This document shows positions 1 to 64,000 of a DNA stretch of 64,000 nucleotides, one piece after another; position 1 is the stretch's first letter, and every line of letters begins with the position of its first letter. The position numbers and the translations under genes were made by a program. The notes under the pieces were generated by a model. The model was not told the DNA's origin, did not search any database, and was given only the letters and a program-made list of their open reading frames with translations. The DNA lies in assembly GCA_013334575.1 (NCBI GenBank), contig JAAXXG010000003.1:12699-76698 (forward strand). Direction: 5' to 3'. Source of the DNA: Candidatus Moraniibacteriota bacterium. Lineage in GTDB: Bacteria > Patescibacteriota > Minisyncoccia > Moranbacterales > UBA1568.

Positions 1-926
1 GGGATATCCCGTACGAGCGCGTCATCTTCTCGAACTTCGACTGCGATACCGTCGCGCACCCCGAGTATTTTTCGGCGCTCGCGTATCATTACGTGACCGA
101 TCCGGACCGGCTTCGCCGGGCGTACCAGCCGCTCCCCATGTATCACAACAATCTCTGGGATACCAACGCCTTCGTCCGGGTGACGGTCACCGGCTCGTCG
201 TTCTGGCACATGTATCAGGGGACGCGCAAGGAGATGGTCACGTTCTCGTCGCACTCCGAGCCGTTCGATACGCTCGTCCGGGTCGGCTATTGGCCGGTCA
301 ACATGATTTCCGAAGATTCCGTCATTTACTGGAAGGCGTTCTCGTACTTTCACGGCGATTACAAGGTGAAGCTCATCCCGCTCCCGGTCTCGCTCGATGC
401 GGTGCTCGCGGATACCTACGTGAAGACCCTCGGAAACGCGTATAAGCAGAACCGGCGCTGGGCGTACGGCGTAGAGAATTTCCCGGTCATGATGCGGGCG
501 TTCTGGCCGGACCGGAAGATGCCGCTTCGGAAGAAGCTTCGGGTCACGGAGGAGATTCTCGAGGGGCACCTGTCCTGGGCGACGGCTCCGCTCATCCTTT
601 CCTTCCTGGGATGGCTGCCGCTCTTTCTCGGCGGGACCGCGTTCAACGAGAGCGTGCTCGCACACAACCTTCCGGTCGTCACCCGCACCCTCATGACGCT
701 TTCCATGGGCGGACTCGTCACGCTCGTCTTCGTCTCGTTCCTCATGCTGCCGAAGCGGCCGGAACGCTACGGCCCGTGGCGGACGGTCTTCATGTTCGCA
801 CAGTGGTTTCTGGCCCCGTTCGTAGCCCTGCTCATGGCGACTCCCGCACTCGACGCGCAGACGCGTCTTTTGACCGCAAACTACTTCGGAGAGTTCTGGG
901 TGACCGAGAAGGTGCGGAAGAAATAG
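1..926 (+). CDS. Glycosyltransferase family 2, 5'-truncated at the window edge, with C-terminal TM helices
   Basis: The reading frame is open from position 3 with no upstream stop. It has a QNRRWAYG (QxxRW) motif typical of processive GT2 enzymes, followed by hydrophobic helices. The stop is at 924-926. Confidence 0.6.
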   Translation, partial: DIPYERVIFSNFDCDTVAHPEYFSALAYHYVTDPDRLRRAYQPLPMYHNNLWDTNAFVRVTVTGSSFWHMYQGTRKEMVTFSSHSEPFDTLVRVGYWPVNMISEDSVIYWKAFSYFHGDYKVKLIPLPVSLDAVLADTYVKTLGNAYKQNRRWAYGVENFPVMMRAFWPDRKMPLRKKLRVTEEILEGHLSWATAPLILSFLGWLPLFLGGTAFNESVLAHNLPVVTRTLMTLSMGGLVTLVFVSFLMLPKRPERYGPWRTVFMFAQWFLAPFVALLMATPALDAQTRLLTANYFGEFWVTEKVRKK

Positions 927-947
927 GGCGCGATCAGGACTCCGCCT

Positions 948-1976
948 ATGGATATTCTCTCGAGTCGGCCGTATCTGTTCCCGTTCCTGTCCGCATTTTT
1001 TCTGTCGGTCCTGTTTCTGTCGTTCGTTCCCGTGCTTGATCGGAGATTCTTGTCGAAGAGGAAAGAGAGCGGGCGTTCCCATAAGCCGCTGCCGCGACTC
1101 GGCGGTGTCGCACTCGTCCTTTCCTTTCTGGTCGCGCTTCTTTTTGAGCGGAGTATCGTCTCGTCAGGTCCGTTCCTCGGTCTCGTTTCGGGCTCCGTAC
1201 TCATCCTTTTCTTCGGTTTCCGGGACGATATCGTGCCGATTCCGTGGCCGGTACAGCTCCTGTTTCAGACGGGTCTCGCGATCCTTCTCTTCATATCCGG
1301 CATGCGAGCCTGGGTCATGACGAACCCGTTCGGAAACCCGGTCTTCCTTCATCCGGAGTCGGTCATCTGGCCGAGCCTGCTGATCGGAGCTTTCTTTACG
1401 CTTCTCATCATGAACGCGATCAACTGGGCCGACGGCGTAGACGGTCTTCTCGGCGGGATCTCGTTTCCGGCGTTCGCCGTTCTCTTTCTCGTGAGTCTTC
1501 GTCCCGAGGTCGGTCAGCCGACGGTCGCGATTCTCTCTGTCATGTTTGCCGGACTCTCGCTCGGGTTGCTCGTCTTCAATGTGCCGCCGGCCAGGCTCCT
1601 GGCCGGAACCGCAGGGTCGTATTTTCTGGGGTTCGGTATCGCCGCTTTAGCGCTCTTCTCGGGCGCCAAGATCGCGACGACCCTTCTGGTACTCTCCGTT
1701 CCGGTTCTCGATGTCTGTTTCGTCATCGCTTCGCGGATTCGCGCGCGGCATTCGCCGTTTCGGGGCGGGGACGAACGGCACCTGCACGACCGGCTTCGCA
1801 ATGCCGGATGGTCCGACGGGGCCATCATGATCTTTTTCACCTTCGTTTCAGCTATTTCGGGTATCGCCGCGCTCGTGTTGCCCGCCATGGGGAAGGCATT
1901 CTTTCTCCTCGCGCTCGGAGCGGGATTCGTATTCTTCGTGTCAAGCCTCGGAAACGTGACAAAAAAGGAAGTATGA
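948..1976 (+). CDS. UDP-HexNAc:polyprenyl-phosphate HexNAc-1-phosphate transferase (WecA/MraY/TagO family, GT4)
   Basis: The protein is multi-pass membrane. It carries the NAINWADGVDGL motif (NxxNxxDGxDGL) and the DERHLHDRL C-terminal motif of the MraY/WecA superfamily. Confidence 0.75.
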   Translation: MDILSSRPYLFPFLSAFFLSVLFLSFVPVLDRRFLSKRKESGRSHKPLPRLGGVALVLSFLVALLFERSIVSSGPFLGLVSGSVLILFFGFRDDIVPIPWPVQLLFQTGLAILLFISGMRAWVMTNPFGNPVFLHPESVIWPSLLIGAFFTLLIMNAINWADGVDGLLGGISFPAFAVLFLVSLRPEVGQPTVAILSVMFAGLSLGLLVFNVPPARLLAGTAGSYFLGFGIAALALFSGAKIATTLLVLSVPVLDVCFVIASRIRARHSPFRGGDERHLHDRLRNAGWSDGAIMIFFTFVSAISGIAALVLPAMGKAFFLLALGAGFVFFVSSLGNVTKKEV

Positions 1977-2452
1977 TCCACATTGATCGGAAAGCTCTCC
2001 GCCTTTATGCTCTTGCCATGCTGCCGGTCGTGATCGCTATGGCGTGGTTCGTGCTCCGCTCCGATCATGCGCCCGAAACGGGTGTCGTTCGTGTTTCGCC
2101 CAGAACGATACGCGTAGCGGTCGGCGGACGGGAGTTTTCGGCCGAGGTCGCGGACACGCCTTCGTCGCGGGAACTCGGTCTCGGGAACCGTGATTCGCTC
2201 TGTGATTCGTGCGCGATGCTGTTTCGGTTTGATATGCCCGGGGAATACGGTTTTTGGATGAAGGGTATGCGGTTCCCGCTCGACATCACCTGGATCCGGG
2301 ACGGAAGAATCGTCCATATCGAACGGGAAGTGTCACCGGAGAAGGAGAGGGTGATGCATCCCGGAACGACCGCGACCGAAGTGCTCGAGACGAATGCCGG
2401 CGCACTTTCGGAATCGAAGGAAGGCGATGCTATCGAAATTTCCGCTTCCTGA
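1973..2452 (+). CDS. DUF192 domain protein
   Basis: The ATG at 1973 overlaps the upstream stop as ATGA. It has an N-terminal TM segment and a GYGFWMKGMRFPLDITWI motif like DUF192. Confidence 0.55.
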   Translation: MIHIDRKALRLYALAMLPVVIAMAWFVLRSDHAPETGVVRVSPRTIRVAVGGREFSAEVADTPSSRELGLGNRDSLCDSCAMLFRFDMPGEYGFWMKGMRFPLDITWIRDGRIVHIEREVSPEKERVMHPGTTATEVLETNAGALSESKEGDAIEISAS

Positions 2453-2504
2453 AAAAAGATCGGATCGCATGGAAAAGCCTCGTTGTACTCTTCCGACAAC
2501 GAAC

Positions 2505-2526
2505 GAGACGGGGCATGCCCCGTCTC
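2505..2526. terminator. Perfect 22-bp palindrome GAGACGGGGCATGCCCCGTCTC between convergent genes; candidate bidirectional terminator
   Basis: This GC-rich perfect inverted repeat lies between the + gene ending at 2452 and the - gene ending at 2573. An identical copy sits at 5838-5865. Confidence 0.4.
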
Positions 2527-2572
2527 TACGGTAAGATAATCGAGTAAGTTTCGGGGTGTCCGGTTTTCCGGC

Positions 2573-4087
2573 TTACTTCTTCCCACTTTCACGCTCCGCG
2601 TCTTCCTCGCGCTGGGCACGGCGGATTTTGGCTTTGGCACTCGAGGTCTTCACGAACCGCAGCCAGTCGGCGTTCGGCTTCTTACGATCCTTGGCGACGA
2701 GAATCTCGACGACCTGGCCGTTTTTGATGACCGAGTCGAGCGGTGCCATCTTGCCGTCGATCTTGGCGCCGACGGCGTGTTCGCCGACCTCGGTATGGAT
2801 GGCATAGGCGAAGTCGACCGGAGTCGCCTCTTCGGGAAGCTCGATGATGTCTCCTTTCGGCGTGAAGGCGAAGATGTGGTTCTTGAAGAACTCGATCTTG
2901 AGACCGCGCAGGAATTCCTCGTCGTCACGACCGACCTCCTTTTGCCATTCGCGCAGCTGGGCGACCCAGGCGACCTCCTTCGGTTTGCCGGTCGTCGCGG
3001 CCTTGCGTCCGAAGACGAACTGTCGCCATCCGCCGCGTTCCTTCTCGGTGTAGATCCAGTGCGCCGCGATGCCGTATTCGGCCTCGTCGTGCATCTTCTG
3101 CGTCCGTATCTGAAGCTCGAAGATCCGGCCTTCCGGACCGAAGACGGTCGTATGGAGGGATTGATAGCCGTTCGGTTTCGGGAGCGAGATATAGTCCTTG
3201 ATGCGGCCGACGAGCGGGCGGTACCGTTTATGGACGGCTCCCAGGGTCTCGTAGCAGTCGACGATCTCGGGGACGATGATGCGGACCGCGATGAGGTCGT
3301 ACACGCGCGAGACTTCCATGTCGTGTTTCTCCAGCTTCCGGAAGAGCCGGTAGAGGTGTTTGGTTCGGCCGTCGATCGCGATGATTTTTATGCCGTCGCC
3401 CTCGAGTTCCTTCCGGAGCTGCTGCATGACGCGCTCAAGGTAGGACTTTCCCTCGCGGATATACGTCTCCTCGACCTTTCGCATCTCCTCGTAGTGTTCC
3501 GGGTCGAGATACCGGAAGGATAGGTCCTCGAGTTCTCCTTTTATCTCGCTGATACCGAGCCGGTTGGCGATCTGCGCGAAGATCTCCATCGTCTCCCGGG
3601 CGATGCGTTGCCGTTTCTCGGGCGGGAGCGCATCGAGCGTGCGCATATTGTGAAGCCGGTCGGCGAGCTTGATGATGACGACACGGATGTCCGACGCCAT
3701 CGCGAGGAACATCTTGCGGAGGTTCTCGAGGAAGTATTCCTCGTGCGAGCCGCGGAGCTTGATCTTGCCGAGCTTGGTGATGCCGTCGACGAGCGAGGCG
3801 ACCTCGGTCCCGAACCGCTTAGAGACCTCCTCGAGGGTGTGTTCGGTATCTTCGGGGACATCGTGAAGCAGGCCGGCCGCGAGGGTTTCCTTGTCCATGC
3901 CCATGTCCGCGAGGATCTTGGCGACGGCGATCGAATGCGTGACGTATGGTTCGCCGGATTTCCGTTCCTGTCCCTCATGGGCCTGCACCGCGAACGTAAA
4001 CGCCTCCTCGATGAAGCGGCGCTCTTCGGTCGAGAAGGGGCGGCGTGATGCCTTGAGGATATTGTCGAGTTCGTGCTTCGGGTTCAT
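2573..4087 (-). CDS. rel: Bifunctional (p)ppGpp synthetase/hydrolase Rel/SpoT, short form (504 aa) with HD, synthetase and TGS domains only
   Basis: It has the HD motif (LLHDVPEDT), the synthetase motif GYQSLHTTV and a TGS region. The true start is the ATG at 4085-4087. The listed 1092-aa ORF is an artefactual extension running antisense to pyk. Confidence 0.85.
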   Translation of the reverse strand: MNPKHELDNILKASRRPFSTEERRFIEEAFTFAVQAHEGQERKSGEPYVTHSIAVAKILADMGMDKETLAAGLLHDVPEDTEHTLEEVSKRFGTEVASLVDGITKLGKIKLRGSHEEYFLENLRKMFLAMASDIRVVIIKLADRLHNMRTLDALPPEKRQRIARETMEIFAQIANRLGISEIKGELEDLSFRYLDPEHYEEMRKVEETYIREGKSYLERVMQQLRKELEGDGIKIIAIDGRTKHLYRLFRKLEKHDMEVSRVYDLIAVRIIVPEIVDCYETLGAVHKRYRPLVGRIKDYISLPKPNGYQSLHTTVFGPEGRIFELQIRTQKMHDEAEYGIAAHWIYTEKERGGWRQFVFGRKAATTGKPKEVAWVAQLREWQKEVGRDDEEFLRGLKIEFFKNHIFAFTPKGDIIELPEEATPVDFAYAIHTEVGEHAVGAKIDGKMAPLDSVIKNGQVVEILVAKDRKKPNADWLRFVKTSSAKAKIRRAQREEDAERESGKK

Positions 4088-4225
4088 TGGGGTTCGTGTT
4101 CCGGATTCCGTCCATCTTACTATACGGAGGAAAGCCTTCCTTTCGCAAGTTTCCATTCGGAGGGACTTGATTTTTCCGGGGAATGCGGTATAATCCGTCA
4201 GTCCGTAACCATTCACCGAAGCGGT

Positions 4226-5644
4226 ATGCAGCAGGGAAAGAAGACGAAGATCGTCGCGACCATCGGTCCGGCGACGACCAGCGAAGCGGTCCTGACGAAA
4301 CTCGTGAAGTCCGGCCTCAACGTCATGCGACTCAACTTCTCGCACGGCGACTTTGCCGAACATCAGGAGAAAGTCGATAACCTCCGGAAGGTCACGGAAA
4401 AGCTCGGCACCCCGGTCGCGGTCCTGCAGGACCTTTCCGGTCCGAAGATCCGTATCGGCGATTTCTATAAGGAGCGCGTCATCCTCAAGGAGGGGGACGA
4501 GTTCGTTCTCACGACCGAGAAGTGCGTCGGCGACGAACATCGCGCGTACATCAACTATCCGAAGCTTCCGGCCGAGATCGAGGTCGGGCGTTTCATCATG
4601 GTCGACGACGGCAAGAAGAAGCTCCAGGTGCTTTCCGTGAAGGGGAACGAGATCCGGACGAAGATCATCGTCGGCGGCGAGACCAAGGGACGCCGCGGCG
4701 TGAACCTGCCCGGTACCGACCTCTCGATCAGCTCGCTTACCGCGAAAGACAAGAAGGACATCGAGTTCGGCGTGAAGAACAGGGTGGACTTCATGGCGCT
4801 CTCGTTCGTGCGTCGCGCGTCGGATGTTCACGAGCTCCGTCGCATCCTCGAGAAGAAGGGGCTTCCGGCGCAGATCGTCGTGAAGCTCGAGACGACGCAG
4901 GCGATGGACAACCTCGAGGAGATCATCCGTGCGACCGACGCGGTCATGGTGGCGCGCGGCGACCTCGCGGTCGAGGTGCCGGCCGAACAGGTGCCGCTCC
5001 TCCAGAAGCGGATCGTCCAGATGTCGCGCGAGCTCGGCAAGCCGGTCATCGTCGCGACGCAGATGCTCGAGTCGATGATCAACTCGCCGGTGCCGACGCG
5101 CGCCGAGGTGAGCGACGTGGCAAACGCCATCCTCGACGGTGCCGACGCGGTCATGCTCTCCGAGGAGACGACGCTCGGCAAGTATCCGGTCGAGGCGGTC
5201 TCGATGATGTCCAAGGTGGCCATGGAAGTCGAGGCGGCCCCGTATACCCGTCCGGTCATCAACGGCGATGAGCTTGACCTCGATTCCGTCGCCGAATCGG
5301 TCTCCGAGGCGGTCGAATTCGTGGCGTATTCCGTCGATGCCAAGGCGATTGTCGCCCTGTCGCAGTCCGGGTTCACGATGCGTGCCATCTCGCGCTACCG
5401 ACCGGATCAGCCGATCGTCGTGCTGACGCCCGACGAGCGGACGGTCCGTCGCGCCTGTCTCTCTTACGGCTGCTACGGCTATCATGTCGATTCCTTCAAG
5501 GAGATTTCGGAAGCGGTCGCCGAGGCATCGGCGATCCTGAAGAAGGAGAAGTACGCCAAGAAGGGCGACCGGTTCGTCGTTTCCGGCGGAGCACCGCTCG
5601 GCAAGGGCGGCGAGACGAACTTCGTCATGGTCCGGACGGCATAG
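4226..5644 (+). CDS. pyk: Pyruvate kinase
   Basis: The N-terminus reads KTKIVATIGPATTSEAVL and the protein contains MVARGDLAVEVP. It is 472 aa and starts at the ATG at 4226. Confidence 0.9.
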   Translation: MQQGKKTKIVATIGPATTSEAVLTKLVKSGLNVMRLNFSHGDFAEHQEKVDNLRKVTEKLGTPVAVLQDLSGPKIRIGDFYKERVILKEGDEFVLTTEKCVGDEHRAYINYPKLPAEIEVGRFIMVDDGKKKLQVLSVKGNEIRTKIIVGGETKGRRGVNLPGTDLSISSLTAKDKKDIEFGVKNRVDFMALSFVRRASDVHELRRILEKKGLPAQIVVKLETTQAMDNLEEIIRATDAVMVARGDLAVEVPAEQVPLLQKRIVQMSRELGKPVIVATQMLESMINSPVPTRAEVSDVANAILDGADAVMLSEETTLGKYPVEAVSMMSKVAMEVEAAPYTRPVINGDELDLDSVAESVSEAVEFVAYSVDAKAIVALSQSGFTMRAISRYRPDQPIVVLTPDERTVRRACLSYGCYGYHVDSFKEISEAVAEASAILKKEKYAKKGDRFVVSGGAPLGKGGETNFVMVRTA

Positions 5645-5780
5645 TCGAATCTCCAATTTCGAATTTTGAATCTCGAAACGGGGAAATCGCAGTCGATTGG
5701 GCTTAGCGAAGTAATCTTGTCGAGAGAGTCGGAGTACGTTCCACGGTTTCGGTTTTGTGGTGATATGTGATGAACGTAGA

Positions 5781-5804
5781 GACGCCCCACCGGGGCGTCT
5801 TTTG
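5781..5804 (+). terminator. Rho-independent terminator hairpin (AGACGCCCC-a-CCGGGGCGTCT followed by TTTT)
   Basis: A GC stem followed by a T-run lies about 137 nt downstream of pyk. Confidence 0.5.
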
Positions 5805-5837
5805 TACTTATCGGAATAGAAGAAAATCGCCTTCTTG

Positions 5838-5865
5838 TAGAGACGGGGCATGCCCCGTCTCTACC
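5838..5865. repeat. Second copy of the palindrome GTAGAGACGGGGCATGCCCCGTCTCTAC
   Basis: It matches the element at 2505-2526 and again lies between convergent genes (pyk and topA). Confidence 0.5.
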
Positions 5866-6052
5866 GGAAACATGAACAGCGTGTAGTCCAAAAACCGCAC
5901 TTATGGTCGAAATCGATTTTCAAAAATCGAAATCAATAATAGTCATTTTTTACGGCTTATATAAGCTGTAATTTTCAGACGAAATTAGATTTAGAAATTT
6001 GAAATCGAAAAAACAGACCCTGATTCGTTTTAGGGCCTGTTTTTTCGCGTTC

Positions 6053-8212
6053 CTATTTCTTCTCCATCTTGTGCGGGTTGTGGTTTGGGCACGATTTATC
6101 TGAACATCGTTCCGGGATGGTTTTCGTGCCTTCCATCATGAGCGCGCCGCAGAGGGGACAGAGCGCGCCGGTCGGCTTGGCCTTGATGGCGTTCTTGCAG
6201 TCGGGGTAGTTGGAGCAGGAATAGAACGTGCCGAATCGGCCGCGTTTCTCGACCATCTCTCCCTTGCCACACTTCGGGCATTTCACCCCGGTCGTCGGCT
6301 GTGATGAAGCATCCTTCTTGATGTACTTGCACTTGGGGTAGTTTCCGCAGGAAACGAACGTTCCGTAGCGGCCCTGCCGTTCGACGAGGTCGCCGCCGCA
6401 GTCGGGGCACTTCTCGCCGGTCGGCTTCGGTCCTTCGATCTCCTTACCTTCCATCGTGAGGGCTCCGTCGCAGTCCGGATACTTCGAGCAGGAAAGGAAC
6501 TTCCCGGACTTGCCGAGTTTGATGACCATCGAGGATCCGCACTTCGGGCACTTGTGCTTCTCGTCGGCTTCGCCGAGATGGGTCGCCTTGCCGGTTTCCT
6601 TGTCCTTCCGCTTCACGGCCTTCGCGAAGGGGCCGTAGAAGTCGCCGAGCGTCTTGGCATAGTCACGTTTCCCGTCTGCGATCTCGTCGAGTTCGTCCTC
6701 CATCTCCGCGGTCAGCGTGTCCGAGACGACGTCCGGAAAATGATCGGACAGGAATCCGTCCACGACCTCGCCGGTCTCGGTCGCCCGAAGCGCGCGGCCT
6801 TCCTTTTCGACATACTGCCGATCGATCAGCGTCTTGAGGATCGAGGCATAGGTCGACGGCCGTCCGAGGCCGCGTTTCTCGAGTTCCTTCACGAGTCCCG
6901 CTTCGGAATAGCGTTTCGGAGGCTCCGTCTGCTTCTCCTCGTCGCGGATATCGGTGAGCGAGAGCGGTTCGCCGGCATGTAATTTCGGCAGTTCGACGTC
7001 GTCGCGGCGCGCGTCCGGGTCGGCGGCGAGCCATCCTGGCGTGACGAGGCGCGAACCGGTCACCGCGAAATCGGGGAGCGCGCGGTCCGTCGTGTTGGCG
7101 ACGACCTTGGTGCGGAGGAGCTCGGCCGGCTTCATCTGCGAGGCGAGCGTGCGCGTGCGGATGAGTCGGTAGAGTTTCAGCTGGTCGGCCGGGAGCGCGG
7201 GGAGTTTTCCGAACGAGGTCGGCCGGATCGCTTCGTGTGCCTCCTGCGCGTTCTTTGATTTCGTCTTGTAACGCCGGATTGAGAGCGCATCCTCGCCGAA
7301 GGCGGATTTCACTGCCGCGGCGATATGGCCGATCGCCTCCTCGGAGAGCGAAACGCTGTCGGTACGCATGTAGGTGATGTGTCCCGCCTCGTAGAGTCGC
7401 TGGGCGAGTCGCATGGTGTTGCTTGGCGAGAAGCCGAGTCGCGAGCTCGCAGCCTGCTGCAGGGTCGAGGTCGTGAACGGAGCCGACGGGTTGCGTAGGA
7501 CTTCCGTCTCGTTCACCGAGACGACCTCCCAGTCTTTCGACTTCGCGAGCGAGAGGATCCGGTCGACCTCCTTCCGGTCGCGCGGCTCTTCGGAGCAGAG
7601 GAGTTCGAGTGCTTCCTTCTTTCCGGTTCTGCAGGACGCGGCGATCTTCCAGAACGTCTCGGGTACGAAGGCGCGGATCTCGCGCTCGCGCTGCGCGACG
7701 ATGTGGAGTGCCGGCGATTGTACCCGGCCGGCCGAGAGGCCGTATCGGACCTTTTTCCAGATAAGGCCGGAAAGGTCGTAGCCGACGAGCCGGTCGAGGA
7801 CGCGGCGGGCCTCCTGTGCCTTGCGGAGGTTCTCGTCGAGCGCGCGCGGTTCCTTGAGGGCTGCCCGGATGCCGCTCTCGGTGATCTCGTGGAAGAGGAC
7901 CCGTTTCGGAGACTTCAGTCCGCAGGCTTCGACGAGGTGCCAGGCGATCGCCTCACCTTCTCGGTCGGGGTCGGTCGCGAGCAGGATTTCCGCATTCTTC
8001 TTCGCGAGGCTGCGGATCTCGCTGACCACCTTCTCTTTGCCGGGGATCGTCTCGTAGCGGGGCACGAAACCCGCCTCGACGTCGATGGCGTTCCTGTTGG
8101 ATTTCGGCAGGTCCCGGACGTGACCGACCGAGGCGACCACGGCATAGTCCTTACCGAGGTATTTTCCTATAGTTTTGGCCTTGGAGGGAGACTCGACGAT
8201 AAGGAGTGGCAT
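6053..8212 (-). CDS. topA: DNA topoisomerase I with four C-terminal C4 zinc-ribbon repeats
   Basis: The N-terminus LLIVESPSKAKTIGKYLG begins a TOPRIM domain. The catalytic-Tyr region reads ITYMRTDS. It has four CPxCG...CxxC zinc-finger repeats. The start is the ATG at 8210-8212. Confidence 0.9.
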   Translation of the reverse strand: MPLLIVESPSKAKTIGKYLGKDYAVVASVGHVRDLPKSNRNAIDVEAGFVPRYETIPGKEKVVSEIRSLAKKNAEILLATDPDREGEAIAWHLVEACGLKSPKRVLFHEITESGIRAALKEPRALDENLRKAQEARRVLDRLVGYDLSGLIWKKVRYGLSAGRVQSPALHIVAQREREIRAFVPETFWKIAASCRTGKKEALELLCSEEPRDRKEVDRILSLAKSKDWEVVSVNETEVLRNPSAPFTTSTLQQAASSRLGFSPSNTMRLAQRLYEAGHITYMRTDSVSLSEEAIGHIAAAVKSAFGEDALSIRRYKTKSKNAQEAHEAIRPTSFGKLPALPADQLKLYRLIRTRTLASQMKPAELLRTKVVANTTDRALPDFAVTGSRLVTPGWLAADPDARRDDVELPKLHAGEPLSLTDIRDEEKQTEPPKRYSEAGLVKELEKRGLGRPSTYASILKTLIDRQYVEKEGRALRATETGEVVDGFLSDHFPDVVSDTLTAEMEDELDEIADGKRDYAKTLGDFYGPFAKAVKRKDKETGKATHLGEADEKHKCPKCGSSMVIKLGKSGKFLSCSKYPDCDGALTMEGKEIEGPKPTGEKCPDCGGDLVERQGRYGTFVSCGNYPKCKYIKKDASSQPTTGVKCPKCGKGEMVEKRGRFGTFYSCSNYPDCKNAIKAKPTGALCPLCGALMMEGTKTIPERCSDKSCPNHNPHKMEKK

Positions 8213-8237
8213 AGGCGTTCGGGATGGATGTTTTCCA

Positions 8238-9032
8238 CTATACAAGTTTGCGGAGTTCCGGCAAAGCCGCCGTCGCGGCGCGCTCACCTTCTTCGATCAG
8301 CTCGTGCGCCCTGGTGAACCGGTGCCATCGGGCGCCGGCGACCCGGGGCGCGATCATGACGTCCGCGGTCCGGGCGTCCATCGAGGCGAGGTGGTGTCGG
8401 AGGATGTTGAGCGACCGGTCGGCGATATCGGGGAGGCGGAAGTCCTCCTCCTCTCCCGGATGGTGGTGGTTGAGATTGACCGCGATGACCGTGTCGGATC
8501 CCATCCTCCGTACGGTTTCGACCGGTACCGGCGACGAGAGACCGCCGTCGGCGAGCAGTCGTCCTCCGATCCGGACCGGACGGAAGACGAGCGGGACGGA
8601 GATGCTCGCGCGGATGGCGGCTGCCATAGGGCCGCGATCGAGCACGACGGCCTCTCCGGTCCGCAGGTCGGTCGCTACGGCAGCGAATGGGAGGCGGCAT
8701 TCCTCTATCAGTCCGCCTCCGATGCGTTCGTCGAGGAATCGTTTTACCTTGTCGCCGCGGATGAGACCCTGCCGGATATGCGGGTCGAGGAGCGAGAAGA
8801 GAAGTTTCCAGTCCGCAGCGGTGGCGAGCGTCTCAATCTCATCGACCCGCATGCCGGTCGCGTAGAGACCGCCGATGACCGCGCCGATGCTCGATCCGGC
8901 GATCGCATCTATCGGAATACGTTCGCGTTCGAGGATCTTGAGCACCCCGATGATGGAGAGTCCCTTCGCACTGCCGCTTCCGAGCGCGAGTCCGACCGTG
9001 CGTTTCGATGAATGGACCGTTCCGTTGCTCAT
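8238..9032 (-). CDS. Patatin-like phospholipase
   Basis: It has an oxyanion GxGxxG motif (GSGSAKG), the GxSxG nucleophile (GSSIG) and a DGG motif (ADGGL). Its start overlaps the dprA stop as ATGA. Confidence 0.75.
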   Translation of the reverse strand: MSNGTVHSSKRTVGLALGSGSAKGLSIIGVLKILERERIPIDAIAGSSIGAVIGGLYATGMRVDEIETLATAADWKLLFSLLDPHIRQGLIRGDKVKRFLDERIGGGLIEECRLPFAAVATDLRTGEAVVLDRGPMAAAIRASISVPLVFRPVRIGGRLLADGGLSSPVPVETVRRMGSDTVIAVNLNHHHPGEEEDFRLPDIADRSLNILRHHLASMDARTADVMIAPRVAGARWHRFTRAHELIEEGERAATAALPELRKLV

Positions 9033-10123
9033 GTCCGTATATAGTTCATGCCGCCCAGGTTCCTGGCGAGTCCGCGGATCTCGAGCATCGTGAGCGCGGA
9101 TCCCGCCTCGGCTGTCACAAGATGCGACAACTTTATGATCCCGTCAACCTGGACGGGCTCGTGCGAGAGGAGCGAGAGGACCTTCCGTTCCGCTTCAGAA
9201 AGGTCGTCCGGAGCCGGGGTCGGCGCCGTTTCCGAGGCTCGCGAAACGTCACGGAGGGGGAGTTCCTCGAGGATGTCGGATACGCCGCGGACGAGCTTGG
9301 CGCCCTGTCGGATGAGGCCATTGGTGCCCGTCGAGGCGGGGGAGAAGATGGAGCCCGGAACCGCGAAGACGTCGCGACCGCATTCGAGTGCGTGGTCCGC
9401 GGTGATGAGCGAGCCGCTCTTCTCGGCGGCCTCGACGACGACTACGCCCTGCGAGAGCGCGGCAATGATCCGGTTCCGTGCCGGGAATGTTCCCCTGCCG
9501 GCCGGGGTGCCGGGCGGATATTCCGACAGAATCGCGCCCTGTTCCATGATGCGCCGGGCGAGCGGGAGATGTTCCTTCGGATGAATCGACGCGTCGTCAA
9601 GCCCGTTACCGAGGACCGCGACCGTCGTGCCGCCTTCGCGGAGCGTGGCGCCGTGCGCGACCGAATCGATGCCGTAGGCGAGGCCTGACACGACGACGAT
9701 ACCTGCGCGGGCGAGGTCTCCGGCGATACGTTCCGCGGCCTGGCGACCATAGGCGGTGTGTCGTCGCGAGCCGACGATCGCGACCATGGGCCGGTTCCAT
9801 CCGTCGAAATTGCCGCGCGCATAGAGGAGTGAGACGGGGAACGGCGCTTCACGTAAAAGAGAGGGGAATCCCGGGTCGGCCGGGATCAGGATGCGGATGT
9901 TTGATTTCTCGAGCTCCCGTTCCTCGTGCCGCGGGTCGATATCCCGGCGTCCCGAAACGATGGCCTCGAGCGTGTCGCGGCTCATGCCGGTTCCGGCAAG
10001 CGCCCGTTCGTCCGAATCCCACGCCTCCTTGCCGGACGGGAAGGCGGCCATGAGCGATCGGAGCCGGGTCTGTCCGATGCCGGGAATCTTCCGGAAACAG
10101 TGCCAGTAGATGGAGTCGTCCAT
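9029..10123 (-). CDS. dprA: DNA processing protein DprA (Smf)
   Basis: It has a Rossmann-like DprA core (VAIVGSR...GIDSVAH...GTTVAVLGNGLD) and an N-terminal SAM-like domain. dprA upstream of topA is classic synteny. Confidence 0.85.
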   Translation of the reverse strand: MDDSIYWHCFRKIPGIGQTRLRSLMAAFPSGKEAWDSDERALAGTGMSRDTLEAIVSGRRDIDPRHEERELEKSNIRILIPADPGFPSLLREAPFPVSLLYARGNFDGWNRPMVAIVGSRRHTAYGRQAAERIAGDLARAGIVVVSGLAYGIDSVAHGATLREGGTTVAVLGNGLDDASIHPKEHLPLARRIMEQGAILSEYPPGTPAGRGTFPARNRIIAALSQGVVVVEAAEKSGSLITADHALECGRDVFAVPGSIFSPASTGTNGLIRQGAKLVRGVSDILEELPLRDVSRASETAPTPAPDDLSEAERKVLSLLSHEPVQVDGIIKLSHLVTAEAGSALTMLEIRGLARNLGGMNYIRT

Positions 10124-10483
10124 AGTCAGTCAGCAGATAACAGTCAACGGGAAACGACGAACAAGAGCCGGGAAGCATGAGCCGGGAAGTACGGAATAGG
10201 GAACAGTGAATGCGATACGTAGGAGGATGATCCCTCCTGTTTATTGTTCATTGAGACCTGTTCACTGACATCATAGACAAATCCCTTCCGTTGGGCTAGG
10301 ATACGGGAGAAATATGGGGGTGTCATTCCGGGCTTGACCCGGAATCCATGGACGTTTCAGTGCTGAATCCCGGATCGATTGGCATGCGCCGGTCAAGAGC
10401 CCGGGACGACGGCGAAAGGGAATTTCGTCTTTTGGGAAAAGACTAGTTGCAAGTTGTCGGTTGTGAGTTGTCAGTTAATACTT

Positions 10484-10557
10484 GGGCCGTTAGCTCAGTT
10501 GGTTAGAGCGCCGCATTTGCAATGCGGAGGTCGCCGGTTCGAATCCGGCACGGTCCA
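10484..10557 (+). tRNA. tRNA-Ala (anticodon TGC)
   Basis: It folds as a cloverleaf with anticodon loop TTTGCAA, a G3:U70 acceptor pair and T-loop GGTTCGAATCC. Confidence 0.85.
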
Positions 10558-10582
10558 CTCTGATTTTCCGGGACGATGTCTT

Positions 10583-10618
10583 CCGGAGGTCACCGGTTCG
10601 AATCCGGTAGGGTCCACC
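10583..10618 (+). pseudogene. Orphan duplicate of the tRNA-Ala 3' half (T-arm plus acceptor), not a complete tRNA
   Basis: CCGGAGGTCACCGGTTCGAATCCGGTAGGGTCCA is nearly identical to the 3' 36 nt of the upstream tRNA-Ala. No matching 5' half is present. Confidence 0.5.
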
Positions 10619-10666
10619 ATGATTTTTCCAGACAACGTGGAACTTCTTCGTACCCCATCGCCGAAT

Positions 10667-11425
10667 ATGGGAAAGACAAAACGCATCTTCTTCGACTGCT
10701 ATCAGACTTTGCTCGATACGGATATTGATCCAACGCGTCGCGACGCGAATGCTCGAAACGGTTGGGAGGCGTTCGTTTCTTCGCTTTCGGAGCGGCATGA
10801 CGTTCGTATTTCGGCGGACCGTTTCGAGGAGTCGGTCGAACGAGGAAAGGAAGCATTCTATTCGGCGCACGACAAGATGACTCGCCATCACGACCTGGTC
10901 GGAATCGTAGCGGAAGCGCTTCGGAAGGAGTGCGGAGCCGAGATTCCCGAAGGGGAGATTCGGCGGTTTCTCTATGAATACCGGAAGGCGAGTCGGGGAT
11001 TCGTCCGTCCGTATCCGGGCGTTCTCGAAACTCTTGAGCGACTCTCGAAACGATACCTCCTATCGGTCGCGAGTTACACGCAATCCGCGTTCACGCTCCC
11101 GGAACTGAAGGAGGTAGGCCTCAGCGGGTTCTTCTCTGATCATATTTTTTCTTCGGATATCGGATTCCGGAAGACGTCGTCTGATTTCTATCGGGAATGC
11201 CTTCGTATCATCGGAGCCGAACCGGCGGAATGCGTCATGATCGGGGACAACTATCAGGAGGATGTCGCTGTTCCGGAGGGGATCGGCATGAAAACGATCT
11301 GGATACGGAATCCGGTCACTGCTCAGGAAGGGCTCGTACCCGACCGAGCGGATGCGGTCGTCGATCTCGCGGATATTAGGCGGTTGTCGGAGGTGCTCGA
11401 TAGGATGTTTCCGGCTGATTCGTGA
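10667..11425 (+). CDS. HAD-superfamily hydrolase, subfamily IA
   Basis: Motif I is FFDCYQTLLD (FDxYGTL type) and motif IV is IGDNYQEDV. An in-frame ATG at 10619 is an alternative start. Confidence 0.65.
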   Translation: MGKTKRIFFDCYQTLLDTDIDPTRRDANARNGWEAFVSSLSERHDVRISADRFEESVERGKEAFYSAHDKMTRHHDLVGIVAEALRKECGAEIPEGEIRRFLYEYRKASRGFVRPYPGVLETLERLSKRYLLSVASYTQSAFTLPELKEVGLSGFFSDHIFSSDIGFRKTSSDFYRECLRIIGAEPAECVMIGDNYQEDVAVPEGIGMKTIWIRNPVTAQEGLVPDRADAVVDLADIRRLSEVLDRMFPADS

Positions 11426-11773
11426 GAAGCTGAGATGCAGTGGTAGTTCCGATCCGTTTTCATGCCATTCAGTTGGTGCTTGTGGAAGAAGGTTGAGCCC
11501 GGAGTCGCTTATCTGTGGATTTTATTTCAAGTTTGGGATAATAGAGGAACGCAATTCTTTGGTCTTGGTCGCGATCATTGTAAAGCTTTGTTTATGCATG
11601 ATAAGGGTTCATTGGGCAAGCAAGATAATGAGGGTGTTTCATCGGAGCCCGTCTCTGATGGTATGGAGGACGTAGTCAATATATCCATTGACGATGGAAT
11701 GCGCGTAATCGAAGAACGTCCGGATTGGGGTGAGTTCCATGGAAGCGAGACGGATGAATTCGGGGGATATAGG

Positions 11774-12718
11774 ATGCCGACGCCAGAAGAGTCGGAGTCG
11801 TTCAAAAAAAGGATTGAGCGGATGGCGGAAATATTTGAAGGAGCCGATTTTCAGTGGTTTCTTGACGGAGCGATGAATATCTCTTTGTATAGGGGCGAGC
11901 AGATACGCGCACATAAGGACATAGATATGAGCGTGTTCGAGGAAGATTTGTCCCGATTGGATGAATTCTTGTCGAAACGAGGATTCGGGATATTCGCGAA
12001 CGCCGCCGATCGAAGGACGATGAGACGTCTGACGGGAACGGAGCTCGTCTCTTCTTGTGAGCCGGACCTGTCTATCTGCAAGATAGGTCAGGATGGCAGA
12101 ATCGAGAGTGACAGGACGGAGCCTTTCAACTTCGTCGATTTGCATGTGAATGAACGCGATTCCGAAGGGAACGTGTCTGTTCCGGGCGGTATCGGCATAT
12201 CTTTACCGAAAGAATATTTTATTCCCATTCGGAAACCGTTTGAGAACGGGAAGGAGATTTTCTTATCCCATCCAGCGGTTGTAGCATATCATAAGCTGTG
12301 TCAGGGGCGTCCACACGACTTCACTGATTTGAAAAGACTTCGGAAGTATTTAGACGAAAAGGACCTCGGGATGCTGCGCGAGATTTTCAAGAAAGAGGCC
12401 GAAGTGACGGACAAGGCTGTTGACATAATACTCGTTCGGATATGGGACTCCCTTTCGAAGTCAAAGGCGCTGTTCCTTTCTCGTGACCCGAAGGTTGTCA
12501 GTGAAATCCTTTGGGAAGATCCTGATATAAATGGCATGAGTCATGATGAGAGAGTCACTGGTTATGCCGATTCGATTTCCTCGTATGTTTCAGAGCATCC
12601 GAAAATCAGCTACGATGATTTTCGTCGACAGTCCGTCCTAATACTTGGAAATCATGATCGTTTTGATATGATTATGAGGCGGTTGAACGAGTTAGAGGGG
12701 GACGGAGTATCTGAATGA
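11774..12718 (+). CDS. Lnu(A)/LinA-like nucleotidyltransferase-domain protein with a ~200-aa C-terminal extension
   Basis: FQWFLDGAMNISLYRGEQIRAHKDIDM matches the WLDGGWGVD...Q.R.HRDIDI core of lincosamide nucleotidyltransferases. The gene has lower GC than its neighbours. In-frame upstream ATGs at 11594 and 11663 are alternative starts. Confidence 0.45.
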   Translation: MPTPEESESFKKRIERMAEIFEGADFQWFLDGAMNISLYRGEQIRAHKDIDMSVFEEDLSRLDEFLSKRGFGIFANAADRRTMRRLTGTELVSSCEPDLSICKIGQDGRIESDRTEPFNFVDLHVNERDSEGNVSVPGGIGISLPKEYFIPIRKPFENGKEIFLSHPAVVAYHKLCQGRPHDFTDLKRLRKYLDEKDLGMLREIFKKEAEVTDKAVDIILVRIWDSLSKSKALFLSRDPKVVSEILWEDPDINGMSHDERVTGYADSISSYVSEHPKISYDDFRRQSVLILGNHDRFDMIMRRLNELEGDGVSE

Positions 12719-12740
12719 TAGTCAGTGTCCTGATTTTCAT

Positions 12741-13388
12741 ATGACTCTCGAAGAGAAAAAGAAACGTGTGCGAGAGGCCTTGAAGAGACTTCGGAAGGCG
12801 TATCCGGTGACGGGGCCGTTCGTGGAGTGGTCGAACCCGCTCGAATTGGTCGTGGGGACGGCGCTCTCCGCGCAGTGCACCGACGAGCGGGTGAACATAG
12901 TCACGCGGGAGCTGTTCAAGAAGTACCGGTCGGCGAAGGATTACGCGGATGCCGATCAGGGCGTGCTCGAGAAGGAAATCTACTCGACCGGGTTCTATCG
13001 GAACAAGGCGAAGAATCTCCGCGGAATGGGCAGGGTCCTCGTGGAGGAGTTCGGAGGAAAGGTACCGGAGACGCTTGATGGACTTCTGAAGCTTCCTGGT
13101 ATCTCGAATAAGACGGCGTACATCGTGCTTGCCAAGGCGTTCGGAAAGATGGAAGGACTTGCCGTGGATACGCATGTGTTCCGCCTGGCGCCGCGCCTTG
13201 GCTGGTCGACGGCGAAGACGCCGGAGAGAATGTCTCGTGAGTTGGGTGAACTTTTTCCGAAGGGGGACTATCTCGACGTGAACGAATATCTCATCACGCA
13301 CGGTCGGGCGGTCTGCAGCCCGCGGAGCCCCAAGTGTGGCGAGTGTGTGCTTGCGGATATCTGCCCGAGTGCGGGGAAGATTCTCTGA
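12741..13388 (+). CDS. nth: Endonuclease III (HhH-GPD DNA glycosylase with 4Fe-4S cluster)
   Basis: It has the HhH motif LPGISNKTA, a catalytic-Lys/Asp region and a C-x6-C-x2-C-x5-C cluster (CSPRSPKCGECVLADIC). Confidence 0.9.
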   Translation: MTLEEKKKRVREALKRLRKAYPVTGPFVEWSNPLELVVGTALSAQCTDERVNIVTRELFKKYRSAKDYADADQGVLEKEIYSTGFYRNKAKNLRGMGRVLVEEFGGKVPETLDGLLKLPGISNKTAYIVLAKAFGKMEGLAVDTHVFRLAPRLGWSTAKTPERMSRELGELFPKGDYLDVNEYLITHGRAVCSPRSPKCGECVLADICPSAGKIL

Positions 13389-13547
13389 TTTCTCCGTTAA
13401 CGGGTTATGATGTTCCCGTTTTGGTGCTTGACTCATTATTCCTTATCCCTGACCCGTCATAGACACTTGCTTCTTTTCGCAAGGCATGGTATCCTCCGAA
13501 TGACCTCGTTTTCGGGGTGTGCTCTTCGTAGTTCGAGCCGATTCATC

Positions 13548-13621
13548 GGGCGATTAGCTCAGTTGGTTAGAGCGCGTCACTGATAATGACGAGGTCCCAA
13601 GTTCGAATCTTGGATCGCCCA
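13548..13621 (+). tRNA. tRNA-Ile (anticodon GAT)
   Basis: It folds as a cloverleaf with anticodon loop CTGATAA. Confidence 0.85.
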
Positions 13622-13651
13622 CATTCCGTCTTCGAGAGGCGGGAAACATAT

Positions 13652-13724
13652 AGCGGGGTAGAGCAGCTGGCAGCTCGTCTGGCTCATAACCAGGAGGTCG
13701 TGGGTTCGAATCCCACCCCCGCAA
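13652..13724 (+). tRNA. tRNA-Met (anticodon CAT; could be elongator Met or Ile2)
   Basis: It folds as a cloverleaf with anticodon loop CTCATAA. There is an A1/A72 mismatch at the acceptor end. It lacks the three consecutive G:C pairs of an initiator anticodon stem. Confidence 0.7.
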
Positions 13725-13912
13725 CAAGGAACGAAGTGACGCAGTGGAGGGGAGAACGCCGACGATTCGGCGTTCGGTGGGATGAGAAGGGATTTCGAAA
13801 GAAATCCCCGGCTCGAAGAGGAAGAAATTCCCTGGGAGGGAATTTTTTCTACTCGCAACAAGCGACAGAAGGAGCCGCGCGAGCGGCTTTCTTCGTCGGA
13901 ACATGAGGATTT

Positions 13913-15769
13913 ATGATCGATGCATCAAAAAAGAATACCGAACCGAAACGTCTCCCGGCAAGGCGGATTTTCGCTTGGTATTGGAAGGTGCTGCGTAAAT
14001 ATCGTCGCCCCTTCCTTTTCGCGGTCGTGAGTTACGGGTTGGCGGCCGTTTCTGGGAGCGTCATCCCGCCGATCATCTACAAGGGGTTGACGGATACGTT
14101 GTCCGGCGCCGGCTCGCCGGAAATTTTCGGGCGCACCGGCGCGTGGGTCTGGGTTTCGGCGCTCGGCTTCAACTATCTCTCGACATACGTCTTTTTCCGG
14201 CTCGGCGATATCTCCTACTTCCGCCCGTACAGCAGGGCCGCAAAGGACCTGGTCGACTCCACCTTCGATCGGATCGAGTCGCGGTCGCACGGATTCTTCG
14301 CCGACCATTTCTCGGGGAGTCTCGTGTCGCAGGCAAGGCGGTATGTCGATTCGTTCGGTTCCCTGTCGGACACGATCATCTACAATATCTGGATGCCGAC
14401 CGTCAACCTGATCGGAAGCCTGATCGGGCTCTTCGTCTTCTCTCCGCCTTTGGCGGCGCTCTTCCTGACCGGTATGGCGATCATGTTGCTTCTTCCACTG
14501 CCGCTCCTCCGCAAGAGGATGTCGTTCGACGCGCTTGAGAGCGAGGAGGATTCCAGGGTGACCGGTCGTCTCGCGGACGTGATCACGAATATCCTGACGG
14601 TGAAGATGTTCGCTTCCGGTTCCGCTGAGCGGAAGTCGTTCCGGGAATTCACCGACCGGCAGGAGCGTGCCCGGGGCATGGCCTATCGGGCGCTCCTGCA
14701 TATGATCATGCTGCAGAACGGACTCGTGCTCGTCTTCCAGTTCGTCGGCATGGCCGCGTCGGTCTGGCTCTGGTCGCGCGGGACGATCACGGTCGGTACG
14801 GTCATCCTCATGCAGGCGTACCTGATGGGTGTCTTCAGTATCGCGAACCAGTTCAACCGTTCCGTTTCCGAGATCCTCCGCTCGCTTGCCCGCGCGTCCG
14901 AGATGGTTGAAATCTTCGAACTGCCACAGGACCTGACCGATCCGGAGCGGCCGGAGGAATGTCGGATCTCGAAGGGACGGATCGCGTTCCGGGACGTCTC
15001 GTTCCGATATCCAGGCGGTGATACCGTCTTCGAGAAGTTTTCCTTCTCCGTCCGTGCCGGGGAGAAGGTCGGACTCGTCGGTCCATCAGGCGGCGGGAAG
15101 TCGACCGTGACCAAACTGCTGCTTCGGTTCGTCGATCCGCAGGAGGGGGCGATCGAGATCGACGGACAGGATATCCGTCGCATCCGGCAGGACGATTTGC
15201 GGGCGCGTATCGCCTACGTGCCGCAGGACCCGCTGCTGTTCCATCGGTCGCTGCGCGAGAACATCGGATACGGCCGAGCGGGCGCTTCCGAAGAGGAGAT
15301 GCTTTCGGCATCGCGACGCGCACATGCGGATGAGTTCGTCGCGCGCCTGCCGGAGGGGTATGACACGCTCGTCGGCGAGCGCGGCGTGAAACTTTCGGGC
15401 GGTCAGCGGCAGCGCGTCGCGATCGCACGGGCGATCCTCAAGAATGCGCCGATTCTCGTACTCGACGAGGCGACGAGCGCGCTTGATTCGGAAAGCGAAC
15501 ATGCGATCCAGGAGGCGCTTGCCGAACTTATGACGGGGAAGACCGCGATCGTCATCGCTCACCGGCTCTCGACCATACGGCGGATGGATAGGATCGTCGT
15601 CCTCGGGAAAGACGGTCGCGTAGAGGAAGAGGGGACGCACGATGAACTTCTGTCCCGGAACGGACACTATGCCTCGTTGTGGGAGCGTCAGACCGGCGGG
15701 TTCATCGATAGCGACGATGTCGAAAACGCAGCCGATTCCGAGTCGGAAGCGTACCCATTGGAAGCCTGA
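13913..15769 (+). CDS. ABC exporter, fused permease/ATPase (MsbA/lipid A exporter-like)
   Basis: It has six N-terminal TM helices, a Walker A (GPSGGGKST), the signature LSGGQRQRVAIARA and a Walker B (ILVLDEATSALD). Confidence 0.9.
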   Translation: MIDASKKNTEPKRLPARRIFAWYWKVLRKYRRPFLFAVVSYGLAAVSGSVIPPIIYKGLTDTLSGAGSPEIFGRTGAWVWVSALGFNYLSTYVFFRLGDISYFRPYSRAAKDLVDSTFDRIESRSHGFFADHFSGSLVSQARRYVDSFGSLSDTIIYNIWMPTVNLIGSLIGLFVFSPPLAALFLTGMAIMLLLPLPLLRKRMSFDALESEEDSRVTGRLADVITNILTVKMFASGSAERKSFREFTDRQERARGMAYRALLHMIMLQNGLVLVFQFVGMAASVWLWSRGTITVGTVILMQAYLMGVFSIANQFNRSVSEILRSLARASEMVEIFELPQDLTDPERPEECRISKGRIAFRDVSFRYPGGDTVFEKFSFSVRAGEKVGLVGPSGGGKSTVTKLLLRFVDPQEGAIEIDGQDIRRIRQDDLRARIAYVPQDPLLFHRSLRENIGYGRAGASEEEMLSASRRAHADEFVARLPEGYDTLVGERGVKLSGGQRQRVAIARAILKNAPILVLDEATSALDSESEHAIQEALAELMTGKTAIVIAHRLSTIRRMDRIVVLGKDGRVEEEGTHDELLSRNGHYASLWERQTGGFIDSDDVENAADSESEAYPLEA

Positions 15770-15786
15770 CGAAGAACAATCTGTAA

Positions 15787-15811
15787 GGCCGCCCGCTTCT
15801 CGGGCGGTTTT
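15787..15811 (+). terminator. Rho-independent terminator (GGCCGCCCG-cttct-CGGGCGG followed by TTTT)
   Basis: A GC stem with a T-run lies 18 nt after the ABC exporter stop. Confidence 0.6.
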
Positions 15812-15837
15812 GCTTTTCTTAAGCCATTATAATACTA

Positions 15838-15866
15838 TTGACATTTTATTAAAAAAAGAGTATAAT
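15838..15866 (+). promoter_or_regulatory. Near-consensus sigma70-type promoter TTGACA-N17-TATAAT
   Basis: A perfect -35 and -10 pair with a 17-nt spacer lies about 75 nt upstream of the LPXTG gene. A GAGAGGAAG ribosome-binding site follows. Confidence 0.6.
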
Positions 15867-15942
15867 GGATAGTTTTATCGGGTGAACGGCCGTCAGGTCG
15901 TGTCTTCCGGAAAACGGATAACCAGTGAGAGGAAGAAGACGT

Positions 15943-16434
15943 ATGAAACGGGTGAATTCGGTGATGGCCGCCTTGGTCGCCATCGGGATGCTTGCGAATC
16001 CGGCCGTTTCCGCATTCGCGTGCGGGACGTGTCAGGATACGCCGACCCCTCCGTGTCAGGAGAATCCGGTCTGTGGTAATGGCGAGGTCGAAGCAGGCGA
16101 AGCCTGCGACGACGGGAACCGCGACGACAACGATACCTGCTCGAACGACTGCGTGAAGCAGATCGTGAAGGAGGTGCCATTCGAGGTCGTGAAGGAAGTC
16201 CCGGTCGAGGTGGAAAAGGTCGTGACCAAGGAGGTTCCGGTCATCCAGACGGTGACGAACACCGTGGAGAAGGTCGTATACAAGTACAAGCATCATCACG
16301 ACAAGCACAAGAAGAAGTCGTCCAAGAAGCAGGAAGTGCTTCCGGCGACCGGACTTCCGCTTGCCGGTTTCGCGGGAATCGGTCTTGCGGCCGCGGGCGT
16401 GACGGCGGCGGTACGGAAATCGCGGAAGCGGTAA
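15943..16434 (+). CDS. Secreted cysteine-rich surface protein with C-terminal LPXTG sortase anchor
   Basis: It has a signal peptide and a Cys-rich CGNGEVEAGEACDDGN...C..DC domain like the Myxococcus Cys-rich repeat. VKEVP repeats follow. It ends LPATG, then a hydrophobic stretch, then RKSRKR. Confidence 0.75.
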   Translation: MKRVNSVMAALVAIGMLANPAVSAFACGTCQDTPTPPCQENPVCGNGEVEAGEACDDGNRDDNDTCSNDCVKQIVKEVPFEVVKEVPVEVEKVVTKEVPVIQTVTNTVEKVVYKYKHHHDKHKKKSSKKQEVLPATGLPLAGFAGIGLAAAGVTAAVRKSRKR

Positions 16435-16525
16435 TCCGTGCGGAGAGTTCGAGGGACATGCGATGAGCATGTCCTTCCTCCTTCGATCCGTTGCTTCGGC
16501 AAGGGGACGGAGGAGGAAAAAACGT

Positions 16526-17626
16526 ATGAGGGGACGTATCGTATTCATGGAGAGACATTTCGGCAAGTCGGAGCGCGCCCGCGCGGCCGCTTCCGGGCTC
16601 TGGTATCGGATGAAACCGTTTCTCGGTCCGCTGGCCGGGTTTCTTGTCGTCGCTGCCGGCTTCTTTCTCGCGGCGAGCGTCGATTTTTCCGTGATCCGTG
16701 ATGCCGTCGACGGCCTTGCCGGAAAGACGGTCCGGGCGGAATCGTTGTCGCCGGAATGGATCACCAGATATTCGATCGTGATGAACGGGCGTATCCGGCC
16801 GGACGACGATGCCGACCACGACGGACTCGGATTCGTCGCGGAACAGTCGGCCGGGACGAATCCGTACGACGCCGATACCGACGACGACGGTGCGGGTGAT
16901 GCCGAGGAACTTTCCCGCGGTACCGACCCGCTCGGCTCCGGCGAACTCGATACGGACGCGGACGGAATGCCTGATCCGTGGGAGATGGCCAGGGAGCTCG
17001 ACCCGAAGGCGGCCGACGCCGACGTCGATCCGGACGGTGACGGATTGCCGAATATCGGCGAGTACGCGTACGGCACCGATCCGCATCTCTCCGATACCGA
17101 CGGCGACGGGTTCGGCGACGCCGCGGAGATCGGGAACGGGTACGATCCCGACGCTCCCGGCGACACCAAGCCGTCGGTGACCGTCCTTATCGAGAAGGTC
17201 GGCGTCGCGGCACCGATGATCTGGTCCTCGTCCGACGACGACACGAAGATGCTTTCCGATCTCAAGAACGGCGTCATCCGGTATCCGGATTCCGGCGTGC
17301 CGGGTCAGCCGGGAAACGTGATCATCGCCGGTCACAGCAGCAACTACGCGTGGGCGCAGGGGGACTACAATTCCGTTTTCCGCCGGCTTGGCGAACTTGC
17401 GGCCGGAGACATCGTGATCCTGCGTGCCAAGCAGGCCAACGGTCGGACCTTCGATTACCGGTACCGCCTGACCGAGAAGCGCGTTACGACTCCGGACGAT
17501 CCTTGGATCTTCGAGGATGACGGTGCCGACGAGGTGACCCTGAGTACCTGTTGGCCGCTCGGAACCGCCTTCCGCAGGCTTGTCCTGCGCGGCGAGATGG
17601 AGGAGGGCGAGGATTCCGCATCCTGA
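16526..17626 (+). CDS. Sortase (transpeptidase) with N-terminal TM anchor and thrombospondin-type-3-like Asp-rich Ca-binding repeats
   Basis: The catalytic triad context is IAGHSS (His), TLSTC (Cys) and RRLVLRG (Arg). The middle region carries DTDGDG and DxDxDG repeats. GGAGG lies 8 nt upstream of the ATG at 16526. Confidence 0.75.
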   Translation: MRGRIVFMERHFGKSERARAAASGLWYRMKPFLGPLAGFLVVAAGFFLAASVDFSVIRDAVDGLAGKTVRAESLSPEWITRYSIVMNGRIRPDDDADHDGLGFVAEQSAGTNPYDADTDDDGAGDAEELSRGTDPLGSGELDTDADGMPDPWEMARELDPKAADADVDPDGDGLPNIGEYAYGTDPHLSDTDGDGFGDAAEIGNGYDPDAPGDTKPSVTVLIEKVGVAAPMIWSSSDDDTKMLSDLKNGVIRYPDSGVPGQPGNVIIAGHSSNYAWAQGDYNSVFRRLGELAAGDIVILRAKQANGRTFDYRYRLTEKRVTTPDDPWIFEDDGADEVTLSTCWPLGTAFRRLVLRGEMEEGEDSAS

Positions 17627-17740
17627 AAATATTCCGGTCCTCCGTGTGTGTTGACTCGTCTCGGAATATCGGGTATCGTTCTAAGGAATCCGGTTCCGAG
17701 AGGATCGGCGGGTTCGTGTTCCGCCCCGCACCGCCTGTCT

Positions 17741-17814
17741 GCCAGGGTAGCTCAGTTGGTTAGAGCACGGGACTCATAAGCCCGGGGTCGAGAGTTCGAA
17801 TCTCTCCCCTGGTA
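17741..17814 (+). tRNA. tRNA-Met (anticodon CAT)
   Basis: It folds as a cloverleaf with anticodon loop CTCATAA and a G1-U72 pair. Confidence 0.75.
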
Positions 17815-17844
17815 CATGGTCGGAGCGGGACGGAAAAGCATGTT

Positions 17845-17918
17845 GGACCGGTAGCTCAGTTGGTTAGAGCGCCGCCCTGTCACGGCGGAGGTCGCGAGTT
17901 CGAGTCTCGTCCGGTCCG
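17845..17918 (+). tRNA. tRNA-Asp (anticodon GTC)
   Basis: It folds as a cloverleaf with anticodon loop CTGTCAC. Confidence 0.85.
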
Positions 17919-18186
17919 CCTTCGCTGCGCTGAAGCGCAGCTACGGCGGGACACAGTCCGCTTAGGTTCCGCCAACGTGGAACTACGGCGGGACACAGTC
18001 CGCAGTAGATGAGAGAAAGTGAGAGAGAACGAAGTGAACGCAAGTCCGGAAGCGAGCTGATGATTCGGCTTTCGTCGGGACGAGAAAGGCGCAGCGCGCT
18101 TCGCCAGTAGGCGAAGCCGCAAGCCGGGGTCGAGAAGGTCCGTCGCGACGGCGACGGATCATTCGTGACCGAGTCTCGTCCGGTCC
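17919..18186 (+). repeat. Non-coding stretch with two 21-bp direct repeats (CTACGGCGGGACACAGTCCGC) ending in an orphan copy of the tRNA-Asp 3' end (CGAGTCTCGTCCGGTCCGC)
   Basis: The tRNA-Asp 3' end recurs at about 18163-18183 without the rest of the tRNA. This looks like an attL/attR-type footprint. Confidence 0.45.
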
Positions 18187-18262
18187 GCAGGGAACGGCCC
18201 ACATCGGGTCGTTTTTCGTTTCGTGATATGATTTTCCGGTATGAGGATGAGTAATCAATTTC

Positions 18263-18796
18263 ATGCCGAATCTCTGTTGCTCCACCATTTTCGCTGAGCG
18301 GGTGACGCTCAAGCCGGTCTCGTCCGCGTACGAGGATGCCATTTTCCGCGAGTTCACCGAAGCGGTGGCGAGATACACGTTTCCGAAACCCGCCGATGAT
18401 ATCGAGGGAGTACGCGCGTTCATCGGGGAGTCGCGTGCGAAGATGGAGCGCGGGACGGATCTTGTCGTCGCGGTTATCGACCGGATGAGCGGCGCGTTCC
18501 TGGGGTGTGCCGGACTTCACGGGCTCGATGGGGACGAACCGGAATTCGGGATCTGGCTCGCCGTGTCCGCGCAGGGGAAGGGTATCGGAAAGGAAGTCGT
18601 CTTGGCGCTTCATACGTGGGCGGTAGCCAACCTGCCGCAGCCGTTTCTCCGGTACGTGTCGGACCGAACGAATATTCCGAGCCGAAGGCTTGCCGAAGTG
18701 CTCGGCGGCGTGCCGGTCGGAGAGTCGGTCCTTCCGAACGCTCGCGGCGAATATCTGCCTGTCGTGACCTATCGCGTTCCCAACCGCGTGTCGTGA
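18263..18796 (+). CDS. GNAT family N-acetyltransferase (RimJ/RimL-like)
   Basis: It has the acetyl-CoA binding motif GIWLAVSAQGKGIGKEVVLAL (Q/RxxGxG/A). Confidence 0.7.
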   Translation: MPNLCCSTIFAERVTLKPVSSAYEDAIFREFTEAVARYTFPKPADDIEGVRAFIGESRAKMERGTDLVVAVIDRMSGAFLGCAGLHGLDGDEPEFGIWLAVSAQGKGIGKEVVLALHTWAVANLPQPFLRYVSDRTNIPSRRLAEVLGGVPVGESVLPNARGEYLPVVTYRVPNRVS

Positions 18797-18837
18797 GGGA
18801 TGCCGTATCCGATTGACTCCCTATCAGGCTCCGTATA

Positions 18838-18852
18838 TACTGGGGGGGAGTA
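18838..18852. promoter_or_regulatory. RcnR-type operator TACT-G7-AGTA overlapping the repressor start codon
   Basis: TACTGGGGGGGAGTA matches the TACT-G6-N-AGTA site described for RcnR. It overlaps the ATG at 18852. Confidence 0.55.
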
Positions 18853-19157
18853 TGAATGACGTCTGTCGAAAGGAAGGACGGATCGGTGCCGGAGGCCGTG
18901 GCGCGAATGCGGATCGCGGCTCTTCTTCGTGCGTGCTGCGCCGTCTTTCGCGTATCGAGGGGCAGGTCCGCGGTATCCGGAAGATGATCGAGGAAGGGCG
19001 GGACTGCGAGGCGGTCGTCCAGCAGGTGAGCGCGGTCCGCGAGGCGGTCTCCACGCTCGGACTCGAGCTGCTCCGGGACGATTTCGCCTGCCGGCGTCGC
19101 AAGGGTCGCGAGATCGACGAGCGGTTCCTCCGGTCCCTCTTCCGCATGAAACACTGA
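18852..19157 (+). CDS. CsoR/RcnR/FrmR-family (DUF156) metal-sensing transcriptional repressor
   Basis: LRRLSRIEGQVRGIRKMIEEGRDCEAVVQQVSAVREA is the family helical signature, with a conserved Cys. The protein is about 100 aa. Confidence 0.75.
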   Translation: MNDVCRKEGRIGAGGRGANADRGSSSCVLRRLSRIEGQVRGIRKMIEEGRDCEAVVQQVSAVREAVSTLGLELLRDDFACRRRKGREIDERFLRSLFRMKH

Positions 19158-19166
19158 ACGTTCCCT

Positions 19167-20246
19167 ATGCGATTCCTCGAACGGATTCTCGATGTGATCC
19201 AGTCGCATCTTATGATATGGATCGTCGCGTCGGTCGCGGCGGGACTTCTCGTCTCGTATCTCACGCCGGGGTTCGGATTTTCCGCCCTTATCTGCCTTCT
19301 GGCCGCCCTGGTCATGATCTATCCGTCGCTCGTGCCGCTCTCCTTCGACCGGTTGACGGAGATCGTCGGGCACGGCCGACCGGTCCTTTTTTCTCTCGGG
19401 CTCAACTTCATCGTCTCGCCGGCGATCGCCTACGCGATAGGGTCGGTGTTCCTGTCCGGATTTCCCGAATACCGGCTCGGGCTGACGCTTTTATCGCTTC
19501 TTCCCGGCGGCGGAATGGTGACGACCTGGGCCACGCGCTCCAAGGCCGACATGCCGGCGACCGTCGGTATCATTCTTGCGAACCTTGCCGTTGCGGTCCT
19601 CATCGTTCCGCTTTCGTTCCCGATTCTCGTCCGGGACTCCTTTTTGCCCGGCTCCGACGCGCTTCCTTCGGTATCCGAATCGTCAGCCTGTCCGCTCGGT
19701 CAGGCGACTGCCGGTGTCGTCACCTGCGGCGCAGCCGTTTCCGCAGGTATCAGTCCTTGGAAGATCGCGGTTCCCATCCTCTTCATCGTCGTCGTTCCGG
19801 CCGTACTCGCCTGGCTTACGCAGAGAGTTTTACTCCGTCGCGGCGGTATCGCCCTGCTCGATCGGGCGAAGGTCCTCTTCGGGAAGGCGGGGAACGCGGG
19901 TCTCGTTATCGTGCTGTTCGTACTCATGGGGCTTCATGCGAACCGTGAGATCCTGACCCGTCCTTCCGATATCCTGCCGGCTATCGTTCCGGTCGTCCTG
20001 TTCTACACGGCGTTGTTCCTGGTTGCCGGGTTCGCTGCCGGACGGATCGCCGACACCGCGGTTCGGAGGGCGTTCTTCTGGGGATCGTCGCTCCGGTATC
20101 TGACGCTCGCTCTCGGACTCTCCATCTCATTCGCGTTCCAGAATCCGGACATGCTCCGGATGTCGGTCGTGGTCGTCCTTTCGTATCTGGTGCAGATTCC
20201 GGCGTCGTTTCGGGTCGCGCAGCGGATGCGGCGCGCGGAATCCTGA
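19167..20246 (+). CDS. ACR3/BASS-family (bile acid:sodium symporter fold) metal(loid) efflux permease
   Basis: It is a ten-TM protein with an SLLPGGGMVTTWATRS motif. It lies directly downstream of the RcnR-like repressor. Confidence 0.5.
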   Translation: MRFLERILDVIQSHLMIWIVASVAAGLLVSYLTPGFGFSALICLLAALVMIYPSLVPLSFDRLTEIVGHGRPVLFSLGLNFIVSPAIAYAIGSVFLSGFPEYRLGLTLLSLLPGGGMVTTWATRSKADMPATVGIILANLAVAVLIVPLSFPILVRDSFLPGSDALPSVSESSACPLGQATAGVVTCGAAVSAGISPWKIAVPILFIVVVPAVLAWLTQRVLLRRGGIALLDRAKVLFGKAGNAGLVIVLFVLMGLHANREILTRPSDILPAIVPVVLFYTALFLVAGFAAGRIADTAVRRAFFWGSSLRYLTLALGLSISFAFQNPDMLRMSVVVVLSYLVQIPASFRVAQRMRRAES

Positions 20247-20403
20247 ACGGCATCCCGGCGGAACGGACGGAAGGGTACGTCCGTCGCGCCGGGGAGGCGT
20301 TCCCCATCGTTCCGGCCGACGAGCCGGTACGTGGTATAATCTCACGCGTAATCAGATCGGGATCCGCGACTCGGGCACGAGGCGCGTCGTTCCGGAAAAC
20401 GAT

Positions 20404-20736
20404 ATGAGCAAGGTAGTGGTCCTGACGGACAAGACGTTCGAGGAGGAGGTTCTCAAGTCGGAGATGCCGGTCCTCGTCGATTTCTGGGCACCGTGGTGCG
20501 GGCCTTGCCGGATGATGGCTCCGGTGCTCGACGAGCTTTCCGAGTCGCTCGACGGCAAGCTGAAGGTGGCGAAGCTCGACGTGGACGATGCGGCGCACCA
20601 GGCGCTCGCGATGCAGTACCGCATCCAGAGCATCCCGGCGCTCAAGCTCTTCAAGGGCGGGCAGGTCGTGAAGGACTTCGTCGGGTTCCGCCCGAAGGAC
20701 GTGTTCGAGGTCGAGCTTGGCAAGGAGCTCCAGTAA
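20404..20736 (+). CDS. trxA: Thioredoxin
   Basis: It has the WCGPC active site and is 110 aa. An extended -10 TGgTATAAT lies upstream at about 20331. Confidence 0.9.
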   Translation: MSKVVVLTDKTFEEEVLKSEMPVLVDFWAPWCGPCRMMAPVLDELSESLDGKLKVAKLDVDDAAHQALAMQYRIQSIPALKLFKGGQVVKDFVGFRPKDVFEVELGKELQ

Positions 20737-20757
20737 GTCGGACGGAGATTTACGGAC

Positions 20758-21687
20758 ATGGAACGGAAAGAGGAATACCCGCTCGCCATCATCGGGGCCG
20801 GTCCGGCGGGTCTGTCGGCTTCCATCTACGCTTCCCGCTACGGAGTCGATCATATCGTGATCGGTCATCTTCCCGGCGGCCAGATCTCCGAGACGCATGA
20901 GATCGACAACTATCCCGGCGTGGACGCGGCCGGCGGGTTCGAGTTCGCCGAGTCGCTGATGGCGCACGCGCGCAAGTTCGGCGCGCCGATCGAGAGTCGG
21001 ATGGTCGTCGGTGTACGGAAGGAAGACGGCGCGTTCGTGCTCTTACTCGACGGCGGTTCGACCGTCCGCTGCCGGGCGCTTCTTTTGGCGACGGGTACGA
21101 AGCGGCGCGCGCTCGGTATCCCGCGCGAGGACGAGTTCGTCGGTCGCGGCGTGTCGTACTGCGCGACCTGCGACGGGTTCTTCTACCGCGGGAAGACGGT
21201 CGCGGTCATCGGCGGGAGCAACAGCGCCGCCGGCGCCGCCCTCTACCTGTCCGATATCGCGGCGAAGGTCTATCTCGTCTATCGCGGTGACGAGCTCCGC
21301 GCGGAGGCGCATACCGTGAACCGGCTGCGGGAGAAGGGAAACGTCTCGATCATCCTCGGAACGAACGTCGTATCCCTTTCCGGAACGGAGACGCTGACCT
21401 CGGTCACGCTCGACCGGCCCCATGACGGATCGGAGGCGCTTCCGGTCGACGGACTCTTCATTGAGATCGGATCGGACCCGAGCGCCGACTTCGCTCGCGA
21501 CCTCGGGGTCGAGACCGACGAGTCCGGATTCGTGAAGGTCTCGGCCGACATGACGACGAACGTTCCCGGAGTCTTCGCGGCCGGGGACCTGACCGACGGA
21601 TCGGCCAAGTTCCGGCAGGTGGTGACGGCCGCCGCGGAAGGGGCGATCGCCGCGCGGAGCATTCACGCGTACCTGTCACGATCCTGA
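20758..21687 (+). CDS. trxB: Thioredoxin reductase
   Basis: It has FAD/NAD(P) Rossmann motifs (GAGPAG, GGGNSA) and the redox CATC motif. Confidence 0.9.
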   Translation: MERKEEYPLAIIGAGPAGLSASIYASRYGVDHIVIGHLPGGQISETHEIDNYPGVDAAGGFEFAESLMAHARKFGAPIESRMVVGVRKEDGAFVLLLDGGSTVRCRALLLATGTKRRALGIPREDEFVGRGVSYCATCDGFFYRGKTVAVIGGSNSAAGAALYLSDIAAKVYLVYRGDELRAEAHTVNRLREKGNVSIILGTNVVSLSGTETLTSVTLDRPHDGSEALPVDGLFIEIGSDPSADFARDLGVETDESGFVKVSADMTTNVPGVFAAGDLTDGSAKFRQVVTAAAEGAIAARSIHAYLSRS

Positions 21688-21771
21688 TTCCCTCGCGGTC
21701 CGAAATACGCCCCCGAACGGGGCGTTTTCGTTTTCGGGAGCCGCTTTGAGGCGGACTGACGATGGGATAGA

Positions 21772-22683
21772 ATGAGGGAAAGCATTACGGAATCATCGGA
21801 TATGAAGAGAAACGACAAGACATGGAACGGGCGATCCGATGGTCGCCGATCGCGGATCGCACTCGCGCTCTCGGGCGGCTCCGCCGTCGGTATCGCGCAT
21901 ATCGGCGCGGTCCGTGCCATCCGGGAGGCAGACATGGACATCGTGGCGGTCTCCGGGACGAGTGCCGGGTCCGTCGTCGCGGCCTGTGTCGCGTTCGGCG
22001 TTCCGGAAGAGCGGATGATCGAGGTGTCGCGACGGCTCAGCTGGTCGAACATCTCCGACTTCGGGTATTCGAAGCTGGGCTTCAATTCGAACCGTCCCGT
22101 CGGAGCGCTCGTGGAGGAACTGATCGGCGACGTCCGCATCGAGGATGCCCGGATCCCGCTTTCGGTCGTCGCGACCGACATCGACACCGGAGAGAAGATC
22201 GTCTTCCGGAAAGGGAGCCTTGCCGAGGCGATACGGGCGAGTACCTGTATCCCGGGGTTCTTCGTGCCGGTCGAGATCGGCGGACGTCGCCTGGTCGACG
22301 GCGGTATCGTCGAGAACCTGCCCATCCCGTCGTTGCCGCGCTCCAAGGCGGATCTGCGCGTCGGTATCGATCTCGGCTATTGGCGGACGATCCATCCCGC
22401 GAAGAACGTACTCGACGTCGTTACGAACTCGTATGCCATCCTCGTGCGCGGGCAGGCGGATCCGACACGGGCCGGATCCGACCGGAGTCTCGTCATCAGG
22501 CCGCATCTCGAGGGGTTCACGATCTCCGATTTCAAACGGATGGACGAGTTGATCGACGCCGGATACCGCGCGACGCGGGATCGTATCCCGTCCATGCGGC
22601 GGCGCGCCGAGGCGGCGCGGCTCAATCCGATGCGGATCATCCGTTCGGCCATCTCGTTCCTGCGGAAACGGACCGGACTATGA
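21772..22683 (+). CDS. Patatin-like phospholipase (second paralog)
   Basis: It has the oxyanion motif LSGGSAVG, the nucleophile GTSAG and a VDGG motif. Confidence 0.75.
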   Translation: MRESITESSDMKRNDKTWNGRSDGRRSRIALALSGGSAVGIAHIGAVRAIREADMDIVAVSGTSAGSVVAACVAFGVPEERMIEVSRRLSWSNISDFGYSKLGFNSNRPVGALVEELIGDVRIEDARIPLSVVATDIDTGEKIVFRKGSLAEAIRASTCIPGFFVPVEIGGRRLVDGGIVENLPIPSLPRSKADLRVGIDLGYWRTIHPAKNVLDVVTNSYAILVRGQADPTRAGSDRSLVIRPHLEGFTISDFKRMDELIDAGYRATRDRIPSMRRRAEAARLNPMRIIRSAISFLRKRTGL

Positions 22684-23645
22684 GTCCGCTTATTCCGGTT
22701 GCGGAAATCGTTGCCGGCTACGGGGTCCGGTTCGAACGGCTCCGGGAGGATATCCCGCTGTTCGGAAGTCCCGAGCGGACGGAGTATCGCGTCGCCTTCG
22801 AGGACGACGGGGGAAAGGCATTCGTGTTCGAGGAGGTGGCCGTCTCGCGCCTTGCGAAGAAGCGGGCGATCGCGCGGACCCTTGCCCGACTGTCCGAAAT
22901 GGACCCGTCGCTTCCCGTGGCGCCCTATCTCCGGAATCGCGACGGCGAGCATATCACGGAACTTTCCGGGAAGTTCTTCCAGCTCGTGCCGTATATCGAT
23001 GGCGTCTTGCTCGATCGGGAGCGCTATCTTTCCGATGACTGGCGCGGGATTGCGGCGGCCCGCTTCCTGACCGCGCTCCGGAGCACGTCGGCATCGCTCC
23101 GGTCCGATGAACTCGGTCCGATTCCCGCGCCTTTCCTCCTGCGGGACTATGTCGACGAACTGGTCGGGAAGATACGACGAAACGACCCTGATGTGCTCGA
23201 AGGGATCACGCCGGTCCTCTCGCATCTTGAGAACGATTTTTTTCCGCGGGAGGATTCGGTTCCGACGGCGTTCTGTCACGGCGACTACCATCCGGTGAAC
23301 GTCATCTGGGCAACGCGCGGTGTCGCGGGCGTCATCGACTGGGAGTTCGCCGGCGTGAAGCACGGGCTCTATGACGCGGCGAACATGGTCGGCTGCCTCG
23401 GGATGGAGGATCCGGACGCGCTCAAGGGCGGTATGGCACTCTCGTTCCTGAAGACGCTCCGGGAATCGGACGCGTTTTCAGCGGACGACTGGACTGGTTT
23501 TCCCGATCTTCTGCTCGCGACGCGATTCGCGTGGCTTTCGGAGTGGCTCCGTTTCCGCGAGGAAGGACTCGTCGCGCTCGAGACCGAATATATGAACCTG
23601 CTTCTCGAACATCGGGAGTTCCTCGTCCGGATCTGGGAACTCTAG
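22680..23645 (+). CDS. Aminoglycoside-phosphotransferase-fold (protein-kinase-like) phosphotransferase
   Basis: FCHGDYHPVNVIW is the catalytic HGD motif and GVIDWEFAG is the DWE motif. Its start overlaps the patatin stop as ATGA. Confidence 0.7.
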   Translation: MSPLIPVAEIVAGYGVRFERLREDIPLFGSPERTEYRVAFEDDGGKAFVFEEVAVSRLAKKRAIARTLARLSEMDPSLPVAPYLRNRDGEHITELSGKFFQLVPYIDGVLLDRERYLSDDWRGIAAARFLTALRSTSASLRSDELGPIPAPFLLRDYVDELVGKIRRNDPDVLEGITPVLSHLENDFFPREDSVPTAFCHGDYHPVNVIWATRGVAGVIDWEFAGVKHGLYDAANMVGCLGMEDPDALKGGMALSFLKTLRESDAFSADDWTGFPDLLLATRFAWLSEWLRFREEGLVALETEYMNLLLEHREFLVRIWEL

Positions 23646-23708
23646 CGGGACGGTTTACATCGCCGGTCCGAAACGGTACCATGGCCCCGTACGAACGAAC
23701 CTACGCCT

Positions 23709-24065
23709 ATGCCTAAGAAAATCATGCAGAAAGTCGCCGACACGCACATCCGCGGATTCGCCCAGTTCATACGGGAGCAGGGGGTCATCGGTCTCGCGAC
23801 CGGTTTCATCCTCGGCGGCGCGGTCTCCAAGGTCGTGTCCGCGTTCGTGACCGATATCATCAATCCGATCCTGTCCATCGCGCTCGGCGCCGCGGACGAG
23901 TTCCGGCAGTCGGCGGTCTCGGTCGGGGGCGCGCAGATCCTGTGGGGAGACTTCCTCTCCGTGCTTATCGATTTCGTCATCGTGGCGGCGGTCGTGTATT
24001 TCGGATTCAAGGTCCTCGGGCTCGAGAAGCTCGACAAGAAGAAGGAGAAGGCCGAGACGAAATGA
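23709..24065 (+). CDS. mscL: Large-conductance mechanosensitive channel
   Basis: It is 118 aa with two TM helices and the characteristic GVIGLATGFILGGAV sequence. Confidence 0.85.
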   Translation: MPKKIMQKVADTHIRGFAQFIREQGVIGLATGFILGGAVSKVVSAFVTDIINPILSIALGAADEFRQSAVSVGGAQILWGDFLSVLIDFVIVAAVVYFGFKVLGLEKLDKKKEKAETK

Positions 24066-24096
24066 TGACCGGGATCGGTGGAAGGGATATATAAAA

Positions 24097-24120
24097 AAGA
24101 CCCTTGGGATCAAGGGTCTT
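24097..24120. terminator. Bidirectional terminator hairpin AAGACCCTTG-ggat-CAAGGGTCTT
   Basis: A perfect 10-bp stem flanked by A-run and T-run lies between the convergent mscL and isochorismatase genes. Confidence 0.6.
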
Positions 24121-24628
24121 CATGCGGATTTTCTTGCAGGAACCTATGTGCAGCGCCGACATGTTCGACGTAGCTCGCGCCGATCGAACGCCATAGGTCA
24201 CTGCGGTTTGGGCCGCTGTAGCGCTTCCCATATCCGGCGGTCAGGGCGCCACATGCCGTAACCTGATACCCTCTCGCGATGGCATCGATAGCCGTCTCGT
24301 AGAGGCAGACGCCGGCCTCGACGCCTCCCAGAAGGAAGGAACCGATTCCGAGAGTGTCGAACGTCTCGTCGAGTGAGGTGCCGTTGAAGGCGTTCCAGTC
24401 TTTCTTCTCGATGAGATGGACGTTCTCGTATCCCGAAACGGCATCAATCAGTTTCCGGTTGGTAGTTCCTCGTCCGACAAACTCCACGATGATGACCGGA
24501 ATATGGAGGTGTCTGCATGTTCTCAGGACCGCGACCTGATGCGGGATGATTTCCCGTTTGTCAGTTGCCGATCCGTTCCGCATCTGCATGTCCATGAGGA
24601 CGAAGGCTAATCCCTTTTTCGGTTTCAT
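24110..24628 (-). CDS. Isochorismatase-family cysteine hydrolase
   Basis: FVLMDMQ marks the N-terminal Asp. The catalytic-Cys region reads GGVEAGVCLYETAIDA. Confidence 0.7.
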   Translation of the reverse strand: MKPKKGLAFVLMDMQMRNGSATDKREIIPHQVAVLRTCRHLHIPVIIVEFVGRGTTNRKLIDAVSGYENVHLIEKKDWNAFNGTSLDETFDTLGIGSFLLGGVEAGVCLYETAIDAIARGYQVTACGALTAGYGKRYSGPNRSDLWRSIGASYVEHVGAAHRFLQENPHEDP

Positions 24629-24811
24629 TGGAAAAAAGTTTGTCCGGACGATGTGCCGGTTGTTGTTGAATATGGGCGTTATTAATGTAACGTCCTATTA
24701 TACATCATTTAGAAGGAAAAATCAAGTGTCTACAGAAATCGCTTGATAGAGGGAGGAAATGGTGATATTGTAGGCGTATTCGGCGATTTATACGATTGAG
24801 AATCGTCGAGT

Positions 24812-24903
24812 GGAGAGATGGCCGAGCGGCTGAAGTCCCTTCATACCGCTTGAGCGGAATGAAGTGCTAACGCGGCATGGGGTAACACCCATCGAGGGTT
24901 CGT
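24812..24903 (+). pseudogene. Degenerate partial copy of tRNA-Ser carrying a 30-nt hairpin insertion and lacking the 3' acceptor
   Basis: It shares GGAGAGATGGCCGAGCGGCTGAAG and GCTAACG.GGCATGGGGTAACACCCATCGAGGGTTCG with the true tRNA-Ser. The insert CCTTCATACCGCTTGAGCGGAATGAAG replaces the anticodon stem. Confidence 0.5.
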
Positions 24904-24981
24904 CCGGCACATGCCGGACGCCCGGCGAATGTCCGGGCGAATCTGTCGGTTATTCTGGTTCAGGGGAATTTTGAAAATAAT

Positions 24982-25068
24982 GGAGAGATGGCCGAGCGGC
25001 TGAAGGCACCACACTGCTAACGTGGCATGGGGTAACACCCATCGAGGGTTCGAATCCCTCTCTCTCCG
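24982..25068 (+). tRNA. tRNA-Ser (anticodon GCT)
   Basis: It is a long-variable-arm class II tRNA with anticodon loop CTGCTAA. Confidence 0.85.
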
Positions 25069-25079
25069 CACAGCGGGAC

Positions 25080-25110
25080 AAGCGACTCATGAAGGGTCGC
25101 TTTTCCTTTT
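25080..25110 (+). terminator. Terminator hairpin AAGCGAC-tcatgaagg-GTCGCTT followed by a T-rich tract
   Basis: It lies immediately 3' of tRNA-Ser. A near-copy of the tRNA 3' flank plus this hairpin recurs at about 30250-30330. Confidence 0.5.
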
Positions 25111-25160
25111 TCTTACAGCGCTTTCGATGGTTCGAAGCCGCTATTTCCTGTCCGCTGTTC

Positions 25161-25223
25161 CTTGCTTTTCCGGCCCGGAGGGGTATGGTGGAGGTGTTGG
25201 TGTCTATAAAAAGGTACCTGACC
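25161..25223 (+). repeat. M1 promoter/leader repeat, copy 1
   Basis: CTTGC(C)TTTTCGGCCCGGAGGGGTATGGTGGAGGTGTTGGTGTCTATAAAAAGGTACCTGACC reads as TTGCCT-N17-TATGGT plus a conserved leader. It is upstream of the 25302 gene. Confidence 0.6.
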
Positions 25224-25301
25224 ACTTTTCTGCTATGACTGGAAGGCCTCGGTTATCGTGGTGTTTTCCGCAAAGTCGTCCTGTTTGCCGAGCAGTCGTT
25301 T

Positions 25302-27068
25302 TTGAAAGGTGTTATAGTATGGATGTCGAATGAGGAGGGGAATAACCCGACGCATATGAAAGAAAATCCGATGTCGGTTCCTAGTGACGCCGAAAGTCAG
25401 GCGAAGAATGTCCCTCTGTTCATCCGGGAATTTTCGCGCTCCGATTCGAAAGAGGAACGCGATGTCCTTGCGGCATCGATCCGCGAAAGTCGACGGAAGC
25501 GCGATGAGTGGCAGGCGGAACACGACGGGCGTTCCGTGGAGCGGGAGCGGCTCGCGGCTGAGCTGGACGGTCTTCGCAACGAGATAGCGGCGTACGAGAA
25601 CGGGGGACTCGTGACGAAGGTGAAAGATTTTCTCGCGTATCGTTCCGTGAAAGCGGAGCTGAAGGAGAAGCTGGGCGTACTCGATAAAAGCGACGATGCG
25701 ATTGCCGATGCGGAAGAGATAAAGCCTGATTTCGAGGAAACTCGGCGGCTTTTGGATGCGTTTTATACGGACGAGAAGGAGAAATGGGAGAAGGCCGGAT
25801 ATACGCCGGAGGATATCGCAAAACAGTTCACCGAGGAGCGTCTTTCCTCGTTGTCCGTCGAGGACTATGCGCTTCTGATGAGACGCTTCCCGGGCGAGAT
25901 GCTCACGCACGTGACGCGGCAGGGGATTCGCGATCATGCAGGGACTATCTGGCATACGGCTGGAGAAGGAAAATACCATAAAGGTTTCGAGTCCATGCTT
26001 GAAGATGGAAGGCTCCGTTCGAGTCTCGGAATCGCGCTCAAGGAACGTTCCAAGGAAGAAGCCGTATCGAGATTTCTTCGACTCGATAAGGTCAATTCAC
26101 GGGAGGATGCGCTTACTATGTTGGCGAAGAAATTCGAATCCAACGTGATTACGGACAACGGATTCGCCGATACCTCGGCCGTCCATTTCGCCGCGGAGAC
26201 GGTCATGGACGAGATGTACGGCTCCGAGAAAGGAAACGAGATTTTCGTGGCGTTTCCGGCGGCGTATGTCGCTTCGCAGTTGCGATTCGGCGGTCACGGG
26301 AGGTTGACCGAAGGCCATGGCGGTGTGTGGAACGACAAGTGGGTCTATACGAAGGATCATGAAGGTATGCCGCTTGATGCTGGAATAGTATTCATTCCGG
26401 AAGACGCGATGGTCAGTCCGAAAACGGGGTCCCGTTACGAGATCGGGGATGAGGGAGAGCCTTCCGTCCGGACACGTCACATCGACGAGATTCTCGATGC
26501 CCGATTCGGGAAAAACGGATTCATTCAGAAATTCGTACAGGATCTTTCACCCCGGCTTGCGAAGCTTCCGCTTCAGGAACGGCTGTCGCTCGCGCAGGGC
26601 GCGTTCAAGGAGTTCGGCATCACCGATGCGGATGCGCAAAAGGCGTTGGTGGATCTCGATGTGCTCGAAAAGTTCGCCGATGCCTGGGGAAGCGATGGGG
26701 AGCGGGACGAATACGGGAAGATCTTGGGAAAATACTACGGGAAATGCGGAGCGGATCGGTACGAGGTGGCGAAGGAGCCGATTTCTTCCAAGGAATATTG
26801 GGAGCAGTATTTCCAGCAGCATCCCGAGCGACGGCTGTCGAAGGTGGTCTACTATCGCGGAGGCGACCCCTCACACGCACTGAACCGTTGGCGGGAAGGG
26901 GCGGGAATACGGAAAGATTCGGACGATTGGAATCTTGGGTTTTCGGATCATTATGTCGGGGAAAATGCACCCGAGGCAAATGAAGGGAAAGAGCGCCTGC
27001 TGTCCCTCGCGCATAAACTCATAGACGAGCGATTTCCGGCAACGGAGATGGCTACTGAAGAAGCCTAG
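25302..27068 (+). CDS. Hypothetical protein (588 aa, soluble, no recognised domain)
   Basis: This long ORF has coding-like codon usage and sits downstream of an M1 element. Confidence 0.5.
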   Translation: MKGVIVWMSNEEGNNPTHMKENPMSVPSDAESQAKNVPLFIREFSRSDSKEERDVLAASIRESRRKRDEWQAEHDGRSVERERLAAELDGLRNEIAAYENGGLVTKVKDFLAYRSVKAELKEKLGVLDKSDDAIADAEEIKPDFEETRRLLDAFYTDEKEKWEKAGYTPEDIAKQFTEERLSSLSVEDYALLMRRFPGEMLTHVTRQGIRDHAGTIWHTAGEGKYHKGFESMLEDGRLRSSLGIALKERSKEEAVSRFLRLDKVNSREDALTMLAKKFESNVITDNGFADTSAVHFAAETVMDEMYGSEKGNEIFVAFPAAYVASQLRFGGHGRLTEGHGGVWNDKWVYTKDHEGMPLDAGIVFIPEDAMVSPKTGSRYEIGDEGEPSVRTRHIDEILDARFGKNGFIQKFVQDLSPRLAKLPLQERLSLAQGAFKEFGITDADAQKALVDLDVLEKFADAWGSDGERDEYGKILGKYYGKCGADRYEVAKEPISSKEYWEQYFQQHPERRLSKVVYYRGGDPSHALNRWREGAGIRKDSDDWNLGFSDHYVGENAPEANEGKERLLSLAHKLIDERFPATEMATEEA

Positions 27069-27110
27069 CGAGCGTTTTCGGAAGTCTGGAATGGGGTGTA
27101 GGATTTCGAC

Positions 27111-27250
27111 GTGCCTTTTCTCTTTTCATGCCAAATCACTTATAAACAGAGAGAAAGGCTTTTGAGAGTCTTTCTTTTTTCGACAAAGTCGTATTTTCAC
27201 GGTTACGGAAGGGAATTTCTTCCGGTTTACGGGAGGAATTCTCTATCCTG
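27111..27250 (+). repeat. M0 repeat (~140 bp), copy 1, immediately upstream of an M1 element
   Basis: It is about 85% identical to 31787-31941. Confidence 0.6.
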
Positions 27251-27320
27251 CCCGATTCTTGCCTTTTCAGCCCGGAGGGGTATGGTGGATATGTCAGTGT
27301 CCCATAAAAAAGGAACCTGA
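27251..27320 (+). repeat. M1 promoter/leader repeat, copy 2 (leader variant B: GGATATGTCAGTGTCCCATAAAAAAGGAACCTGA)
   Basis: It shares sequence with the other M1 copies. Confidence 0.6.
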
Positions 27321-27322
27321 TT

Positions 27323-27476
27323 TGCTCTGTAGAAATCATCTCTGCATCTCAGGCTTTCCGAGCTGTCATCCCGGGCTCGACCCGGGATCCAAGACATAGA
27401 TTCCGGCTCTTGCCCGGCGTATGCCCGGGTGGAGGCCGGAATGACCATCCTAGGACGGCTCTTTTCTGCAGCGCAT
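27323..27476 (-). repeat. M2 MITE-like structured element, inverted orientation
   Basis: It is the reverse complement of the 32012-32165 core (GTCATCCCGGGCTCGACCCGGGATCC...CCGGAATGAC). It is bounded by CTGTAGAAA/TTTCTGCAG-type termini. Confidence 0.6.
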
Positions 27477-27683
27477 GTCTGATTCCTTTTCGTTTATGCC
27501 GTTTCCGTTTCGACGGAAACGGATTAAAATCGCACGTATTTCCAGCGCTTCATTGAGATTGTTCGAAGCGGAGTATGCGACATGGCCTGAGAATGCGTGG
27601 AGGTAGGACATGATAACTGCTAAAATGAAATCAAAGGAAAACAAGAGCATTCGGAATACGTTATAGTACCTGAAAGGCAACAT

Positions 27684-28397
27684 ATGAAAACGATCATGCA
27701 AAACCGATCCTTTTTGTCCGGAATCCGTTTCGCGGCTTTCGCGTCCGCCGTTTTGACGTTCACGCCGACGCCGTTTTCCAGTCACGCATCCGCAGCAACC
27801 ACATGCTCTCCAACGGTTACGGTCACGGATACCGGGAAAACGTCCGTCAAACTCAAGGTCGCCTGTAGCAATCTCGTCAGTACGAAAGTAAGCGTGCGGT
27901 TATTGGCTACCAATGAGGAAACCGGCAAGGATTCGAAAAAAACGGTTACGGCGAAGCTTGGAAAAAAAGGGACGGTGACCATTAAACTCTCGGGACTCGA
28001 TTCGGCCACGGGCTATTCCTTCAAGGCGAAAGTGAAAAAGAACGGAGGTGCGTACGGGGCCTATTCCGATGTGGTCGAGGCGACGACCGAAGGGGCTGAT
28101 TACGATGTATCGATCGAAAAGATTAGCAGCATTACCGAGAGCTCCGCGAAACTCCGCATCACCTGCGAAGATCTCGAAGATGAGGATGTGACGCTGATGG
28201 TCGCGTACAAGAAAAAGACGTCCTGGTCGACGAAGACGTATACGCTGACTTTGGACGGCGACGGCGAAGGGGTGGTCACGGTCGACGGACTCAAGTCGGA
28301 TACGGCATACAGTTTCAAGACGAGGATCAAGAAGGACGATGATTCGATTTATTCCCGGTATTCGGAAGAGAAGTCGGCGACGACCGACGAAGATTGA
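27684..28397 (+). CDS. Secreted protein with two fibronectin-type-III-like repeats
   Basis: It has a signal peptide. Two ~90-aa repeats end GLDSATGYSFKAKVKK and GLKSDTAYSFKTRIKK. Confidence 0.55.
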   Translation: MKTIMQNRSFLSGIRFAAFASAVLTFTPTPFSSHASAATTCSPTVTVTDTGKTSVKLKVACSNLVSTKVSVRLLATNEETGKDSKKTVTAKLGKKGTVTIKLSGLDSATGYSFKAKVKKNGGAYGAYSDVVEATTEGADYDVSIEKISSITESSAKLRITCEDLEDEDVTLMVAYKKKTSWSTKTYTLTLDGDGEGVVTVDGLKSDTAYSFKTRIKKDDDSIYSRYSEEKSATTDED

Positions 28398-28419
28398 GGT
28401 ACTCATTGAACGAACACAT

Positions 28420-28770
28420 ATGACCGCTTCGCCTAGAGGGCTCTCGTTCGCCGCCGCAGGCATCGTCATGACGGCACTCATTATCGGCGGATGGTATGTC
28501 GTATTCAGAGATACCGATACGGTGAAAACCGGCTCGGTCGGCAAGGAGCGGGTTTCGGAAACGACTTCGCAGACGACTCCCTCAGCCGCTGTTTCCTCCG
28601 GGTCGGAACCGCAGGAGAAGGAGCTTCCGGCGAAAAGTACCGGCGTGCTCGTCGGTGCGTCGGCAATCCGGGATGAGTCCGACGATTCCGCCGCCCGAAA
28701 AACACAGGAGGATGATGAGGCCGATACCGATGACGGTATCTCCGTCGATGTGGAGACCGAGGAGGAATAA
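28420..28770 (+). CDS. Single-pass membrane protein with Ser/Thr-rich and acidic C-terminal tail (hypothetical)
   Basis: It starts MTASPRGLSFAAAGIVMTALIIGGWYVVF. An upstream GTG/ATG at 28339 is an alternative start. Confidence 0.4.
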   Translation: MTASPRGLSFAAAGIVMTALIIGGWYVVFRDTDTVKTGSVGKERVSETTSQTTPSAAVSSGSEPQEKELPAKSTGVLVGASAIRDESDDSAARKTQEDDEADTDDGISVDVETEEE

Positions 28771-28972
28771 CGGATTAGAATATTTCGTGGTTCCTACCGA
28801 TGATACCGAGCCTCTTTTTCTCGGGATAAGAAGGGGTCGGTATCGTTTATGAATGGCGGGTCCGGAGAGGGTGTCAGAAGCTTTTTTCTTGTCGCCGAGA
28901 GGCGATAGCACCGACGCGCCTGCCTGGCAACGGGTCAGGCGTTTTTCGATAAAACCCCTAAATTCCCGAAAA

Positions 28973-29038
28973 TCCTTGCCTTTTCGCCCAGGAAGGGTAT
29001 GGTGGAGGTGTTGGTGTCTAAAAAAGGTACCTGTCCAC
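28973..29038 (+). repeat. M1 promoter/leader repeat, copy 3
   Basis: It reads TCCTTGCCTTTTCGCCCAGGAAGGGTATGGTGGAGGTGTTGGTGTCTAAAAAAGGTACCTGTCC. Confidence 0.6.
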
Positions 29039-29167
29039 TTTTCTGTTTTGACCCCTTTTCTGTTTCGCAGGGGAATCCCTCTTTCTGCGAAAAACTCATA
29101 AGGGAGAGACTCGTGGTCTTCATGGAATGAGCAATCTAAATTGCCCGATTTGCATTTGGCATAAAGT

Positions 29168-30190
29168 ATGGAAAAATTCACCCGATTAACTCCGGAAAAT
29201 AAAACCTCAGGTATTGATAGGATACTGGGATTAGATCCTGAAGACGAGGTCGATATAAAAAAATATTTTTCGGAACTTTGTAAAAGAGAAAGCTTGGAAG
29301 TGTTTGCAAAAGAACCAAGTTTGGAGTTTAAAGAAATTTTTCCTAGCATAAATTCTTGTTTGCGAGAATTCCTTGAAGGATATGGAATAAGGCCTTTGGA
29401 TGTTTCATTATCTCAAATAGTATTTTTGGACAAGGAAAAACTTTCAGAAGGGCAGAGGTTATATTTTGAAAAAAGAAAAACAAACGCCTTTTATCATTCA
29501 AGATCGCAGAAAATCGTTCTTTTTAAGGATTGGAACGGGAATTCCAAACTAGCCGTTCTTCATGCGCTGGTGCATGAAATGGTTCATATGCAAGCTTTTG
29601 AAGCTTGGCAAAAAATTCCCAGGGAGCAAGAAGATGAAAGGGATTTCATTGTAAGTAAAGGTGATAGAAGTATACGTCTCGATCTCAGGAGATTAGGATT
29701 CAGGATGGTAGATAAAGATAGAGAAATTACGTATTTTCATGATTTAGATGAGGCGATTACCACGGAATTAACGATGCGTTTTGACTGGCAATATCTCGAA
29801 AGATTCCCCGAATTATCGGAGGAAATCAAAGAAAGAAGAGGTGTCATATTGGCGTACGCAAAAAGAAATAACTCTTCATTTGAACAAGAGAGAAGACATG
29901 TCGCGGAAATCGAGCATGAGCAATTGGAAAATGGAATAAAAAAAGTTAAGATAAATGGATATTCTTACGATCAAGAGCGAGAAAAATTCTTGATGCTGCT
30001 TGATGGGATATATAAAAATAGCTCGGAACGATTCGCCTCACCTGAAAATGTTTTCAAAGAATTTGCAACAGCGGCATTGACTGGAAATGTTTTGACAATC
30101 GCTCGCGTTATTGAGGGCGTGTATGGAAAGGGGTCTTTTCGCTATCTAGGCGAGAAAACGGCCGATAAAAGAAGCTCCGATACTGAATAG
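29168..30190 (+). CDS. Putative zinc metallopeptidase (HExxH), low-GC gene
   Basis: It has the motif AVLHALVHEMVHM (HEMVH). The gene is markedly AT-rich compared with its flanks. Confidence 0.4.
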   Translation: MEKFTRLTPENKTSGIDRILGLDPEDEVDIKKYFSELCKRESLEVFAKEPSLEFKEIFPSINSCLREFLEGYGIRPLDVSLSQIVFLDKEKLSEGQRLYFEKRKTNAFYHSRSQKIVLFKDWNGNSKLAVLHALVHEMVHMQAFEAWQKIPREQEDERDFIVSKGDRSIRLDLRRLGFRMVDKDREITYFHDLDEAITTELTMRFDWQYLERFPELSEEIKERRGVILAYAKRNNSSFEQERRHVAEIEHEQLENGIKKVKINGYSYDQEREKFLMLLDGIYKNSSERFASPENVFKEFATAALTGNVLTIARVIEGVYGKGSFRYLGEKTADKRSSDTE

Positions 30191-30567
30191 GTGGCCTATT
30201 CTCTTGAAATCATAAGATTGGATAGGCTCTTGAAAAAACTTTACAATGCGCAATATATTCGGGTTCCAGACCGAGGTAGTCCGCGCAGCGGGACAAGCGA
30301 CTCCGAGAGGGCCGCTTTTCCTCGCGGCGTTTCCGGCGGTTCGAAGGTGTCATTTCCGGCACAGAGGGACGAGCGATTCGCAGAGGGCTGTTTTTTCTTG
30401 CCGTTACGACATCGGCAGGCATCGTCGCCTGGAACCGGTTTTCCGGTTCCGGGAACGGGGTCTACAGTTGATATTTTCTCCGGGACGTGTTTTGCTGGAT
30501 CCGAGTCCTTTTTCGACAGTCCTTTCCAACTGTTTCCTGAAAACGGGAGACGCAGACAGAACGAATC

Positions 30568-30726
30568 ATGAATCAGAAGAAAACCGTATTCGCTTCCCTG
30601 GCGATCGTCGCCGTCGGGGTTTCCGGGTATTTCGCCGTCCGGGCGATCAGGCAGGCGATCGATATGGCGGGCGAGATGATCGCCTCGATTCCGTTCGCCT
30701 ATTCCTATGGCAGAAAGGAGGGGTAA
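30568..30726 (+). CDS. Small membrane protein (52 aa)
   Basis: MNQKKTVFASLAIVAVGVSGYFAV is a TM helix. A strong terminator follows at 30746-30780. Confidence 0.4.
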   Translation: MNQKKTVFASLAIVAVGVSGYFAVRAIRQAIDMAGEMIASIPFAYSYGRKEG

Positions 30727-30745
30727 GCTTCGGTCCCATGAAAAA

Positions 30746-30780
30746 ACGAGTGCACCCTCCGGCACTCGTTTTCTTTTTTT
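30746..30780 (+). terminator. Rho-independent terminator ACGAGTGC-accctccg-GCACTCGT followed by T9
   Basis: An 8-bp stem followed by a long T-run. Confidence 0.65.
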
Positions 30781-30854
30781 TGACGGAGGATCGGAAAAGG
30801 GCGTCGTATCCGAACAAGAGGGGACTGAACGGGACAAGTGTCTCCGGGATTCCT

Positions 30855-30926
30855 CCCGATTCTTGCTTTTCCGGCCCGGAGGGGTATGGTGGATATGTCA
30901 GTGTCCCATAAAAAAGGAACCTGACC
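30855..30926 (+). repeat. M1 promoter/leader repeat, copy 4 (variant B)
   Basis: It reads CCCGATTCTTGCTTTTCCGGCCCGGAGGGGTATGGTGGATATGTCAGTGTCCCATAAAAAAGGAACCTGACC. Confidence 0.6.
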
Positions 30927-31000
30927 TTTTTCTGCTCGTTCTTTTGTAAACCGACAGTCTTCGTAAGTGCGGAGATGGTGATCAATCCAAGGGAGGGAAG

Positions 31001-31765
31001 ATGAAAAACTGGGTTCTTGCGCCGCGACCATTCAACGGTTTCATGGTGTCTGTTACGGTCCTGCTCGGTTTTCATCTGACAGGACGGGATTGGAAGGAAG
31101 GATTTCCCTATTCAATAGTGGCGGCCATCCTGTATTCGGCTATCATCGTGTGGAACGATTACTGCGACCGCGAGATGGATCCTGCGAAGGGCAAACGATT
31201 CGCGAATGAACAGGGTGTCAGGTATCTTTCGTATGCCATTGTCTGGTGGGCGGTCTCACTCGCTTCCGTCGCGTGGCTCTGGATCGTACTCGGGTCGGGC
31301 CCCGGAATGCTCGCACTTGGTCTCGGGGTGTCCGGGTTTGGCTATACGTGGGCTCAGCGAAACGCGTTCGCGAAAAACGGACTGGTCGCGGTATGGACGG
31401 GGGCGGTAATGTTGTTTCCTGTGGTTTCCGGTGCGGACGTGATGCCGAAATCCCTGTGGCTGGTGGCTGTCCTGACACTTGCGAACTATGGCCGCGAAAT
31501 ACTGAAGGACGCTGAGGATGTTCATTGCGACACGGACAAGGACACCTTGGCGACGCGGTACGGTTCGTCGGTTTCTGCAATCGTCGCCTTGTTCCCGCTC
31601 GTGCTTGCGGCTGTCACGGCCGCAGTTGGCTTCGGGACAGCTGGTATCGTATATATCGTCTCATTTCTTGTCGCCGGGCTTCTCGGAGTGTGTGGACGGT
31701 ATCGTGAGTCCGTGACGTTTCTGAAGTACGGGTTGGCAATATCCGTTCCTGTCCTGTTCTTGTAA
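31001..31765 (+). CDS. UbiA-family aromatic/polyprenyl prenyltransferase
   Basis: It is eight-TM and carries the Asp-rich NDYCDREMD (NDxxDxxxD) motif. Confidence 0.65.
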   Translation: MKNWVLAPRPFNGFMVSVTVLLGFHLTGRDWKEGFPYSIVAAILYSAIIVWNDYCDREMDPAKGKRFANEQGVRYLSYAIVWWAVSLASVAWLWIVLGSGPGMLALGLGVSGFGYTWAQRNAFAKNGLVAVWTGAVMLFPVVSGADVMPKSLWLVAVLTLANYGREILKDAEDVHCDTDKDTLATRYGSSVSAIVALFPLVLAAVTAAVGFGTAGIVYIVSFLVAGLLGVCGRYRESVTFLKYGLAISVPVLFL

Positions 31766-31786
31766 TCATGAGGAGTCAGAAGAGGC

Positions 31787-31941
31787 ATGTCGAAAATCCG
31801 GCGTGCCTTTTCTCTTTTCATACCAAATCACTTTTTAGACGGAAAGAAAGACTTTCAAGAGCCTTTCTTTTTCGACGAGATCAGATTTTCGCGGTTACGG
31901 AAGGGAATTTTTCCGGTTTACGGGAGGAATCCTCTATCCTG
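31787..31941 (+). repeat. M0 repeat, copy 2
   Basis: It is a paralog of 27111-27250. Confidence 0.6.
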
Positions 31942-32011
31942 CCCGATTCTTGCCTTTTCGGCCCGGAGGGGTATGGTGGGGGTGTTGGTGTCTATAAAAA
32001 GGTACCTGACC
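31942..32011 (+). repeat. M1 promoter/leader repeat, copy 5
   Basis: It shares sequence with the other M1 copies. Confidence 0.6.
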
Positions 32012-32165
32012 TGCTCTGTAGAAAAGATCTTTGTAGGATTGTCATTCCGGCCTCCACCCGGGCATTCGCCGGGCAAGAGCCGGAATCTATGCCTTGGATC
32101 CCGGGTTTGACCCGGGATGACAGTACGGAAAATCTGAAACGCGGAGATGATTTCTACAGAGCATA
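32012..32165 (+). repeat. M2 MITE-like structured element, direct orientation
   Basis: Its termini are the inverted repeats CTGTAGAAA...TTTCTACAG. Internally it has two strong hairpins (ATTCCGGC...GCCGGAAT and ATCCCGGGtttgaCCCGGGAT). It is flanked by ACCTGACC on both sides. Confidence 0.6.
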
Positions 32166-32276
32166 CCTGACCCCTTTTCTGTTTTTGCGAGTCTTTCTTT
32201 TTCGACGAAACAGATTTTCGATATACAATGGAGGTATGAAGGAGGAGGATAAGCGAAATGGAAAGGATATTTCGAT

Positions 32277-33290
32277 ATGAGAGAAATTCCACGGTCTACG
32301 GAAAATAGGGAAGACCCGGTTTCTCCCTCGGAATCGTTCCTGAGGGAGTTCGTGTACGGAAACAGCGGCCTAAGCGAGTCCTCGAAAGCGTTTCTCGCGG
32401 AAAGGGTTGCCGTCGAAAAGCGTGGTCCATGGTCGGAAGCGGATTTTGTCCGGCGGGTCTACGAAAGCGGTGATCGGATAGTCGTCGAATTTCGGGATGG
32501 AGAAGCATATCTGTATCCTCCCTTGGGTATCAAGGCGGATGCTGACGATAATGCCGTAAGGGAAAAACGTTCCATGGAGCGGGACCTGAGGCCGATAGCC
32601 ACCACCGATTTTCAAAGGAAAATGACGGAAGTCGGTTTTGACGCTTCGGTTGTTGGGGAACTACTGAAACTCGTGCCGAGCTTGGGTCTGCGTGAAAACT
32701 CGGAAGCTCTGTTTCTTGGGCCTTCGAAGATGCCCCTTCAGTTTCTGGTCGCGAACGCGTGCGGTTCCGTAGAGGTTCTTGAGAAAAACGGCGAGCGTCG
32801 GGATTGGATTCGTGGTATGGCTGAATCGCTCGGAATTTCCGAAAAAATGAGGATCCGCGAACATGGAGAGGCAGAAATAGGCGCTGCTCGATTCGTGGAG
32901 GATTCGTATGATCTTATCGTCGCACTCAGCATACTCGATCTGGTCGGCGAGAGTCCCGAAGTCTACCGCCGTATGCTCAGGGCGGTGAGAGATGGAGGAA
33001 AGATAATAATCGGGCATCACGAGATGCTGTTCGGGGATCGGGAAAAATTGCTTCTCGAGCGGTATGCGGCAGACCTCAGGTACTCGGTTTTGGATCTCGG
33101 TATTTCGATCGATGACGGTCATGAACCGGGTGACCCATACTATAACCGGGAATCGTACCTGCTTCAGGTACTAAAACGAAAAGAGCGGAATGATACACCT
33201 TCGGGCGGGCGCCCCCGTGACCTTGTCGAGACATTACGTTTGTTTGCGGCGTTGGAAAGTCTGGGAGATGCCCGATCGCGGAAGGAATGA
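32277..33290 (+). CDS. Hypothetical protein (337 aa); weak class-I methyltransferase-like segment
   Basis: This long ORF has coding-like codon usage. YDLIVALSILDLVGESPEVYRRMLRAVRDGGKIIIG resembles the MTase motif III/IV region. Confidence 0.35.
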   Translation: MREIPRSTENREDPVSPSESFLREFVYGNSGLSESSKAFLAERVAVEKRGPWSEADFVRRVYESGDRIVVEFRDGEAYLYPPLGIKADADDNAVREKRSMERDLRPIATTDFQRKMTEVGFDASVVGELLKLVPSLGLRENSEALFLGPSKMPLQFLVANACGSVEVLEKNGERRDWIRGMAESLGISEKMRIREHGEAEIGAARFVEDSYDLIVALSILDLVGESPEVYRRMLRAVRDGGKIIIGHHEMLFGDREKLLLERYAADLRYSVLDLGISIDDGHEPGDPYYNRESYLLQVLKRKERNDTPSGGRPRDLVETLRLFAALESLGDARSRKE

Positions 33291-33349
33291 CATATTTTCG
33301 GAAAACGGCGGTATTCTTCGGAGAAAACGGACGGCGTATCGTTCCCTAG

Positions 33350-34228
33350 TCAATACCTTTGCATCACTTCTTCGGGTGTCTGGTACCCGATTCCCATATG
33401 AATCCGTTCCCCGTTGTAATACGGGAGGTATTTTGAAATTGCGTTTCTGAGCTTTGAAACGGAGCGTGGAACAAAGTCCAGGCACTCCTCCTGTATCGTA
33501 CGGTTGAACCGTTCCACATGCGCCTGATCGTTCGAGCGACGTTCCCTCGAGTGCCGGTGCGATATCCCGATTCGTTTCATCGCGTGCGTGAACCCGGTCG
33601 TGAACTCGGGTCCGTTGTCTGACTGGACCAACCGTATCTCAAACGGGGCCGATTCCCGGACCCGCCTCATGAACTCGACACTCTTTTTCGCCCCGATACG
33701 ATCCGTCGCCCAGGCAAAGCTCCACCTCGAGCAGAGATCAATCGCCGTATACACATAGACCCGTTCTCCCCTGGAAGACTGGAGGTGTATCGTATCGATT
33801 TCCACGAATGCTCCCGGATATGCGGCTTCCGGACGTCTCGTGTGGTCATGGGGTCGTTTCCAGGGAGAACGCTTCTTTGTCAGATGGCACCGGTCCAAGG
33901 TCCGCTGTACGGATGAGAGGGAAACCTTCATTCCGGCAGTCGTCAATTCATGATGGACCACCTGTCCGCACCGGTCATGTTCCAATCGTTTGTCGATGAT
34001 CGCCGAGACGATGTCTCGTGACAACGCTTTCGGATGATAGTGCGGCTTCGAAGACAGGGTCGGTATCGGTCCGACGTTCCGATGTTCCGCCTGCTTGGCC
34101 CACCGGATGATGGTGGACTGGTCATATCCGAAATATCTCGCCACTTCCCGGGAACTCTTTCCCGATCTGAGCATCTTCACCGCATCCCAGCGTACCTTCG
34201 GGATATTCGGGTTCGAGGAATATGCCAT
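33350..34228 (-). CDS. IS481-family DDE transposase (HTH plus rve integrase core)
   Basis: It has an N-terminal HTH (SSREVARYFGYDQSTIIRW) and an rve core with the D, D, E triad context (VEIDTIHL, YTAIDLCSRW, DNGPEF...HAMKRIGISHR). Confidence 0.75.
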   Translation of the reverse strand: MAYSSNPNIPKVRWDAVKMLRSGKSSREVARYFGYDQSTIIRWAKQAEHRNVGPIPTLSSKPHYHPKALSRDIVSAIIDKRLEHDRCGQVVHHELTTAGMKVSLSSVQRTLDRCHLTKKRSPWKRPHDHTRRPEAAYPGAFVEIDTIHLQSSRGERVYVYTAIDLCSRWSFAWATDRIGAKKSVEFMRRVRESAPFEIRLVQSDNGPEFTTGFTHAMKRIGISHRHSRERRSNDQAHVERFNRTIQEECLDFVPRSVSKLRNAISKYLPYYNGERIHMGIGYQTPEEVMQRY

Positions 34229-34277
34229 ATCTTTGCATGAGACGGGTCAGTCTAGCAGGTGATGCAAAGGTATTGAA
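33350..34277 (-). mobile_element. IS481-family insertion sequence (~0.93 kb) with 17-18-bp terminal inverted repeats (T)CAATACCTTTGCATCAC
   Basis: The left IR at 33350-33367 is the reverse complement of the right IR at 34259-34276. It encodes a single DDE transposase. Confidence 0.7.
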
Positions 34278-34282
34278 ACATT

Positions 34283-34311
34283 ACGAGGTCTTGACAAAAA
34301 AGACTATTTAA
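34283..34311 (+). promoter_or_regulatory. Sigma70-like promoter TTGACA-N17-TAATGT directly outside the IS right end
   Basis: A consensus -35 and a good -10 face the downstream 34460 gene. A structured leader follows. Confidence 0.5.
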
Positions 34312-34459
34312 GGTAATGTCTGTAACAGAATCTTTACATGGCTTTTCATCGATGGCCCATCCTATGCGAGTATTCGTCTCCGATGGGCCATCGACGAAAA
34401 CAATACTTCTGTCGCCCATGATGGCTGGTCGACGAAATTAGCTGAGAAAGGAGCTAATC

Positions 34460-35170
34460 ATGTATACGGAAAACTGTAATTTTAAGGTGGAGCTGCTCGT
34501 TCACGGGCGGCCTATAACGGAATACCTCCTCGGTGGTGACACGTTCGTCGAGGGACGGATGGGGTCGGAGTATGAGATCCGTATCACGAACTACAGCAGC
34601 AGAAATGCGGTCGCGGTCGTCAGCGTCGACGGTCTTTCCGTCATGAACGGCAAGCCCGCTTCCAGGGACGCTTCGGGGTACGTCCTCGAGCCGTTCGGGA
34701 ATGTCATCATTCCCGGCTGGCGTCTCAATAACGAAGGCGTCGCTCATTTCAAGTTCGGCGCGCTGCCGGAATCCTATGCCGAAAAGCAGGGAATGCCGGA
34801 GAATGTCGGGGCCATCGGCGTCGTCTTCTTCTTCGAGCGCAAGGCTCCGGAATTTCTGCCGAACTTCGATCTGCGGACAAAGGGGATTCGACCGCCGGTC
34901 ATGTACTCGGCGGCTCCGGGGTCGTACAGCGCGTCCATCGGTACCGAATTCGGCAGGCGGACCGAACACCGTGTCACGAATGTCAATTTCGACCGTGAGC
35001 CGTCTCCGGCGGCGGAGCTTGTGCTCCGCTACGACGAGGCGAGCAATCTCGAGTCGCGTGGCATCAGGCTGATCGGTTCGCATGTCGGCAGGGATGCGGT
35101 CCGTGAGGCGAGTCCGTTTCCCGCCGATATCGGCTGCGTCCCTCCCAGGGGATGGCACAGGAGAAAGTAA
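34460..35170 (+). CDS. Hypothetical protein (236 aa)
   Basis: A GGAG ribosome-binding site precedes the ATG. No recognised domain. Confidence 0.45.
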   Translation: MYTENCNFKVELLVHGRPITEYLLGGDTFVEGRMGSEYEIRITNYSSRNAVAVVSVDGLSVMNGKPASRDASGYVLEPFGNVIIPGWRLNNEGVAHFKFGALPESYAEKQGMPENVGAIGVVFFFERKAPEFLPNFDLRTKGIRPPVMYSAAPGSYSASIGTEFGRRTEHRVTNVNFDREPSPAAELVLRYDEASNLESRGIRLIGSHVGRDAVREASPFPADIGCVPPRGWHRRK

Positions 35171-35245
35171 GGCGATCGAATATTGAAATATCGAAGAGCT
35201 CGCAATGCGGGCTCTTTAATTTTACCCGGTACGAAAAAAGCCGGA

Positions 35246-35304
35246 TACCTTTTCAGCTCGGAAGGGTATTATGGGGGTGTAGGCGTCTAAAAAAATACCT
35301 GACC
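35246..35304 (+). repeat. M1-like degenerate repeat, copy 6a
   Basis: It reads ATACCTTTTCAGCTCGGAAGGGTATTATGGGGGTGTAGGCGTCTAAAAAAATACCTGACC. Confidence 0.45.
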
Positions 35305-35322
35305 TCTTTTCCGCTCCCCGAC

Positions 35323-35386
35323 TCCTTGCCTTTTCGGCCCGGAGGGGTATGGTGGAGGTGACGGTCTTTGCAAAAGGAATCCAGCC
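35323..35386 (+). repeat. M1 promoter/leader repeat, copy 6b
   Basis: It reads CTCCTTGCCTTTTCGGCCCGGAGGGGTATGGTGGAGGTGACGG... Confidence 0.55.
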
Positions 35387-35461
35387 TCTCTTTTTTGGTT
35401 GCGGGTGCTGAGTATGCCGCGTCGATATTTTGACGGAGTCGCACTTCCTGGAAATATCCGT

Positions 35462-36112
35462 ATGAAACTATATCTTTCATCATACAAACTTGGGAACGAT
35501 ATCGAGGCCCTGAAAGGGCTTGTCCCCGCCGGGAACAGGAAGACGGCATTCATCCCGAACGCTCTCGATTTTTCCACTGATTCCGAACGGCGGGAGAAGA
35601 GCGAACGATCCGATGTCGAGGATTTGTCCGCGTTGGGTCTCGAGGTGGAACGATTGGATCTGAGGGACTATTTCGGCCTGCAGTCGGAACTGGAAACGAA
35701 GCTCGGTGATTTCGGCGTCATCTGGGTACGCGGCGGAAACGCGTTCGTACTTCGGAAGGCGATGAAGAAAAGCGGTTTCGATGAAATACTCCGGCGTTTC
35801 GTGGGGAAGAAGGAATTATTGTACGGGGGATATAGCGCGGGAATCTGCGTGTTGTCACCAACGTTGGAAGGGATAGACCTTGTCGACGATCCTTATGTAG
35901 ACCCGTACGGAGACCCTTCCGCGGCGTCGTTCGAAGGCCTCGGAATCGTTGACTATTCCATAGTCCCTCATTATCGGTCCGATCATCCGGAATCGGCGAG
36001 TATCGAAAAGGTCGTCGAATATCTTGAAGAAAAAGGGATCCGATATAGGACGCTCCGGGACGGGGACGTGATAATCTCGGAGGTTTCGGAGGAGTCCGCT
36101 GTGCGGGTCTGA
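35462..36112 (+). CDS. Peptidase S51 (dipeptidase E/cyanophycinase-like), paralog 1
   Basis: It has the VRGGNAFVL motif and the nucleophile context YGGYSAGICV. An upstream in-frame ATG at 35399 is an alternative start. Confidence 0.65.
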   Translation: MKLYLSSYKLGNDIEALKGLVPAGNRKTAFIPNALDFSTDSERREKSERSDVEDLSALGLEVERLDLRDYFGLQSELETKLGDFGVIWVRGGNAFVLRKAMKKSGFDEILRRFVGKKELLYGGYSAGICVLSPTLEGIDLVDDPYVDPYGDPSAASFEGLGIVDYSIVPHYRSDHPESASIEKVVEYLEEKGIRYRTLRDGDVIISEVSEESAVRV

Positions 36113-36191
36113 ATGATGGTCGGGTGCGTCTGAGCGAGGAATCCGATTTAGGAGGTGGGGAATCGTGGAGAAGCATGCCGAGAGCTGAACT

Positions 36192-37058
36192 ATGGAATAT
36201 TCGGACCTGGTACGCGACGTATTTTCGGATGGGGAGAAAAAGCGGTTCATAACCGACAGTCTTCGCGACTCGATGACCCGTCTCGGGTTCTCTGGCGCTC
36301 TGCGCGACGAATTCCTGCGAAACATCGATACGCTTACCGTTGCCGATTTTATCGGGCGACATAAAAACGAGCTCCAGCGGGTTCAGAACGAACATTTTTT
36401 CGGGGAGTTGGTGCCGGTATATTTCAAAGAGAACGTGGTTCCCGAAATACCGGCCGGGGGCAAGGTGCTTGATCTGGGATGCGGTCCCGCCATCCTGATC
36501 CGCTGTCTCATCGAACGGGGAACGAACCCGGAAATCGTCGGTTCGGATATCGCGGCCGACCCGCGCTGGAGCGGCATCGTTCCCGAAGATGCGCGGCTCG
36601 AAGTGGTACGGGAGTCCGAATTTCTTCCATATCTGAAACGGGAGCAGCCGGACCATGTCGCGGCGACGTGGGTATTCCATCACATGGAATACGCGGAGCA
36701 GGAACGATACCTGTCCGCGCTTCACAACGCCCTCAAGCCGGGGGCGACGCTTGTCGTGTTGGAAGACTCGTATTCGGAGGTCCTCCTGCCCGAGTCCGGC
36801 AGAGAGCGAGCCCTGGCGTTCATGCGGTGGAGCCCCGAGGACCGGCACAAAATCATGGGAGCGCTCGACTGGATTGCCAACCGGATTTTCAGCATGCGGA
36901 CCTCGATGCCGGTGCCGTTCGCGTATAGGACCCTGGAAGGCTGGGCAAAAGTTTTCGAGGAAGCCGGATTTTCGGTGAAAAAGACCAGATTCCTGGGATT
37001 TCCAGACAACAGGGATATACATACTCCCCAGAGCCTGATCGTCGCCGAGAAGCGATAG
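36192..37058 (+). CDS. Class I SAM-dependent methyltransferase
   Basis: Motif I is VLDLGCGPA. Post-I is VGSDIA. Motif II/III is LVVLED. Confidence 0.65.
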   Translation: MEYSDLVRDVFSDGEKKRFITDSLRDSMTRLGFSGALRDEFLRNIDTLTVADFIGRHKNELQRVQNEHFFGELVPVYFKENVVPEIPAGGKVLDLGCGPAILIRCLIERGTNPEIVGSDIAADPRWSGIVPEDARLEVVRESEFLPYLKREQPDHVAATWVFHHMEYAEQERYLSALHNALKPGATLVVLEDSYSEVLLPESGRERALAFMRWSPEDRHKIMGALDWIANRIFSMRTSMPVPFAYRTLEGWAKVFEEAGFSVKKTRFLGFPDNRDIHTPQSLIVAEKR

Positions 37059-37258
37059 CACGACGCGCCTGCCCGGCAACGGACCGGGCGTTGTATTTTT
37101 AGTATCCTTGTTATTTTTTCCTAGAGGGGATATCGTAAAAAGGAAGTAACATTAGGTGGTAATACAGCTGCAAGAAACCGTTTCGGGCCGAAAAATCAAA
37201 AGAAAATTGATCTGCTTGTCATGTACGAGCATTTGTTTGTAGTCCAATAAATATAGAA

Positions 37259-38317
37259 TTGCAAAAATATATGGCAAAAAAAAATAAAAAAATAGAAGTC
37301 GTCGATCTTTTTAGTGGAGTAGGTGGTTTAACATACGGCTTAAGAAAGTCAGGATTGTCAGTTTTGGCTGGCATTGATAACGACCAATCATGTGCATATG
37401 CATATGAGAAAAATAATAAGGCAAGGTTTTTATCTGTTGATATATCGAAGTTTGATTTTAAAGAATTGAATAAAATTTATTCGAGGAACAGTGTTCGAGT
37501 ACTTGTTGGGTGCGCTCCGTGTCAACCCTTTTCTTCTCATGCTTATAAATTACGTAAAGACGAAAGTGACGTGCGCTGGAACTTGCTCAGTCATTTTATT
37601 AGAGGAATAAAAGTCGTCAAACCGGATATTGTTTCAATGGAGAATGTTCGAGGAGTTACGAAAACTGATGTATTTAAGAACTTCGTGAGTGAACTTGAAA
37701 AACTTGGTTATAAAGTTGATTGGAAAGTTGTATATGCACCAAATTATGGTGTGCCACAAAATCGAAGCCGCCTTATTTTGCTTGCTTCAAGACTTGGTGA
37801 AATTTCTATACCAAAAGAAACTCATACAAAAGACAATTATGTTACTGTTGGCGATGTCATTCGTGAGTTGCCAAGGATTGAAGCAGGGGAAGCATCAAAG
37901 CAGGATAAATTACATCAAGCAAAGAAGCTGGAACTTATAAATGAAAGGCGTATTTTGCAATCGAAGCCTGGTGGCACTTGGCGCGATTGGGATAAGAGTT
38001 TATTGCCGAATTGCTATAAAAAAGATAGTGGACAAACGTACACATCGGTATATGGACGTATGAAGTGGGAGGACGTATCGCCGACGATTACCACGCAATT
38101 CACAAGTTACGGATCCGGGCGATTTGGACATCCTGAACAGAATCGAGCGCTTTCAATTCGTGAGGGTGCGCTTTTGCAAACATTTCCCATTGATTATGAC
38201 TTTGGAGATTTTCCGGCTGCAAAATTGAGTCGACATATTGGTAATGCAGTGCCTCCTCAGTTGGGTGTTGTAATTGGAAGGCAAATAAAGAAACACATTG
38301 AAATCTATGGAAAGTGA
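37259..38317 (+). CDS. DNA (cytosine-5)-methyltransferase (Dcm type), AT-rich gene
   Basis: Motif I is VVDLFSGVGG. Motif IV is GCAPCQPFS. Motif VI is ENV. Motif VIII is QNRSRLIL. Motif X is GNAVPP. Confidence 0.9.
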   Translation: MQKYMAKKNKKIEVVDLFSGVGGLTYGLRKSGLSVLAGIDNDQSCAYAYEKNNKARFLSVDISKFDFKELNKIYSRNSVRVLVGCAPCQPFSSHAYKLRKDESDVRWNLLSHFIRGIKVVKPDIVSMENVRGVTKTDVFKNFVSELEKLGYKVDWKVVYAPNYGVPQNRSRLILLASRLGEISIPKETHTKDNYVTVGDVIRELPRIEAGEASKQDKLHQAKKLELINERRILQSKPGGTWRDWDKSLLPNCYKKDSGQTYTSVYGRMKWEDVSPTITTQFTSYGSGRFGHPEQNRALSIREGALLQTFPIDYDFGDFPAAKLSRHIGNAVPPQLGVVIGRQIKKHIEIYGK

Positions 38318-39953
38318 AAAGTATACATTTAATATATCCCTGAGCGTTTTAAATCATCTTGGCAGAAATTTATATCGCAGCTTTGTTACGATACTTGGTG
38401 AGGGTATTTCTAATGCTTGGGACGCTGACGCGGACAGCGTTTATATTTACTACGATTCCGAAAATCAAACCTTATGCATCATGGACGATGGTGCTGGTAT
38501 GAGTTCTGAGGATTTTCAGGGTAAATTTCTACGTGTAGGCTATACAAAACGAAAAGGTTGTGGCCTAACAAGCCCTGGAGGGCGTCATTTTATTGGGCGT
38601 AAAGGGATTGGAAAGCTAGCACTTCTGTCTGCCGCTCAAACTGTAACAGTCATAACTAAGACCAAAGATGGCGAGTTTGTTTGTGGTGTTATTGATAACG
38701 GCGGATTGGACGAGGCTATTGATGAGGACACACAACAGGCTGATTATCCACTAGGTACGGTTGATCCTATCGCTTTTCTAGAGGAAAAGAATATAAGGAT
38801 TAACAAATCAGGTACCGTCGTTTGGTTTGATGGGTTGAAAGAAAAAGCAAGCCATAGTTTTGATTTTATAAAAAAATCTCTTGCTCTTTACTTTAGATTT
38901 TCATTGCAGGACTCAAATTTCAAAATATATTTTAATAATGAATTGGTCACGGTGAAAGAATTGCAAGGACTTTGTGATAGAACTCAGTTTTTATGGCAAC
39001 TCAACGATTCATTCTCTGATGATTTTATAAATCAAATGAGTCCAAAAAGAACTGATGTAATACTTGATGATCAAAAAATAACGGGGTTTATTGCATCTGT
39101 TAATGAGCCTAGAGACAGAAACATATTTGGCTCAGGAGAACGTGTTGGTATTGATGTGTTTGTGAACGGACGCATTAGAGAAGTTGATATACTAAAACAC
39201 TTTCCTCGATCACGTATCCCCGAGCAATATTTATATGGACAAGTTCATCTAAACGATTTCGACAATGACGAAGTTGACCGGTTTACAAGCAGTCGTGAAG
39301 GAATACATGTTGATGATCCTGATTTTAAAATAATTCGTGAAAAACTTGGCGAAGTAGTTAATTCCATTATTAAACAATGGGATGTTTGGCGGCTTGAATT
39401 GAGAGAAGAGGGAGATAGCGATAACGAGGAAAATCTTAAAAAAGAGCAACGATATTCAAGAAATTTATATAACCAAGTGGCCTCAAAATATGTGCCAGCG
39501 TCTGAACAAGCCGATACGGTCAGACAATGGGAACATGAGCTGGAGAAAGACGCCGAATTAAATCTTCGTTCGTATGCAGAATGCTTCATCTCTGAAAATT
39601 TGGTTAGAAGGTATTGGCAAGAGAAAGAAATTAATCCAGACCAAAACTCATCGCAAGAAGTAAGTCATTGGAGAAACTGTGAGACAAGAGACAAAAATCA
39701 GGCAAATATATCAATAGATATACGTCTTGATAACGATGACAAATACTACATTGGAATGGAGAACTTAGCGCGACAAGCAGAGGCTCCGGGAGCTGCTGGT
39801 TCTGGTAACGCTAGTTTGCCACATGATGCAAAGGCTTTTGCGCCGTTGAGAAATGCAGTTATGCACACTTCTTTACTCACAGATCAAGCAAAAAGTAGAT
39901 TAACTACAGTCCTGGATAATATAAGAGGGCGGATTAAAACTTTGCTTCAATAA
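38298..39953 (+). CDS. MORC/HATPase_c_3-type GHKL ATPase (551 aa) with C-terminal Rx4H HEPN-like motif
   Basis: The N-box reads EGISNAWDADA, G1 reads IMDDGAGMS and G2 reads GRKGIGKLA. The C-terminus has LRNAVMH (Rx4H). Its start overlaps the dcm 3' end by 20 nt. The gene is AT-rich. Confidence 0.6.
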   Translation: MKSMESEKYTFNISLSVLNHLGRNLYRSFVTILGEGISNAWDADADSVYIYYDSENQTLCIMDDGAGMSSEDFQGKFLRVGYTKRKGCGLTSPGGRHFIGRKGIGKLALLSAAQTVTVITKTKDGEFVCGVIDNGGLDEAIDEDTQQADYPLGTVDPIAFLEEKNIRINKSGTVVWFDGLKEKASHSFDFIKKSLALYFRFSLQDSNFKIYFNNELVTVKELQGLCDRTQFLWQLNDSFSDDFINQMSPKRTDVILDDQKITGFIASVNEPRDRNIFGSGERVGIDVFVNGRIREVDILKHFPRSRIPEQYLYGQVHLNDFDNDEVDRFTSSREGIHVDDPDFKIIREKLGEVVNSIIKQWDVWRLELREEGDSDNEENLKKEQRYSRNLYNQVASKYVPASEQADTVRQWEHELEKDAELNLRSYAECFISENLVRRYWQEKEINPDQNSSQEVSHWRNCETRDKNQANISIDIRLDNDDKYYIGMENLARQAEAPGAAGSGNASLPHDAKAFAPLRNAVMHTSLLTDQAKSRLTTVLDNIRGRIKTLLQ

Positions 39954-40128
39954 AGAAACTCACTCGCGTTATCAGGTCTTTGAGCGCGTGCTGTTAGGTG
40001 TTAGGGTAGGTCAGGCACAAGTAAATTAACTTGTGCGTTAGTGTAAACCGCTTTGAATGTCGGCAAGAAAATGGGTCAGTTACTCTTTCGAAGAGGATTT
40101 TTGAACCCATTGGCGGCTCGTGACCCGG

Positions 40129-40385
40129 AACGTGTTTCCTGATAGAGTGGTGAAAATACGTAGCGGGAAATAGTGATGAAGCGTATCCGGACCATCGTCC
40201 TTACCGGCGGGCCGTGCGGCGGCAAGAGCACGGTCCTGCGGGCCTTGCGCGAGGAATTCGGCGACCGGCTGGTGCCGGTGCCGGAGGCGGCGACCGTCCT
40301 CTTCGAGGGTGGTTTTCCGGTTCCCGGCCGCGATATCGAATGGAGCGAGGAGTGGCGGGAGGCCTTCCAACCGGCCGTGTTACAT
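40129..40385 (+). repeat. Copy 1 (~257 bp) of the promoter plus 5' end of the 43917 P-loop kinase gene
   Basis: It is about 95% identical to 43862-44120 and then diverges. Confidence 0.8.
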
Positions 40386-40415
40386 CTTTTCGGGGAGGAT
40401 GTTACATGTCTCTAG
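40176..40415 (+). pseudogene. Truncated N-terminal fragment (~70 codons) of the AAA_28-type P-loop kinase
   Basis: MKRIRTIVLTGGPCGGKSTVLRALREEFGDRLVPVPEAATVLFEGGFPVPGRDIEWSEEW is identical to the 43917 gene product. Unrelated sequence and a stop follow. Confidence 0.7.
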
Positions 40416-40518
40416 GGGGATATGTTACATCTTTTTTAGGCTTATATCGGTTTCTTTTGCTTTAATAAGGCATTTGTGCTACGATCTCGTTACATGATTT
40501 CAATCCTCTAGCACATCT

Positions 40519-41661
40519 ATGCGTGATAACCTGCATATCCCGAAACCCGATTTCGGGTCCAATCTCACTCGGCTGGTCGTCAAATTGGACCATCTGCGGT
40601 CACAGAACCTGTCCGGGAGCACTCCGGCGCATATCTTCTTCCAACTCAAGGAGATCTTTCACCTGCTCGAAAGCCTCGGCTCGACGCGCATAGAGGGAAA
40701 TCATACGACCTTAGCGGAGTACATCGAGACGAAGATCACCCCGGACGAACATCCGACGGAAGGGATCCGGGAGATACAGAACAACGAGGAAGTCATGGAT
40801 TTCGTCGAGAAGACCGACACGACCGGTCCGATTACGCACGCCTTCATCCGTGAAATCCAAAGCATGATCGTCCGCGACCTCTCGACAAACAGGGAGGGCG
40901 ATCATACTCCGGGACAATATCGGAACAAGAACGTCGCAATCAGTCATTCCGAGCATACGCCGCCGGACTTTGTCCGGGTCCGGGAATACATGGACGAGCT
41001 GGTCGACTTCATAAATGCTGAGAATGAACCGCAGTTCGATTTGCTGAAGACTGCGATCATGCATCATCGGTTCGCCTGGATACACCCGTTCGGAAACGGG
41101 AACGGTCGGACCGTGAGAGCGTTGACGTACGCGATGCTTATACGCCAGGGATTCAATCTGGAGAAGGGACGTCTGGTAAATCCGACCGCAGTCTTTTGTG
41201 TCGACAGGAACCGGTACTACGAGATGCTCGAGAAGGCTGATTCGGGGAATGATGCTGACGTGCTCGCATGGTGCGAATATGTCTTGGACGGACTCGATCG
41301 TGAAATCACGAAAGTGAACCGGCTTACCGATTATGCCTATCTGAAGGACGTCATCCTGAAACCCGCCATCGGGATATCTTTCGAAAGGAATTTCATCGCG
41401 GAAAAAGAGCGGAAAATTCTTCTGATAGCGGTCGATAAGCCGCTTTTTCAGGCGGGAGATATCGCTCATCTGTTCCCGGGCGTCGCGCATACCGAGGTAT
41501 CCCGATTCCTCCGCGGGATGCGGGAGAAGAAACTTATCCGGCCAATCGCGCCGAATGCCAGGAAATATTCGATGGAAATCGCAAACGGGTATCTGTTGCG
41601 AGGCATCATGAAGGCACTCGATGAGAACGACTTTCTGCCCCTGAAGGGCGAGGCGGAGTAG
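40519..41661 (+). CDS. Fic-family protein (AMPylase/Fido domain)
   Basis: It has the Fic motif HPFGNGNGRTVRAL (HxFx[DE]GNGRxxR) and a C-terminal wHTH-like region. Confidence 0.85.
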   Translation: MRDNLHIPKPDFGSNLTRLVVKLDHLRSQNLSGSTPAHIFFQLKEIFHLLESLGSTRIEGNHTTLAEYIETKITPDEHPTEGIREIQNNEEVMDFVEKTDTTGPITHAFIREIQSMIVRDLSTNREGDHTPGQYRNKNVAISHSEHTPPDFVRVREYMDELVDFINAENEPQFDLLKTAIMHHRFAWIHPFGNGNGRTVRALTYAMLIRQGFNLEKGRLVNPTAVFCVDRNRYYEMLEKADSGNDADVLAWCEYVLDGLDREITKVNRLTDYAYLKDVILKPAIGISFERNFIAEKERKILLIAVDKPLFQAGDIAHLFPGVAHTEVSRFLRGMREKKLIRPIAPNARKYSMEIANGYLLRGIMKALDENDFLPLKGEAE

Positions 41662-41741
41662 AAACCCGTAAAAGAACGACCTGGTCCGGAAAAGGTGTCA
41701 GGTGCTTTTGACTGATGTCAGATGGCCGAGGGGCGTAAACG

Positions 41742-41846
41742 CCGTGACCCGGACCGCGTTTCCTGATAGAGTGGGGAAAATACGTAGCGGGAATCGATGA
41801 AGCGTATCCGGACTATCGTCCTTACCGGCGGGCCGTGTAGAGCCCT
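41742..41846 (+). repeat. Copy 2 (~105 bp) of the kinase promoter plus first ~30 codons
   Basis: It reads CCGTGACCCGGACCGCGTTTCCTGATAGAGTGGGGAAAATACGTAGCGGGAATCGATGAAGCGTATCCGGACTATCGTCCTTACCGGCGGGCCGTG. A TAG follows. Confidence 0.8.
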
Positions 41847-41891
41847 TTATGAATAGGTGGGGGTTGATTGAGTACTTAGTAAGGTATCTTT

Positions 41892-42464
41892 ATGATGAAG
41901 TTTGATGAGCCTCCGCGCGGCGGATCTTTAGAGGAGTGCTCTAAAGAGTCGTATATGAATCCTCGTTCGGATAGGCCGAAGTACAAGGGGCGTGATAGGG
42001 AAATCGGAGAGCGAGAAGCTAAACGACGACTCGCCATTCTTCCCAAGTTGGAAAAGATTTCTCGCGACTTCTGTGCGAAGCATTCCATAGAAAATTGTCC
42101 GATTTTGATTCCAAAGGGTTCTGCCGATGTCGGCATGAGTACTCCAGAGAGTGATTTTGATGTGGCGGTTGTTGTTAGCTCGCCTCATATTTTCCTGCAG
42201 GATCCGAACGTATGGAGGCAATATGTATCTATGCTTGAGGTGGCTGCTGATGAGGACTTCCGAGTGGAGCTACATCTTATTTCTCGATCGGAATCTGGTC
42301 TCCGTTTCGGAACGGAATTTTCCAATCATATTTCAAATGCTGAGTCGGATTCCGGATTCGGGGATTTATTTAAGAAGTTTGCTGAGTTTAAGATAGGAAA
42401 GGCGGATTGTATAAAGGATAAAAATCATGGCCAAGATACGTCCGACACGAATTCGATGGGGTAG
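41892..42464 (+). CDS. Minimal nucleotidyltransferase (MNT, Pol-beta superfamily)
   Basis: It has the motif KGSADVGMSTPESDFDVAVVV (GS...[DE]xD). It is a low-GC gene. The true start may be the internal ATG at 41955. Confidence 0.65.
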   Translation: MMKFDEPPRGGSLEECSKESYMNPRSDRPKYKGRDREIGEREAKRRLAILPKLEKISRDFCAKHSIENCPILIPKGSADVGMSTPESDFDVAVVVSSPHIFLQDPNVWRQYVSMLEVAADEDFRVELHLISRSESGLRFGTEFSNHISNAESDSGFGDLFKKFAEFKIGKADCIKDKNHGQDTSDTNSMG

Positions 42465-42505
42465 TTTTGAGTCTGTGTATTTTAGGATAAACCTGTCGCG
42501 GAACC

Positions 42506-42604
42506 CGTGACCCGGACCGCGTTTCCTGATAGAGTGGGGAAAATACGTAGCGGGAATCAATGAAGCGTATCCGGACTATCGTCCTTACCGGCGGGCCGTG
42601 CGGC
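42506..42604 (+). repeat. Copy 3 (~100 bp) of the kinase promoter plus first ~30 codons
   Basis: It is a near-identical paralog of 41742-41846. Confidence 0.8.
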
Positions 42605-42691
42605 AAAAAAGGGCCGGTCACCTCTTTTGCCCGGAGTGGGATCGCGATAGTGTCGGTATCGATAAAAGTTGCATGACACTTTTCTGCAGGA

Positions 42692-43795
42692 ATGTTTTTG
42701 GAACTTATTCGATCAATTTTTATGGAAAAATTTTTTACACAAGAAGTCAATGCGACCGGAAAGAGTATTGAGAAAGGGAGCGATTTTTTTGGGAGAATCG
42801 AAGAGCACTCTCGCGCCTTTGATCGTGAGACTGCTGATACGCGCAAGCGTTCTCGGGATGAAATACGAGAGCACTGGCGTGAGACGGAATGGAAAATCGG
42901 GGATACGACAGTGCATGCCATTGGCGTGATGCATGTGCCGGAGACGTTTTTGGAGTATCGCAAAGAAATCGAGAACGCAATCAAAGAAAGCGATATTGTT
43001 GTGAATGAATTCGCTCCCGAAGCGTTGGGTTTGTATGACAAGGAATCCGTACCGCACCTGCAACGGACGGCATCCCTGTTCAATGAGCATTATAATTTGG
43101 AACAATTACGGCAGATATATTTGAAGAACGAACGAGAATGGAATACGGGCATGTTTCATCATGAGATAGAGCTTCTTACGGCGAAATATGATAAAGATAT
43201 GGCGCTTATGGATCTCAATATGACCAAGGATTGTGAAGATTTGCTTCAGGGGAGCTCTTTGTATGCTCATGCTGCGGAACAGTCTGATGAGAATGCCGCA
43301 ACGCTCAAAAAACTCGGTTTGTACGCCGGGGCGGCCGCTTCAGTTGCCGGCGCCGTGGCGCAGAAACCCATGTCACGGAGGAAATTTTTGCGGCTTGCCC
43401 TTCTCGGTACCGGAGCGACGATAGCCGGAATAACACCAAAGCTGACTGAAACCCCGCCTCAAACAGCCATTAAGAAAGAGATGTCGATGGAGGACAAGCG
43501 GGTCGGCATGGTATTGCGTGATTTGCAAATCGCCGATTCTTTGCAGCGTCTTGCGGGGCTCGGGTATAAAAATATCACGTTTATTTACGGAGTCGGTCAT
43601 CTGTCCGGAGTCGGGAAACATCTGCATAATCCGGAAGAGTTTAGAAACATGTTGGATGAAAAAAAGGAACAACTTCATGCGTGCAATTCCGACGCCTTTC
43701 GCATATACCGTCTTGCGGACGGAGAAAATACGTCGGAAAAATTCGTCGCTTCGGACAAAAAGGTTTGGAAGCGCATCTCACCTGCAAGGGTTTAA
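42692..43795 (+). CDS. TraB/GumN-family protein
   Basis: The N-terminal motif reads TTVHAIGVMHVPETF (hxhVGxxHV). The C-terminal motif reads IYGVGHLSGV. It is a low-GC gene. Confidence 0.45.
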   Translation: MFLELIRSIFMEKFFTQEVNATGKSIEKGSDFFGRIEEHSRAFDRETADTRKRSRDEIREHWRETEWKIGDTTVHAIGVMHVPETFLEYRKEIENAIKESDIVVNEFAPEALGLYDKESVPHLQRTASLFNEHYNLEQLRQIYLKNEREWNTGMFHHEIELLTAKYDKDMALMDLNMTKDCEDLLQGSSLYAHAAEQSDENAATLKKLGLYAGAAASVAGAVAQKPMSRRKFLRLALLGTGATIAGITPKLTETPPQTAIKKEMSMEDKRVGMVLRDLQIADSLQRLAGLGYKNITFIYGVGHLSGVGKHLHNPEEFRNMLDEKKEQLHACNSDAFRIYRLADGENTSEKFVASDKKVWKRISPARV

Positions 43796-43916
43796 TTTCA
43801 GAAAACGTACCTTGTACTTCTCGAATGAAGTATCAGGGTCGAATTTTCGGGAGGCAAGGAACCGTGACCCGGACCGCGTTTCCTGATAGAGTGGGGAAAA
43901 TACGTAGCGGGAATCG

Positions 43917-44549
43917 ATGAAACGTATCCGGACCATCGTCCTTACCGGCGGGCCGTGCGGCGGCAAGAGCACGGTCCTGCGGGCCTTGCGCGAGGAATTC
44001 GGCGATCGGCTGGTGCCGGTGCCGGAGGCGGCGACCGTCCTCTTCGAGGGCGGTTTTCCGGTTCCCGGCCGGGACATCGAGTGGAGCGAGGAGTGGCAGG
44101 AGGCGTTCCAACCGGCCGTGCTGGCGCTGCAGGCCGCGCTCGAACAAAGTCACGCGCTCTTGGCCGCGGACCGGGACGTGGTGCTCGTGTGCGACCGGGG
44201 CCGGCTCGACGGGGCGGCGTATACCGAGGGCGGCGTCGGGGCGTTCTGCCGGATCCACGGGCTCGACGAGACCGAGACGCACGGACGGTACGACCTGGTG
44301 ATCCATCTGGAGTCGCTTGCGACGAGCCATCCCGAACGCTACGGGACCGAGGGGAACGCCGCGCGCTACGAGTCGCTCGAACAGGCGCAGGCGCTTGAGC
44401 GCGCGACGCGGGAGGCGTGGGGGAATCATCCACGGCGGAAAATGATCGGCGGGGAGCGGGGGATGGAGGGAAAGATCGAGGATGTGGTCGCGGTCGTGCG
44501 CGAACTGCTCGGCGAGGGCTCGGAATATTCCGATAAGGGACAACGATAA
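43917..44549 (+). CDS. AAA_28/NadR-like P-loop NTPase (predicted nucleoside/nucleotide kinase), full length
   Basis: The Walker A is LTGGPCGGKST. It is 210 aa. Its promoter and 5' end exist in three further upstream copies. Confidence 0.65.
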   Translation: MKRIRTIVLTGGPCGGKSTVLRALREEFGDRLVPVPEAATVLFEGGFPVPGRDIEWSEEWQEAFQPAVLALQAALEQSHALLAADRDVVLVCDRGRLDGAAYTEGGVGAFCRIHGLDETETHGRYDLVIHLESLATSHPERYGTEGNAARYESLEQAQALERATREAWGNHPRRKMIGGERGMEGKIEDVVAVVRELLGEGSEYSDKGQR

Positions 44550-45442
44550 TGAACTGGATCGTCCTTTCGCTCATCGCACCGCTGTTCTGGGCACTGACGA
44601 GCTTTGTCGACAAATACGTCCTCGGGAAGTATTCCCGCGGGCTGGCGGATTTCGTGTTCTTCTCGTCGCTCGGAAGCTGGCTGCTCTTTTTCGCGCTGAT
44701 GCCGTTTTCCGGGATGCCGGTTCTTAGTCTTCGGCTCCTTATTCCGGTCGCGACCGGAATGATGCTCATGTATTCCTACTGGCTCTACGGCAAAGCGCTC
44801 GGGGAGGGGGATGTCTCCACGACCATCATCCTGCTGTACAAGCTGATTCCGGTGGTCACGGCGGCGCTTGCGTTCGCGTTTCTCGGGGAGAGCCTCGCTC
44901 CGAAGGAACTTCTGGGATTCGTCATCGTCCTCGCCGGGGCGACCGCCGTTTCGTTCGAGCGGGGCGGCAAACTGCTCGTCCCGGGCCTTCCCGCCATCTT
45001 CGGGGTCGTGGTCCTCTGGTCGGTCATGACGCTTCTCATCGACTACGGATTGGAGGAAATCCCGTTCTGGCAGTACCTCATGCTCGACAGTCTCGGTTCC
45101 GCGGTCGCGGGACTTTCCCTGTTTCTTGTCCCGTCGCTACGGCGGGAGATGGTGGCGGGCATCCGGAGCGCCGGCGGCGGGAAGTATGCCTGGTACGTCG
45201 GGAACAATCTCCTCGACTTCGTCGGGCAGATGAGCGTCAAGAAGGCGGTCATGCTTGCTCCGGCCGTGAGCCTGGTGACGCTCGTCATCCAGGTCCAGTC
45301 GTTCTACGGGATCGTCATCGGGGCGCTGCTGACGGTCGTGGTTCCGCAGGTGATCCGGGAGGATATCTCGCCCCGTTCCCTGGTGCGGAAGGTCATCGGC
45401 GCCGCTGTCATGTTCTCCGGCATCGTCCTTCTGGTCGGGTGA
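44549..45442 (+). CDS. EamA/DMT-superfamily transporter
   Basis: It is ten-TM with duplicated EamA-like halves. Its start overlaps the upstream stop. Confidence 0.65.
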   Translation: MNWIVLSLIAPLFWALTSFVDKYVLGKYSRGLADFVFFSSLGSWLLFFALMPFSGMPVLSLRLLIPVATGMMLMYSYWLYGKALGEGDVSTTIILLYKLIPVVTAALAFAFLGESLAPKELLGFVIVLAGATAVSFERGGKLLVPGLPAIFGVVVLWSVMTLLIDYGLEEIPFWQYLMLDSLGSAVAGLSLFLVPSLRREMVAGIRSAGGGKYAWYVGNNLLDFVGQMSVKKAVMLAPAVSLVTLVIQVQSFYGIVIGALLTVVVPQVIREDISPRSLVRKVIGAAVMFSGIVLLVG

Positions 45443-45507
45443 CGGAACCCGCTTCCGCGAACGGTGGTCGTATAGTATTCTGAGGAGGCAGCCGATAGGC
45501 ATACCGT

Positions 45508-46896
45508 ATGAAGAACACCGCGACGAACCTGTCCTCCGCGGCTGGGAACGGAAACAGGAAGCGGCTTCCCAAGGCCGAGCGCATCGCGATCAGCCTGTAC
45601 AAGCGCACGTTGAACCGGAAGCGGTTCGGCCGGTTTCTCCGTATCCTGGGTCCGGGGCTCGTGACCGGGGCGGCAGACGACGACCCGTCGGGCATCGCGA
45701 CCTATTCGCAGGCGGGCGCCATGAACGGCTTCGGGCTCCTGTGGGCGTTCCCGCTCATGTACCCGCTTCTTCTCGGTGTACAGGAGAGCTGCTCGCGTAT
45801 CGGCGCGGTCACGGGCAAGGGGCTTGCGGCGGTCATCAAGGAATACTACGGTCGGCGCATCCTGCTGTTCGCGGTCCTGCTCGTGGTGTCGGCGAACGCG
45901 GTGAACATCGGTGCCGATCTCGGCGCGATGGCCGAGGCGACCCGGCTGTTCGTCGATCTGCCACAGATCTTCCTCGCGGTCCTGTATGCCGCGATCGTGG
46001 TGCTGCTGGTCGTTTTCGTGAACTATCGGACCTACGCCCGGATCCTCAAGTGGCTTGCGCTCTCGCTCCTGGCGTATCCGCTGACGGCATTCATGGCCGG
46101 GCTCGACTGGGCACAGGTTCTCCGGAGCACCTTCCTTTCGGTTCCGCGCCTCGACGCGGAGACCATGTACATCCTCGTCGGTATCATCGGGACCACCGTA
46201 TCGCCCTACCTGTTCTTCTGGGACACGTCCGAGGTGGTGGAAGAAGAGATCGCGAAACACAACCGGGCGTCGATCGGCCGCGATCCCAAGCCGACCGCGC
46301 GGTTTCTCCGCAATCTCCGTATCGACAACCTCGTCGGGATGACCGCCGCCAACCTGACGGCGTGGTTCATCGTCGTGGCCTGCGCCTCGACCCTTCATCT
46401 TGCCGGAGTGACCGAGATCGGCACTGCCGCCGAGGCGGCGCGCGCGCTCGAACCGATGGTCGACGGGTTCCCGCATGCGGGGCTCGTGGCCAAACTCGTC
46501 TTCTCGATCGGTATCGTCGGAACGGGGCTTCTCGCGGTTCCGGTGCTCGCGGGATCGTCGTCGTACGCGATCAGCGAGGCGTTCGGCTGGAAGGAAGGAC
46601 TGTCCCGAAAGTTCCGTAACGCCCGCGGGTTCTATGCCGTCATCGCGGTCGCGACCTTCGTCGGCCTCGCGCTCAATCTTTTCGGCGTCGACCCGATCAA
46701 GGCGCTCGTCTTCACGGCGGTCTTCAACGGTATCGCCGCGGTACCACTCCTTTTTCTTATCGTGCGGATCGGCAACGATGCCGCGATCATGGGTGACTAC
46801 CGCAACGGCCGGTGGTCCAACCTGTCCGTCCGGCTGGCGGCCGCGACCATGACCGTCGCGGTAATCGGGTTGTTCGTGTCGATGCTTGTCCGATAG
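45508..46896 (+). CDS. mntH: NRAMP-family divalent metal (Mn2+/Fe2+) transporter
   Basis: GPGLVTGAADDDPSGIATYSQAGA resembles the NRAMP TM1 metal-binding DPGN region. It is about eleven-TM. Confidence 0.7.
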   Translation: MKNTATNLSSAAGNGNRKRLPKAERIAISLYKRTLNRKRFGRFLRILGPGLVTGAADDDPSGIATYSQAGAMNGFGLLWAFPLMYPLLLGVQESCSRIGAVTGKGLAAVIKEYYGRRILLFAVLLVVSANAVNIGADLGAMAEATRLFVDLPQIFLAVLYAAIVVLLVVFVNYRTYARILKWLALSLLAYPLTAFMAGLDWAQVLRSTFLSVPRLDAETMYILVGIIGTTVSPYLFFWDTSEVVEEEIAKHNRASIGRDPKPTARFLRNLRIDNLVGMTAANLTAWFIVVACASTLHLAGVTEIGTAAEAARALEPMVDGFPHAGLVAKLVFSIGIVGTGLLAVPVLAGSSSYAISEAFGWKEGLSRKFRNARGFYAVIAVATFVGLALNLFGVDPIKALVFTAVFNGIAAVPLLFLIVRIGNDAAIMGDYRNGRWSNLSVRLAAATMTVAVIGLFVSMLVR

Positions 46897-46909
46897 CGTT
46901 CAGATATAT

Positions 46910-47446
46910 ATGAAGACCGAATTCGAAGGGCGGATACTCGGAGTCGATCCGGAAGCACTCGTGCGGATACTCGAGGAGCTCGGGGCCGAGAAGGTCGGCG
47001 AGTACCTGTATCGGCGCCATATCTACGACCTCGAACCGGGAAAAGACGAGGCGTGGATCCGACTCCGGACCGACGGCCAGACGACGACTCTGACCATCAA
47101 GGAACGCGAGCGGGACGCCGTGGACGGGATGAAGGAACTTGAATTTCCGGTCGGCGACTTCGACACAGCGCATCTTTTCGTCGAACGTCTCGGACGGCCG
47201 GCACGATGGAAACAGGAAAACCGGCGGATCCGTTACGTGCTCGATGGGATCGAGATCGATATCGACTCATGGCCGCTCATCCCGCCGTATCTCGAGGTGG
47301 AGGGGGATTCCGTGGAGGCTGTCGAACGGATGATCGAGCGGTTGGGATTTTCGCTTTCCGATATGGTCACGTTCGGGACCAAGGCTATCTATGAGAACTA
47401 CGGCATCGACCTGCATGCGATTCCGGATTTGCGGTTCGAGGAATGA
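46910..47446 (+). CDS. CYTH-domain protein (class IV adenylate cyclase/triphosphate tunnel metalloenzyme), paralog 1
   Basis: The N-terminal ExExK-type motif reads MKTEFEGRIL. IEIDIDSWP...YLEVEG is the C-terminal CyaB-like region. An upstream ATG at 46886 is an alternative start. Confidence 0.6.
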   Translation: MKTEFEGRILGVDPEALVRILEELGAEKVGEYLYRRHIYDLEPGKDEAWIRLRTDGQTTTLTIKERERDAVDGMKELEFPVGDFDTAHLFVERLGRPARWKQENRRIRYVLDGIEIDIDSWPLIPPYLEVEGDSVEAVERMIERLGFSLSDMVTFGTKAIYENYGIDLHAIPDLRFEE

Positions 47447-47521
47447 AAACTTTCCGCCGTCGGAACCGTTTTATGGCCAAGCGGCGGCTTTTGTCGCCCG
47501 GGTAACGTGTAAACGGAACGT

Positions 47522-48238
47522 ATGACGAAGCGGAAGATCGGTATCGGTGCGGCGATGATCGCGATACCCGCGGTCGCGTCGCTTCTGGTCGCGGGACAGG
47601 CGAGCGCGTTCGGTTTCGGTGACGGAGGAAGCAGGAGCGGTAATCGCGTCCAGTCGGAGGAAAGGGACGGTCGCGGTCCTGTTGGAGGATTCCGTTCGGA
47701 GGAAGCCGTTTCCGCCTGTTCGGGAAAGAGCTCGGGAGATGACTGCTCCTTCTCCATGACGCGTCCGGGGCAGAGCGAGACAACCTCGGTCTCCGGCACG
47801 TGCCGCAACGTTCCGGCAGGGAAGACGGATTCGTCCGAGTCGCTTTCCTGCATGCCGACTCCGAAGGATGGTGACGGCTCGATGGAACGCGTCCGTTCCG
47901 AGGATCGCGACGGGCGCGCCGAGAACCTGAAGGAGCGGAAGCAGGCCGAAATCAATCGGATCGAGACCCGGGTTCAGAAGATCATCGATTTCCTGAAGTC
48001 GAAGGATGTCGATACGGCGACGATAGAGGGATACTTCTCGACCTTCAAGGCGAAGGCGGATACGGTAATCGCGAAGGTCGAGGCGCTGCAGACGCTCCTT
48101 TCGACGGACAATCCGAGCGAGAGCGATCTTGCTTCGGCCCGGACGGCCGTCCGTGACGCGGGAAAAGACATGATCTCGTACTACAAGGACACGCTCCGGA
48201 CGGCTCTCAAGAGCGCTCTCGACGCCCTCAACGACTAA
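47522..48238 (+). CDS. Secreted hypothetical protein (signal peptide, Ser/Asp-rich, C-terminal coiled-coil)
   Basis: It has a signal peptide MTKRKIGIGAAMIAIPAVASLLVAGQASA. Confidence 0.5.
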   Translation: MTKRKIGIGAAMIAIPAVASLLVAGQASAFGFGDGGSRSGNRVQSEERDGRGPVGGFRSEEAVSACSGKSSGDDCSFSMTRPGQSETTSVSGTCRNVPAGKTDSSESLSCMPTPKDGDGSMERVRSEDRDGRAENLKERKQAEINRIETRVQKIIDFLKSKDVDTATIEGYFSTFKAKADTVIAKVEALQTLLSTDNPSESDLASARTAVRDAGKDMISYYKDTLRTALKSALDALND

Positions 48239-48242
48239 CGCT

Positions 48243-48545
48243 ATGAATCTCGACAGGAAGAAGATGACGGTGATCGCGGGATCGGTCGGAGGCGTGTTGC
48301 TGATCGCATTGCTTGGATGGATACTCGTCTCGCGGACGGTGCCCGGCAGCTCCGTCGACGGCGCCCGGCAGGCGGTTCAGGACCGATCGAAGGAAGTCGG
48401 TGCTCCCGAAACCGGAACCGCTTCGGACGACGCTGCTGCCGATGCGGCGGCACGGAAGTCCGTGTCGACCAGGACGGAGGCGAAGCAGGCCCTGTCGGAA
48501 CTCGATAGCGCGGTCGATTCCGTCGGGACAGGAACCGGGGAGTAG
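48243..48545 (+). CDS. Small membrane-anchored hypothetical protein
   Basis: It has one N-terminal TM helix. Confidence 0.4.
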   Translation: MNLDRKKMTVIAGSVGGVLLIALLGWILVSRTVPGSSVDGARQAVQDRSKEVGAPETGTASDDAAADAAARKSVSTRTEAKQALSELDSAVDSVGTGTGE

Positions 48546-48575
48546 GAAGGTGTCGCCACTGTCACCAGACAGAAA

Positions 48576-48607
48576 AAGAGGCCTCGGAATGCTCCGGGCC
48601 TCTTTTT
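48576..48607. terminator. Bidirectional terminator AGAGGCCTCGG-aatgct-CCGGGCCTCT flanked by A-run and T-run
   Basis: It lies between a + gene and a - gene that converge. Confidence 0.6.
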
Positions 48608-48616
48608 TGCGAGGAT

Positions 48617-48967
48617 TCAGGACGTAATCACCTTGCCAATCTTCGTGAGGAGCTGCTTTTTCCCCATGGCTCCAACAAGCGCTCTCTCCATCGGTATCGG
48701 AAGGCCATTTCTGAATACGACATATTGCGGAATGACCCTTATTCCGTATCGGCCGGTCAGTTCCGGCTCCTCATCGACGTCGACGGAACAGATATCGAAG
48801 TGCGGGTCGTTTTCTTCGATCATTTCTTTTATGACGGGAAGCATTTCCCAGCATGGTCCGCACCAGGCGGCCGCAAAAAAGACGACGACAGGCTTCTTGT
48901 TTTGAAGGACGGCCTCTTCGAAGGTTTCTCCGTTGACGGCATTGTACGGGTTCTCTTGCTGGTTCAT
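48617..48967 (-). CDS. Thioredoxin (second paralog)
   Basis: It has the WCGPC motif and is 116 aa. Confidence 0.85.
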   Translation of the reverse strand: MNQQENPYNAVNGETFEEAVLQNKKPVVVFFAAAWCGPCWEMLPVIKEMIEENDPHFDICSVDVDEEPELTGRYGIRVIPQYVVFRNGLPIPMERALVGAMGKKQLLTKIGKVITS

Positions 48968-49211
48968 GGCGGTATGGGCTTTTTGTTAACGGAATCTATG
49001 TCTGGTCGACAAGCGATTAAAGCATTTCTCTTTTATGCTGTAAAGCGGAATCCGGTTCGTGAATCCGAAACAGGAAATGAAGGACTTTCATGGCCTTTAA
49101 AAGCCTAAAAGAGTTCGCGAAATCGGATCTTTGGATCCGAAACGGGGATTCGAGGCTTTACACCAGTACGGCGGTAAGGGAAAATAGGGAGGTAATCATT
49201 CGAAGACGTAT

Positions 49212-49712
49212 ATGGCGACACAGGAGAATCTGATGGCGGCGTTCGCCGGCGAAAGTCAGGCGAATCGCAAGTACCTCGCGTTCGCGAAGAAGGCGGCGGC
49301 CGAGGGGTATCCGGCGGTAGCGAAACTTTTCCGCGCGGCAGCCGAAGCCGAGACGGTGCACGCGCACGCACATTTCGCCGCGGCCGGCGGCGTGCAGGAT
49401 ACCGTCGCGAATCTCGAGGCGGCGATCGCAGGGGAGCAGTACGAGTTTACGGATATGTATCCGGGCTTTATCGCCGAGGCCGAGAAGGAGGGTCATGCGG
49501 CTGCACTCAAGTCTTTCAGGAACGCCGACGCGGTCGAGCACGAGCACTACGAACTCTATCGGCTGGCGCTCGAGGCGATCAAAGCCGGGCATGATGTCGA
49601 GGACCTTGCGATCTATGTCTGTCCGGTCTGTGGGCACACCGAGGTCGGCGTCCGGTCGGAGAAGTGTCCGATCTGCGGCGTCCCGGGAAGCACGTTCATC
49701 GAGGTGAAATAA
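49212..49712 (+). CDS. rbr: Rubrerythrin
   Basis: It has a ferritin-like diiron domain with ExxH motifs and a C-terminal rubredoxin-like CPVCG...CPICG. Confidence 0.85.
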   Translation: MATQENLMAAFAGESQANRKYLAFAKKAAAEGYPAVAKLFRAAAEAETVHAHAHFAAAGGVQDTVANLEAAIAGEQYEFTDMYPGFIAEAEKEGHAAALKSFRNADAVEHEHYELYRLALEAIKAGHDVEDLAIYVCPVCGHTEVGVRSEKCPICGVPGSTFIEVK

Positions 49713-49727
49713 TTGAACGCTTGAAAC

Positions 49728-49752
49728 GGAAAGCGGCCCTCGGGCCGTTTTC
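49728..49752 (+). terminator. Terminator AAGCGGCCC-tc-GGGCCGTTTT
   Basis: A GC stem with a T-run. It is duplicated at about 52227-52251. Confidence 0.55.
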
Positions 49753-49833
49753 TTTCGATACGTCCTTGTTTTCGGCGCTTTACACCTTTCGGGCGATGCG
49801 GGAAAATGAACGTGAGTAATCGTGGTGAACGAT

Positions 49834-52158
49834 ATGGGCGAGAGTCATCAATTCATACCGATCCGGAACGAGGTCGTGCGACGGCGGGAAACGAAACTTC
49901 CGCGTCCTTTGACCGCGGATGAGCGGGGGGAAGACGATGGGAAACCGGAAGAGATGTCCCTTACGGACCACTGGAAGACCCTTCGGTTGTCCGTTCAGGA
50001 GAAGTCCTCAGAACGGACCGATGGTACGATACTGCCGGAAAACGTGAAATTATTGAACGAACTCATCACGCCGGAACTGATGGAGGGGTATCGGGCGATT
50101 CTTCGGGAATTCAATGTCAGGGCGAACAAGACGGAGGAGCATCCCGAGAGGGAATTTATCGACACCGAGGAAGATGGAATCGTCGGAAAGATTGATGCGT
50201 GGACGGATGCGCTTCTGCGGGAAGTCGGGGAAAAGTGCGAGGTCGGCCTTGATGAGTCGGATATCGAGGAACTTCGTGTCCAATGCCGGCTTCTGTTCGA
50301 TTCGTTCGGGAACGTGATGAATACGAATTCCCTCGAGCGGGACATTTCCGACTCTCTTGGCACGGCGGAAGGCGGCTCTGCCGGCGATGCGGAGGTGGCG
50401 AGACTGGTCGAGAAGCTCCGAAGGAAGTATCCGTTCGAGCCCGATGAGATGGAACTGCTTGTCGACCTCGTCAGGTCTGAGAAAGGCAGAGACAATGAGT
50501 ATTCCATGAGAATCCTCGCGGAGACAGTGTCCCGTCTTTGGACGGAATACGGTCTTGACCGGAAGCATGGGGATATGGCGAAGATATCGCTCGGGTACCT
50601 GGCAGCGAAGGGTGCCGAGAGCTTCGCGCCGTCCCTGTTTCAGGGGATAATGGCGAATGGCATGTTCGATGCGGCGGTTTTCATCGAATATCTCGGCCTG
50701 GAGAAGTTGTCCGAGGTCATCTCGACGAAAAACGATATCGAGCTCGCGAAGGTCATGGTCGATGTCAATCGGCAGATAAACCGACGGATAACCGATTCCC
50801 TTTTCTTTCAGGAATTCGAATTCATCCATGACAAATCGCTCGGCGAGGTATATGCCGCCTTGGAACGCGGGAAGGAATCCTCGGAGCAGATGCTTCGCGA
50901 GGTCGTATCACAGTTCGCTCCGAGCCTTTCGGGAATCGTGATGTCGCTCGCGTTCCTGACGAAGATCAATCCCATCCTCGGTGGGATCGGGGTCGGGAGT
51001 CTCCCGGTCATGTATGCGATTGCGAAGAAGCAGAACGATCAGATCTGGCCGATGTACGAGCGGGAACGTCGGGAAGGCGAGAAGATCGCGACCAGACTCG
51101 ATGCCGTGAAGCGCGGATTCGAGGAGGTGAAGACATTGGCGAATGTCGCAGGGATCGCTTCGAACGTCCGGGAACAGATGGACGCGATGGACTCTTTGGC
51201 GCTTCAGAGGTTCATAGAAGAGCGGAAGATGAGCATGATACGGCGTATCCCGTTCGATGTCTCGAGTGTCATAGCGGCCGGCGTCGGCGGAGCGCTTCAG
51301 CGGGCCGGGATGATTTCCGGCGGCGCGATCCTTTCGAATATCATGTATTCCGGGCAGCTGAATTGGCCTGTCAAGGAACTCGTGGAACTCTATTTCAACC
51401 GGTTCTCGCGATATGTTCAGGACATCCGACGCCTGGACGAGATCCTGGGGAAATACGAGACGTTGGATCTTCCGGACGGGGAGAGGGAAGGAGATCGCGT
51501 TCCGGTTTCCGATCTTCCGAACCTCGACATCTCCATCAAGGATCTCCGATATCGGGATATTCTTCGCGGCGTCGATCTTGACGTGAAACAGGGGGAATTC
51601 GTCGTTATCGCAGGAGCGTCCGGTGCCGGAAAATCAACGCTGCTGAGGAATCTGACCGGTCTCTATCGTCCGGACGGCGGCGAAGTAACGATCGGAGGTG
51701 TCCGGAACGACCGGGTGAAGCGATTTGGCAAGGAGTCCGTCTATTCGGTCATGTCGTACTGCAATCAGAGTCCGCAGTATTTCGAGGGGATGACGCTGAG
51801 GGAGAATCTGACACTCTGGTCCGGGAACGAGGCGGATGACGCGGCGGTGCGGCGGATACTTTCCGATCTCCGTCTCGATGCTCTGTCGGACCGTCTCGAC
51901 GAGGAAGTGAAACATCTGTCCGGCGGTGAGCGGGTCCGTATCGGTGTCGCCCGGACGCTTATCAAGGATGCGAAGATCCTCCTGTTCGATGAGCCGACCG
52001 CGAGTCTTGATTCGCAGGCGGCGGCCGAGGTCCGGCGGATACTCACGGAAATTCGAGAAAAGTACCCGGAGAAGACCGTTATCTGCGTGTCGCACGACGA
52101 GGAGTTGATACGGTCCAGCCCGAGAGCGGTGCGTCTCGAAGATCTGCAGCGCTCCTGA
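49834..52158 (+). CDS. ABC-type ATPase with atypical ~540-aa N-terminal domain (degenerate exporter TMD)
   Basis: The C-terminal NBD has Walker A GASGAGKST, the signature LSGGERVRIGVAR and Walker B ILLFDEPTASLD. The N-terminal region has few hydrophobic helices. A GTG at 49822 is an alternative start. Confidence 0.65.
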   Translation: MGESHQFIPIRNEVVRRRETKLPRPLTADERGEDDGKPEEMSLTDHWKTLRLSVQEKSSERTDGTILPENVKLLNELITPELMEGYRAILREFNVRANKTEEHPEREFIDTEEDGIVGKIDAWTDALLREVGEKCEVGLDESDIEELRVQCRLLFDSFGNVMNTNSLERDISDSLGTAEGGSAGDAEVARLVEKLRRKYPFEPDEMELLVDLVRSEKGRDNEYSMRILAETVSRLWTEYGLDRKHGDMAKISLGYLAAKGAESFAPSLFQGIMANGMFDAAVFIEYLGLEKLSEVISTKNDIELAKVMVDVNRQINRRITDSLFFQEFEFIHDKSLGEVYAALERGKESSEQMLREVVSQFAPSLSGIVMSLAFLTKINPILGGIGVGSLPVMYAIAKKQNDQIWPMYERERREGEKIATRLDAVKRGFEEVKTLANVAGIASNVREQMDAMDSLALQRFIEERKMSMIRRIPFDVSSVIAAGVGGALQRAGMISGGAILSNIMYSGQLNWPVKELVELYFNRFSRYVQDIRRLDEILGKYETLDLPDGEREGDRVPVSDLPNLDISIKDLRYRDILRGVDLDVKQGEFVVIAGASGAGKSTLLRNLTGLYRPDGGEVTIGGVRNDRVKRFGKESVYSVMSYCNQSPQYFEGMTLRENLTLWSGNEADDAAVRRILSDLRLDALSDRLDEEVKHLSGGERVRIGVARTLIKDAKILLFDEPTASLDSQAAAEVRRILTEIREKYPEKTVICVSHDEELIRSSPRAVRLEDLQRS

Positions 52159-52171
52159 CGGTCCGAAACCC

Positions 52172-52251
52172 CGGGGCGTCCCCGGCAACACGTTCATCGA
52201 GGTGAAATAATTGAACGCTTGAAACGGAAAGCGGCCCTCGGGCCGTTTTTC
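52172..52251 (+). repeat. Duplicate of the rubrerythrin 3' end plus terminator (~80 bp)
   Basis: CACGTTCATCGAGGTGAAATAATTGAACGCTTGAAACGGAAAGCGGCCCTCGGGCCGTTTT is identical to 49691-49752. Confidence 0.8.
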
Positions 52252-52416
52252 ATATCGTGAAACCGCCGGGTCGCCCGTATCCGGTCCCGGCCGGAGACGG
52301 TGAAGAACCGCCGGCGCCTTTACTTCCTCTTCGGAAGGGAGTAGAAATACGGTACACCGGCATATCCTGCCGACGGTCGTCGTGATCTCCTTTCCTGAAC
52401 GGATCACCCGAATCGT

Positions 52417-53418
52417 ATGTGGCCGAAATCGTTCCGGGTACTGGCCCGGGGAGGTGTCAGGATTTTCTGCGACGGGATGACCTGTCCGAGGCATATCGGT
52501 CGGGACGTGTTCGTGACGCTGGCGTTCGCGCTCGGCGCTGTCGGATTCCTGTATTCTGCGGGAAGTATCGGGATCGGAAAGCCCGGAGCTGCCGACGTGT
52601 CCGGCGACACTGCGGGCTCCGGAGCGACGGCCATGCTTCTTTCCGAAGAGGACGTCGTCGCCGAAGTGGAGCGGATCGTAGCGCCGGTCGATACCGGTTC
52701 GTGGAAGCCGTACCGCAACGACTACTACGGATTCGAACTCCGGTATCCGGCGGGGTGGCAGACGCCTTCCGGGCAGATCGCCCCGAGGGGGTCGAAGTGG
52801 GAATACCGATTCCGGTTCAGGAAGCCGGTTCCGGCAGGCGGGACCTATGTCGGGTTCGATGTCGTCGTCTACGATGTCGCCAAGGCGAAGGAACTGTCCG
52901 GGACGGACGAATATCCGGCGCTCCGGAACGAGGAGGCGAAGGGTACGGAGCGGTGCGCGACCATCGACCGATACGTCGTCGATGCCGGGGACTATCCCCT
53001 GAGCGAGATCTACGTTCCCCCGGGTGACGACTGCTATCGGCCGACGCTGTTCCTGTCCCTCGTCCGTGACCGGTATATCTACGATGTCGTCCCGATCACC
53101 GGGGAGAGTGCCGTTTCCGGTCCCGATCCGAGGGCGTCGATCAATATGGACCTTCCCGAACTGTATTCCGTCGGTTCCTCATTCCGGCTTATCGATATCG
53201 TGCGTCCGAAACCCGTACCTCCGAAGCCTCGGATCACCGCTCCGCACCCCGTGTCCTATAAGAAGGTGAACGGTCGGCTGGTCTGCGCGAAGAAACACGA
53301 TCATCCGTCGAAAAGCGGAAAAGGGAAGCATCTCGACATGGAGTGTTGCCTGGATCCCGACGAGTATCCGAATCCCTGGTGCTACTACCCGCCGGAGAAA
53401 TACGGGAAGTACCTCTGA
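52417..53418 (+). CDS. Hypothetical membrane-anchored exported protein with Cys/Pro-rich C-terminus
   Basis: The ORF is 333 aa. An internal start at 52477 gives an N-terminal TM helix. Confidence 0.45.
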   Translation: MWPKSFRVLARGGVRIFCDGMTCPRHIGRDVFVTLAFALGAVGFLYSAGSIGIGKPGAADVSGDTAGSGATAMLLSEEDVVAEVERIVAPVDTGSWKPYRNDYYGFELRYPAGWQTPSGQIAPRGSKWEYRFRFRKPVPAGGTYVGFDVVVYDVAKAKELSGTDEYPALRNEEAKGTERCATIDRYVVDAGDYPLSEIYVPPGDDCYRPTLFLSLVRDRYIYDVVPITGESAVSGPDPRASINMDLPELYSVGSSFRLIDIVRPKPVPPKPRITAPHPVSYKKVNGRLVCAKKHDHPSKSGKGKHLDMECCLDPDEYPNPWCYYPPEKYGKYL

Positions 53419-53462
53419 TCGCTTTACGGCCGAGGCGGAGGGGGGGTAGCGCTTGCAGAGGG

Positions 53463-53479
53463 CTAAAAAGTACCTGACC
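53463..53479 (+). repeat. Truncated M1 tail (CTAAAAAGTACCTGACC) preceding an M2 element
   Basis: It shares the M1 3' motif. Confidence 0.4.
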
Positions 53480-53632
53480 TGCCCTGTAGAAAAGACTTTT
53501 GTAGGATTGTCATTCCGGCCTCCGTCCGAGCATGCGCCGGCCAAGAGCCGGAATCTATGTCTTGGATTCTGGCTTTGACCCGGGATGACCGTACGGAAAA
53601 TCTGAAACGCGGAGATGATTTCTACGGAGCAT
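53480..53632 (+). repeat. M2 MITE-like structured element, direct orientation
   Basis: It is about 90% identical to 32012-32165, including the CTGTAGAAA / TTTCTACGG termini. Confidence 0.6.
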
Positions 53633-53792
53633 TCCCGACCTCTTTTCTGATTCAATTTCCGACACCTGTCACGGGAGGAACAGACCGAAAGAATCTTTCG
53701 ATTCCACGAATGATTTGGTGGCAGAAGTTATATATTACCAAAAAATAAGGCCTTCGCGAGGTGAAGGCCTTTAAGAATCGCGCTGATTCGGG

Positions 53793-54128
53793 TCAGAGTC
53801 CCTTATTCAGCAGTCCGCGTTCGACACTTTCAATCATGGATTGACCGGGGTCTATGAAATGGCTGTCCGTGAGCGACTTTCCGTCGGTTGTGCGGATCTT
53901 CATGTTCATGACGTACGTTCCCTTTTGTTCACCGGGACCGATGTCCGCAACGATTTCTGAAACGGATGGGTGCCGTTCAGTTAATTGTTGCAGGCCTATT
54001 TGGGACAGAGCCGCTTTTCCGCCGAACATGGAGATGTCGAGCTTAATCGGGTTCGGCGACTCGGCCTTGGCGGTTGTCGGTCCGAGCAGGACGGCGAACA
54101 GGAATGTCGCGGCAAGTGTTTTTTTCAT
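53793..54128 (-). CDS. Small secreted hypothetical protein (signal peptide)
   Basis: It starts MKKTLAATFLFAVLLGPTTAKA and is 111 aa. Confidence 0.5.
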   Translation of the reverse strand: MKKTLAATFLFAVLLGPTTAKAESPNPIKLDISMFGGKAALSQIGLQQLTERHPSVSEIVADIGPGEQKGTYVMNMKIRTTDGKSLTDSHFIDPGQSMIESVERGLLNKGL

Positions 54129-54264
54129 GGTCGATATCTTTTTGTTTTTTGAACGTACCCACCTTCATGTTGGGCGTATGTACTCTATAGCAGAAACAAG
54201 ATTTCTTGTCAATGATCACCGATGTGACCAGTGGTGCTTTACGACGGCCAAGGAGCGGAGGAAA

Positions 54265-55017
54265 ATGAGGGTGAAAGAGGAATATGTTTTGCGTATGCGT
54301 TTCGGGTACATGTCCGGTTGGCGCGGTGATCTGCTCTCGGAATTTGCCTTCGCGAAACGGCATTTCGATTTTACCGAAGTGACCATCGTGCCGGACGCGC
54401 TTGCGGCCGTTGAACGGACACTTCCTGAGCTTGTTGCCGCGCTCGACGGATTCCCGACGCTCGGGCATCTGCACTGGGACTTCGTGGGGTTCGACGATAT
54501 TGAAAGGAATATCCGCATACTGGAGCGGCTGGGTGTCGGCCTGATAACGATGCATCCGTTCGAAAATGTTGGAGTTCCGGAAAATATAGACATCATGGAG
54601 CGCGTTTCCGACTGTTGTCGTGGACGAGGAATCCGTCTTATGATCGAGAACGTCTCGAACGAACCCTATGCGACCATGGAGGGAATGGCTCCACTCCTGT
54701 CGGGTATTTCGAATGTCGGACTGACGTTCGATGTCGGTCATGCGAACAAGATCGGCGAGCTCGGGAATTTTCTTGACAGGTTCGGTGACCGTGTCGGACA
54801 TGTCCATCTCCACGACAATGTCGGGAAACGTGATCACTTATTTTTCTCCGATCGGAACCGGCTCAAAGCTAATCTCGAGAAACTCAGGGGAATCGGCTAT
54901 GACGGGACGGTCACGCTCGAGACCTTCGCTGCCATGAAGGACGGGCGGAGCGTCTCTCTCGGCTTCGACGAGATCAAGTCGTTTCATCCCGTCCAGGTCG
55001 AAATGCTCCGGAAATAA
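54265..55017 (+). CDS. Sugar phosphate isomerase/epimerase (xylose-isomerase-like TIM barrel)
   Basis: It has the metal-binding motifs IENV, FDVGHAN and HVHLHDN. An AGGAGCGGAGG ribosome-binding site lies upstream. Confidence 0.6.
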   Translation: MRVKEEYVLRMRFGYMSGWRGDLLSEFAFAKRHFDFTEVTIVPDALAAVERTLPELVAALDGFPTLGHLHWDFVGFDDIERNIRILERLGVGLITMHPFENVGVPENIDIMERVSDCCRGRGIRLMIENVSNEPYATMEGMAPLLSGISNVGLTFDVGHANKIGELGNFLDRFGDRVGHVHLHDNVGKRDHLFFSDRNRLKANLEKLRGIGYDGTVTLETFAAMKDGRSVSLGFDEIKSFHPVQVEMLRK

Positions 55018-55057
55018 TCCGCTTTACAACCGGGGCGGGGGGGACTTGAAAAATCAA

Positions 55058-55094
55058 AGCCGGGCAATAGTACGTCTATGCCCGGCTGGTTTTC
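55058..55094. terminator. Bidirectional terminator AGCCGGGCA-loop-TGCCCGGCT
   Basis: A 9-bp stem lies between the convergent genes ending at 55017 (+) and 55107 (-). Confidence 0.55.
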
Positions 55095-55106
55095 GAAAAT
55101 ACCGAT

Positions 55107-56120
55107 TCAGCTTATCTCGCGGTACAGGCAATGGCCGTCGCATGCCTCCGGAAGATGCTCCGGGAATCGCGCAGACAGCTCCTGAAGGACTTCGGAATAC
55201 GTCTGTCGCAGGAGATTCCCGATGACGGTGTCGTTGCCGGGGCACGGCGTCACGTCCCCGTTGCCGAGAATTTGAAGCCGTTCGATACATGCGGCTGTCC
55301 CGAAATTGTTGAGCACGGGGTGGACGAAGCCGAAACTTGCGTCGATATCGCGAATCTGCTGGCGCATCCAGGCTCGATCCTCAAGTGAGACGATGAGGCT
55401 CTGGTCGACTTCTCCTCGCCCACTTCTTCCCGTGGGAAGAAAGAACGAAAAGATGACCCAGACATTTTGTTCGCGGCACGTACGCAGCACGGCAGGGACC
55501 TCGCGGACATTGCGGCTCGTTACCACCATGTCGAAACCGAGTCGGGTCGTCCCATCATTGCGGACTGCATTGAACCCCTGCCTTTTGAGCAGCTCGAACG
55601 CCTGGTTTCGTTTCTCGAAATAACCCGGCTTTTCGTCTCCGACCATTTCGTCTTGGTAAGCCTGGTCCTGCAGGCTGTCGAGTTTCAGCACGACGCTTGC
55701 ATTGAGACCATACAGCCTGTGAACAAATTCCAGATCGGTCAAGTGCGCGGAACCCTCGCTGAAGACAACGGGAATGAGGCCGAGTGAGTGTGTAGTCCCC
55801 ACGATATCGAAGAAGTCCCGATCGAGTGTCGGCTCGCCCTCTCCGATGAAGTTGACGGTCTTCGGCCCCGACCAAGCGACCTCGTTAAGGATCAGCTTGA
55901 TCTGGTCGAGTGTGAGAGTCCGCTTTTTCTTGTCCGTAAAGCAGTGAGGGCAGTTGTGCGGACAGCCTTCCGTCATCGCGCAAAAATCGATCGTGTGCGT
56001 TCCGGCGCGAAACTTCGCGTCCGTGATGTTCCATCCGTTCAGAACGGCTCCGATCCCGATAGGGGTCCGGTTGCCGAGCTGAAAGTATCCTGGTCCATAT
56101 GACTGTGACATGGTCACCAT
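55107..56120 (-). CDS. Radical SAM protein with SPASM-like C-terminal Cys cluster
   Basis: The CPHNCPHC motif is of CxxxCxxC type. It has a GGEP-like GEGEPTL motif. The C-terminus carries CPGND...CDGHC. Confidence 0.65.
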   Translation of the reverse strand: MVTMSQSYGPGYFQLGNRTPIGIGAVLNGWNITDAKFRAGTHTIDFCAMTEGCPHNCPHCFTDKKKRTLTLDQIKLILNEVAWSGPKTVNFIGEGEPTLDRDFFDIVGTTHSLGLIPVVFSEGSAHLTDLEFVHRLYGLNASVVLKLDSLQDQAYQDEMVGDEKPGYFEKRNQAFELLKRQGFNAVRNDGTTRLGFDMVVTSRNVREVPAVLRTCREQNVWVIFSFFLPTGRSGRGEVDQSLIVSLEDRAWMRQQIRDIDASFGFVHPVLNNFGTAACIERLQILGNGDVTPCPGNDTVIGNLLRQTYSEVLQELSARFPEHLPEACDGHCLYREIS

Positions 56121-56214
56121 CCCTTTGTTTACTTGATGAAGTTGAAAAGAAACTGATGTCTAGTTATAGAAGATTTCCGACATCACGTCAAGTCCGCCGT
56201 AAGCCGGAGCCTGC

Positions 56215-56262
56215 ATGCTTTACAGTATATGCTTCGGGGAGTAGAAAGGGGGTGAAAGGGGC
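56215..56262 (+). repeat. Conserved leader repeat (GCTTTACA...GGGGAGTAGAAAGGGGGTGAAAGGG), copy 1
   Basis: It is about 85% identical to 58579-58626. Both copies precede a gene start by 20-40 nt. Confidence 0.55.
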
Positions 56263-56282
56263 AGTATACATTTGAATGGTCT

Positions 56283-57809
56283 ATGTTTTATAAGCATCAT
56301 CTGAAACATCTCGGCGTGAAGTATTCTTTTCCGAAACTTTTATCGGAAAAGGATTTTTCTGAGTGGGTGCGGGAAACGAAGGCTCCTGATGATGACGTCC
56401 TTGAGGCATTGCGCGCGGTCGATCTGGGAAAGAGGTATGGCGCGATGAATGCCCTCATGGAAGAACGGACAAAAAATATCAACGCGTTGTTTCTCGAGGA
56501 ATTGCCGGAATTTTTTGAGAATGAATCGGGAGGGAAGGAGGACGCGAAATACTTCAGTGATTTTTTGCAGGCCCATTTTTCCCGAGAGAAACATGTGCGG
56601 GTCCTGATCGTCCAGATGGTCGGGGAAATGTTGCTCGGAGCGCAGGGCACTCCCGATGGATTGAAGGATGATCTGAAAGTGAGGAAGATCATAAATGCCG
56701 AGCAAGCGGAGATCTGGCGAACCACGTTGGACTATCTCTCCCTTGCGGTCGAGGTCGTGGACGCCGCGAGCTATGTCGCCGACGACGCTTTCGACAAAAC
56801 ACTTTCACGATTCGGTGTCGATACCCCGTACAAGGTGCACGGTGATTTCGCAGGTCCGATAGGGGCCGATATCCTGTTGCACTCGCTTGGGAACTATATT
56901 TTCTATAAGACGATACGTGAGCACGAGCGCGGAGTCGAAGCCGGCTATCTGACGGAATCGGGTAGCGTGTCGACGAACGACAATCCGTATTCCTTGAAGT
57001 GGAAGGACGACACGACGGGCGTATATGTCTATATCAATCCGGAGCAGTACATGGACGTGTGGGAAGTCTGGTCGTGGGCGTGGTATCTGATCAATTCGGG
57101 ACAGATACGCGATCTGTATGAATTCGGACTCGAGGATATCGGGTCATTCGATGTCGACTCGTATATGTCGCGGGCCTATCGACTGTCCGGAGGGCTTATC
57201 GAGTGTGCCACGCATCTTTCGGCGGCCTTCATGGGATGCGGGTATTGGGAAGGTCGGCAGCATATCGGAAAATGGGCGGCGATATACGGCACGATGACGC
57301 AGATACGCAACGATTTTTACGATTACGTCCTGTATTCCGTCGAGGGTCCGAAGAAACACGATTTCGTGAAGGAGACGCACGAAGACGTCTCCTTGGGACG
57401 CGTCACACTGCCGCTCGGGTTCGCATATGCTCAGGCTGACGACGCGGACCGGAAGGCAATGCTTGAACTGGCGTCTTCCATGAAGGAAAAGAAGTCACAG
57501 GGCATGGAAATCCCCGAACAGGATAGGCTGAAGCTGAATGGTCTGATCGCGAAAAACGGTGGATTTCTCGCATCGAAAAAAATCATCTATAACATGGTGA
57601 CGTGGGCGGTGGATGAACTGATGCCGCTTCGGAAGGATTTTCAGGATAGCGGACGGTATTGGGATCTAGTCGCCTGGACCGTCGCGTCGCTGAATATCCT
57701 GAATATCGATCCGGAACGTACCGATCCTGGTGCCGGGTCGGTCGGCAATATGTTCGATTTGAAAGCGATTGCTGATTTTCTGAAACAGGCCTCGGTAAGC
57801 AATAAATGA
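56283..57809 (+). CDS. Isoprenoid-synthase-fold (trans-IPPS/terpene-synthase-like) domain protein, motifs degenerate
   Basis: It has a DDxxD motif (ADDAFD) and a second partial motif TQIRNDFYD. It is alpha-helical. Confidence 0.3.
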   Translation: MFYKHHLKHLGVKYSFPKLLSEKDFSEWVRETKAPDDDVLEALRAVDLGKRYGAMNALMEERTKNINALFLEELPEFFENESGGKEDAKYFSDFLQAHFSREKHVRVLIVQMVGEMLLGAQGTPDGLKDDLKVRKIINAEQAEIWRTTLDYLSLAVEVVDAASYVADDAFDKTLSRFGVDTPYKVHGDFAGPIGADILLHSLGNYIFYKTIREHERGVEAGYLTESGSVSTNDNPYSLKWKDDTTGVYVYINPEQYMDVWEVWSWAWYLINSGQIRDLYEFGLEDIGSFDVDSYMSRAYRLSGGLIECATHLSAAFMGCGYWEGRQHIGKWAAIYGTMTQIRNDFYDYVLYSVEGPKKHDFVKETHEDVSLGRVTLPLGFAYAQADDADRKAMLELASSMKEKKSQGMEIPEQDRLKLNGLIAKNGGFLASKKIIYNMVTWAVDELMPLRKDFQDSGRYWDLVAWTVASLNILNIDPERTDPGAGSVGNMFDLKAIADFLKQASVSNK

Positions 57810-57820
57810 AATCAACGGCG

Positions 57821-57920
57821 AAGCGGTTCAGGAAGACCTGAAAGCCTTCCTCCTGTCACTTGGCATCGGCACAGACGACATCGTCACCAAAGGCTACGAC
57901 ACGCTATTGTATGAGAAGGG
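57821..57920 (+). repeat. Orphan copy (~100 bp, ~92% identity) of the 3' end of the CYTH gene at 59101-59200
   Basis: It would encode ...AVQEDLKAFLLSLGIGTDDIVTKGYDTLLYEKG*. It sits between the 56283 gene and the S51 paralog. Confidence 0.8.
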
Positions 57921-57940
57921 GATCTGATTACACATCGACT

Positions 57941-58564
57941 ATGAAACTGATACTCGCTTCCGATTTGAGCTTTGTCCTGAAATACGGATATGGCCATACC
58001 GGTATCCCGAAGGCGGATATGCGGATCGGGTATGTGACGACCGCAACGAAGGGCGCTCGCTCGAAGGAATTTTTTGAAAACATGGAGCGGCAGATCGTGG
58101 AGTCCGGATATACTTTCGAGGAGTTCGACATCGAAGGAAAAAGCGCAGAAGAAATGAGATCGTTCTTCTCGGACAAGAATGTGATCCATATCGAGGGTGG
58201 CAATACCTTCTATCTTCTGAAAGCCATCCGAGAAACCGGCTTCGCCGAGGTACTCGATGAACTTCTCAAAGAGGGGAAAGTCTATATCGGTACGAGTACG
58301 GGATCCTATATAATGTGCCCGTCGATCGAAGTGGCGGATTGGGACGAAACCGGAAAAAGCCGGTTCGGAATGACCGACTTCACCGCCCTCAATTATGTCC
58401 CGTTCGTCCTCAAGGTACATTACAAGGATGAGATGCAGGAATCCGTGAGGGAAAAGATGAAGACTGCGCACCATCCGCTCCGATTACTGCGTGAAGGGCA
58501 AGGCATCCTCGTCGACAACGGCGTCGAAACCTTCGTCGGTGACGGAGAAGAAACGGTGTTATAG
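57941..58564 (+). CDS. Peptidase S51, paralog 2
   Basis: It has the IEGGNTFYLL motif and the nucleophile context IGTSTGSYIM. Confidence 0.65.
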   Translation: MKLILASDLSFVLKYGYGHTGIPKADMRIGYVTTATKGARSKEFFENMERQIVESGYTFEEFDIEGKSAEEMRSFFSDKNVIHIEGGNTFYLLKAIRETGFAEVLDELLKEGKVYIGTSTGSYIMCPSIEVADWDETGKSRFGMTDFTALNYVPFVLKVHYKDEMQESVREKMKTAHHPLRLLREGQGILVDNGVETFVGDGEETVL

Positions 58565-58578
58565 GTGAATTATATCCG

Positions 58579-58626
58579 CTTTACAACGGCGTGTTTGGGG
58601 AGTAGAAAGGGGGTGAAAGGGATGGA
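58579..58626 (+). repeat. Conserved leader repeat, copy 2
   Basis: It reads CCGCTTTACAACGGCGTGTTTGGGGAGTAGAAAGGGGGTGAAAGGG. Confidence 0.55.
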
Positions 58627-58665
58627 TATTCCGTTCCGATGGTGGGGTATGTCATTAGTACCGAC

Positions 58666-59229
58666 ATGAAGGAAATCGAGATCAAAGCTCGGATGCGCGA
58701 TATCGACACGCTGACCGGGGCGCTTGCCGCCAAGGGGTTCGTGTTCGGCGAACCCGCGGTCCAAAACGACGTGATATTCCTGCCGGCCGGGATCGAGTTC
58801 CCGGAAATCACCAAAGGGGTTCCGGTCGTGCGCGTGCGGAACGCGGACGGCGTTTCGACCCTGACGCTCAAGATGGGTGTCGTCGCCGGGAAGGAGCTCA
58901 TAAAGCTGGAGAAGGAGGTGAGGGTGGGCGACGACAAGACGGCTATCGAGATCGTCTCGCTTATGGGATTTCACGAGGTGATACGAGTCGGCAAGAAACG
59001 GATGGAATGCGAACACGACGGCGTGACCGTCTGTATCGACGACGTGACCGGACTCGGGGCGTTCATCGAGGTCGAGCAATTGTCGGACGCTGAAAACGAC
59101 GAAGCGGTCCAGGAAGAGCTGAAAGCCTTCCTTCTGTCGCTCGGCATCGGCACAGACGACATCGTCACCAAAGGCTACGACACGCTTTTGTATGAGAAGG
59201 ATAGCCGCTTTGCAAGGATTGGATTATAG
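58666..59229 (+). CDS. CYTH-domain protein (class IV adenylate cyclase-like), paralog 2
   Basis: The N-terminus reads MKEIEIKARM (ExExK). It has the CYTH beta-barrel motifs. Its 3' 100 bp are duplicated at 57821-57920. Confidence 0.65.
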   Translation: MKEIEIKARMRDIDTLTGALAAKGFVFGEPAVQNDVIFLPAGIEFPEITKGVPVVRVRNADGVSTLTLKMGVVAGKELIKLEKEVRVGDDKTAIEIVSLMGFHEVIRVGKKRMECEHDGVTVCIDDVTGLGAFIEVEQLSDAENDEAVQEELKAFLLSLGIGTDDIVTKGYDTLLYEKDSRFARIGL

Positions 59230-59308
59230 AGTAGAAATGAATGAGATTTATTTCAAGTGATAATTGTATATATTGTTACCTAGCAATAATTGATTTTGAC
59301 CTTTCAAT

Positions 59309-60568
59309 ATGAATCTAAAAACATTCGATGTGCATTCATATCGATCATGCCAGAGCGTTAAATTTCCTCTTAATAGAGATTTAACTGGTTTGATTGGGAT
59401 AAATGGATCGGGTAAAACCAACGTTTTGAATTCAATTTTTTTGCTGAGAAAAATATCAGAATTCAGATTCAAATACGCGAATAATCGAGACACAGAATAT
59501 AATACTTGCAAAATTGGAGCAGTCTTTGAACATAACGGGATATCCATTCAGTTGAAGGCGACGATCTATCTTGAAATGGATGAACGAAATAATGACGAGA
59601 TAATTTCTTCCGATTTTAAATGGAAGTTTTCGAATTATAATTCGAAAGAATGGCTGACAATTCCTATTGAATTCTTTTCGAATCAATTTAATAGCAGCTC
59701 ATTTCATCTTCCAGTAAGTATTCGTAGTAACATTCGTTTTTCAAAAGGATCAAGGGGCAGTTTTTTTGAAATATATAAATTATTCCATACAAAAGAATTT
59801 AAAAAAAATGTGCAACCATTACTTCATGAAGTATTTGAATTCATCAATGGAATAAATTATTATAGCGCGACACAATTTTCTGATCCCGGACGCTGTCCAG
59901 TCTCTATTGAACTGGAAGAAGACAGGTTTCGAAGGAGGACGCATTCTTCATCTGGTCATGAGCAGTTCATTTTCGATTTATATAATTCACACAAGCAAAA
60001 TGATAAGGAGTTTATAAGATATTTTAATACAATAGGCAAAGTTGGAATTGGTCTGATTGACGAATTGTCTTTTGAGACTTTACCAATTCCATCAAGTACC
60101 TATAAGGTGCGATCTGGTGGTCAAATTAAACAAAAAAATTTCGAGAGACAACTGATCGTACCAATTTTTACAATTAATGGTAAGAAATTGTCGCCTAACC
60201 AATTATCTGAAGGGACGTTCAAGACATTAGCATTGCTCTATTACCTCATTACGGATAAAAGCACACTACTTCTAATTGAGGAACCTGAGGTATGTATCCA
60301 TCATGGCTTGCTCGACAGTATAATTAAGTTATTGATTAGTCAGTCAAAGCATAAACAAATTATTATAAGTACACATTCGGATTTTGTACTAGATCACTTG
60401 TCACCAGAGAATATACTCCTTGTTAAATATCTGGAGACAAAAGGAACAACGGTTAAACAATTATCAAAGTCAATGAGTAGTGATGAGTATCGGGCTCTGA
60501 AGATGTATCTCAAAGAGTCGGGTAATTTAGGTGAATATGCACGAGAAGGCGGATTCGAGTATGAGTAA
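59309..60568 (+). CDS. OLD/ABC-type AAA ATPase (AAA_21-like), AT-rich gene
   Basis: The Walker A is GINGSGKTN. LSEGTFKTLALL is signature-like. The Walker B is LLLIEEPEVCIHH. The H-loop is IISTHS. Confidence 0.75.
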   Translation: MNLKTFDVHSYRSCQSVKFPLNRDLTGLIGINGSGKTNVLNSIFLLRKISEFRFKYANNRDTEYNTCKIGAVFEHNGISIQLKATIYLEMDERNNDEIISSDFKWKFSNYNSKEWLTIPIEFFSNQFNSSSFHLPVSIRSNIRFSKGSRGSFFEIYKLFHTKEFKKNVQPLLHEVFEFINGINYYSATQFSDPGRCPVSIELEEDRFRRRTHSSSGHEQFIFDLYNSHKQNDKEFIRYFNTIGKVGIGLIDELSFETLPIPSSTYKVRSGGQIKQKNFERQLIVPIFTINGKKLSPNQLSEGTFKTLALLYYLITDKSTLLLIEEPEVCIHHGLLDSIIKLLISQSKHKQIIISTHSDFVLDHLSPENILLVKYLETKGTTVKQLSKSMSSDEYRALKMYLKESGNLGEYAREGGFEYE

Positions 60569-61145
60569 ACGAAAGCCAAGAGTCGGAATAATTGCAGAAG
60601 ACAGGAGTGATATTGAGTGCGTACGAGCGCTGATTTTTCGAATAACAAATGATAATAAAATTGGTGTAGACGGGATGGCGAAAAATGGATGCACCATGCT
60701 GGTTCGGAAGTGCGGACATTGGGCTGTTAATTTACATGAAAAAGGATGTAATTTGCTAATTGTGATTCATGATTCGGATGGGAAAGATCCGCGTGCGATA
60801 CATAATAGGATTGAGCTTGCGCTTCATGCGTGTCCGATAGTAAAGAAAATAATCACAATACCTGTCGAAGAAATTGAAGCCTGGTTGCTTGCTGATCCTA
60901 ATGCAATAAAAAAAGGCATCAATTTAGATAAGATTCCAAAAATTAATAGAAACGTTGAACAAATATCTTCCCCAAAGGAATTTCTCGAAGACATTATTGA
61001 TAAAACATCTAATCGAGAAAAGATCTATATTAATAGTAAACATAATGCAATGATTGCTCGCAACATCGATATAGAAAAGATTAAGGAAAAGTGCCCATCC
61101 TTTTTGCCGTTTCTTAAATTTGTACAGGAAAACACTGTTTCGTAG
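60561..61145 (+). CDS. TOPRIM-like small protein (DUF4276/RloB-like), partner of the upstream ATPase
   Basis: It has a conserved Glu in GIIAEDRSD, a DxD in VIHDSDG and an EIEAWLLADP motif. Its start overlaps the ATPase stop as ATGAGTAA. It is AT-rich. Confidence 0.55.
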   Translation: MSKRKPRVGIIAEDRSDIECVRALIFRITNDNKIGVDGMAKNGCTMLVRKCGHWAVNLHEKGCNLLIVIHDSDGKDPRAIHNRIELALHACPIVKKIITIPVEEIEAWLLADPNAIKKGINLDKIPKINRNVEQISSPKEFLEDIIDKTSNREKIYINSKHNAMIARNIDIEKIKEKCPSFLPFLKFVQENTVS

Positions 61146-61253
61146 CGTAGCAAAGGGGCTCAGGTACTTTGAGCTATAATCGAGCACATGTTGAGCATCA
61201 GGCTGACGGGATTCGAATGCGGACGAAGGGAGGGAATGTGCGATACTGGCGAT

Positions 61254-61400
61254 ATGACAAAGGATGAGACATACGAACGGATACTGAAAGAAGCGAGGAA
61301 CGATTCCGAAGTCCTCGGCTTCGCTCTGACCGGGGGAGTAGGGAAGGGCTTCGTGACCGAACATTCGGAAAGATATGAACAGGCGGGCGGAAGATGGTAG
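61254..61400 (+). pseudogene. Possible truncated N-terminal fragment of an ANT(6)/AadK-like nucleotidyltransferase
   Basis: MTKDETYERILKEARNDSEVLGFALTGG resembles the AadK N-terminus M..E.EM.D.ILDFALNDERIRLVTLEGS. It stops after 48 codons. Confidence 0.25.
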
Positions 61401-61423
61401 TATTGAATCGTAGTTCTTAAGAT

Positions 61424-61864
61424 ATGCTTATGAAGGTAGGTGTTGATTATATCGGAGTCGGATGCGGGGCTATCGTCATAAACGAAAAGGACGAAGTACT
61501 GCTCCTGAGGCGATCGACAACGTCGCGGACCGATCCCGGAAAATGGTGTCGTCCGGGCGGGCAGGTCGAATTTGGTGAGTCTGTCGCGGCTGCGGTCGAG
61601 CGTGAAACGAAGGAAGAGGCGGGTATCGTCGTACGCGCAATCAGGCCGCTTGAATTCACGGATGATCGTTCCGAAGATATGTCGAAACACTGGATTGCAC
61701 TCGGGTATCTCGCCGAACACGTTTCCGGTGAACCGGTGAACGTTGAACCTGACAAGCACGACACAATCGGATGGTTTCCGCTTGACCAGCTTCCGGAAAA
61801 CCTGGCGACATATACAAAGAACTCGATTGACGTGTATCTTGATCAAAAGCGATACGGGCTGTAA
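61424..61864 (+). CDS. NUDIX hydrolase
   Basis: The Nudix box reads GGQVEFGESVAAAVERETKEEAGI (Gx5Ex7REUxEExGU). Confidence 0.8.
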   Translation: MLMKVGVDYIGVGCGAIVINEKDEVLLLRRSTTSRTDPGKWCRPGGQVEFGESVAAAVERETKEEAGIVVRAIRPLEFTDDRSEDMSKHWIALGYLAEHVSGEPVNVEPDKHDTIGWFPLDQLPENLATYTKNSIDVYLDQKRYGL

Positions 61865-61873
61865 GAAGTTTCT

Positions 61874-62488
61874 ATGCTCATCTTTCTCGCGTCGACTGCG
61901 GCAAAGACTATCGATAGGATCGTACCGCTGTTGCCGAAACCGGCCGCAGAGATGCGGGTGGCGTTTGTTCCGACGGCGGGTGATATTTACGATCCGCATC
62001 CGTGGGTTGAGGCGGACCGGGATGCGCTCGTCGGTCTCGGGTTCCAGGTCGCGGATATTGACTTGAAGACATGCCACGGAGAAGAGCTGAGGAAACGACT
62101 TTCCGGGGCGGATATCATCTTTGTCGCCGGAGGGAGCACTTCGTATCTTCTTGAGCAGGCACAACTGAGCGGCTTCGTTGTCATCGCGCGGGATCTTGTT
62201 CGGGCGGGGAAGATATACGTCGGCTCGAGCGCCGGGTCACTTCTTGCGGGCCCTGATATCGAGGTGGACAAGGTATATGACGAAGGGGATTTCGGAAAGA
62301 CGTTGGCCTCGTATGAGGGACTCGGACTTGTCGATTTCGTCGTCTTGCCGCATGCCGACCGTTTGGACTATCTTCCGTATCTGGAACGGGCGGAGTTGGA
62401 GTATGGTGAGGGCCGAAAGCTGGTTAGGCTCAATGAAATGCAGGCGATTGTCGTCACGGACGACGGGATGAAACGTATTGAGGCATGA
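61874..62488 (+). CDS. Peptidase S51, paralog 3
   Basis: It has the FVAGGSTSYLL motif and the nucleophile context YVGSSAGSLL. Confidence 0.65.
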   Translation: MLIFLASTAAKTIDRIVPLLPKPAAEMRVAFVPTAGDIYDPHPWVEADRDALVGLGFQVADIDLKTCHGEELRKRLSGADIIFVAGGSTSYLLEQAQLSGFVVIARDLVRAGKIYVGSSAGSLLAGPDIEVDKVYDEGDFGKTLASYEGLGLVDFVVLPHADRLDYLPYLERAELEYGEGRKLVRLNEMQAIVVTDDGMKRIEA

Positions 62489-62528
62489 ACGGAATCATTC
62501 AAAATACTAATCCGTTAGTCATAACCAT

Positions 62529-62693
62529 ATGGACAAGATAAAGGTCGAGCAGCATGGGTTCACGGCGTTCTCGTGGTTCGCCGGGTGGCTCTTCACGCTC
62601 GGGTTTCTCCAGCTGACGTTCTGGAAGGGGCTTCTTGCGATCGTGCTGTGGCCGTACTATATCGGCATGACAGTCGCCTCGTTCGTGCGGTAG
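62529..62693 (+). CDS. Small two-TM membrane protein (54 aa)
   Basis: It encodes MDKIKVEQHGFTAFSWFAGWLFTLGFLQLTFWKGLLAIVLWPYYIGMTVASFVR. A terminator follows. Confidence 0.3.
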   Translation: MDKIKVEQHGFTAFSWFAGWLFTLGFLQLTFWKGLLAIVLWPYYIGMTVASFVR

Positions 62694-62734
62694 GTCACGC
62701 CTTATTTCGGCTGAAATCCAGAAAGGGCGGAAAA

Positions 62735-62760
62735 GAAGGCCTGTATAAGCCTTCTTTTTT
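62735..62760 (+). terminator. Terminator GAAGGC-ctgtataa-GCCTTC followed by T6
   Basis: A paralogous terminator plus a downstream GAAATTCGG motif recurs at 63433-63470. Confidence 0.55.
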
Positions 62761-62875
62761 CGGTGAAATTCGGAAAAACGGTGGGAATTTCGCTTCGGTA
62801 TTGATTTCCGCACTGCGGTGCGATAGAGTGGCGCCAGTGTGAAATGGCTCTTTAACGCAAACAAAGGAGATAATC

Positions 62876-63379
62876 GTGAAAACGTCAGGAAAACATTCCG
62901 TGTTATCGACACGCGTGGAGGCGGGACGCATACGGCGGAACGTGGTCGCGTATCTGCGACTTGTCGTCGAACTTTGTTTTATCTTTTCCGCTGCCGTCCT
63001 TATCGTGTCACCGGTCATTGCGCTGCACATCGTCTTTACGAAGGGCTTTTCTCAATTCATGGCTCTCGTCGCGCACTGGAGTATGTTGATGCTCTATTTC
63101 GGCTTCTTCTCACTTGGTTGTGGTGTAGCTCTTTCAACCCTGTTAGCGGCCATCTCTATGACGATGTCGTCATCGACACTTGAGGAGGATGTCTACATGT
63201 TACCGTTCGTAAAGGATGGATTTATGACGTCCTGTCTTCTGGCGATCGGAAGAGGTATGTGGGCGGCGGTCACGTTCCCATTTCGTCTTTTGGCCGATAT
63301 CATTCCGTGGTGGAAGGGGGTATCGGTGATTTTCCCGAAGGAACATGTAGCGCGGAGATTTCCGCGGATTCCCAATTGA
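62876..63379 (+). CDS. Hypothetical four-TM membrane protein
   Basis: The ORF is 167 aa with hydrophobic helices. Confidence 0.5.
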   Translation: MKTSGKHSVLSTRVEAGRIRRNVVAYLRLVVELCFIFSAAVLIVSPVIALHIVFTKGFSQFMALVAHWSMLMLYFGFFSLGCGVALSTLLAAISMTMSSSTLEEDVYMLPFVKDGFMTSCLLAIGRGMWAAVTFPFRLLADIIPWWKGVSVIFPKEHVARRFPRIPN

Positions 63380-63432
63380 CGGCGACATGGTATATTTCAG
63401 TCGTTCAATCTGAAACCGAATTTCGAACGTAA

Positions 63433-63460
63433 AGAAGGCTTATCCGAGCCTTCTTTTTTT
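63433..63460 (+). terminator. Terminator AGAAGGCT-tatccg-AGCCTTCT followed by T7
   Basis: An 8-bp stem with a T-run. Confidence 0.6.
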
Positions 63461-63529
63461 GATGAAATTGGGAAGGCGGGTCGGGCGGGGTATACTGACG
63501 GCAGGCGGTATCCGATTCTTGATTTCCAT

Positions 63530-64000
63530 ATGTCGAGTGAGACCATGTCGCTGGGAGAAAGTATGCGGGAGCGGAACAACGAGAGGAGTCTGGTCGAGCG
63601 GTATCGGGAACGGCCGATCGAACTTCTGGAGGAATTTTCCGGGATCACCGTCGAGGAACTCGAGGCGCGGTTTCCGGGAGAGTTTCCGATTATCGCCTGT
63701 GATTTCGGCATATACGGTATCGGCGATGGGGAGGAGTTTCCCGGGGGATATCGTTCGGGTCGTGTCCTCTCGGTCGATCATCACGCGTCGACGTCGAGGA
63801 TGGCTCACAGGATCTCGAGTACGACGCTCGCTATCAAGCAGGCGCGAACCGAAGGATTTCCGGGAACCGGACGGGTCGTTATCCACCATACCGATTGTGA
63901 CAGCCTGCTTTCTTCACTCATCGTGAGCGGTTTCCTTCCTCCGGAAGAACGGTTCAATGCCGCGGCGATCGCAGCCGACCATACCGGGGAGCCGGACGAG
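63530..64000 (+). CDS. Hypothetical protein, 3'-truncated at the window end
   Basis: The frame is open from the ATG at 63530 to the window end, with GC3-rich codon usage. His-rich motifs SVDHH and VIHHTDCD are present. This frame is not in the supplied ORF track because it has no stop. Confidence 0.4.
   Translation, partial: MSSETMSLGESMRERNNERSLVERYRERPIELLEEFSGITVEELEARFPGEFPIIACDFGIYGIGDGEEFPGGYRSGRVLSVDHHASTSRMAHRISSTTLAIKQARTEGFPGTGRVVIHHTDCDSLLSSLIVSGFLPPEERFNAAAIAADHTGEPDE

Follow-up and report, generated by a model that had tools for sequence, protein, structure and literature searches.

In the genome of an uncultured member of the Moranbacteria (CPR), how did a gene for an ABC-type protein come to stand between two copies of the 3′ end of its neighbour, the rubrerythrin gene rbr? 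Gene gain and shuffling are poorly documented in the CPR/Patescibacteria because their genomes are tiny and hold few recognisable mobile elements. Recombination created the repeat-ABC-repeat arrangement described here. With moderate confidence, the right-hand copy is read as a recombination scar, i.e., a displaced, non-functional rbr 3′ end with its terminator, which arose by insertion-duplication through homologous recombination and was trimmed afterwards. The mechanism is ordinary, and its setting is moderately interesting for CPR genome evolution.

The duplicated gene end and its cargo

In the window (the whole stretch of 64,000 nt that was analysed), a repeat search revealed a direct repeat, D1, of 75 nt with 96% identity (72/75). 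Its final 60 nt form an exact block (49692-49751 and 52190-52249), of which two exact occurrences were counted in the window vs 0.00 expected from 100 dinucleotide shuffles. The sequence-only reading had claimed that the rbr 3′ end and terminator are duplicated around an ABC-like gene. This was confirmed, and the description was accurate apart from the coordinates: the original lies at 49677-49751 and not at 49691-49752, and the copy at 52175-52249. The rbr repeat has only two copies in the 64 kb, and the unit measures 2498 nt from repeat to repeat.

The coding part of D1 is the last 36 nt of rbr, and its 3′ flank contains an intrinsic terminator. All three mismatches are located in the coding part and none in the flank. 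Two of them, CCG>CCC and GGA>GGC, are synonymous; the third, AGC>AAC, exchanges Ser for Asn, the translated ends reading GVPGSTFIEVK-stop in rbr and GVPGNTFIEVK-stop in the right copy. The mismatches are confined to the first 15 of the 75 nt, an outcome with a chance of (15/75)^3 = 0.008 under uniform decay. The two synonymous third-position changes are what one would expect if the copies stem from different alleles of a functional gene and a boundary of recombination or conversion lies at about 52190. Gapped alignment extended the rbr remnant weakly to 52161 (GTCCGA), with a score of 31.5 vs 13.2 ± 1.5 for the null; the remnant begins 3 nt past the ABC stop codon and is out of frame with ABC. 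Further extension of D1 into the upstream or downstream flanks gave alignments no better than those of shuffled sequence (not significant).

Table 1 Features of the rbr-ABC region (positions in the window)
Feature	Position	Strand	Details
rbr, rubrerythrin gene, intact, 166 aa	49212-49712	+	PF02915 (1.4e-23) and PF21349
Hyper-divergent patch in rbr, window vs L173	49502-49640	+	11 SNPs in 139 nt (7.9%)
D1, left copy	49677-49751	+	last 12 rbr codons (stop included) and 39-nt 3′ flank
rbr intrinsic terminator hairpin	49728-49753	+	11-bp stem, 4-nt loop, T-run; -23.3 kcal/mol, z-score -2.4
ABC promoter-like site	49779-49807	+	TTTACA-17-GAAAAT; fits the lineage promoter consensus
ABC-type protein gene, 774 aa, cargo between the repeats	49834-52158	+	Pfam ABC_tran and partial ABC_membrane
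rbr remnant (pseudo 3′ end)	52161-52210	+	gapped alignment; translation GVPGNTFIEVK-stop
D1, right copy	52175-52249	+	repeat search; identical in sister MAG L173 at 9759-9833
Second terminator hairpin copy	52226-52251	+	-21.6 kcal/mol, z-score about -3.1
Hyper-divergent patch on the other side of the unit	52289-52536	+	16 SNPs in 248 nt (6.5%)
p333, downstream gene, right flank of the unit	52417-53418	+	Moranbacteria-specific membrane-anchored protein, no Pfam match

The rbr product matches the NCBI entry 'rubrerythrin family protein [Candidatus Moranbacteria bacterium]' at 100%. It has the two domains of a rubrerythrin, a ferritin-like diiron domain (PF02915, Rubrerythrin) and a C-terminal rubredoxin-like CxxC...CxxC domain (PF21349, RUBY_RBDX), and its C-terminus reads CPVCGH...CPICGVPGSTFIEVK. 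A small inverted repeat, TCGGA-GAAGTG-TCCGA, is found at the 3′ end of the gene. The rbr terminator may act in both directions because an A-tract lies upstream of it, and its second copy is now placed, by prediction, to end the ABC transcript.

Each gene of the window forms a promoter-gene-terminator unit. The general promoter consensus of the lineage, CGCTTTACA..N17..(T)AGAAA/GAAAAT, is also present upstream of rbr (49157-49185), p333, the second CYTH gene (58639-59229), the HEC-01 block and an ABC homologue in L005. A 37-nt similarity (76%) between the regions upstream of rbr and ABC was considered as a part of the duplication and rejected, as it corresponds to this consensus.

The start of ABC is the ATG at 49834, as used in public records; exact-protein look-ups of rbr and of a 778-aa version of the ABC ORF returned no match. 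The C-terminal nucleotide-binding domain is a strong match to PF00005 (9e-32). The membrane domain is partial, covering only positions 65-274 of the PF00664 profile at residues 308-517, and the N-terminal ~300 aa have no Pfam match. NCBIfam gave only exporter matches, all far below the cut-offs, and the PADLOC matches of ABC were rejected, reflecting only generic ATPase similarity. Homologues of ABC were found 258 times across CPR at 50-68% identity. Its GC3 is 0.70, the neighbouring and native range being 0.62-0.85 vs 0.30-0.50 in clearly foreign blocks, and it shares 68% identity with its nearest relative, in line with the core-gene divergence of 68-88%. Judged by these features, ABC is a compositionally native gene of a family conserved across CPR.

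A scan of genome contigs with the ABC alignment yielded mostly generic ABC ATPases and four true relatives (L006-L009, 42-60% identity), at none of which flanking repeats were found. The ABC homologue in L005 has a 65-nt flanking repeat (79% identical) and was first read as a second bracketed ABC cassette. This was rejected: the motif, CCCTCAAATCGAAAAC...AAGAAGGCC..., belongs to a dispersed terminator-containing intergenic family that is present in L168 too, and therefore says nothing specific on ABC mobility.

The rbr locus in the sister strain and in other lineages

The sister MAG L173 (GCA_013336155.1), an independent assembly that is 98-99% identical to the window, carries both repeat copies, both junctions and the same three mismatches, base for base; its copy of p333 is 98% identical. 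The structure is therefore not an artefact, and the event predates the split of the two strains. The probability that the assembler wrongly built a 2.5-kb circle, or a segment of another strain with this 60-nt repeat, into the chromosome is close to negligible. An exact 60-nt repeat does exceed common k-mer sizes, a repeat-to-repeat unit of 2498 nt would suit such a circle, and the Logan contig L174 stops 30 nt into the repeat, as contigs would where an assembly graph branches. However, besides the agreement of a different assembly, the right copy has a diverged 5′ part of its own and is not a collapsed repeat, the GC3 and promoter type of ABC match the host, and similar arrangements are present in assemblies unrelated to this one (L001 and L178; JGI and NCBI).

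Between the two hyper-divergent patches (49641-52288), the window and L173 differ by only 0.30%. About 6 nt separate the end of the patch in rbr from the start of the duplicated rbr segment in its possible extended form. These SNP patches abut both ends of the unit and indicate recombination tracts that stop at the edges of repeat-ABC-repeat. For the patch in rbr, comparison with outgroups was ambiguous as to whether the window or L173 holds the imported allele. Recombination at strain level is also seen in a 2.0-kb indel (41838-43862) with ~100-nt repeats of the AAA_28 promoter and 5′ end at its borders. L173 has one copy only, a left/right hybrid of the pair that flanks this segment in the window; therefore, homologous recombination acts on repeats of this size at strain level.

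Several more gene-end remnants lie beside cassettes in the window. The copies of the AAA_28 5′ end share their outer boundary and extend inwards for about 100, about 105 and 261 nt. The CYTH remnants have different start points in the window and in L178, and the inner boundaries of the remnants at AAA_28, CYTH and tRNA-Ser are variable. Defence genes gather upstream of AAA_28, with an R-M system and SoFic here and Hachiman-like genes in L177. The remnant starts 3-16 nt past the stop codon of the cargo at four sites (window ABC, L001 M42, window p508 and L173 Nramp). The last of these arose where L173 lacks a CYTH gene that the window has at 46901-47434: its deletion junction consists of the Nramp stop codon, 4 nt, an 11-nt filler and the last 12 nt of CYTH with its terminator.

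The same deletion geometry would suit an origin with no foreign donor at all. In this scenario, the ancestor had a second full-length rbr downstream of ABC, derived, e.g., from a tandem duplication of an rbr/ABC block or from recombination through the whole gene. Reductive deletion, starting just past the end of ABC and stopping 36-50 nt short of the second rbr stop codon, then left the terminator. Besides the CYTH deletion between the strains, three other remnants begin 1-10 nt past an upstream stop codon, the 60/60 identity suits a young intragenomic duplicate, and a deletion bias is expected in the small CPR genomes. Nevertheless, this course of events is unlikely, although it is rated above the other alternatives. 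It needs at least two or three events, and the clustered, synonymous-looking mismatches are unlike random decay. Moreover, no genome with two full rbr copies was found among the 9 lineages, and features of L001, namely a mosaic switch at the start of its remnant and a codon of another lineage (see below), need recombination between lineages.

In 8 further lineages (rbr 76-92% identical), ABC is absent after rbr, which bears out that ABC is lineage-specific at this position. The gene is followed by ABC in the window and L173, by HisS in L001, by a small ORF and then NT5C in L002, by an IS fragment in L166, by PaaX_M in L168 and L178, by MsrB in L170 and by an S66 peptidase in L177. Homology between lineages stops at the rbr stop codon in the sequences compared. 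The position after rbr is a gene-exchange hot spot, nearly every lineage having a different gene there. The final 72 nt of rbr share 97% identity between the window and L178, vs 86-90% upstream, which would fit exchange through this segment. An identical arrangement throughout the relatives would have spoken against an insertion; the closest strain, L173, has both copies, and all more distant relatives differ.

The coding 3′ end of rbr recurred within the locus in 0/40 controls; these rbr loci came from a metagenome-contig scan with rbr, which returned only rbr genes of ≤69% identity from other phyla. The collections scanned contained neither a donor nor an empty-site allele (rbr-terminator-p333). 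The nearest strain already has the insertion, and p333 does not adjoin rbr in more distant relatives. Because of this separation and the missing empty site, the pre-insertion state is inferred, not seen. Viral contigs scanned for the repeat and ABC gave no relative, and the region is therefore not viral.

A parallel scar is present in L001, whose rbr is 81% identical. An rbr 3′ remnant (12519-12573) lies directly past the stop codon of an M42 peptidase gene and closes a 4.1-kb insert with HisS, a HisZ-like gene and M42. It carries a His codon (TGC CAT GTC), as does the functional rbr of L002, L166 and L170. Its assignment to a pure 'H type' was rejected, as only the Cys-His-Val codons are of this type, and the remnant represents a third allele. 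The intact rbr of L001 is 88-92% identical to that of L002 over nt 1-400, and its last 100 nt are closest to the window (88%) vs 80% to L002. Informative sites place the switch at about nt 399-438, the start of the remnant being at about nt 435. Hence, the L001 gene is a mosaic whose allele type switches near the scar start. The two L001 copies differ by 12% and have no identical core above ~15 nt. The remnants of the window and L001 both begin at or near GTCCGA, the latter extending further upstream across a 7-nt gap; the same gap has weak support in the window (6/8 matches, about p = 0.01). If real, the shared start and gap point either to a remnant inherited from a common ancestor or to a specific site.

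Site-specific or homologous recombination

The claim that the repeat is too long for the target-site duplication of a transposase holds (75 nt vs 2-15 bp). In the 2.4-kb insert between 49752 and 52174, ABC is the sole ORF, and no recombinase or transposase was found. A Pfam scan of 60 ORFs of the window revealed no recombinase other than a DDE (rve) transposase of IS type at 33350-34228, 16 kb away. Among the 25 longest pairs of inverted repeats in 48500-53500, none has arms at the insert ends 49752 and 52174, and no common arm sequences were found at these ends.

Insertion by an integrase or by recombination had been suggested; recombination stands, and the integrase is not supported, considering the lack of a recombinase, the native cargo, the variable boundaries elsewhere and the absence of an identical core in L001. 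Direct repeats of the attL/attR type with an identical core are present in the window (60 nt exact), and the core in L001 is at most ~15 nt. Foreign composition or accessory cargo was not observed, the GC3 of ABC being native. From the sequences compared, the integrase or att-site reading is not supported because the copies outside the 60-nt block differ like two alleles of a functional gene, and because the analogous scar in L001 has no identical core and a boundary that is not demonstrably the same.

Site-specific integration by a trans-acting recombinase is accordingly rated as improbable. It would use an att-like site in the rbr 3′ end, possibly TCGGA-GAAGTG-TCCGA, where cassettes with a surrogate rbr 3′ end integrate in the manner of islands at tRNA or dusA genes. 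There are known elements directed at protein-coding genes, whose interrupted end they restore (PMC4482086). One gene end was struck in two lineages with unrelated cargo (window and L001), both remnants start at or near GTCCGA, L001 has the classic 'surrogate 3′ end' arrangement, and the repeats are att-like in length with their 60-nt identical block. However, neither the window nor the L001 cargo contains an integrase, the cargo genes are housekeeping-like and compositionally native, and the strain-level indel is explained by plain homologous recombination. A still bolder version, which has very little probability, makes the rbr 3′ end with TCGGA-GAAGTG-TCCGA a dedicated docking site, at which an unrecognised trans-acting system of Moranbacteria/CPR inserts promoter-bearing surrogate-end cassettes. 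If this were true, the AAA_28, CYTH and tRNA-Ser remnants would be footprints of one cassette-exchange system and not of generic homologous recombination.

The preferred reading, homologous recombination, needs no site-specific enzyme to place the promoter-ABC unit downstream of rbr. The incoming DNA would derive from a related strain in which an rbr 3′ end lay next to the ABC unit. Natural transformation is a plausible route of entry because DprA is encoded (9029-10123). Recombination through the short conserved rbr stretch may have involved one crossover with a circularised fragment (Campbell type) or a one-sided, homology-anchored event, and either would leave the insert flanked by two copies of that stretch. 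Later trimming would have removed non-functional sequence up to the ABC stop codon; the last 36-50 nt and the terminator are proposed to have been retained because they now terminate ABC. In the exact 60-nt block, donor and recipient may have been nearly identical, or later gene conversion may have homogenised the copies.

In agreement with this reading, the directly oriented repeat on either side of the insert is a stretch of the target locus, namely the rbr 3′ end with its terminator. Its copies differ as alleles of a donor and a recipient would, with a mosaic target gene in L001, and the 2.0-kb strain indel provides an example of recombination on repeats of this size in the lineage. In E. 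coli, single crossovers of truncated circular molecules generated duplications of 109-950 bp flanking the insert, and these were far commoner than true homology-facilitated illegitimate recombination (HFIR) (PMC3240628). Besides the missing donor and empty-site allele and the start that the remnants of the window and L001 may share, two points speak against the reading. A 60-nt exact block beside 3 mismatches in 15 nt requires gene conversion or a donor identical there, and a pure Campbell model gives no reason for remnants that start 3-16 nt past the cargo stop. The latter geometry is better explained by later deletions, and at least two steps are therefore required.

Known systems and implications for CPR genomes

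A close likeness is to insertion-duplication and HFIR in transformable bacteria, in which the insert lies between direct copies of a short target-homologous segment, here taken from a gene end. Such events require no dedicated recombinase, and the copies can differ as donor and recipient alleles. The sizes of the duplications agree, with 109-950 bp in E. coli (PMC3240628) and 75-260 nt here. Unlike the E. coli events, the one in the window is natural and old (two strains), its repeat is shorter (75 nt, 60 exact) and seemingly trimmed, and its donor and topology are deduced. In classical HFIR, moreover, recipient DNA is deleted and not duplicated.

In the PeSL cassettes of T4-type phages, repeated promoter/terminator modules bracket non-essential genes in plastic regions. 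Close relatives differ by insertions, deletions and replacements that arise from recombination between the modules, and this recombination can also release mini-circles (Arbiol et al. 2010, PMC2839356; Comeau et al. 2014, PMC4122927). The promoter-gene-terminator units of the window resemble these cassettes, and the AAA_28 repeats show such behaviour when the two strains are compared. The AAA_28 copies and repeat family A (copies at 25161, 27246, 28973, 30851, 31937 and 35314) fit the pattern of dispersed promoter/terminator repeats, whereas the rbr repeat does not. PeSLs are a dispersed family with one conserved motif in phages; the rbr repeat has two copies, includes coding sequence of the neighbouring gene and resides in a bacterial chromosome.

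Integrase islands, such as those at tRNA genes or those of the dusA-specific integrases (PMC4482086), likewise insert at the end of a conserved gene, which remains intact because the incoming DNA supplies a replacement end. The displaced original end is kept as a direct repeat on the far side, most clearly in L001. In contrast to such islands, the inserts considered here have no integrase, comprise 1-3 housekeeping-type genes of native composition and, in L001, lack a conserved crossover core. Transposon target-site duplications share with the window the direct repeats flanking an inserted gene. They measure 2-15 bp, however, whereas the present copies are 75 nt long, are not identical, and are accompanied by neither terminal inverted repeats nor a transposase.

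This locus and its neighbours illustrate that single transcription units, including housekeeping-type genes, move in and out beside conserved genes. The anchors of this movement are short stretches of homology at gene ends, and displaced ends are re-used as terminators. Annotators should treat such remnants as pseudo-ends and not mistake them for att sites. Furthermore, repeats of 60-100 nt of the rbr and AAA_28 kind predict presence/absence polymorphism at the strain level.

The duplicated rubrerythrin end and its cargo

The ABC-type protein gene downstream of the rubrerythrin gene (rbr) lies between two copies of a 75-nt direct repeat, identical at 72 of 75 positions in the window. The sequence-only reading had described this duplication correctly, with slightly shifted coordinates, and the self-comparison of the whole window that it proposed recovered the two copies and no third. 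The final 60 nt of the repeat are exact and occur twice in 64 kb, against 0.00 occurrences expected from shuffles. The left copy consists of the last 12 codons of rbr, stop included, and 39 nt of 3' flank. In both copies this flank forms a hairpin of 11 bp ahead of a T-run (-23.3 and -21.6 kcal/mol), and terminator-like matches were found as well. The three mismatches (CCG>CCC, GGA>GGC, AGC>AAC) leave a right copy, or remnant, that still translates as GVPGNTFIEVK and a stop. In a gapped alignment the remnant reaches, weakly, as far as 52161, which is 3 nt past the ABC stop codon; the flanks further out align no better than chance. In the predicted empty site or excision product, the left-type repeat would directly adjoin TCATATCGTG, giving the string GGCGTCCCGGGAAGCACGTTCATCGAGGTGAAATAATTGAACGCTTGAAACGGAAAGCGGCCCTCGGGCCGTTTTTCATATCG.

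Within the rbr 3' region (49646-49690) lie a short inverted repeat, TCGGA-GAAGTG-TCCGA, and two direct copies of GGCGTCC, 30 nt apart at 49647 and 49677. The ABC-like protein departs from the usual pattern: some 300 aa at its N-terminus are acidic and without a Pfam match, and the exporter membrane domain is recognisable only in part. This 774-aa architecture is kept across many CPR lineages.

Coordinates of the features discussed (window positions unless a relative's locus is named)
Feature	Position	Strand or orientation	Remarks
rbr	49212-49712		Pfam Rubrerythrin and RUBY_RBDX
75-nt repeat	49677-49751; 52175-52249	direct	left-type sequence CCCGGGAAGCACG...GGGCCGTTTT
ABC promoter-like site	49779-49807		TTTACA-17-GAAAAT
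ABC-type protein gene, 774 aa	49834-52158		sole gene between copies; Pfam ABC_tran and partial ABC_membrane
rbr 3' remnant of L001	12519-12573 (L001)		48-55 nt
AAA_28 gene	43917-44549
AAA_28 promoter and 5' end copies	40119-40379 (261 nt); 41738-41837 (~100 nt); 42500-42604 (~105 nt); 43858-44120	direct
SoFic-like gene	40519-41661		between AAA_28 copies
CYTH gene	58639-59229		segment 59095-59200 corresponds to the 3' remnant
CYTH 3' remnant	57814-57919		106 nt
CYTH segments of L178	11764-11904; 15501-15640 (L178)
Other CYTH gene	46886-47446		window 46901-47434 deleted in L173; counterpart 5008-5018
tRNA-Ser(GCT) gene, intact	24982-25069
tRNA-Ser, truncated copy	24811-24902
~75-nt repeat family	25161-25223; 27246-27320; 28973-29052; 30851-30936; 31937-32012; 35314-35360		TTGCCTTTTCGGCCCGGAGGGGTATGGTGGAGGTG...AAAAAGGTACCTGACC
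~187-nt repeat	53464-53649; 31995-32181; 27323-27490	last copy inverted	82-90% identical
~65-nt element	327-391, 2851-2915 (L005); 9409-9451, 17369-17433 (L168)		CCCTCAAATCGAAAAC...AAGAAGGCC..GGCCTTCTTTTTCGTCGAAAT
IS3-like transposase gene	33350-34228	-	HTH_23, rve and rve_3; inside variable island
Methyltransferase gene	36192-37058; 12135-12998 (L168)
Low-GC blocks	37259-39953; 59309-61145		GC3 about 0.30
DprA gene	9029-10123

The rbr and ABC proteins have their matches among the NCBI proteins of a 'Candidatus Moranbacteria bacterium' MAG, encoded on a 109-kb contig. The sister strain L173 (MAG GCA_013336155.1, contig JAAXUE010000016.1) was reached via the downstream gene p333 and is 98-99% identical to the window over 39774-56407. 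Base for base, it has rbr, the ABC gene, the two repeat copies with these three mismatches, and the two junctions. Given this second assembly, an assembly artefact is very unlikely. Since the arrangement is common to both strains, the event is older than their split. Across the 6-kb block 47435-53425, 49 positions differ between the two, with strong clustering: the 11 that lie in rbr are all inside 49502-49640 (7.9%), and 49641-49886 has none. Of its 2648 nt, the segment with both repeats and the ABC gene (49641-52288) differs at 8 (0.30%), and the next 248 nt (52289-52536) differ at 16 (6.5%). Such a pattern, with a hyper-divergent patch against either end of the unit, points to recombination tracts stopping at the unit's edges; outgroup comparison gave no assignment of the importing strain.

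The position after rbr in relatives

Outside the window and L173, the nearest rbr genes are 76-92% identical. At 90% identity, rbr falls in a cluster of 13 members (genomic context read for 4), and the ABC gene and p333 form clusters of two, the window and L173 in each. The rbr context was read in eight other lineages. The gene order upstream is kept among them (Nramp ... p238 homologue, a gene of ~105 aa, then rbr), and no homology between them extends past the rbr stop codon in the sequences compared. Beyond it follow HisS, a HisZ-like gene and an M42 peptidase in L001, a small ORF and then NT5C in L002-4, an IS (rve_3) fragment in L166-7, PaaX_M in L168-9 and L178, MsrB and MsrA in L170-2, and an S66 peptidase in L177. 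The rve_3 fragment of L166 lies directly after rbr. The ABC gene follows rbr in none of the eight lineages; the search for an empty site suggested by the sequence-only reading found other genes in its place. Of the two outcomes that this reading had set against itself, the artefact is countered by the second assembly, and a uniform arrangement in relatives is answered both ways: L173 shares the arrangement, and the more distant lineages compared have a different one. Given the kept upstream synteny, the end of homology at the stop codon and the lack of the ABC gene there in these lineages, the position after rbr is a hot spot of gene replacement. Between the window and L178, identity over the last 72 nt of rbr is 97%, compared with 86-90% further upstream, a pattern that fits exchange through this stretch of the gene.

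The ABC family is spread across CPR at 50-68% identity (258 matches), and the homologues in five other genomes (L005-L009) adjoin neither rbr nor p333. The GC3 of the gene is 0.70, within the native range of 0.62-0.85; obviously foreign blocks have 0.30-0.50. With 68% identity to its nearest relative, the ABC gene has diverged about as much as core genes have, as measured against L001 (AAA_28 76%, Nramp 69%, CYTH 68%, rSAM 88%).

A parallel scar was found in L001, where a 4.1-kb insert with wholly different cargo ends in an rbr 3' remnant 87.5% identical to that genome's own rbr end. The remnant begins directly past the M42 peptidase stop codon, and beyond it lie a terminator and a thioredoxin gene in convergent orientation. 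The remnant contains TGC CAT GTC (Cys-His-Val), as does the functional rbr of L002, L166 and L170, and the intact L001 gene has Cys-Gly-Val, the same as the window. That intact gene is a mosaic: nt 1-400 are 88-92% identical to L002, and the last 100 nt are closest to the window (88%; L002 only 80%). Informative sites change type at about nt 399-438, and the remnant starts at about nt 435. The mosaic gene and the His codon of the remnant suggest that in L001 a surrogate rbr 3' end arrived together with the cargo and that another 3' end was pushed downstream by it. None of the sampled alleles is matched purely by the remnant, so either copy may be the resident one. In 40 control rbr loci from other phyla, no second copy of the rbr coding end was found. 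Duplication followed by reductive deletion, with no donor, is plausible for the window, though rather unlikely, as it needs more steps and leaves the L001 mosaic and the foreign His codon unexplained.

In both the window and L001, the remnant starts on or close to the right arm of the TCGGA-GAAGTG-TCCGA inverted repeat.

Other scars, repeats and variable segments in the window

Scars of the same kind mark four further features: AAA_28, CYTH, tRNA-Ser and strain-level indels. The copies of the AAA_28 promoter and 5' end have a common outer boundary and different inner ends, and enclose the SoFic-like gene, p190 and p367. At the same spot upstream of AAA_28, L177 has HamA and a helicase (Hachiman-like). 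Window positions 41838-43862 are missing from L173, whose single AAA_28 repeat is a hybrid, with its left part from copy 2 and its right part from copy 4. Homologous recombination between direct repeats of ~100 nt leaves this signature, and such recombination is active.

The CYTH remnant lies 4 nt past the stop codon of a polyprenyl-synthase-like gene, with an S51 peptidase gene downstream. L178 has a comparable remnant with another start point, and CYTH alleles are shuffled between remnant and intact copies. In L173 the other CYTH gene is deleted down to its last 12 nt and the terminator, which follow the Nramp stop after 4 nt plus an 11-nt filler (TATTCGACATC). Here, a deletion that leaves a 3' remnant against an upstream stop codon is directly observed.

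The truncated tRNA-Ser copy precedes the intact gene by ~80 nt. It agrees with that gene fully over the 5' 25 nt and at 97% over an internal block of 38 nt, has a replaced anticodon region and lacks the 3' end. A 19-kb variable island has this copy at its left edge; through the island, ~75-nt promoter-like intergenic repeats recur every 1-3 kb. This family has no Rfam match at gathering thresholds, and its end motif is present also at 53464 and at 13115 of L168. The ~187-nt repeat is possibly a MITE-like element. A ~65-nt intergenic element with a terminator recurs within and between related genomes. In place of 53426-53501, a 1362-nt stretch of L173 (11012-12373) carries an additional gene of 276 aa.

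Of the two foreign low-GC blocks, the first encodes a C5 DNA methylase and a BbrUII/HgiDII-family restriction enzyme and the second the candidate defence pair HEC-01A/HEC-01B (AAA_21 ATPase and DUF4276). The HEC-01 block appears to have been inserted into the CYTH tail, because its promoter region supplies the last 9 CYTH codons. The methyltransferase protein is 91% identical to that of L168, which suggests a recent exchange between lineages; syntenic genes are 47-88% identical to those of relatives (Nramp and L168, 70%). On its flanks, the L168 gene has fragments with homology to the S51 peptidase region of the window.

Placement of the ABC unit

The duplication is real and reproducible, and it marks recombination-mediated placement of the ABC transcription unit at a hot spot after rbr. 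The simplest account is insertion-duplication by homologous recombination, with the conserved 3' end of rbr as its anchor. It is favoured because part of the target is directly duplicated around the insert, the L001 rbr is a mosaic, cargo at the same site varies and such repeats recombine at strain level. Moreover, the copies differ as alleles would, with all differences towards one end; if decay were uniform, the chance of that would be (15/75)^3 = 0.008. The route could be a one-sided event anchored by homology, or a circularised fragment entering through a single crossover. In E. coli experiments, single crossovers of truncated circles gave 109-950 bp duplications of the homologous segment flanking the insert (PMC3240628). 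The exact 60-nt block would require a nearly identical donor or gene conversion. A later trimming step would have spared the terminator that now serves the ABC gene. Such trimming is suggested because four remnants adjoin stop codons, starting 1-16 nt from them, and the L173 CYTH locus shows that a single deletion can yield that geometry.

A site-specific recombinase acting in trans is improbable. What speaks for it is that the remnants of the window and L001 possibly begin at one common GTCCGA with a shared 7-nt gap (about p = 0.01, window side) and that the small inverted repeat at this point fits. No enzyme or common arm sequence was found, and L001 has no identical core. The insert contains no recombinase, and among 60 window ORFs scanned the DDE rve transposase at 33350-34228 is the only candidate; the recombination mediator DprA is encoded in the window. 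A transposon footprint was rejected for the ABC insertion, in line with the sequence-only reading that the duplication is no transposase target-site duplication. Its broader proposal of integrase- or recombination-mediated insertion holds for recombination, given the L001 mosaic and the repeat recombination between strains, and an integrase is not supported, as the insert has no recombinase.

The mechanism is of a known kind. Insertion-duplication places the locus alongside laboratory insertion-duplication or Campbell integration, which works alike. Together with the window's other repeat families, the rbr locus resembles the PeSL-mediated cassette shuffling of T4-type phages (PMC2839356). Islands that target tRNA genes or dusA have a similar surrogate gene end, but the linked integrase that defines them is absent here. 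The interest of the locus is that cassette-like gene exchange by homologous recombination, with re-use of a terminator, is documented in a CPR genome.

Follow-up and report, generated by a model that had tools for sequence, protein, structure and literature searches.

The stretch of DNA analysed here, hereafter the window, comprises 64,000 nt of Candidatus Moraniibacteriota bacterium (assembly GCA_013334575.1, contig JAAXXG010000003.1, positions 12,699–76,698, forward strand), and all positions below are counted along it unless another genome is named. The host is an uncultivated, tiny CPR bacterium of the Moranbacteria group. Its genome is presumably metagenome-derived, a kind of source in which repeats can mislead assemblers.

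From left to right, the locus holds a radical SAM/SPASM gene (55107–56120, minus strand) followed, all on the plus strand, by a gene for a 508-aa protein with a prenyl-diphosphate-synthase fold (56283–57809), a PepE-like peptidase S51 gene (57941–58564), an intact CYTH, or class IV adenylate-cyclase-like, gene (58666–59229) and a pair of defence-type genes (59309–61145). The CYTH product scores 64.9 bits against the Pfam CYTH profile (cut-off 23.2) and 83.6 bits against NCBIfam TIGR00318 (cyaB; cut-off 57.95), above the curated cut-off, and is annotated here as a putative class IV adenylate cyclase/CYTH member. Its likely start is MKEIEIK; an in-frame ATG lies upstream at 58639, in a frame that is not conserved in relatives. 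The 508-aa protein matches polyprenyl_synt in Pfam (52 bits), and its AlphaFold model (pLDDT 81) retrieves 4jyx in Foldseek with a target TM-score of 0.80. The S51 protein scores 100.4 bits in Pfam and has orthologues 81–88% identical to it in four related assemblies (L001, L010, L013 and L014). Exact-sequence look-ups with the S51 and 508-aa proteins of the window returned nothing on record, and PADLOC gave no defence match for the CYTH, the S51 or the 508-aa gene.

An initial annotation of the same DNA had counted three S51 and two CYTH genes in the window, which Pfam bears out (S51 at 35462, 57941 and 61874; CYTH at 46910 and 58666). It had also drawn the distant copies into a shuffling of the locus, but S51 at 35462 and 61874 and CYTH at 46910 are old paralogs, with protein identities of 24–32%, and did not arise from the recent shuffling. 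The wider co-occurrence of CYTH and S51 that it had suggested testing did not materialise either: none of 8 S51 orthologue loci from other CPR genomes has a CYTH gene within 10 kb, and none of the 5 contigs bearing CYTH homologues outside the sublineage has an S51 neighbour. A functional linkage between the two genes was rejected, since their adjacency is confined to this sublineage.

The 106-nt repeat

A 106-nt direct repeat joins 57814–57919 to 59095–59200, the latter lying within the 3' end of the intact CYTH gene (both on the plus strand); the two copies are identical at 99 of 106 positions (93%; blastn E 7e-39). The repeated CYTH 3' end previously noticed in this place is thus real, although its 5' edge had been set 6–7 nt off. 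It covers the last 35 CYTH codons: read in frame (57811–57927, ending on TGA), the upstream copy, hereafter the stub, gives the CYTH C-terminus INGEAVQEDLKAFLLSLGIGTDDIVTKGYDTLLYEKGI followed by a stop, where the intact gene reads ENDEAVQEELKAFLLSLGIGTDDIVTKGYDTLLYEKDSRFARIGL and a stop. The stub starts 4 nt past the stop of the 508-aa gene, in a frame different from that of this gene, and 21 nt separate its end from the start of S51.

Such a fragment could be retained for a function, either as a cis element for S51 expression or as a tail added to the 508-aa protein through a +1 shift at AAA-TGA-A. Indeed, the reading frame is open over 38 codons in both the window and L014, all six differences from the intact gene within the in-frame core of the window stub fall at third positions (five synonymous changes and one conservative), and stubs persist in all four genomes with a disrupted CYTH copy (the window, L014, L001 and L010) despite the small size of CPR genomes. 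However, no in-frame ATG, GTG or TTG follows the upstream stop, no Shine–Dalgarno-like stimulator precedes the stop codon, and a generic promoter scan listed no promoter-like site inside the stub. In L014, three non-synonymous changes have turned KAFLLSLG into ISFLLLLG, and in L001 and L010 the stub does not adjoin S51 at all. The window stub does not itself show decay. Conversion from intact copies (described below) accounts for the third-position bias and blurs any signal of relaxed constraint. A function for the stub is, in our judgement, very unlikely.

The leader module

The 508-aa gene and the CYTH gene are both preceded by what the initial annotation described as a leader of about 48 bp. 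A leader does stand before both genes, not as one continuous block but as two conserved boxes separated by a variable spacer of fixed length. Its core, GGGGAGTAGAAAGGGGGTGAAAGGG, has exactly two copies in the window (56236–56260 and 58597–58621; 0 expected from shuffles), and GCTTTACA lies 13 nt upstream of both cores, with a different intervening spacer in each and 36 of 54 positions identical overall. Leader A1 (56217–56261, plus strand) reads TTTACA, 17 nt, TAGAAA and then GGGGGTGAAAGGG, and now precedes the 508-aa gene; leader A2 (58577–58621, plus strand) stands before the intact CYTH gene. A short frame right after A2 (MDIPFRWWGMSLVPT and a stop) is common to L001 only, the frame not being kept in L010 and L013.

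Two further sites belong to the same type. An orphan copy (55019–55062, plus strand) has no gene downstream, and within it CCGCTTTACAAC at 55019–55030 is the leader fragment that had been spotted near 55018. This copy is complete in L010 (8761–8804), whereas those of the window and L013 are degenerate. In the window, a hairpin (approx. 55059–55086) comes after it and is shared by two convergent genes, AP-endonuclease-like and radical SAM. The other site, a further leader-type promoter at 59206–59237 (plus strand; CCGCTTTGCA, 17 nt, TAGAAA), overlaps the last CYTH codons and precedes the low-GC defence genes.

The leader looks like a sigma-70-type promoter, with TTTACA as −35 box, a 17-nt spacer and TAGAAA as −10 box. 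Several observations lead to this reading: in eight leader copies from the window, L001 and L010 the boxes are conserved whereas the spacers differ, always at a spacing of 17 nt; TTTACA-N17-TAGAAA with at most one mismatch occurs five times in the window (52319, 55023, 56219, 58580 and 59209) against 0.07 expected; the orphan copy has decayed; and the leader shows no RNA structure or Rfam match. Promoter activity is a prediction from the consensus, and the generic promoter scan did not list the leader sites because TAGAAA lacks the final T that it requires. A riboswitch or other structured RNA was ruled out, both leaders and the stub having fold z-scores of +1.1 to −1.1, and Rfam returned no match in 54900–59400, whether at the gathering threshold or at E ≤ 1. 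A phage origin was also ruled out: the nine viral-contig matches to an 18-mer core are all unrelated Shine–Dalgarno-type sites without a TTTACA box.

The locus in related genomes

Together with the window, the four related assemblies make up five genomes, among which L013 (4.5 kb) and L014 (4.8 kb) are represented by short contigs and L014 comes from a separate JGI assembly. Gene order varies among them for a common set of genes. In L013, leader A1 is followed by an intact CYTH gene and then by S51; both the stop-to-S51 junction GGGATYTGATTACACATCGACTATG and the upstream flank of A1 match the window. Indeed, window 57814–58587 corresponds to L013 2396–3169 at 91%, the stub aligning colinearly with the 3' end of a CYTH gene that is intact in L013, and window 56187–56261 corresponds to L013 1846–1920 at 92%. 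By position, leader A1 is orthologous to the leader of the CYTH gene in L013 and in L010; window 55011–56256 corresponds to L010 8752–10011, and the radical SAM gene is kept beside A1 in all three genomes. In L014, the 508-aa gene, the stub, S51 and A2 are colinear with window 56251–58621 (93.4% over 2373 nt), with the junction AAGCAATAAATGAAATCAACG identical, at an overall divergence of 6.6%. In L001, S51, A2 and CYTH are colinear with the window at 91.6%.

The comparison of locus structure across relatives that had been suggested explains the repeat: from the intact CYTH gene at the same position in L013, and from the junctions of L014, we read the repeat as the stub of a CYTH pseudogene. 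The initial annotation had taken the common 3' end for an element of the cassettes; it appears instead to be the coding tail of a displaced CYTH gene, which is intact at that place in L013 and whose stubs in L014 and L001 carry non-synonymous changes suggestive of decay.

These junctions also dispel the concern that the duplication might be an artefact of assembly, through repeats that were collapsed or joined as chimeras. There are 7 differences between the two copies, no repeat contains the left edge of the stub, and every junction recurs in independent assemblies (508-aa gene/stub/S51/A2 in L014, S51/A2/CYTH in L001, CYTH tail/S51 in L013); the probability of such an error is close to nil. 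We likewise weighed a recent local copying of 106 nt from the intact CYTH gene into a place that never held a full second gene. The 93% identity of the stub, which equals the level found between orthologues of different genomes, speaks for it, but L013 has a full CYTH gene at the exact position, with the same S51 junction and with an A1-type leader and flank. The presence of the same stub in L014, at 6.6% overall divergence, means that the event is not recent, and L010 carries an S51 stub 85% identical to its intact S51 gene, which points to an old duplication of a whole unit. Local copying is on these grounds highly improbable.

In L010, an S51 3' stub, A2 and a CYTH stub sit between an intact CYTH and an intact S51 gene, a layout to be expected of a tandem array that has decayed. 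The CYTH stub of L010 is identical to the intact gene of the same genome at 98 of 99 positions, and to the copies of other genomes at only 81–87 of 99; the B-type stubs (window and L014) agree with each other at 89 of 99 and with intact genes at 93–95 of 99. As stubs are nearer to intact copies than to one another, these figures indicate gene conversion, by which stubs would sometimes be overwritten from an intact copy. The A-type stubs (L001 and L014) share the replacement of TD by KM, and the 5' part of both contains an in-frame stop; the upstream stub of L001 is truncated differently, at a deletion junction common to L014 and L010. A stub junction common to L001 and L010, together with an intact gene in the closer relative L013, would imply either at least three ancestral units or an intact copy rebuilt by recombination.

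Many of the homology breaks among the five genomes fall at leader copies or gene stubs: 10 of the 40 listed ends of homology blocks coincide with leader edges, including both ends of the block common to the window and L014. This coincidence may partly reflect selection rather than mechanism, since breakpoints survive only in intergenic DNA, about one-third of which consists of leaders.

Proposed gene displacement, defence genes and known systems

Our favoured explanation, to which we attach a probability of about three in four, is that the 106-nt repeat is the scar left when one gene displaced another, in a part of a Moranbacteria genome that is prone to rearrangement and rich in defence genes. 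The ancestor would have had two or more units of leader, CYTH and S51 in tandem. A prenyl-synthase-like gene would have replaced the 5' approx. 475 nt of the upstream CYTH gene (a size estimated through colinearity with L013), with a 5' junction in the common leader, which would supply homology, and a 3' junction formed by an illegitimate join within the last codons of the incoming gene. The outcome would be a 106-nt CYTH tail directly before the S51 gene at 57941, which was probably once the downstream partner of the displaced copy, while the second unit (S51, leader, CYTH) would have remained intact. The leader, composed of the −35 box TTTACA, the 17-nt spacer, the −10 box TAGAAA and a purine-rich transcript start, precedes several unrelated genes; it would keep incoming genes expressed and would also offer short homology for ectopic recombination, and occasional gene conversion from the intact copy would keep the stubs recognisable. 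The order of these steps is tentative. Copies of 99–106 nt are too short for a tree to rank the events, and they were compared through their identity matrix.

On the 5' side, the break falls within the leader: spacer and flank of the window's A1 are of the A1 type, while the gene behind it matches the prenyl-synthase unit of L010. The 508-aa protein ends in DFLKQASVSNK, whereas its L010 orthologue ends in DFLNRD; because the last approximately six residues differ, the 3' junction is placed within the last approx. 6 codons of the incoming gene, where no homology to CYTH exists. One homologous and one non-homologous junction would fit homology-facilitated illegitimate recombination, the mechanism that we infer. 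The leader homology is short, with 25 nt exact and about 45 nt in total; experiments on this kind of recombination have involved anchors longer than the approx. 45 nt of the leader.

Similar scars are found elsewhere. A copy of the rubrerythrin 3' end and terminator (52175–52249, plus strand; 96% identical to 49677–49751) lies after an ABC exporter gene and is a scar of the same kind as the CYTH stub; in L010, a rubrerythrin 3' stub follows a different gene. Altogether, repeats made of a promoter and a gene fragment form at least four families in the 64-kb window. The slot after CYTH/A2 is itself variable: it holds an AAA_21 ATPase and DUF4276 pair in the window (59309–61145, plus strand; HEC-01A/B-like in PADLOC; 35% GC versus 55% for the whole window), an AriA/Old/GajA-like ATPase in L001 and mREase_IV in L014, where A2 precedes this type IV restriction gene instead of CYTH. 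The same flanks thus hold different defence-type genes in the three genomes compared, as judged by profile matches.

The initial annotation had concluded that small gene cassettes were being shuffled by recombination. Reshuffling of single-gene units with a common leader, driven by recombination, is a fair description, the same genes being reordered with breaks at leaders and stubs, but no sign of dedicated cassette machinery was detected. A dedicated, integron-like system, in which the leader (and perhaps the 3' ends) would act as recognition sites moving single genes with one promoter per cassette, could account for breakpoints at leader edges in five genomes, for new low-GC defence genes that begin right after a leader (window, L001 and L014) and for the four or more families of promoter-plus-fragment repeats. 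Nevertheless, the ORFs scanned from 40 to 64 kb contain no integrase or recombinase domain (three of them have no Pfam match at all), the leader has neither inverted repeat nor stable fold, no inverted repeats were found at the unit ends, and leader and stub fold like shuffled sequence. Moreover, stub boundaries vary from event to event (106, about 134 or about 190 nt), the 508-aa gene has its 3' junction within the coding sequence, and the repeats are plain coding pieces of neighbouring genes. The 21-mer leader core had no match in the metagenome collection scanned, which is evidently without samples holding L010 and L014, and the viral matches are the unrelated ribosome-binding sites mentioned above. 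We consider such a system unlikely. Doubtful as well is the idea that promoter modules serve as portable landing pads, leader-directed recombination placing incoming genes, defence genes included, behind leaders; if true, it would allow integrase-free capture and immediate expression of foreign genes in tiny genomes, and the promoter-plus-fragment repeats of the window would be its footprints.

The displacement that we propose resembles several known systems in part. As in integron cassettes, a single locus contains one-gene units whose order varies; unlike them, the units lack an integrase and an attC-like folded site, each has its promoter, and the junctions cut coding sequence. Putative mobile promoters are highly similar upstream sequences (more than 50 nt at ≥80% identity) before non-homologous genes of one genome, read as the reuse of a promoter by which further genes become rewired or activated (Matus-Garcia, Nijveen and van Passel 2012, PMC3488235). 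The genes downstream of A1 and A2 are likewise non-homologous (prenyl-synthase-like versus CYTH), as are those upstream (radical SAM, on the minus strand, versus S51), and several such families exist in the genome of the window. However, the similarity falls short of the 50-nt threshold (25 nt exact, approx. 45 nt with a divergent spacer, 36/54), and reuse has a traceable origin here, namely the displacement of the first gene, of which a stub remains; intermediates are visible in relatives.

Orphaned 3' ends are also known from Vibrio cholerae T6SS effector–immunity arrays and from Rhs C-terminal displacement, where homology-facilitated illegitimate recombination was given as their cause (Kirchberger et al. 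2017, PMC5361080, and references therein). The likeness lies in an upstream anchor, an illegitimate other end, a replaced front and a 3' stub pushed downstream, and in arrays that differ between strains. In contrast, the genes involved here are housekeeping-type enzymes (CYTH and S51) rather than toxin and immunity genes, the anchor would be a promoter of approx. 45 nt and not a long, conserved part of a gene, the host is a CPR bacterium, and the mechanism is conjectured. Finally, defence-system hotspots are described as sitting between conserved core genes (for example PMC10250203 and PMC10121019). The slot after CYTH/A2, with a different defence-type gene per genome and a low-GC insert in the window, is similar to the hotspots so described, but the slot yielded no mobile-element genes, and the likeness concerns three genomes and profile matches only.

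The event is thus of a known kind, an ordinary scar of gene turnover. Its value lies in being a well-resolved example, as five related CPR genomes catch several states of the process, namely an intact unit, a stub next to a new gene, and stubs that are double or converted. It singles out the surroundings of CYTH/S51 as a hotspot in Moranbacteria that is variable and rich in defence genes, and the density of reused promoter-plus-fragment repeats (at least four families in 64 kb) could merit a genome-wide survey. More generally, a streamlined genome with few mobile elements may be able to swap genes and yet keep them expressed from an inherited promoter.

Origin of the repeated CYTH 3' end

Pfam and NCBIfam matches describe the region as an AP-endonuclease-2/TIM-barrel gene (53854-55017), a radical SAM/SPASM gene (rSAM; 55107-56120, minus strand), a 508-aa gene weakly matching polyprenyl synthases (56283-57809), a peptidase S51 gene (57941-58564), a CYTH gene exceeding the curated class IV adenylate cyclase cut-off (58666-59229), an AAA_21 ATPase with DUF4276 in a 35% GC insert (59309-61145), a NUDIX gene (61424-61864) and a second S51 (61874-62488). 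The nearest genomes are metagenome-assembled Candidatus Moraniibacteriota/Moranbacteria (CPR/Patescibacteria). As the initial annotation had noticed, the 3' end of CYTH recurs between the 508-aa gene and S51, in the form of a 106-nt direct repeat (57814-57919 and 59095-59200; identity 93%, blastn E 7e-39). The upstream copy begins 4 nt past the stop of the 508-aa gene, and 21 nt separate its end from the S51 start. Translated in the CYTH frame, it gives INGEAVQEDLKAFLLSLGIGTDDIVTKGYDTLLYEKGI and a stop, the intact C-terminus being ENDEAVQEELKAFLLSLGIGTDDIVTKGYDTLLYEKDSRFARIGL and a stop; it contains no start codon, and its frame differs from that of the preceding 508-aa gene.

Four related assemblies place this copy in context (A, leader; A', leader copy beside a hairpin; d, stub). 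The window reads A'(degenerate) + hairpin - rSAM(minus) - A1 - 508-aa gene - dCYTH(106 nt) - S51 - A2 - CYTH - leader-like promoter - AAA_21/DUF4276, and L013 (GCA_013336235, 4.5 kb) reads A1 - intact CYTH - S51 - A'(degenerate) + hairpin - rSAM(minus). Since L013 carries a full CYTH at the same site, with the same leader flank (92% match to 56187-56261) and the same S51 junction (CYTH tail and S51 91% identical to 57814-58587, stop-to-S51 junction identical), the upstream copy is interpreted as the 3' remnant of a CYTH copy after replacement of its front part, estimated at about 475 nt from colinearity with L013. The L013 leader-CYTH-S51-rSAM block itself has a 14-nt direct repeat, GTCAAGTCCGCCGT, at both ends (1846-1860 and 4334-4347) and adjoins sequence which the window carries at 30.9-31.9 kb; either the block was transposed or permuted, or the assembler made this join in a short contig.

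L014 (4.8 kb, from a JGI metagenome; A - dCYTH(A-type, about 190 nt) - degenerate leader - 508-aa gene - dCYTH(106 nt) - S51 - A2 - type IV restriction-like gene) is colinear with 56251-58621 (93.4% over 2373 nt), encodes a 508-aa protein 97% identical to that of the window and has an identical gene/stub junction. A junction common to both at 6.6% divergence is inherited rather than an assembly error. L001 (JAAXXZ010000004; A - dCYTH(A-type) - PEP-synthase-like 802-aa gene - S51 - A2 - CYTH - OLD/AriA-like ATPase) is colinear with the window over S51-A2-CYTH (91.6%), which confirms this part of the arrangement.

Probable tandem ancestry and gene conversion of the stubs

The fourth assembly, L010 (JGI, 77.7 kb), reads A - 130-aa gene - A - 508-aa orthologue - A' + hairpin - rSAM(minus) - A1 - intact CYTH - leader-like - 594-aa gene - dS51(3' 114 nt) - A2 - dCYTH(A-type) and, further on, intact S51 - reverse transcriptase. 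The presence of dS51-A2-dCYTH between intact copies indicates a putative ancestral tandem array of A-CYTH-S51 units, of which the lineages would have kept different members. The duplication is old, since within L010 the S51 stub and the intact S51 share only 85% identity.

Compared over a 99-nt in-frame core, the A-type stubs of L001 and L014 are identical at 97/99 positions and have a TD-to-KM change in common; their 5' part holds an in-frame stop, and the junction of this part (ATGAAGRCATCSRATCTCSTTTTG...) is also found in L010. The L010 stub matches the intact gene of its own genome at 98/99 positions and the copies of other genomes at only 81-87/99. Among the B-type stubs, which have a common truncation, window and L014 agree at 89/99 positions; the window stub matches intact genes at 93/99 and 95/99, and the L014 stub, with three non-synonymous changes, matches the window intact gene at 93/99. 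Within this core, all six differences between the window stub and the intact gene fall at third codon positions, which gene conversion would explain with no need for translation. These patterns fit non-coding relics occasionally overwritten by an intact paralog through gene conversion.

The initial annotation had further drawn the S51 genes at 35462 and 61874 and a second CYTH into the shuffling. This part does not hold: these S51 genes share only 24-32% identity with S51 orthologues of the 57941 gene and the two CYTH genes of the window 28% with each other, and they are thus old paralogs, outside any recent shuffling. Adjacency of CYTH and S51 is limited to this sublineage, and functional coupling is therefore not implied.

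A shared leader and the probable route of displacement

The leader shared by the 508-aa gene (A1, 56217-56261) and CYTH (A2, 58577-58621), described as a ~48-bp repeat, has a 25-nt exact core, GGGGAGTAGAAAGGGGGTGAAAGGG (56236-56260 and 58597-58621; 0 expected from shuffles), with GCTTTACA 13 nt upstream in both copies, but the intervening spacer differs and leader plus flanks are identical at only 36/54 positions. In eight leader copies from the window, L001 and L010, GCTTTACA and GGGAGTAGAAAGGGGGTGAAAGG enclose a stretch that varies in sequence but is always 13 nt long, i.e. TTTACA, 17 nt, TAGAAA, then a purine-rich tract resembling a Shine-Dalgarno sequence. With one mismatch allowed, TTTACA-N17-TAGAAA occurs five times in the window, always within 52.3-59.2 kb (0.07 expected). 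Promoters are typified by conserved boxes at a fixed distance, with a spacer free to vary in sequence, and we infer from this pattern that the leader is a putative promoter. Rfam has no family matching the leader region at E<=1, and both leaders fold no better than shuffled sequence. The fragment reported near 55018 is indeed present (CCGCTTTACAAC, 55019-55030); this copy has no gene behind it, and its 3' half, kept in the complete L010 copy, is missing from the window and L013, a decay consistent with conservation through use.

The spacer type and upstream flank of window A1 are those of the CYTH leader in L013 and L010. A1 is followed by the orthologue of the L010 508-aa gene, which in L010 lies behind a different leader copy, across the rSAM gene; the 5' break of the displacement would therefore lie inside the leader. 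The 3' join falls within the last codons of the incoming gene (C-terminus DFLKQASVSNK in the window versus DFLNRD in L010, each before the stop), which there abuts CYTH without evident homology. One homologous and one illegitimate end are the signature of homology-facilitated illegitimate recombination, proposed for the displacement of T6SS effectors and of Rhs C-termini, where orphaned 3' ends remain (PMC5361080). The window displacement probably bears this signature, and the displacement scars of polymorphic toxin loci correspond to the window stub. Leader copies could equally well have recombined ectopically within the genome. Leader sharing is here alike in concept to putative mobile promoters, but the leader falls short of the length threshold of that study (PMC3488235). 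Integron cassettes were rejected: the ORFs scanned between 40 and 64 kb include no integrase, there is no attC-like fold, a separate promoter precedes every unit and the junctions cut into coding sequence.

Comparison of L001 with L010 suggests that a leader-to-leader deletion joined the leader of a PaaX-like gene to the A-type stub. Of the 40 homology-block ends listed between the window and its four relatives, 10, including both ends of the L014 block, fall at leader copies, a figure to be read knowing that breaks persist only between genes and that leaders make up about a third of intergenic space. The main further possibility, of low probability, is that these genomes systematically use leader-directed capture.

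A variable region and other scars in the window

According to profile matches in the window, L001 and L014, the defence-type gene in the slot after CYTH or A2 differs from genome to genome (HEC-01A/B-like, AriA/Old/GajA-like ATPase and type IV restriction enzyme, respectively), and a more distant contig has a KAP NTPase there, so that the region behaves like a variable hotspot. The window insert (59230-61200; 35% GC versus 55% for the whole window) includes the AAA_21 ATPase and DUF4276, matching the PADLOC candidate defence system HEC-01A/B.

For the 508-aa protein, a trans-prenyl-diphosphate-synthase fold is predicted (AlphaFold pLDDT 81; Foldseek match 4jyx, target TM-score 0.80, identity about 15%), with additional beta hairpins, a ~130-aa N-terminal extension and invariant DDxxD (167-171) and NDxxD (343-347) motifs. 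A database search yielded no more than about a dozen homologues, the examined contigs resembling CPR genomes, and in this lineage the gene is often close to a radical SAM/SPASM gene. The window rSAM protein (55107-56120, minus) weakly matches prokaryotic viperins (PADLOC pVip, 46 bits; NCBIfam viperin, 30.5 bits for a cut-off of 180) and, below their cut-offs, many maturase families.

The same kind of scar is present at further window sites, in rubrerythrin, AAA_28 and nucleotidyltransferase-like repeats:

— The last 36 nt of rubrerythrin and its terminator hairpin (49677-49751) are duplicated (96%) at 52175-52249, after a 778-aa ABC exporter gene, both genes being preceded by GCTTTACAC-N14-GGGAAAAT; in L010 (5279-5324), a rubrerythrin 3' stub follows a peptidase M42 gene.

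— Between 40119 and 44120, a 58-nt leader and the first 18-68 codons of an AAA_28 gene (intact at 43917-44549) occur in four copies, the other three preceding unrelated genes (Fic, 40519; 190-aa, 41892; 367-aa, 42692); in one copy, the retained coding part amounts to 205 nt (96% identity).

— The promoter region and first ~45 codons of a nucleotidyltransferase-like gene precede NUDIX (61208-61369), and recur three times in L010 (16848, 17452, 19371; intact gene at 19367-20158) and in L001 at 13995.

Other repeats were observed in the window. A 63-nt promoter-like leader (CTTGCCTTTTCGGCCCGGAGGGGTATGGTGG..., TTGCCT-N17-TATGGT) has seven copies within 25161-35387, upstream of mostly unannotatable genes, and is similar at its 3' end to the terminal repeat of a 182-nt element. 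The latter, 145-188 nt long in its three copies (27308-27452, inverted; 31997-32184; 53465-53652; 83-90% identity), one of them inside the CYTH/S51 variable region, has ~34-nt terminal inverted repeats, folds as single-stranded DNA far better than shuffled sequence (z = -5.0) and looks like a miniature inverted-repeat transposable element (MITE). Next to tRNA-Ser(GCT) (24982-25069), an internal 38-nt piece of this gene is duplicated 150 nt upstream (97%; 24865-25107 region), and its 3' end with downstream sequence (43 nt) is found again at 30280 and 30356 (30280-30398 region); these fragments may represent scars left at the attachment sites of an integrated element of ~5.2 kb.

Overall, the initial observation is confirmed and its interpretation as recombination-driven cassette shuffling partly supported: leader-carrying single-gene units have been reshuffled, but the 3' repeat is a pseudogene stub, to which the other paralogs are irrelevant. 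Gene displacement, promoter reuse and gene conversion are known processes, of which this locus is a new example in an under-studied group.

What the first reader, a model, noticed from the sequence alone, without database searches (positions are those of the whole stretch)
59309..61145. AT-rich two-gene module: OLD/ABC-type AAA ATPase plus overlapping TOPRIM-like (DUF4276/RloB-like) protein. Candidate PARIS/AbiL-like anti-phage system
A 419-aa ATPase has the Walker A GINGSGKTN, Walker B LLLIEEPE and H-loop ISTHS. It is followed by a 194-aa protein with a conserved Glu plus HDSDG (DxD) and an EIEAWLLAD motif. Their start and stop overlap as ATGAGTAA. Both have GC far below the surrounding genes. 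Split ATPase-plus-TOPRIM pairs are the architecture of PARIS (AriA/AriB) and AbiL (AbiLi/AbiLii) abortive-infection systems. This divergent pair sits in a CPR-like genome among cassette-type genes and is worth classifying.
Basis: partly seen in the sequence, partly recalled or inferred. Interest (0 to 1): 0.7.

Follow-up and report, generated by a model that had tools for sequence, protein, structure and literature searches.

The report
ABC ATPase plus DUF4276 nuclease cassette
A foreign-looking, AT-rich pair of overlapping genes in a Moranbacteria genome encodes an ABC-type ATPase and a small DUF4276 (TOPRIM-like) putative nuclease; it is a divergent member of the already catalogued candidate anti-phage system HEC-01, so it is real but not new in kind.

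Summary
A 419-aa ABC ATPase gene (59309-60568) and a 194-aa DUF4276 gene (60561-61145) overlap as ATGAGTAA. They lie in a 1.9-kb stretch of about 35% GC between 53% GC flanks.

Profile searches place the pair in PADLOC's candidate system HEC-01 (ABC ATPase plus DUF4276/TOPRIM), but with modest scores, so it is a divergent clade. It is not PARIS, because nothing matches AriB/DUF4435. It is not AbiL, because nothing matches RloB. It is not MADS, because it scores far below the MAD3 cut-off and no other mad genes are present.

In 80 loci from species-representative genomes of many bacterial phyla, CPR and one archaeal MAG:
- the DUF4276 gene always follows the ATPase gene;
- the two proteins co-vary (r = 0.85);
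- the pair averages 10 GC points below its flanks;
- no third gene is conserved;
- DNA homology between related copies stops within about 30 nt of the two genes.

The most likely function is anti-phage defence, with an ATPase sensor controlling a metal-dependent nuclease. This is inferred, not shown. Published tests of HEC-01 gave one negative and one positive result. Novelty: a new member of a known kind. Interest: low to moderate.

The parts
59230..61150 (+). Low-GC island (about 35% GC) that holds the whole cassette. It begins just after the stop of the upstream CYTH gene (stop 59227-59229) and ends a few bases after the stop of B.
   Evidence: Composition profile. Pair GC is 0.349 against flanks of 0.531 and 0.535. 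In 70 related loci the GC dip is confined to the two genes plus about 100-300 nt.
59230..59308 (+). AT-rich 79-nt leader upstream of gene A, presumed to carry the cassette's own promoter. No consensus sigma-70 site or clear Shine-Dalgarno sequence was called.
   Evidence: Sequence. The promoter scan found no site here. Homology between related cassettes usually starts only about 30 nt upstream of the A start codon.
59309..60568 (+). Gene A: a 419-aa ABC-type (Rad50/SMC/PtuA-like) ATPase with AAA_21/AAA_15 domains. It has Walker A G30-K36, signature LSEGT 299-303, Walker B/D-loop 320-327 and H-loop H356.
   Evidence: Pfam AAA_21 at 2.6e-21 and AAA_15 at 2.2e-13. PADLOC HEC-01A at 5.8e-24. AF2 model with pLDDT 81; Foldseek matches Rad50 and PtuA at E 1e-14 to 1e-11. 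The motifs are at least 95% conserved in 79 homologues.
60546..60554 (+). Shine-Dalgarno-like GAAGGCGGA inside the 3' end of A (codons of the conserved C-terminal E-G-G), ending 6 nt before the start codon of B. It points to translational coupling.
   Evidence: An SD-like motif lies in the equivalent position in 60 of 78 loci, with consensus GAAAGAAGGGGGTTTTGAAA.
60561..60568 (+). ATGAGTAA overlap of the B start codon and the A stop codon (8 nt).
   Evidence: Sequence. An 8-nt overlap occurs in 39 of the 82 rows listed (81 loci, one a duplicate, plus the window), and ATGAGTAA is the commonest form.
60561..61145 (+). Gene B: a 194-aa DUF4276 protein with a TOPRIM-like alpha/beta core. E13 follows strand 1, D71-x-D73 follows strand 3, and E104/E106 follow strand 4. 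A C-terminal helical bundle carries K139 and H161/N162. It is the putative metal-dependent nuclease effector.

Best explanation
The two genes form a self-contained, horizontally acquired operon. It is a divergent clade of the ABC-ATPase plus DUF4276 pair that PADLOC lists as candidate defence system HEC-01, and it has the same domain architecture as the Mad3-Mad4 pair of MADS. The most likely function is anti-phage or anti-mobile-element defence. The two proteins are made together through translational coupling and probably form a complex. The ABC ATPase would act as sensor and switch, binding and hydrolysing ATP and detecting an infection cue. It would then license or release the DUF4276 protein, a TOPRIM-like Mg2+/Mn2+-dependent nuclease that cuts nucleic acid (DNA as in OLD and Gabija, or tRNA as in PARIS) and so stops the infection, possibly at the cost of the cell. 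Shown here: domain identities, intact catalytic motifs, strict gene pairing, co-variation of the two proteins, foreign composition and the cassette boundaries. Inferred only: complex formation, the trigger, the nuclease substrate and the defence phenotype.
For: Domain identity: A is AAA_21/AAA_15 and B is DUF4276. The best PADLOC families are HEC-01A and HEC-01B.

Catalytic residues: the ABC motifs of A, and E13, D71, D73, E104 and E106 of B, are at least 95% conserved across 79 pairs.

Pairing: all 80 genome loci found with A carry B directly downstream on the same strand, and two of those B copies are frameshifted. An 8-nt or 4-nt overlap is found in 52 of the 82 rows listed. An SD-like motif is embedded in A's conserved C-terminal codons in 60 of 78 loci.

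Co-evolution: the A and B pairwise-identity matrices correlate at r = 0.85, Mantel p = 0.001.

Autonomy: no neighbouring family is shared by more than 4 of 80 loci.

Foreign, patchy spread: the pair averages 0.10 lower in GC than its flanks. It occurs in many phyla, including CPR and one archaeal MAG.

Literature: HEC-01 was predicted as a defence system because it is embedded in Hma systems, and HEC-01B was described as TOPRIM-like with an OLD-like metal site (bioRxiv 10.1101/2024.01.29.577857). DUF4276 is assigned to the Toprim superfamily and Mad4 is a DUF4276 protein (PMC12065111). mad3 and mad4 deletions weaken MADS defence (bioRxiv 10.1101/2023.03.30.534895). One HEC-01 representative protected E. 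coli B against at least one phage (bioRxiv 10.1101/2024.09.26.614923). PARIS gives the mechanistic precedent for an ABC ATPase controlling a TOPRIM nuclease (PMC11464382).
Against: There is no functional data for this clade. The HEC-01 representative tested by Payne et al. protected against none of the phages tried. The scores against the HEC-01 models are modest: about 83 bits for A and 54 bits for B, whereas an unrelated neighbouring DUF4276 gene in one locus reached 7e-73. This clade may therefore behave differently.

Immediate neighbours are mostly housekeeping genes, not defence islands. The family is almost absent from phage and plasmid records.
Confidence: 0.6

Rival explanations
1. The pair is a selfish addiction module of the toxin-antitoxin or abortive type. 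B would be a toxic nuclease held in check by A, and the cassette would persist through post-segregational killing rather than by protecting the host from phages.
For: It is a tight two-gene operon with translational coupling. Its distribution is patchy and GC-aberrant, with no conserved partner. It sits among housekeeping genes rather than in defence islands. Pfam describes AAA_21 as a 'putative AbiEii toxin, Type IV TA system' domain.
Against: The family is almost absent from plasmids, where addiction modules thrive. One HEC-01 representative gave phage protection. This explanation largely overlaps with abortive-infection defence rather than excluding it.
Confidence: 0.15
2. The pair is only an accessory sub-module that needs a larger system to act, such as MADS/Hma, restriction-modification or BREX, in the way Mad3-Mad4 work inside MADS. 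Alone it would be inert.
For: HEC-01 was discovered embedded in Hma systems. Mad3/Mad4 are accessory genes of MADS and contribute to its defence. A hits the mad3 models weakly. A type II restriction-modification pair and a SoFic-like gene lie about 20 kb upstream in the window.
Against: In 80 loci no neighbouring family recurs in more than 4 loci, and few neighbours are defence genes. DNA homology between related cassettes ends within about 30 nt of the two genes. A scores 67 bits against the MAD3 cut-off of 420, and B matches no NCBIfam model.
Confidence: 0.1
3. The pair is a housekeeping-type DNA repair or recombination module, analogous to RecF (an ABC ATPase) working with RecR (a TOPRIM protein).
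For: The N-terminus of A resembles RecF, Rad50 and SMC heads. An ABC ATPase with a TOPRIM protein is also the RecF-RecR combination (established knowledge).
Against: The distribution is sporadic across phyla, the GC is strongly foreign and there is no conserved genomic context. B keeps a full acidic catalytic set typical of TOPRIM nucleases. Neither protein matches a RecR model, and A's RecF match covers only the N-terminus, at 33 bits against a cut-off of 172.
Confidence: 0.05
4. The cassette is self-mobilising, in a homing-like way. Its own nuclease and ATPase would promote insertion of the bare 1.85-kb cassette at new sites, with defence secondary or absent.
For: Cassette homology stops within tens of bases of the two genes. 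The GC dip is confined to the genes plus 100-300 nt. Recombinases or transposases are adjacent in only about 7 of 145 neighbouring genes. The family is nearly absent from phage and plasmid records.
Against: No terminal repeats or target duplications were found around the window copy. No conserved insertion site exists. No precedent is known for TOPRIM/ABC homing. Decay of a larger carrier element with retention of the useful genes explains the same pattern.
Confidence: 0.05

Closest known systems
HEC-01 (PADLOC 'Hma-embedded candidate 01': HEC-01A ABC ATPase plus HEC-01B DUF4276/TOPRIM)
   Same: The two-gene architecture, gene order and domain content are the same. Both window proteins have HEC-01A and HEC-01B as their best PADLOC families. 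HEC-01B is described as TOPRIM-like with an OLD-like metal site.
   Different: The scores are modest (83 and 54 bits) and the best-scoring models match only part of each protein, so this is a clade not directly modelled in PADLOC-DB 2.0. It is not embedded in an Hma system here, nor do the 80 related loci share any conserved neighbouring gene. The defence evidence for HEC-01 itself is mixed: negative, and one positive representative.
Mad3-Mad4 of the methylation-associated defence system MADS
   Same: It is an AAA_15/21 ABC ATPase followed by a DUF4276 protein. Both genes contribute to defence in P. aeruginosa. A hits the mad3 models at 5e-18 in PADLOC and 1.3e-18 in NCBIfam.
   Different: A scores 67 bits against the MAD3 equivalog cut-off of 420. 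B has no NCBIfam or mad4 hit. No mad1, 2, 5, 6, 7 or 8 genes flank the pair in the window or recur in the relatives.
PARIS (AriA ABC ATPase plus AriB DUF4435 TOPRIM nuclease)
   Same: It has a split ABC ATPase and a TOPRIM-type effector encoded by adjacent genes that co-evolve. It offers a plausible mechanistic template, in which a sensor scaffold releases a nuclease.
   Different: B is DUF4276, not DUF4435, and has no AriB hit at E<=1. B is 194 aa, whereas AriB is about 35 kDa. A's AriA hits are generic AAA_21/AAA_15-type models, AriA structures rank weakly by sequence (E 6e-4) and none is in the Foldseek top 50. PARIS is often carried by phages and satellites, while this family is almost absent from phage records.
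AbiL (AbiLi ATPase plus AbiLii RloB-type TOPRIM)
   Same: It is a two-gene pair of an AAA_21-type ATPase and a small TOPRIM-superfamily protein. A hits AbiLi at 4.6e-20.
   Different: B has no RloB (PF13707) or AbiLii hit.
OLD-family nucleases and Gabija GajA (fused ABC ATPase-TOPRIM)
   Different: Here the two domains are separate proteins. No GajB-like helicase is adjacent. hhalign of the B family against P2 Old found no similarity.

Membership tests
HEC-01 (PADLOC candidate system) | ABC ATPase matching the HEC-01A profiles | tested here: met
   At least 10 HEC-01A models match, best at 5.8e-24 and 82.8 bits. The scores are modest and the best stretches cover mainly the C-terminal half. Pfam AAA_21 and AAA_15 pass their cut-offs.
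HEC-01 (PADLOC candidate system) | Adjacent, co-oriented DUF4276/TOPRIM protein matching the HEC-01B profiles | tested here: met
   Twenty HEC-01B models match (best 4.4e-15), plus one 190-position model labelled HEC-01A. Two of these give near full-length alignments, PDLC04191 and PDLC04143. Pfam DUF4276 scores 54 bits against a cut-off of 30.2. The genes overlap by 8 nt.
HEC-01 (PADLOC candidate system) | Demonstrated anti-phage activity | not testable with these tools
   The literature is mixed: no protection in E. coli MG1655, and protection by one representative in E. coli B. Nothing is known for this clade.
PARIS | AriB effector (DUF4435 / OLD-type TOPRIM, about 35 kDa) | tested here: not met
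   B has no AriB or DUF4435 hit at E<=1 in PADLOC or Pfam. B is 194 aa. The PARIS complex chain 8ux9_A is only a weak Foldseek hit (E 0.037, probability 0.35).
PARIS | AriA-type ABC ATPase | tested here: inconclusive
   The AriA models hit at 5e-22 and 8e-13, with the same coordinates as the generic Pfam AAA_21 and AAA_15 models. Solved AriA matches only at E 6e-4 over 60 residues.
AbiL | AbiLii / RloB (PF13707) partner protein | tested here: not met
   B has no RloB or AbiLii hit at E<=1.
MADS (Mad3-Mad4 within mad1-8) | MAD3 equivalog ATPase | tested here: not met
   NF047739 scores 67.4 bits against a curated cut-off of 420.
MADS (Mad3-Mad4 within mad1-8) | Presence of the mandatory mad6-8 genes and the methyltransferase mad2 in the same locus | tested here: not met
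   The flanking genes are CYTH, Peptidase_S51, NUDIX and a polyprenyl-synthetase-like gene. No recurrent neighbour is seen in 80 loci, and only 1 of 145 neighbours hits mad2.
OLD family / Gabija | ATPase and TOPRIM fused in one polypeptide (plus the GajB helicase for Gabija) | tested here: not met
   They are two separate ORFs in all 80 loci. No UvrD-type neighbour is conserved.
TOPRIM superfamily (for protein B) | Alpha/beta core with strands b1-a1-b2-a2-b3-a3-b4, a conserved Glu after b1 and DxD after b3 | tested here: met
   The AF2 model (pLDDT 87) has strands at 7-12, 35-40, 65-70 and 97-101 with helices between them. E13 directly follows b1 and D71-x-D73 directly follows b3. E13, D71 and D73 are invariant in 78 sequences.
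TOPRIM superfamily (for protein B) | Significant structural or profile similarity to bona fide TOPRIM domains | tested here: inconclusive
ABC ATPase (Rad50/SMC/RecF/OLD class) (for protein A) | Walker A, ABC signature, Walker B/D-loop and H-loop, with an ABC head fold | tested here: met
   G30-K36, LSEGT 299-303, EEPE 324-327 and H356 are at least 95% conserved. Foldseek matches Rad50, PtuA and SMC heads at E 3e-14 to 1e-10.

The most novel reading that the evidence does not exclude
This is a distinct clade of ABC-ATPase/DUF4276 systems that current models do not cover. It moves between bacteria, CPR and possibly archaea as a bare 1.85-kb two-gene cassette with no recombinase, terminal repeats or carrier element. 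It may therefore use its own TOPRIM nuclease and ATPase to insert itself, in a homing-like way, or it may have a trigger and substrate unlike PARIS, OLD or Gabija.
Probability: 0.08. Interest if true: 0.7.

Novelty: new member of a known kind. Interest (0 to 1): 0.3.

Why it matters
ABC-ATPase plus TOPRIM pairs are a recurring design in prokaryotic immunity (OLD, Gabija, PARIS, AbiL, Mad3-4). The DUF4276 branch (HEC-01) is the least understood of them. None of my sequence-based searches of the PDB found a solved structure for it. Its substrate is not known, and its phage-protection data conflict.

This clade is compact, widespread (at least 100 species representatives by a strict peptide pattern, of which 80 were examined) and strictly two-gene, which makes it a clean model for working out how the DUF4276 branch functions. 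It also adds a candidate defence system to a CPR (Moranbacteria) genome. In itself, though, the finding extends a known candidate family rather than revealing a new kind of system.

Tried and rejected
1. PARIS, AbiL and MADS membership: rejected. B has no AriB/DUF4435, RloB/AbiLii or mad4 hit, and A is far below the MAD3 cut-off.

2. Flanking repeats or att/attC-like ends around the island: only short chance-level repeats lie within 58900-61600. No promoter or terminator was called in the flanks.

3. Empty-site search. A metagenome scan with the upstream CYTH protein found related mosaic contigs but no clean empty site. Exact look-ups of the CYTH and NUDIX proteins found nothing. The only other contig carrying A has the same arrangement.

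4. Phage or plasmid carriage. tblastn of A found no hit in 50,697 phage and 72,556 plasmid records. B gave only distant DUF4276 hits: two cyanobacterial plasmids and one phage record. One IMG/VR contig carries the pair.

5. Conserved third gene: none. The most widespread neighbour family occurs in 4 of 80 loci.

6. Sequence-level link of B to solved structures or to P2 Old: none.

7. Rfam families in the window: only tRNAs.

8. Structure-based proof that B is TOPRIM: weak and ambiguous.
Full report
OBSERVATION. ORF A runs 59309..60568 (ATG start, 419 aa). ORF B has its ATG at 60561 and its stop at 61143-61145 (194 aa); an alternative GTG at 60531 would give 204 aa. The start codon of B and the stop codon of A overlap as ATGAGTAA at 60561-60568. 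All the quoted motifs are present: GINGSGKTN, LLLIEEPE and ISTHS in A, and a Glu in GIIAED, HDSDG and EIEAWLLAD in B. GC is 0.31-0.41 in 400-nt windows from 59200 to 61199, against 0.50-0.58 on both sides. The source is a 109-kb contig of a 'Candidatus Moranbacteria' MAG: proteins P0001 and P0008 are 100% identical to B and A. The 'CPR-like' remark is therefore right as far as the depositor's label goes.

WHAT THE PROTEINS ARE.

Protein A passes the Pfam cut-offs for AAA_21 (2.6e-21), AAA_15 and, marginally, SMC_N. Its AlphaFold2 model has a mean pLDDT of 81. Foldseek matches it to Rad50, retron/Septu PtuA and SMC head domains at E 3e-14 to 1e-10. By sequence, its nearest solved relatives are GajA, PtuA, Rad50, OLD and, weakly, AriA. 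In 79 homologues the following motifs are at least 95% conserved: Walker A (G30, N32, G35, K36), signature LSEGT (299-303), Walker B/D-loop (E324-E327) and H-loop (H356). A is therefore an intact ABC-class ATPase.

Protein B passes the Pfam cut-off for DUF4276 (2.9e-14, 54 bits against 30.2). It matches neither RloB nor DUF4435. Its AF2 model (pLDDT 87, pTM 0.85) has a four-strand alpha/beta core followed by a helical bundle. E13 lies right after strand 1, D71-x-D73 right after strand 3, and E104/E106 right after strand 4. That is the TOPRIM layout. E13, D17, D71, D73, E106, W108, D112, K139 and N162 are invariant in 78 homologues.

My own structure searches support the TOPRIM assignment only weakly:
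- Foldseek lists a PARIS complex chain and OLD at ranks 7-8 with E about 0.04, and nothing at E<=1e-3.
- hhalign of the 78-sequence B profile against P2 Old is negative.
- No solved structure matches by sequence.

The assignment of DUF4276 to the Toprim superfamily therefore rests chiefly on published work (PMC12065111; bioRxiv 10.1101/2024.01.29.577857), together with the motif positions seen here.

WHICH SYSTEM. In PADLOC-DB the best families are HEC-01A for A (5.8e-24, with at least ten models hit) and HEC-01B for B (best 4.4e-15, with twenty models hit). [quoted passage not shown]. A also hits AriA, AbiLi, mad3, Old, PtuA and GajA models, as any AAA_21-type ATPase would. B hits no AriB, AbiLii or mad4 model. 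In NCBIfam, A scores 67 bits against the MAD3 equivalog cut-off of 420, and B has no hit. The pair is therefore not PARIS, AbiL or MADS. It is a divergent clade of the ABC-ATPase plus DUF4276 kind, that is HEC-01, with the same domain architecture as Mad3-Mad4. The scores are modest, and an unrelated neighbouring DUF4276 gene in one locus reaches 7e-73 on a HEC-01B model. This clade is therefore not directly modelled in PADLOC-DB 2.0.

COMPARATIVE GENOMICS.
- Family size. A has more than 1,297 homologues. The best 120 are mostly full length at 42-64% identity and come from very different lineages. B's family has 2,043 representatives at 50% clustering with E<=1e-3, and 135 with E<=1e-30.
- Taxonomic spread. 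A pattern scan of one genome per GTDB species returned 101 confirmed loci, of which 80 were kept. They span Pseudomonadota, Bacteroidota, Acidobacteriota, Planctomycetota, Chloroflexota, Verrucomicrobiota, CPR (Gracilibacteria, Saccharibacteria, Parcubacteria) and a Nitrososphaeria MAG.
- Pairing. In all 80 loci a B homologue lies immediately downstream on the same strand; two copies are frameshifted.
- Overlap. Of the 82 rows listed (the 80 loci, one duplicate look-up of L009, and the window), the genes overlap by 8 nt in 39 and by 4 nt in 13.
- Translational coupling. An SD-like GAAGGNGG, formed by the codons of A's conserved C-terminal E-G-G, sits 8-14 nt before B's start in 60 of 78 loci.
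- Co-evolution. The A and B pairwise-identity matrices correlate at r = 0.85, Mantel p = 0.001. The two genes are inherited as a unit, as reported for AriA/AriB.
- Composition. The pair averages 0.10 lower in GC than its flanks, and 77% of loci are more than 0.05 lower. The dip is confined to the genes plus about 100-300 nt.
- Cassette limits. DNA homology between related cassettes in unrelated contexts starts about 30 nt before A's ATG and ends about 10-35 nt after B's stop.
- Neighbours. No neighbouring family recurs in more than 4 of 80 loci. Of 145 immediate neighbours, 3 are tyrosine recombinases, 4 are transposases and roughly ten hit defence models. The rest are ordinary genes.
- Mobile-element carriage. 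A has no tblastn hit in the phage or plasmid collections. One IMG/VR contig carries the pair.

The unit is thus a bare, autonomous, frequently transferred two-gene cassette.

LOCAL CONTEXT. The island (about 59230-61150) lies between a CYTH gene (58639-59229) and a 70-codon gene fragment (61188-61400). A NUDIX gene and a Peptidase_S51 gene follow the fragment. No terminal repeats bound the island. The surrounding 40 kb is a mosaic of repeated intergenic elements and gene fragments. For example, the last 106 nt of the CYTH gene (59095-59200) recur at 57814-57919 at 93% identity. The fragment after B (61169-61369) recurs three times in a related metagenome contig, L086. There, a low-GC type II restriction-modification pair occupies the position directly upstream of that fragment. 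This suggests that the site is a recombination-prone slot into which different foreign defence cassettes have landed in related genomes. No clean empty site was found.

MECHANISM (inferred). The cassette most likely acts as a defence system. The coupled expression, the co-variation, the intact ATPase motifs and the intact acidic set in B all fit an ABC ATPase that senses an infection cue and controls a TOPRIM-type metal-dependent nuclease. The established precedents are PARIS (AriA releases AriB, which cuts tRNA; PMC11464382) and OLD/Gabija (DNA cleavage). The trigger, the stoichiometry and the substrate are unknown.

Experimental support for the kind is mixed. The HEC-01 representative of Payne et al. 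protected against none of the phages tested. One HEC-01 representative from cold-seep metagenomes protected E. coli B against at least one of T4, T5 and T7. mad3 and mad4 deletions weaken MADS.

The rivals are listed in the report with their tests: a selfish addiction module, an accessory module that needs a partner system, RecF/RecR-like repair, and a self-mobilising homing-like element.

VERDICT. The pair is a new, divergent member of a known candidate kind (HEC-01, of Mad3-Mad4 type). It is of low to moderate interest (0.3). Its value is as a compact, widespread model for the least characterised branch of ABC-ATPase/TOPRIM immunity, and as a defence candidate in a CPR genome.

Noticed in passing
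window 37259-39953: This is a second low-GC island (about 39% GC). It holds a C5 cytosine DNA methyltransferase (PF00145; PADLOC MTase_II/DrmMII at 3e-92) overlapping a 551-aa protein with a GHKL (HATPase_c_3) domain. That protein matches type II restriction enzyme models at 1e-34, so the island is probably a type II restriction-modification system. A homologous pair lies in metagenome contig L086 (889-3619).
   Followed up: partly
window 40519-41661: A Fic-domain protein matches the PADLOC SoFic model (7.9e-49) directly downstream of the restriction-modification island. With that island it forms a small defence cluster about 18 kb upstream of the finding.
   Followed up: partly
window 29168-30190: A third low-GC island (about 37% GC) encodes a 340-aa protein with no Pfam or PADLOC hit. 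A 53-nt sequence upstream of it (28891-28943) is 89% identical to the sequence at 37041-37092, which spans the end of the methyltransferase gene just upstream of the restriction-modification island.
   Followed up: no
window 25161-35387 (copies starting at 25161, 27258, 28975, 30862, 31949, 35244 and 35325): A 63-90-nt intergenic element occurs seven times, with consensus CTTGCCTTTTCGGCCCGGAGGGGTATGGTGGAGGTGTTGGTGTCT..AAAAAGGTACCTGACC. It lies upstream of same-strand genes. It reads like a repeated promoter (TTGCCT, 16 nt, TATGGT) plus leader. No Rfam family matches it.
   Followed up: partly
window 40119-44120 (copies starting at 40119, 41743, 42506 and 43863): A second repeat family has four copies sharing a 58-nt core, and individual pairs extend to about 100-260 nt at 88-99% identity. 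The copies separate the Fic gene and two genes of unknown function. The first and last copies extend to 261 nt and include the start of an ORF.
   Followed up: no
window 57814-57919 and 59095-59200: The last about 106 nt of the CYTH gene directly upstream of the cassette are duplicated, at 93% identity, as an orphan 3' gene fragment downstream of the polyprenyl-synthetase-like gene. Metagenome contigs L083, L084 and L086 carry the same fragment in other arrangements. A 28-nt repeat (56233-56260 and 58594-58621) precedes both upstream genes.
   Followed up: partly
window 61169-61400; L086 3766-3966, 4799-4835 and 5091-5225: The 70-codon ORF right after gene B (MLSIRLTGFECGRREGMCDTGDMTKDETYERILKEARNDSEVLGFALTG...) has no Pfam hit and looks like a gene fragment. 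It recurs three times in related contig L086. There, a low-GC restriction-modification pair sits directly upstream of one copy, which may mark a shared insertion slot for foreign defence cassettes.
   Followed up: partly
window 25065-25107, 30280-30322 and 30356-30398; also 24811-24902 against 24981-25052: A 43-nt sequence that starts at the last bases of tRNA-Ser(GCT) and runs just downstream of it is repeated twice about 5 kb further on. These look like att-type direct repeats of an element integrated at the tRNA. A degenerate tRNA-Ser-like copy lies about 170 nt upstream of the tRNA.
   Followed up: no
window 33350-34228 (-): An IS-type transposase (rve integrase core plus HTH_23) is one of the few minus-strand genes in the 25-64 kb region.
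   Followed up: no
L006 5800-11620 against L007 1-5811: A Dehalococcoidia MAG (DBZK01000027) and a Nitrososphaeria archaeon MAG (JBEKIG010000035) share 5.8 kb at 99.8% identity, including the A-B cassette. This is either a binning artefact or a very recent cross-domain transfer. The single archaeal locus in the survey should therefore be treated with caution.
   Followed up: partly
window 35399-36112, 57860-58564 and 61874-62488; 46886-47446 and 58639-59229: There are three Peptidase_S51 paralogues and two CYTH paralogues. They are scattered through the repeat-rich region, which is consistent with duplication and shuffling of small gene cassettes.
   Followed up: no
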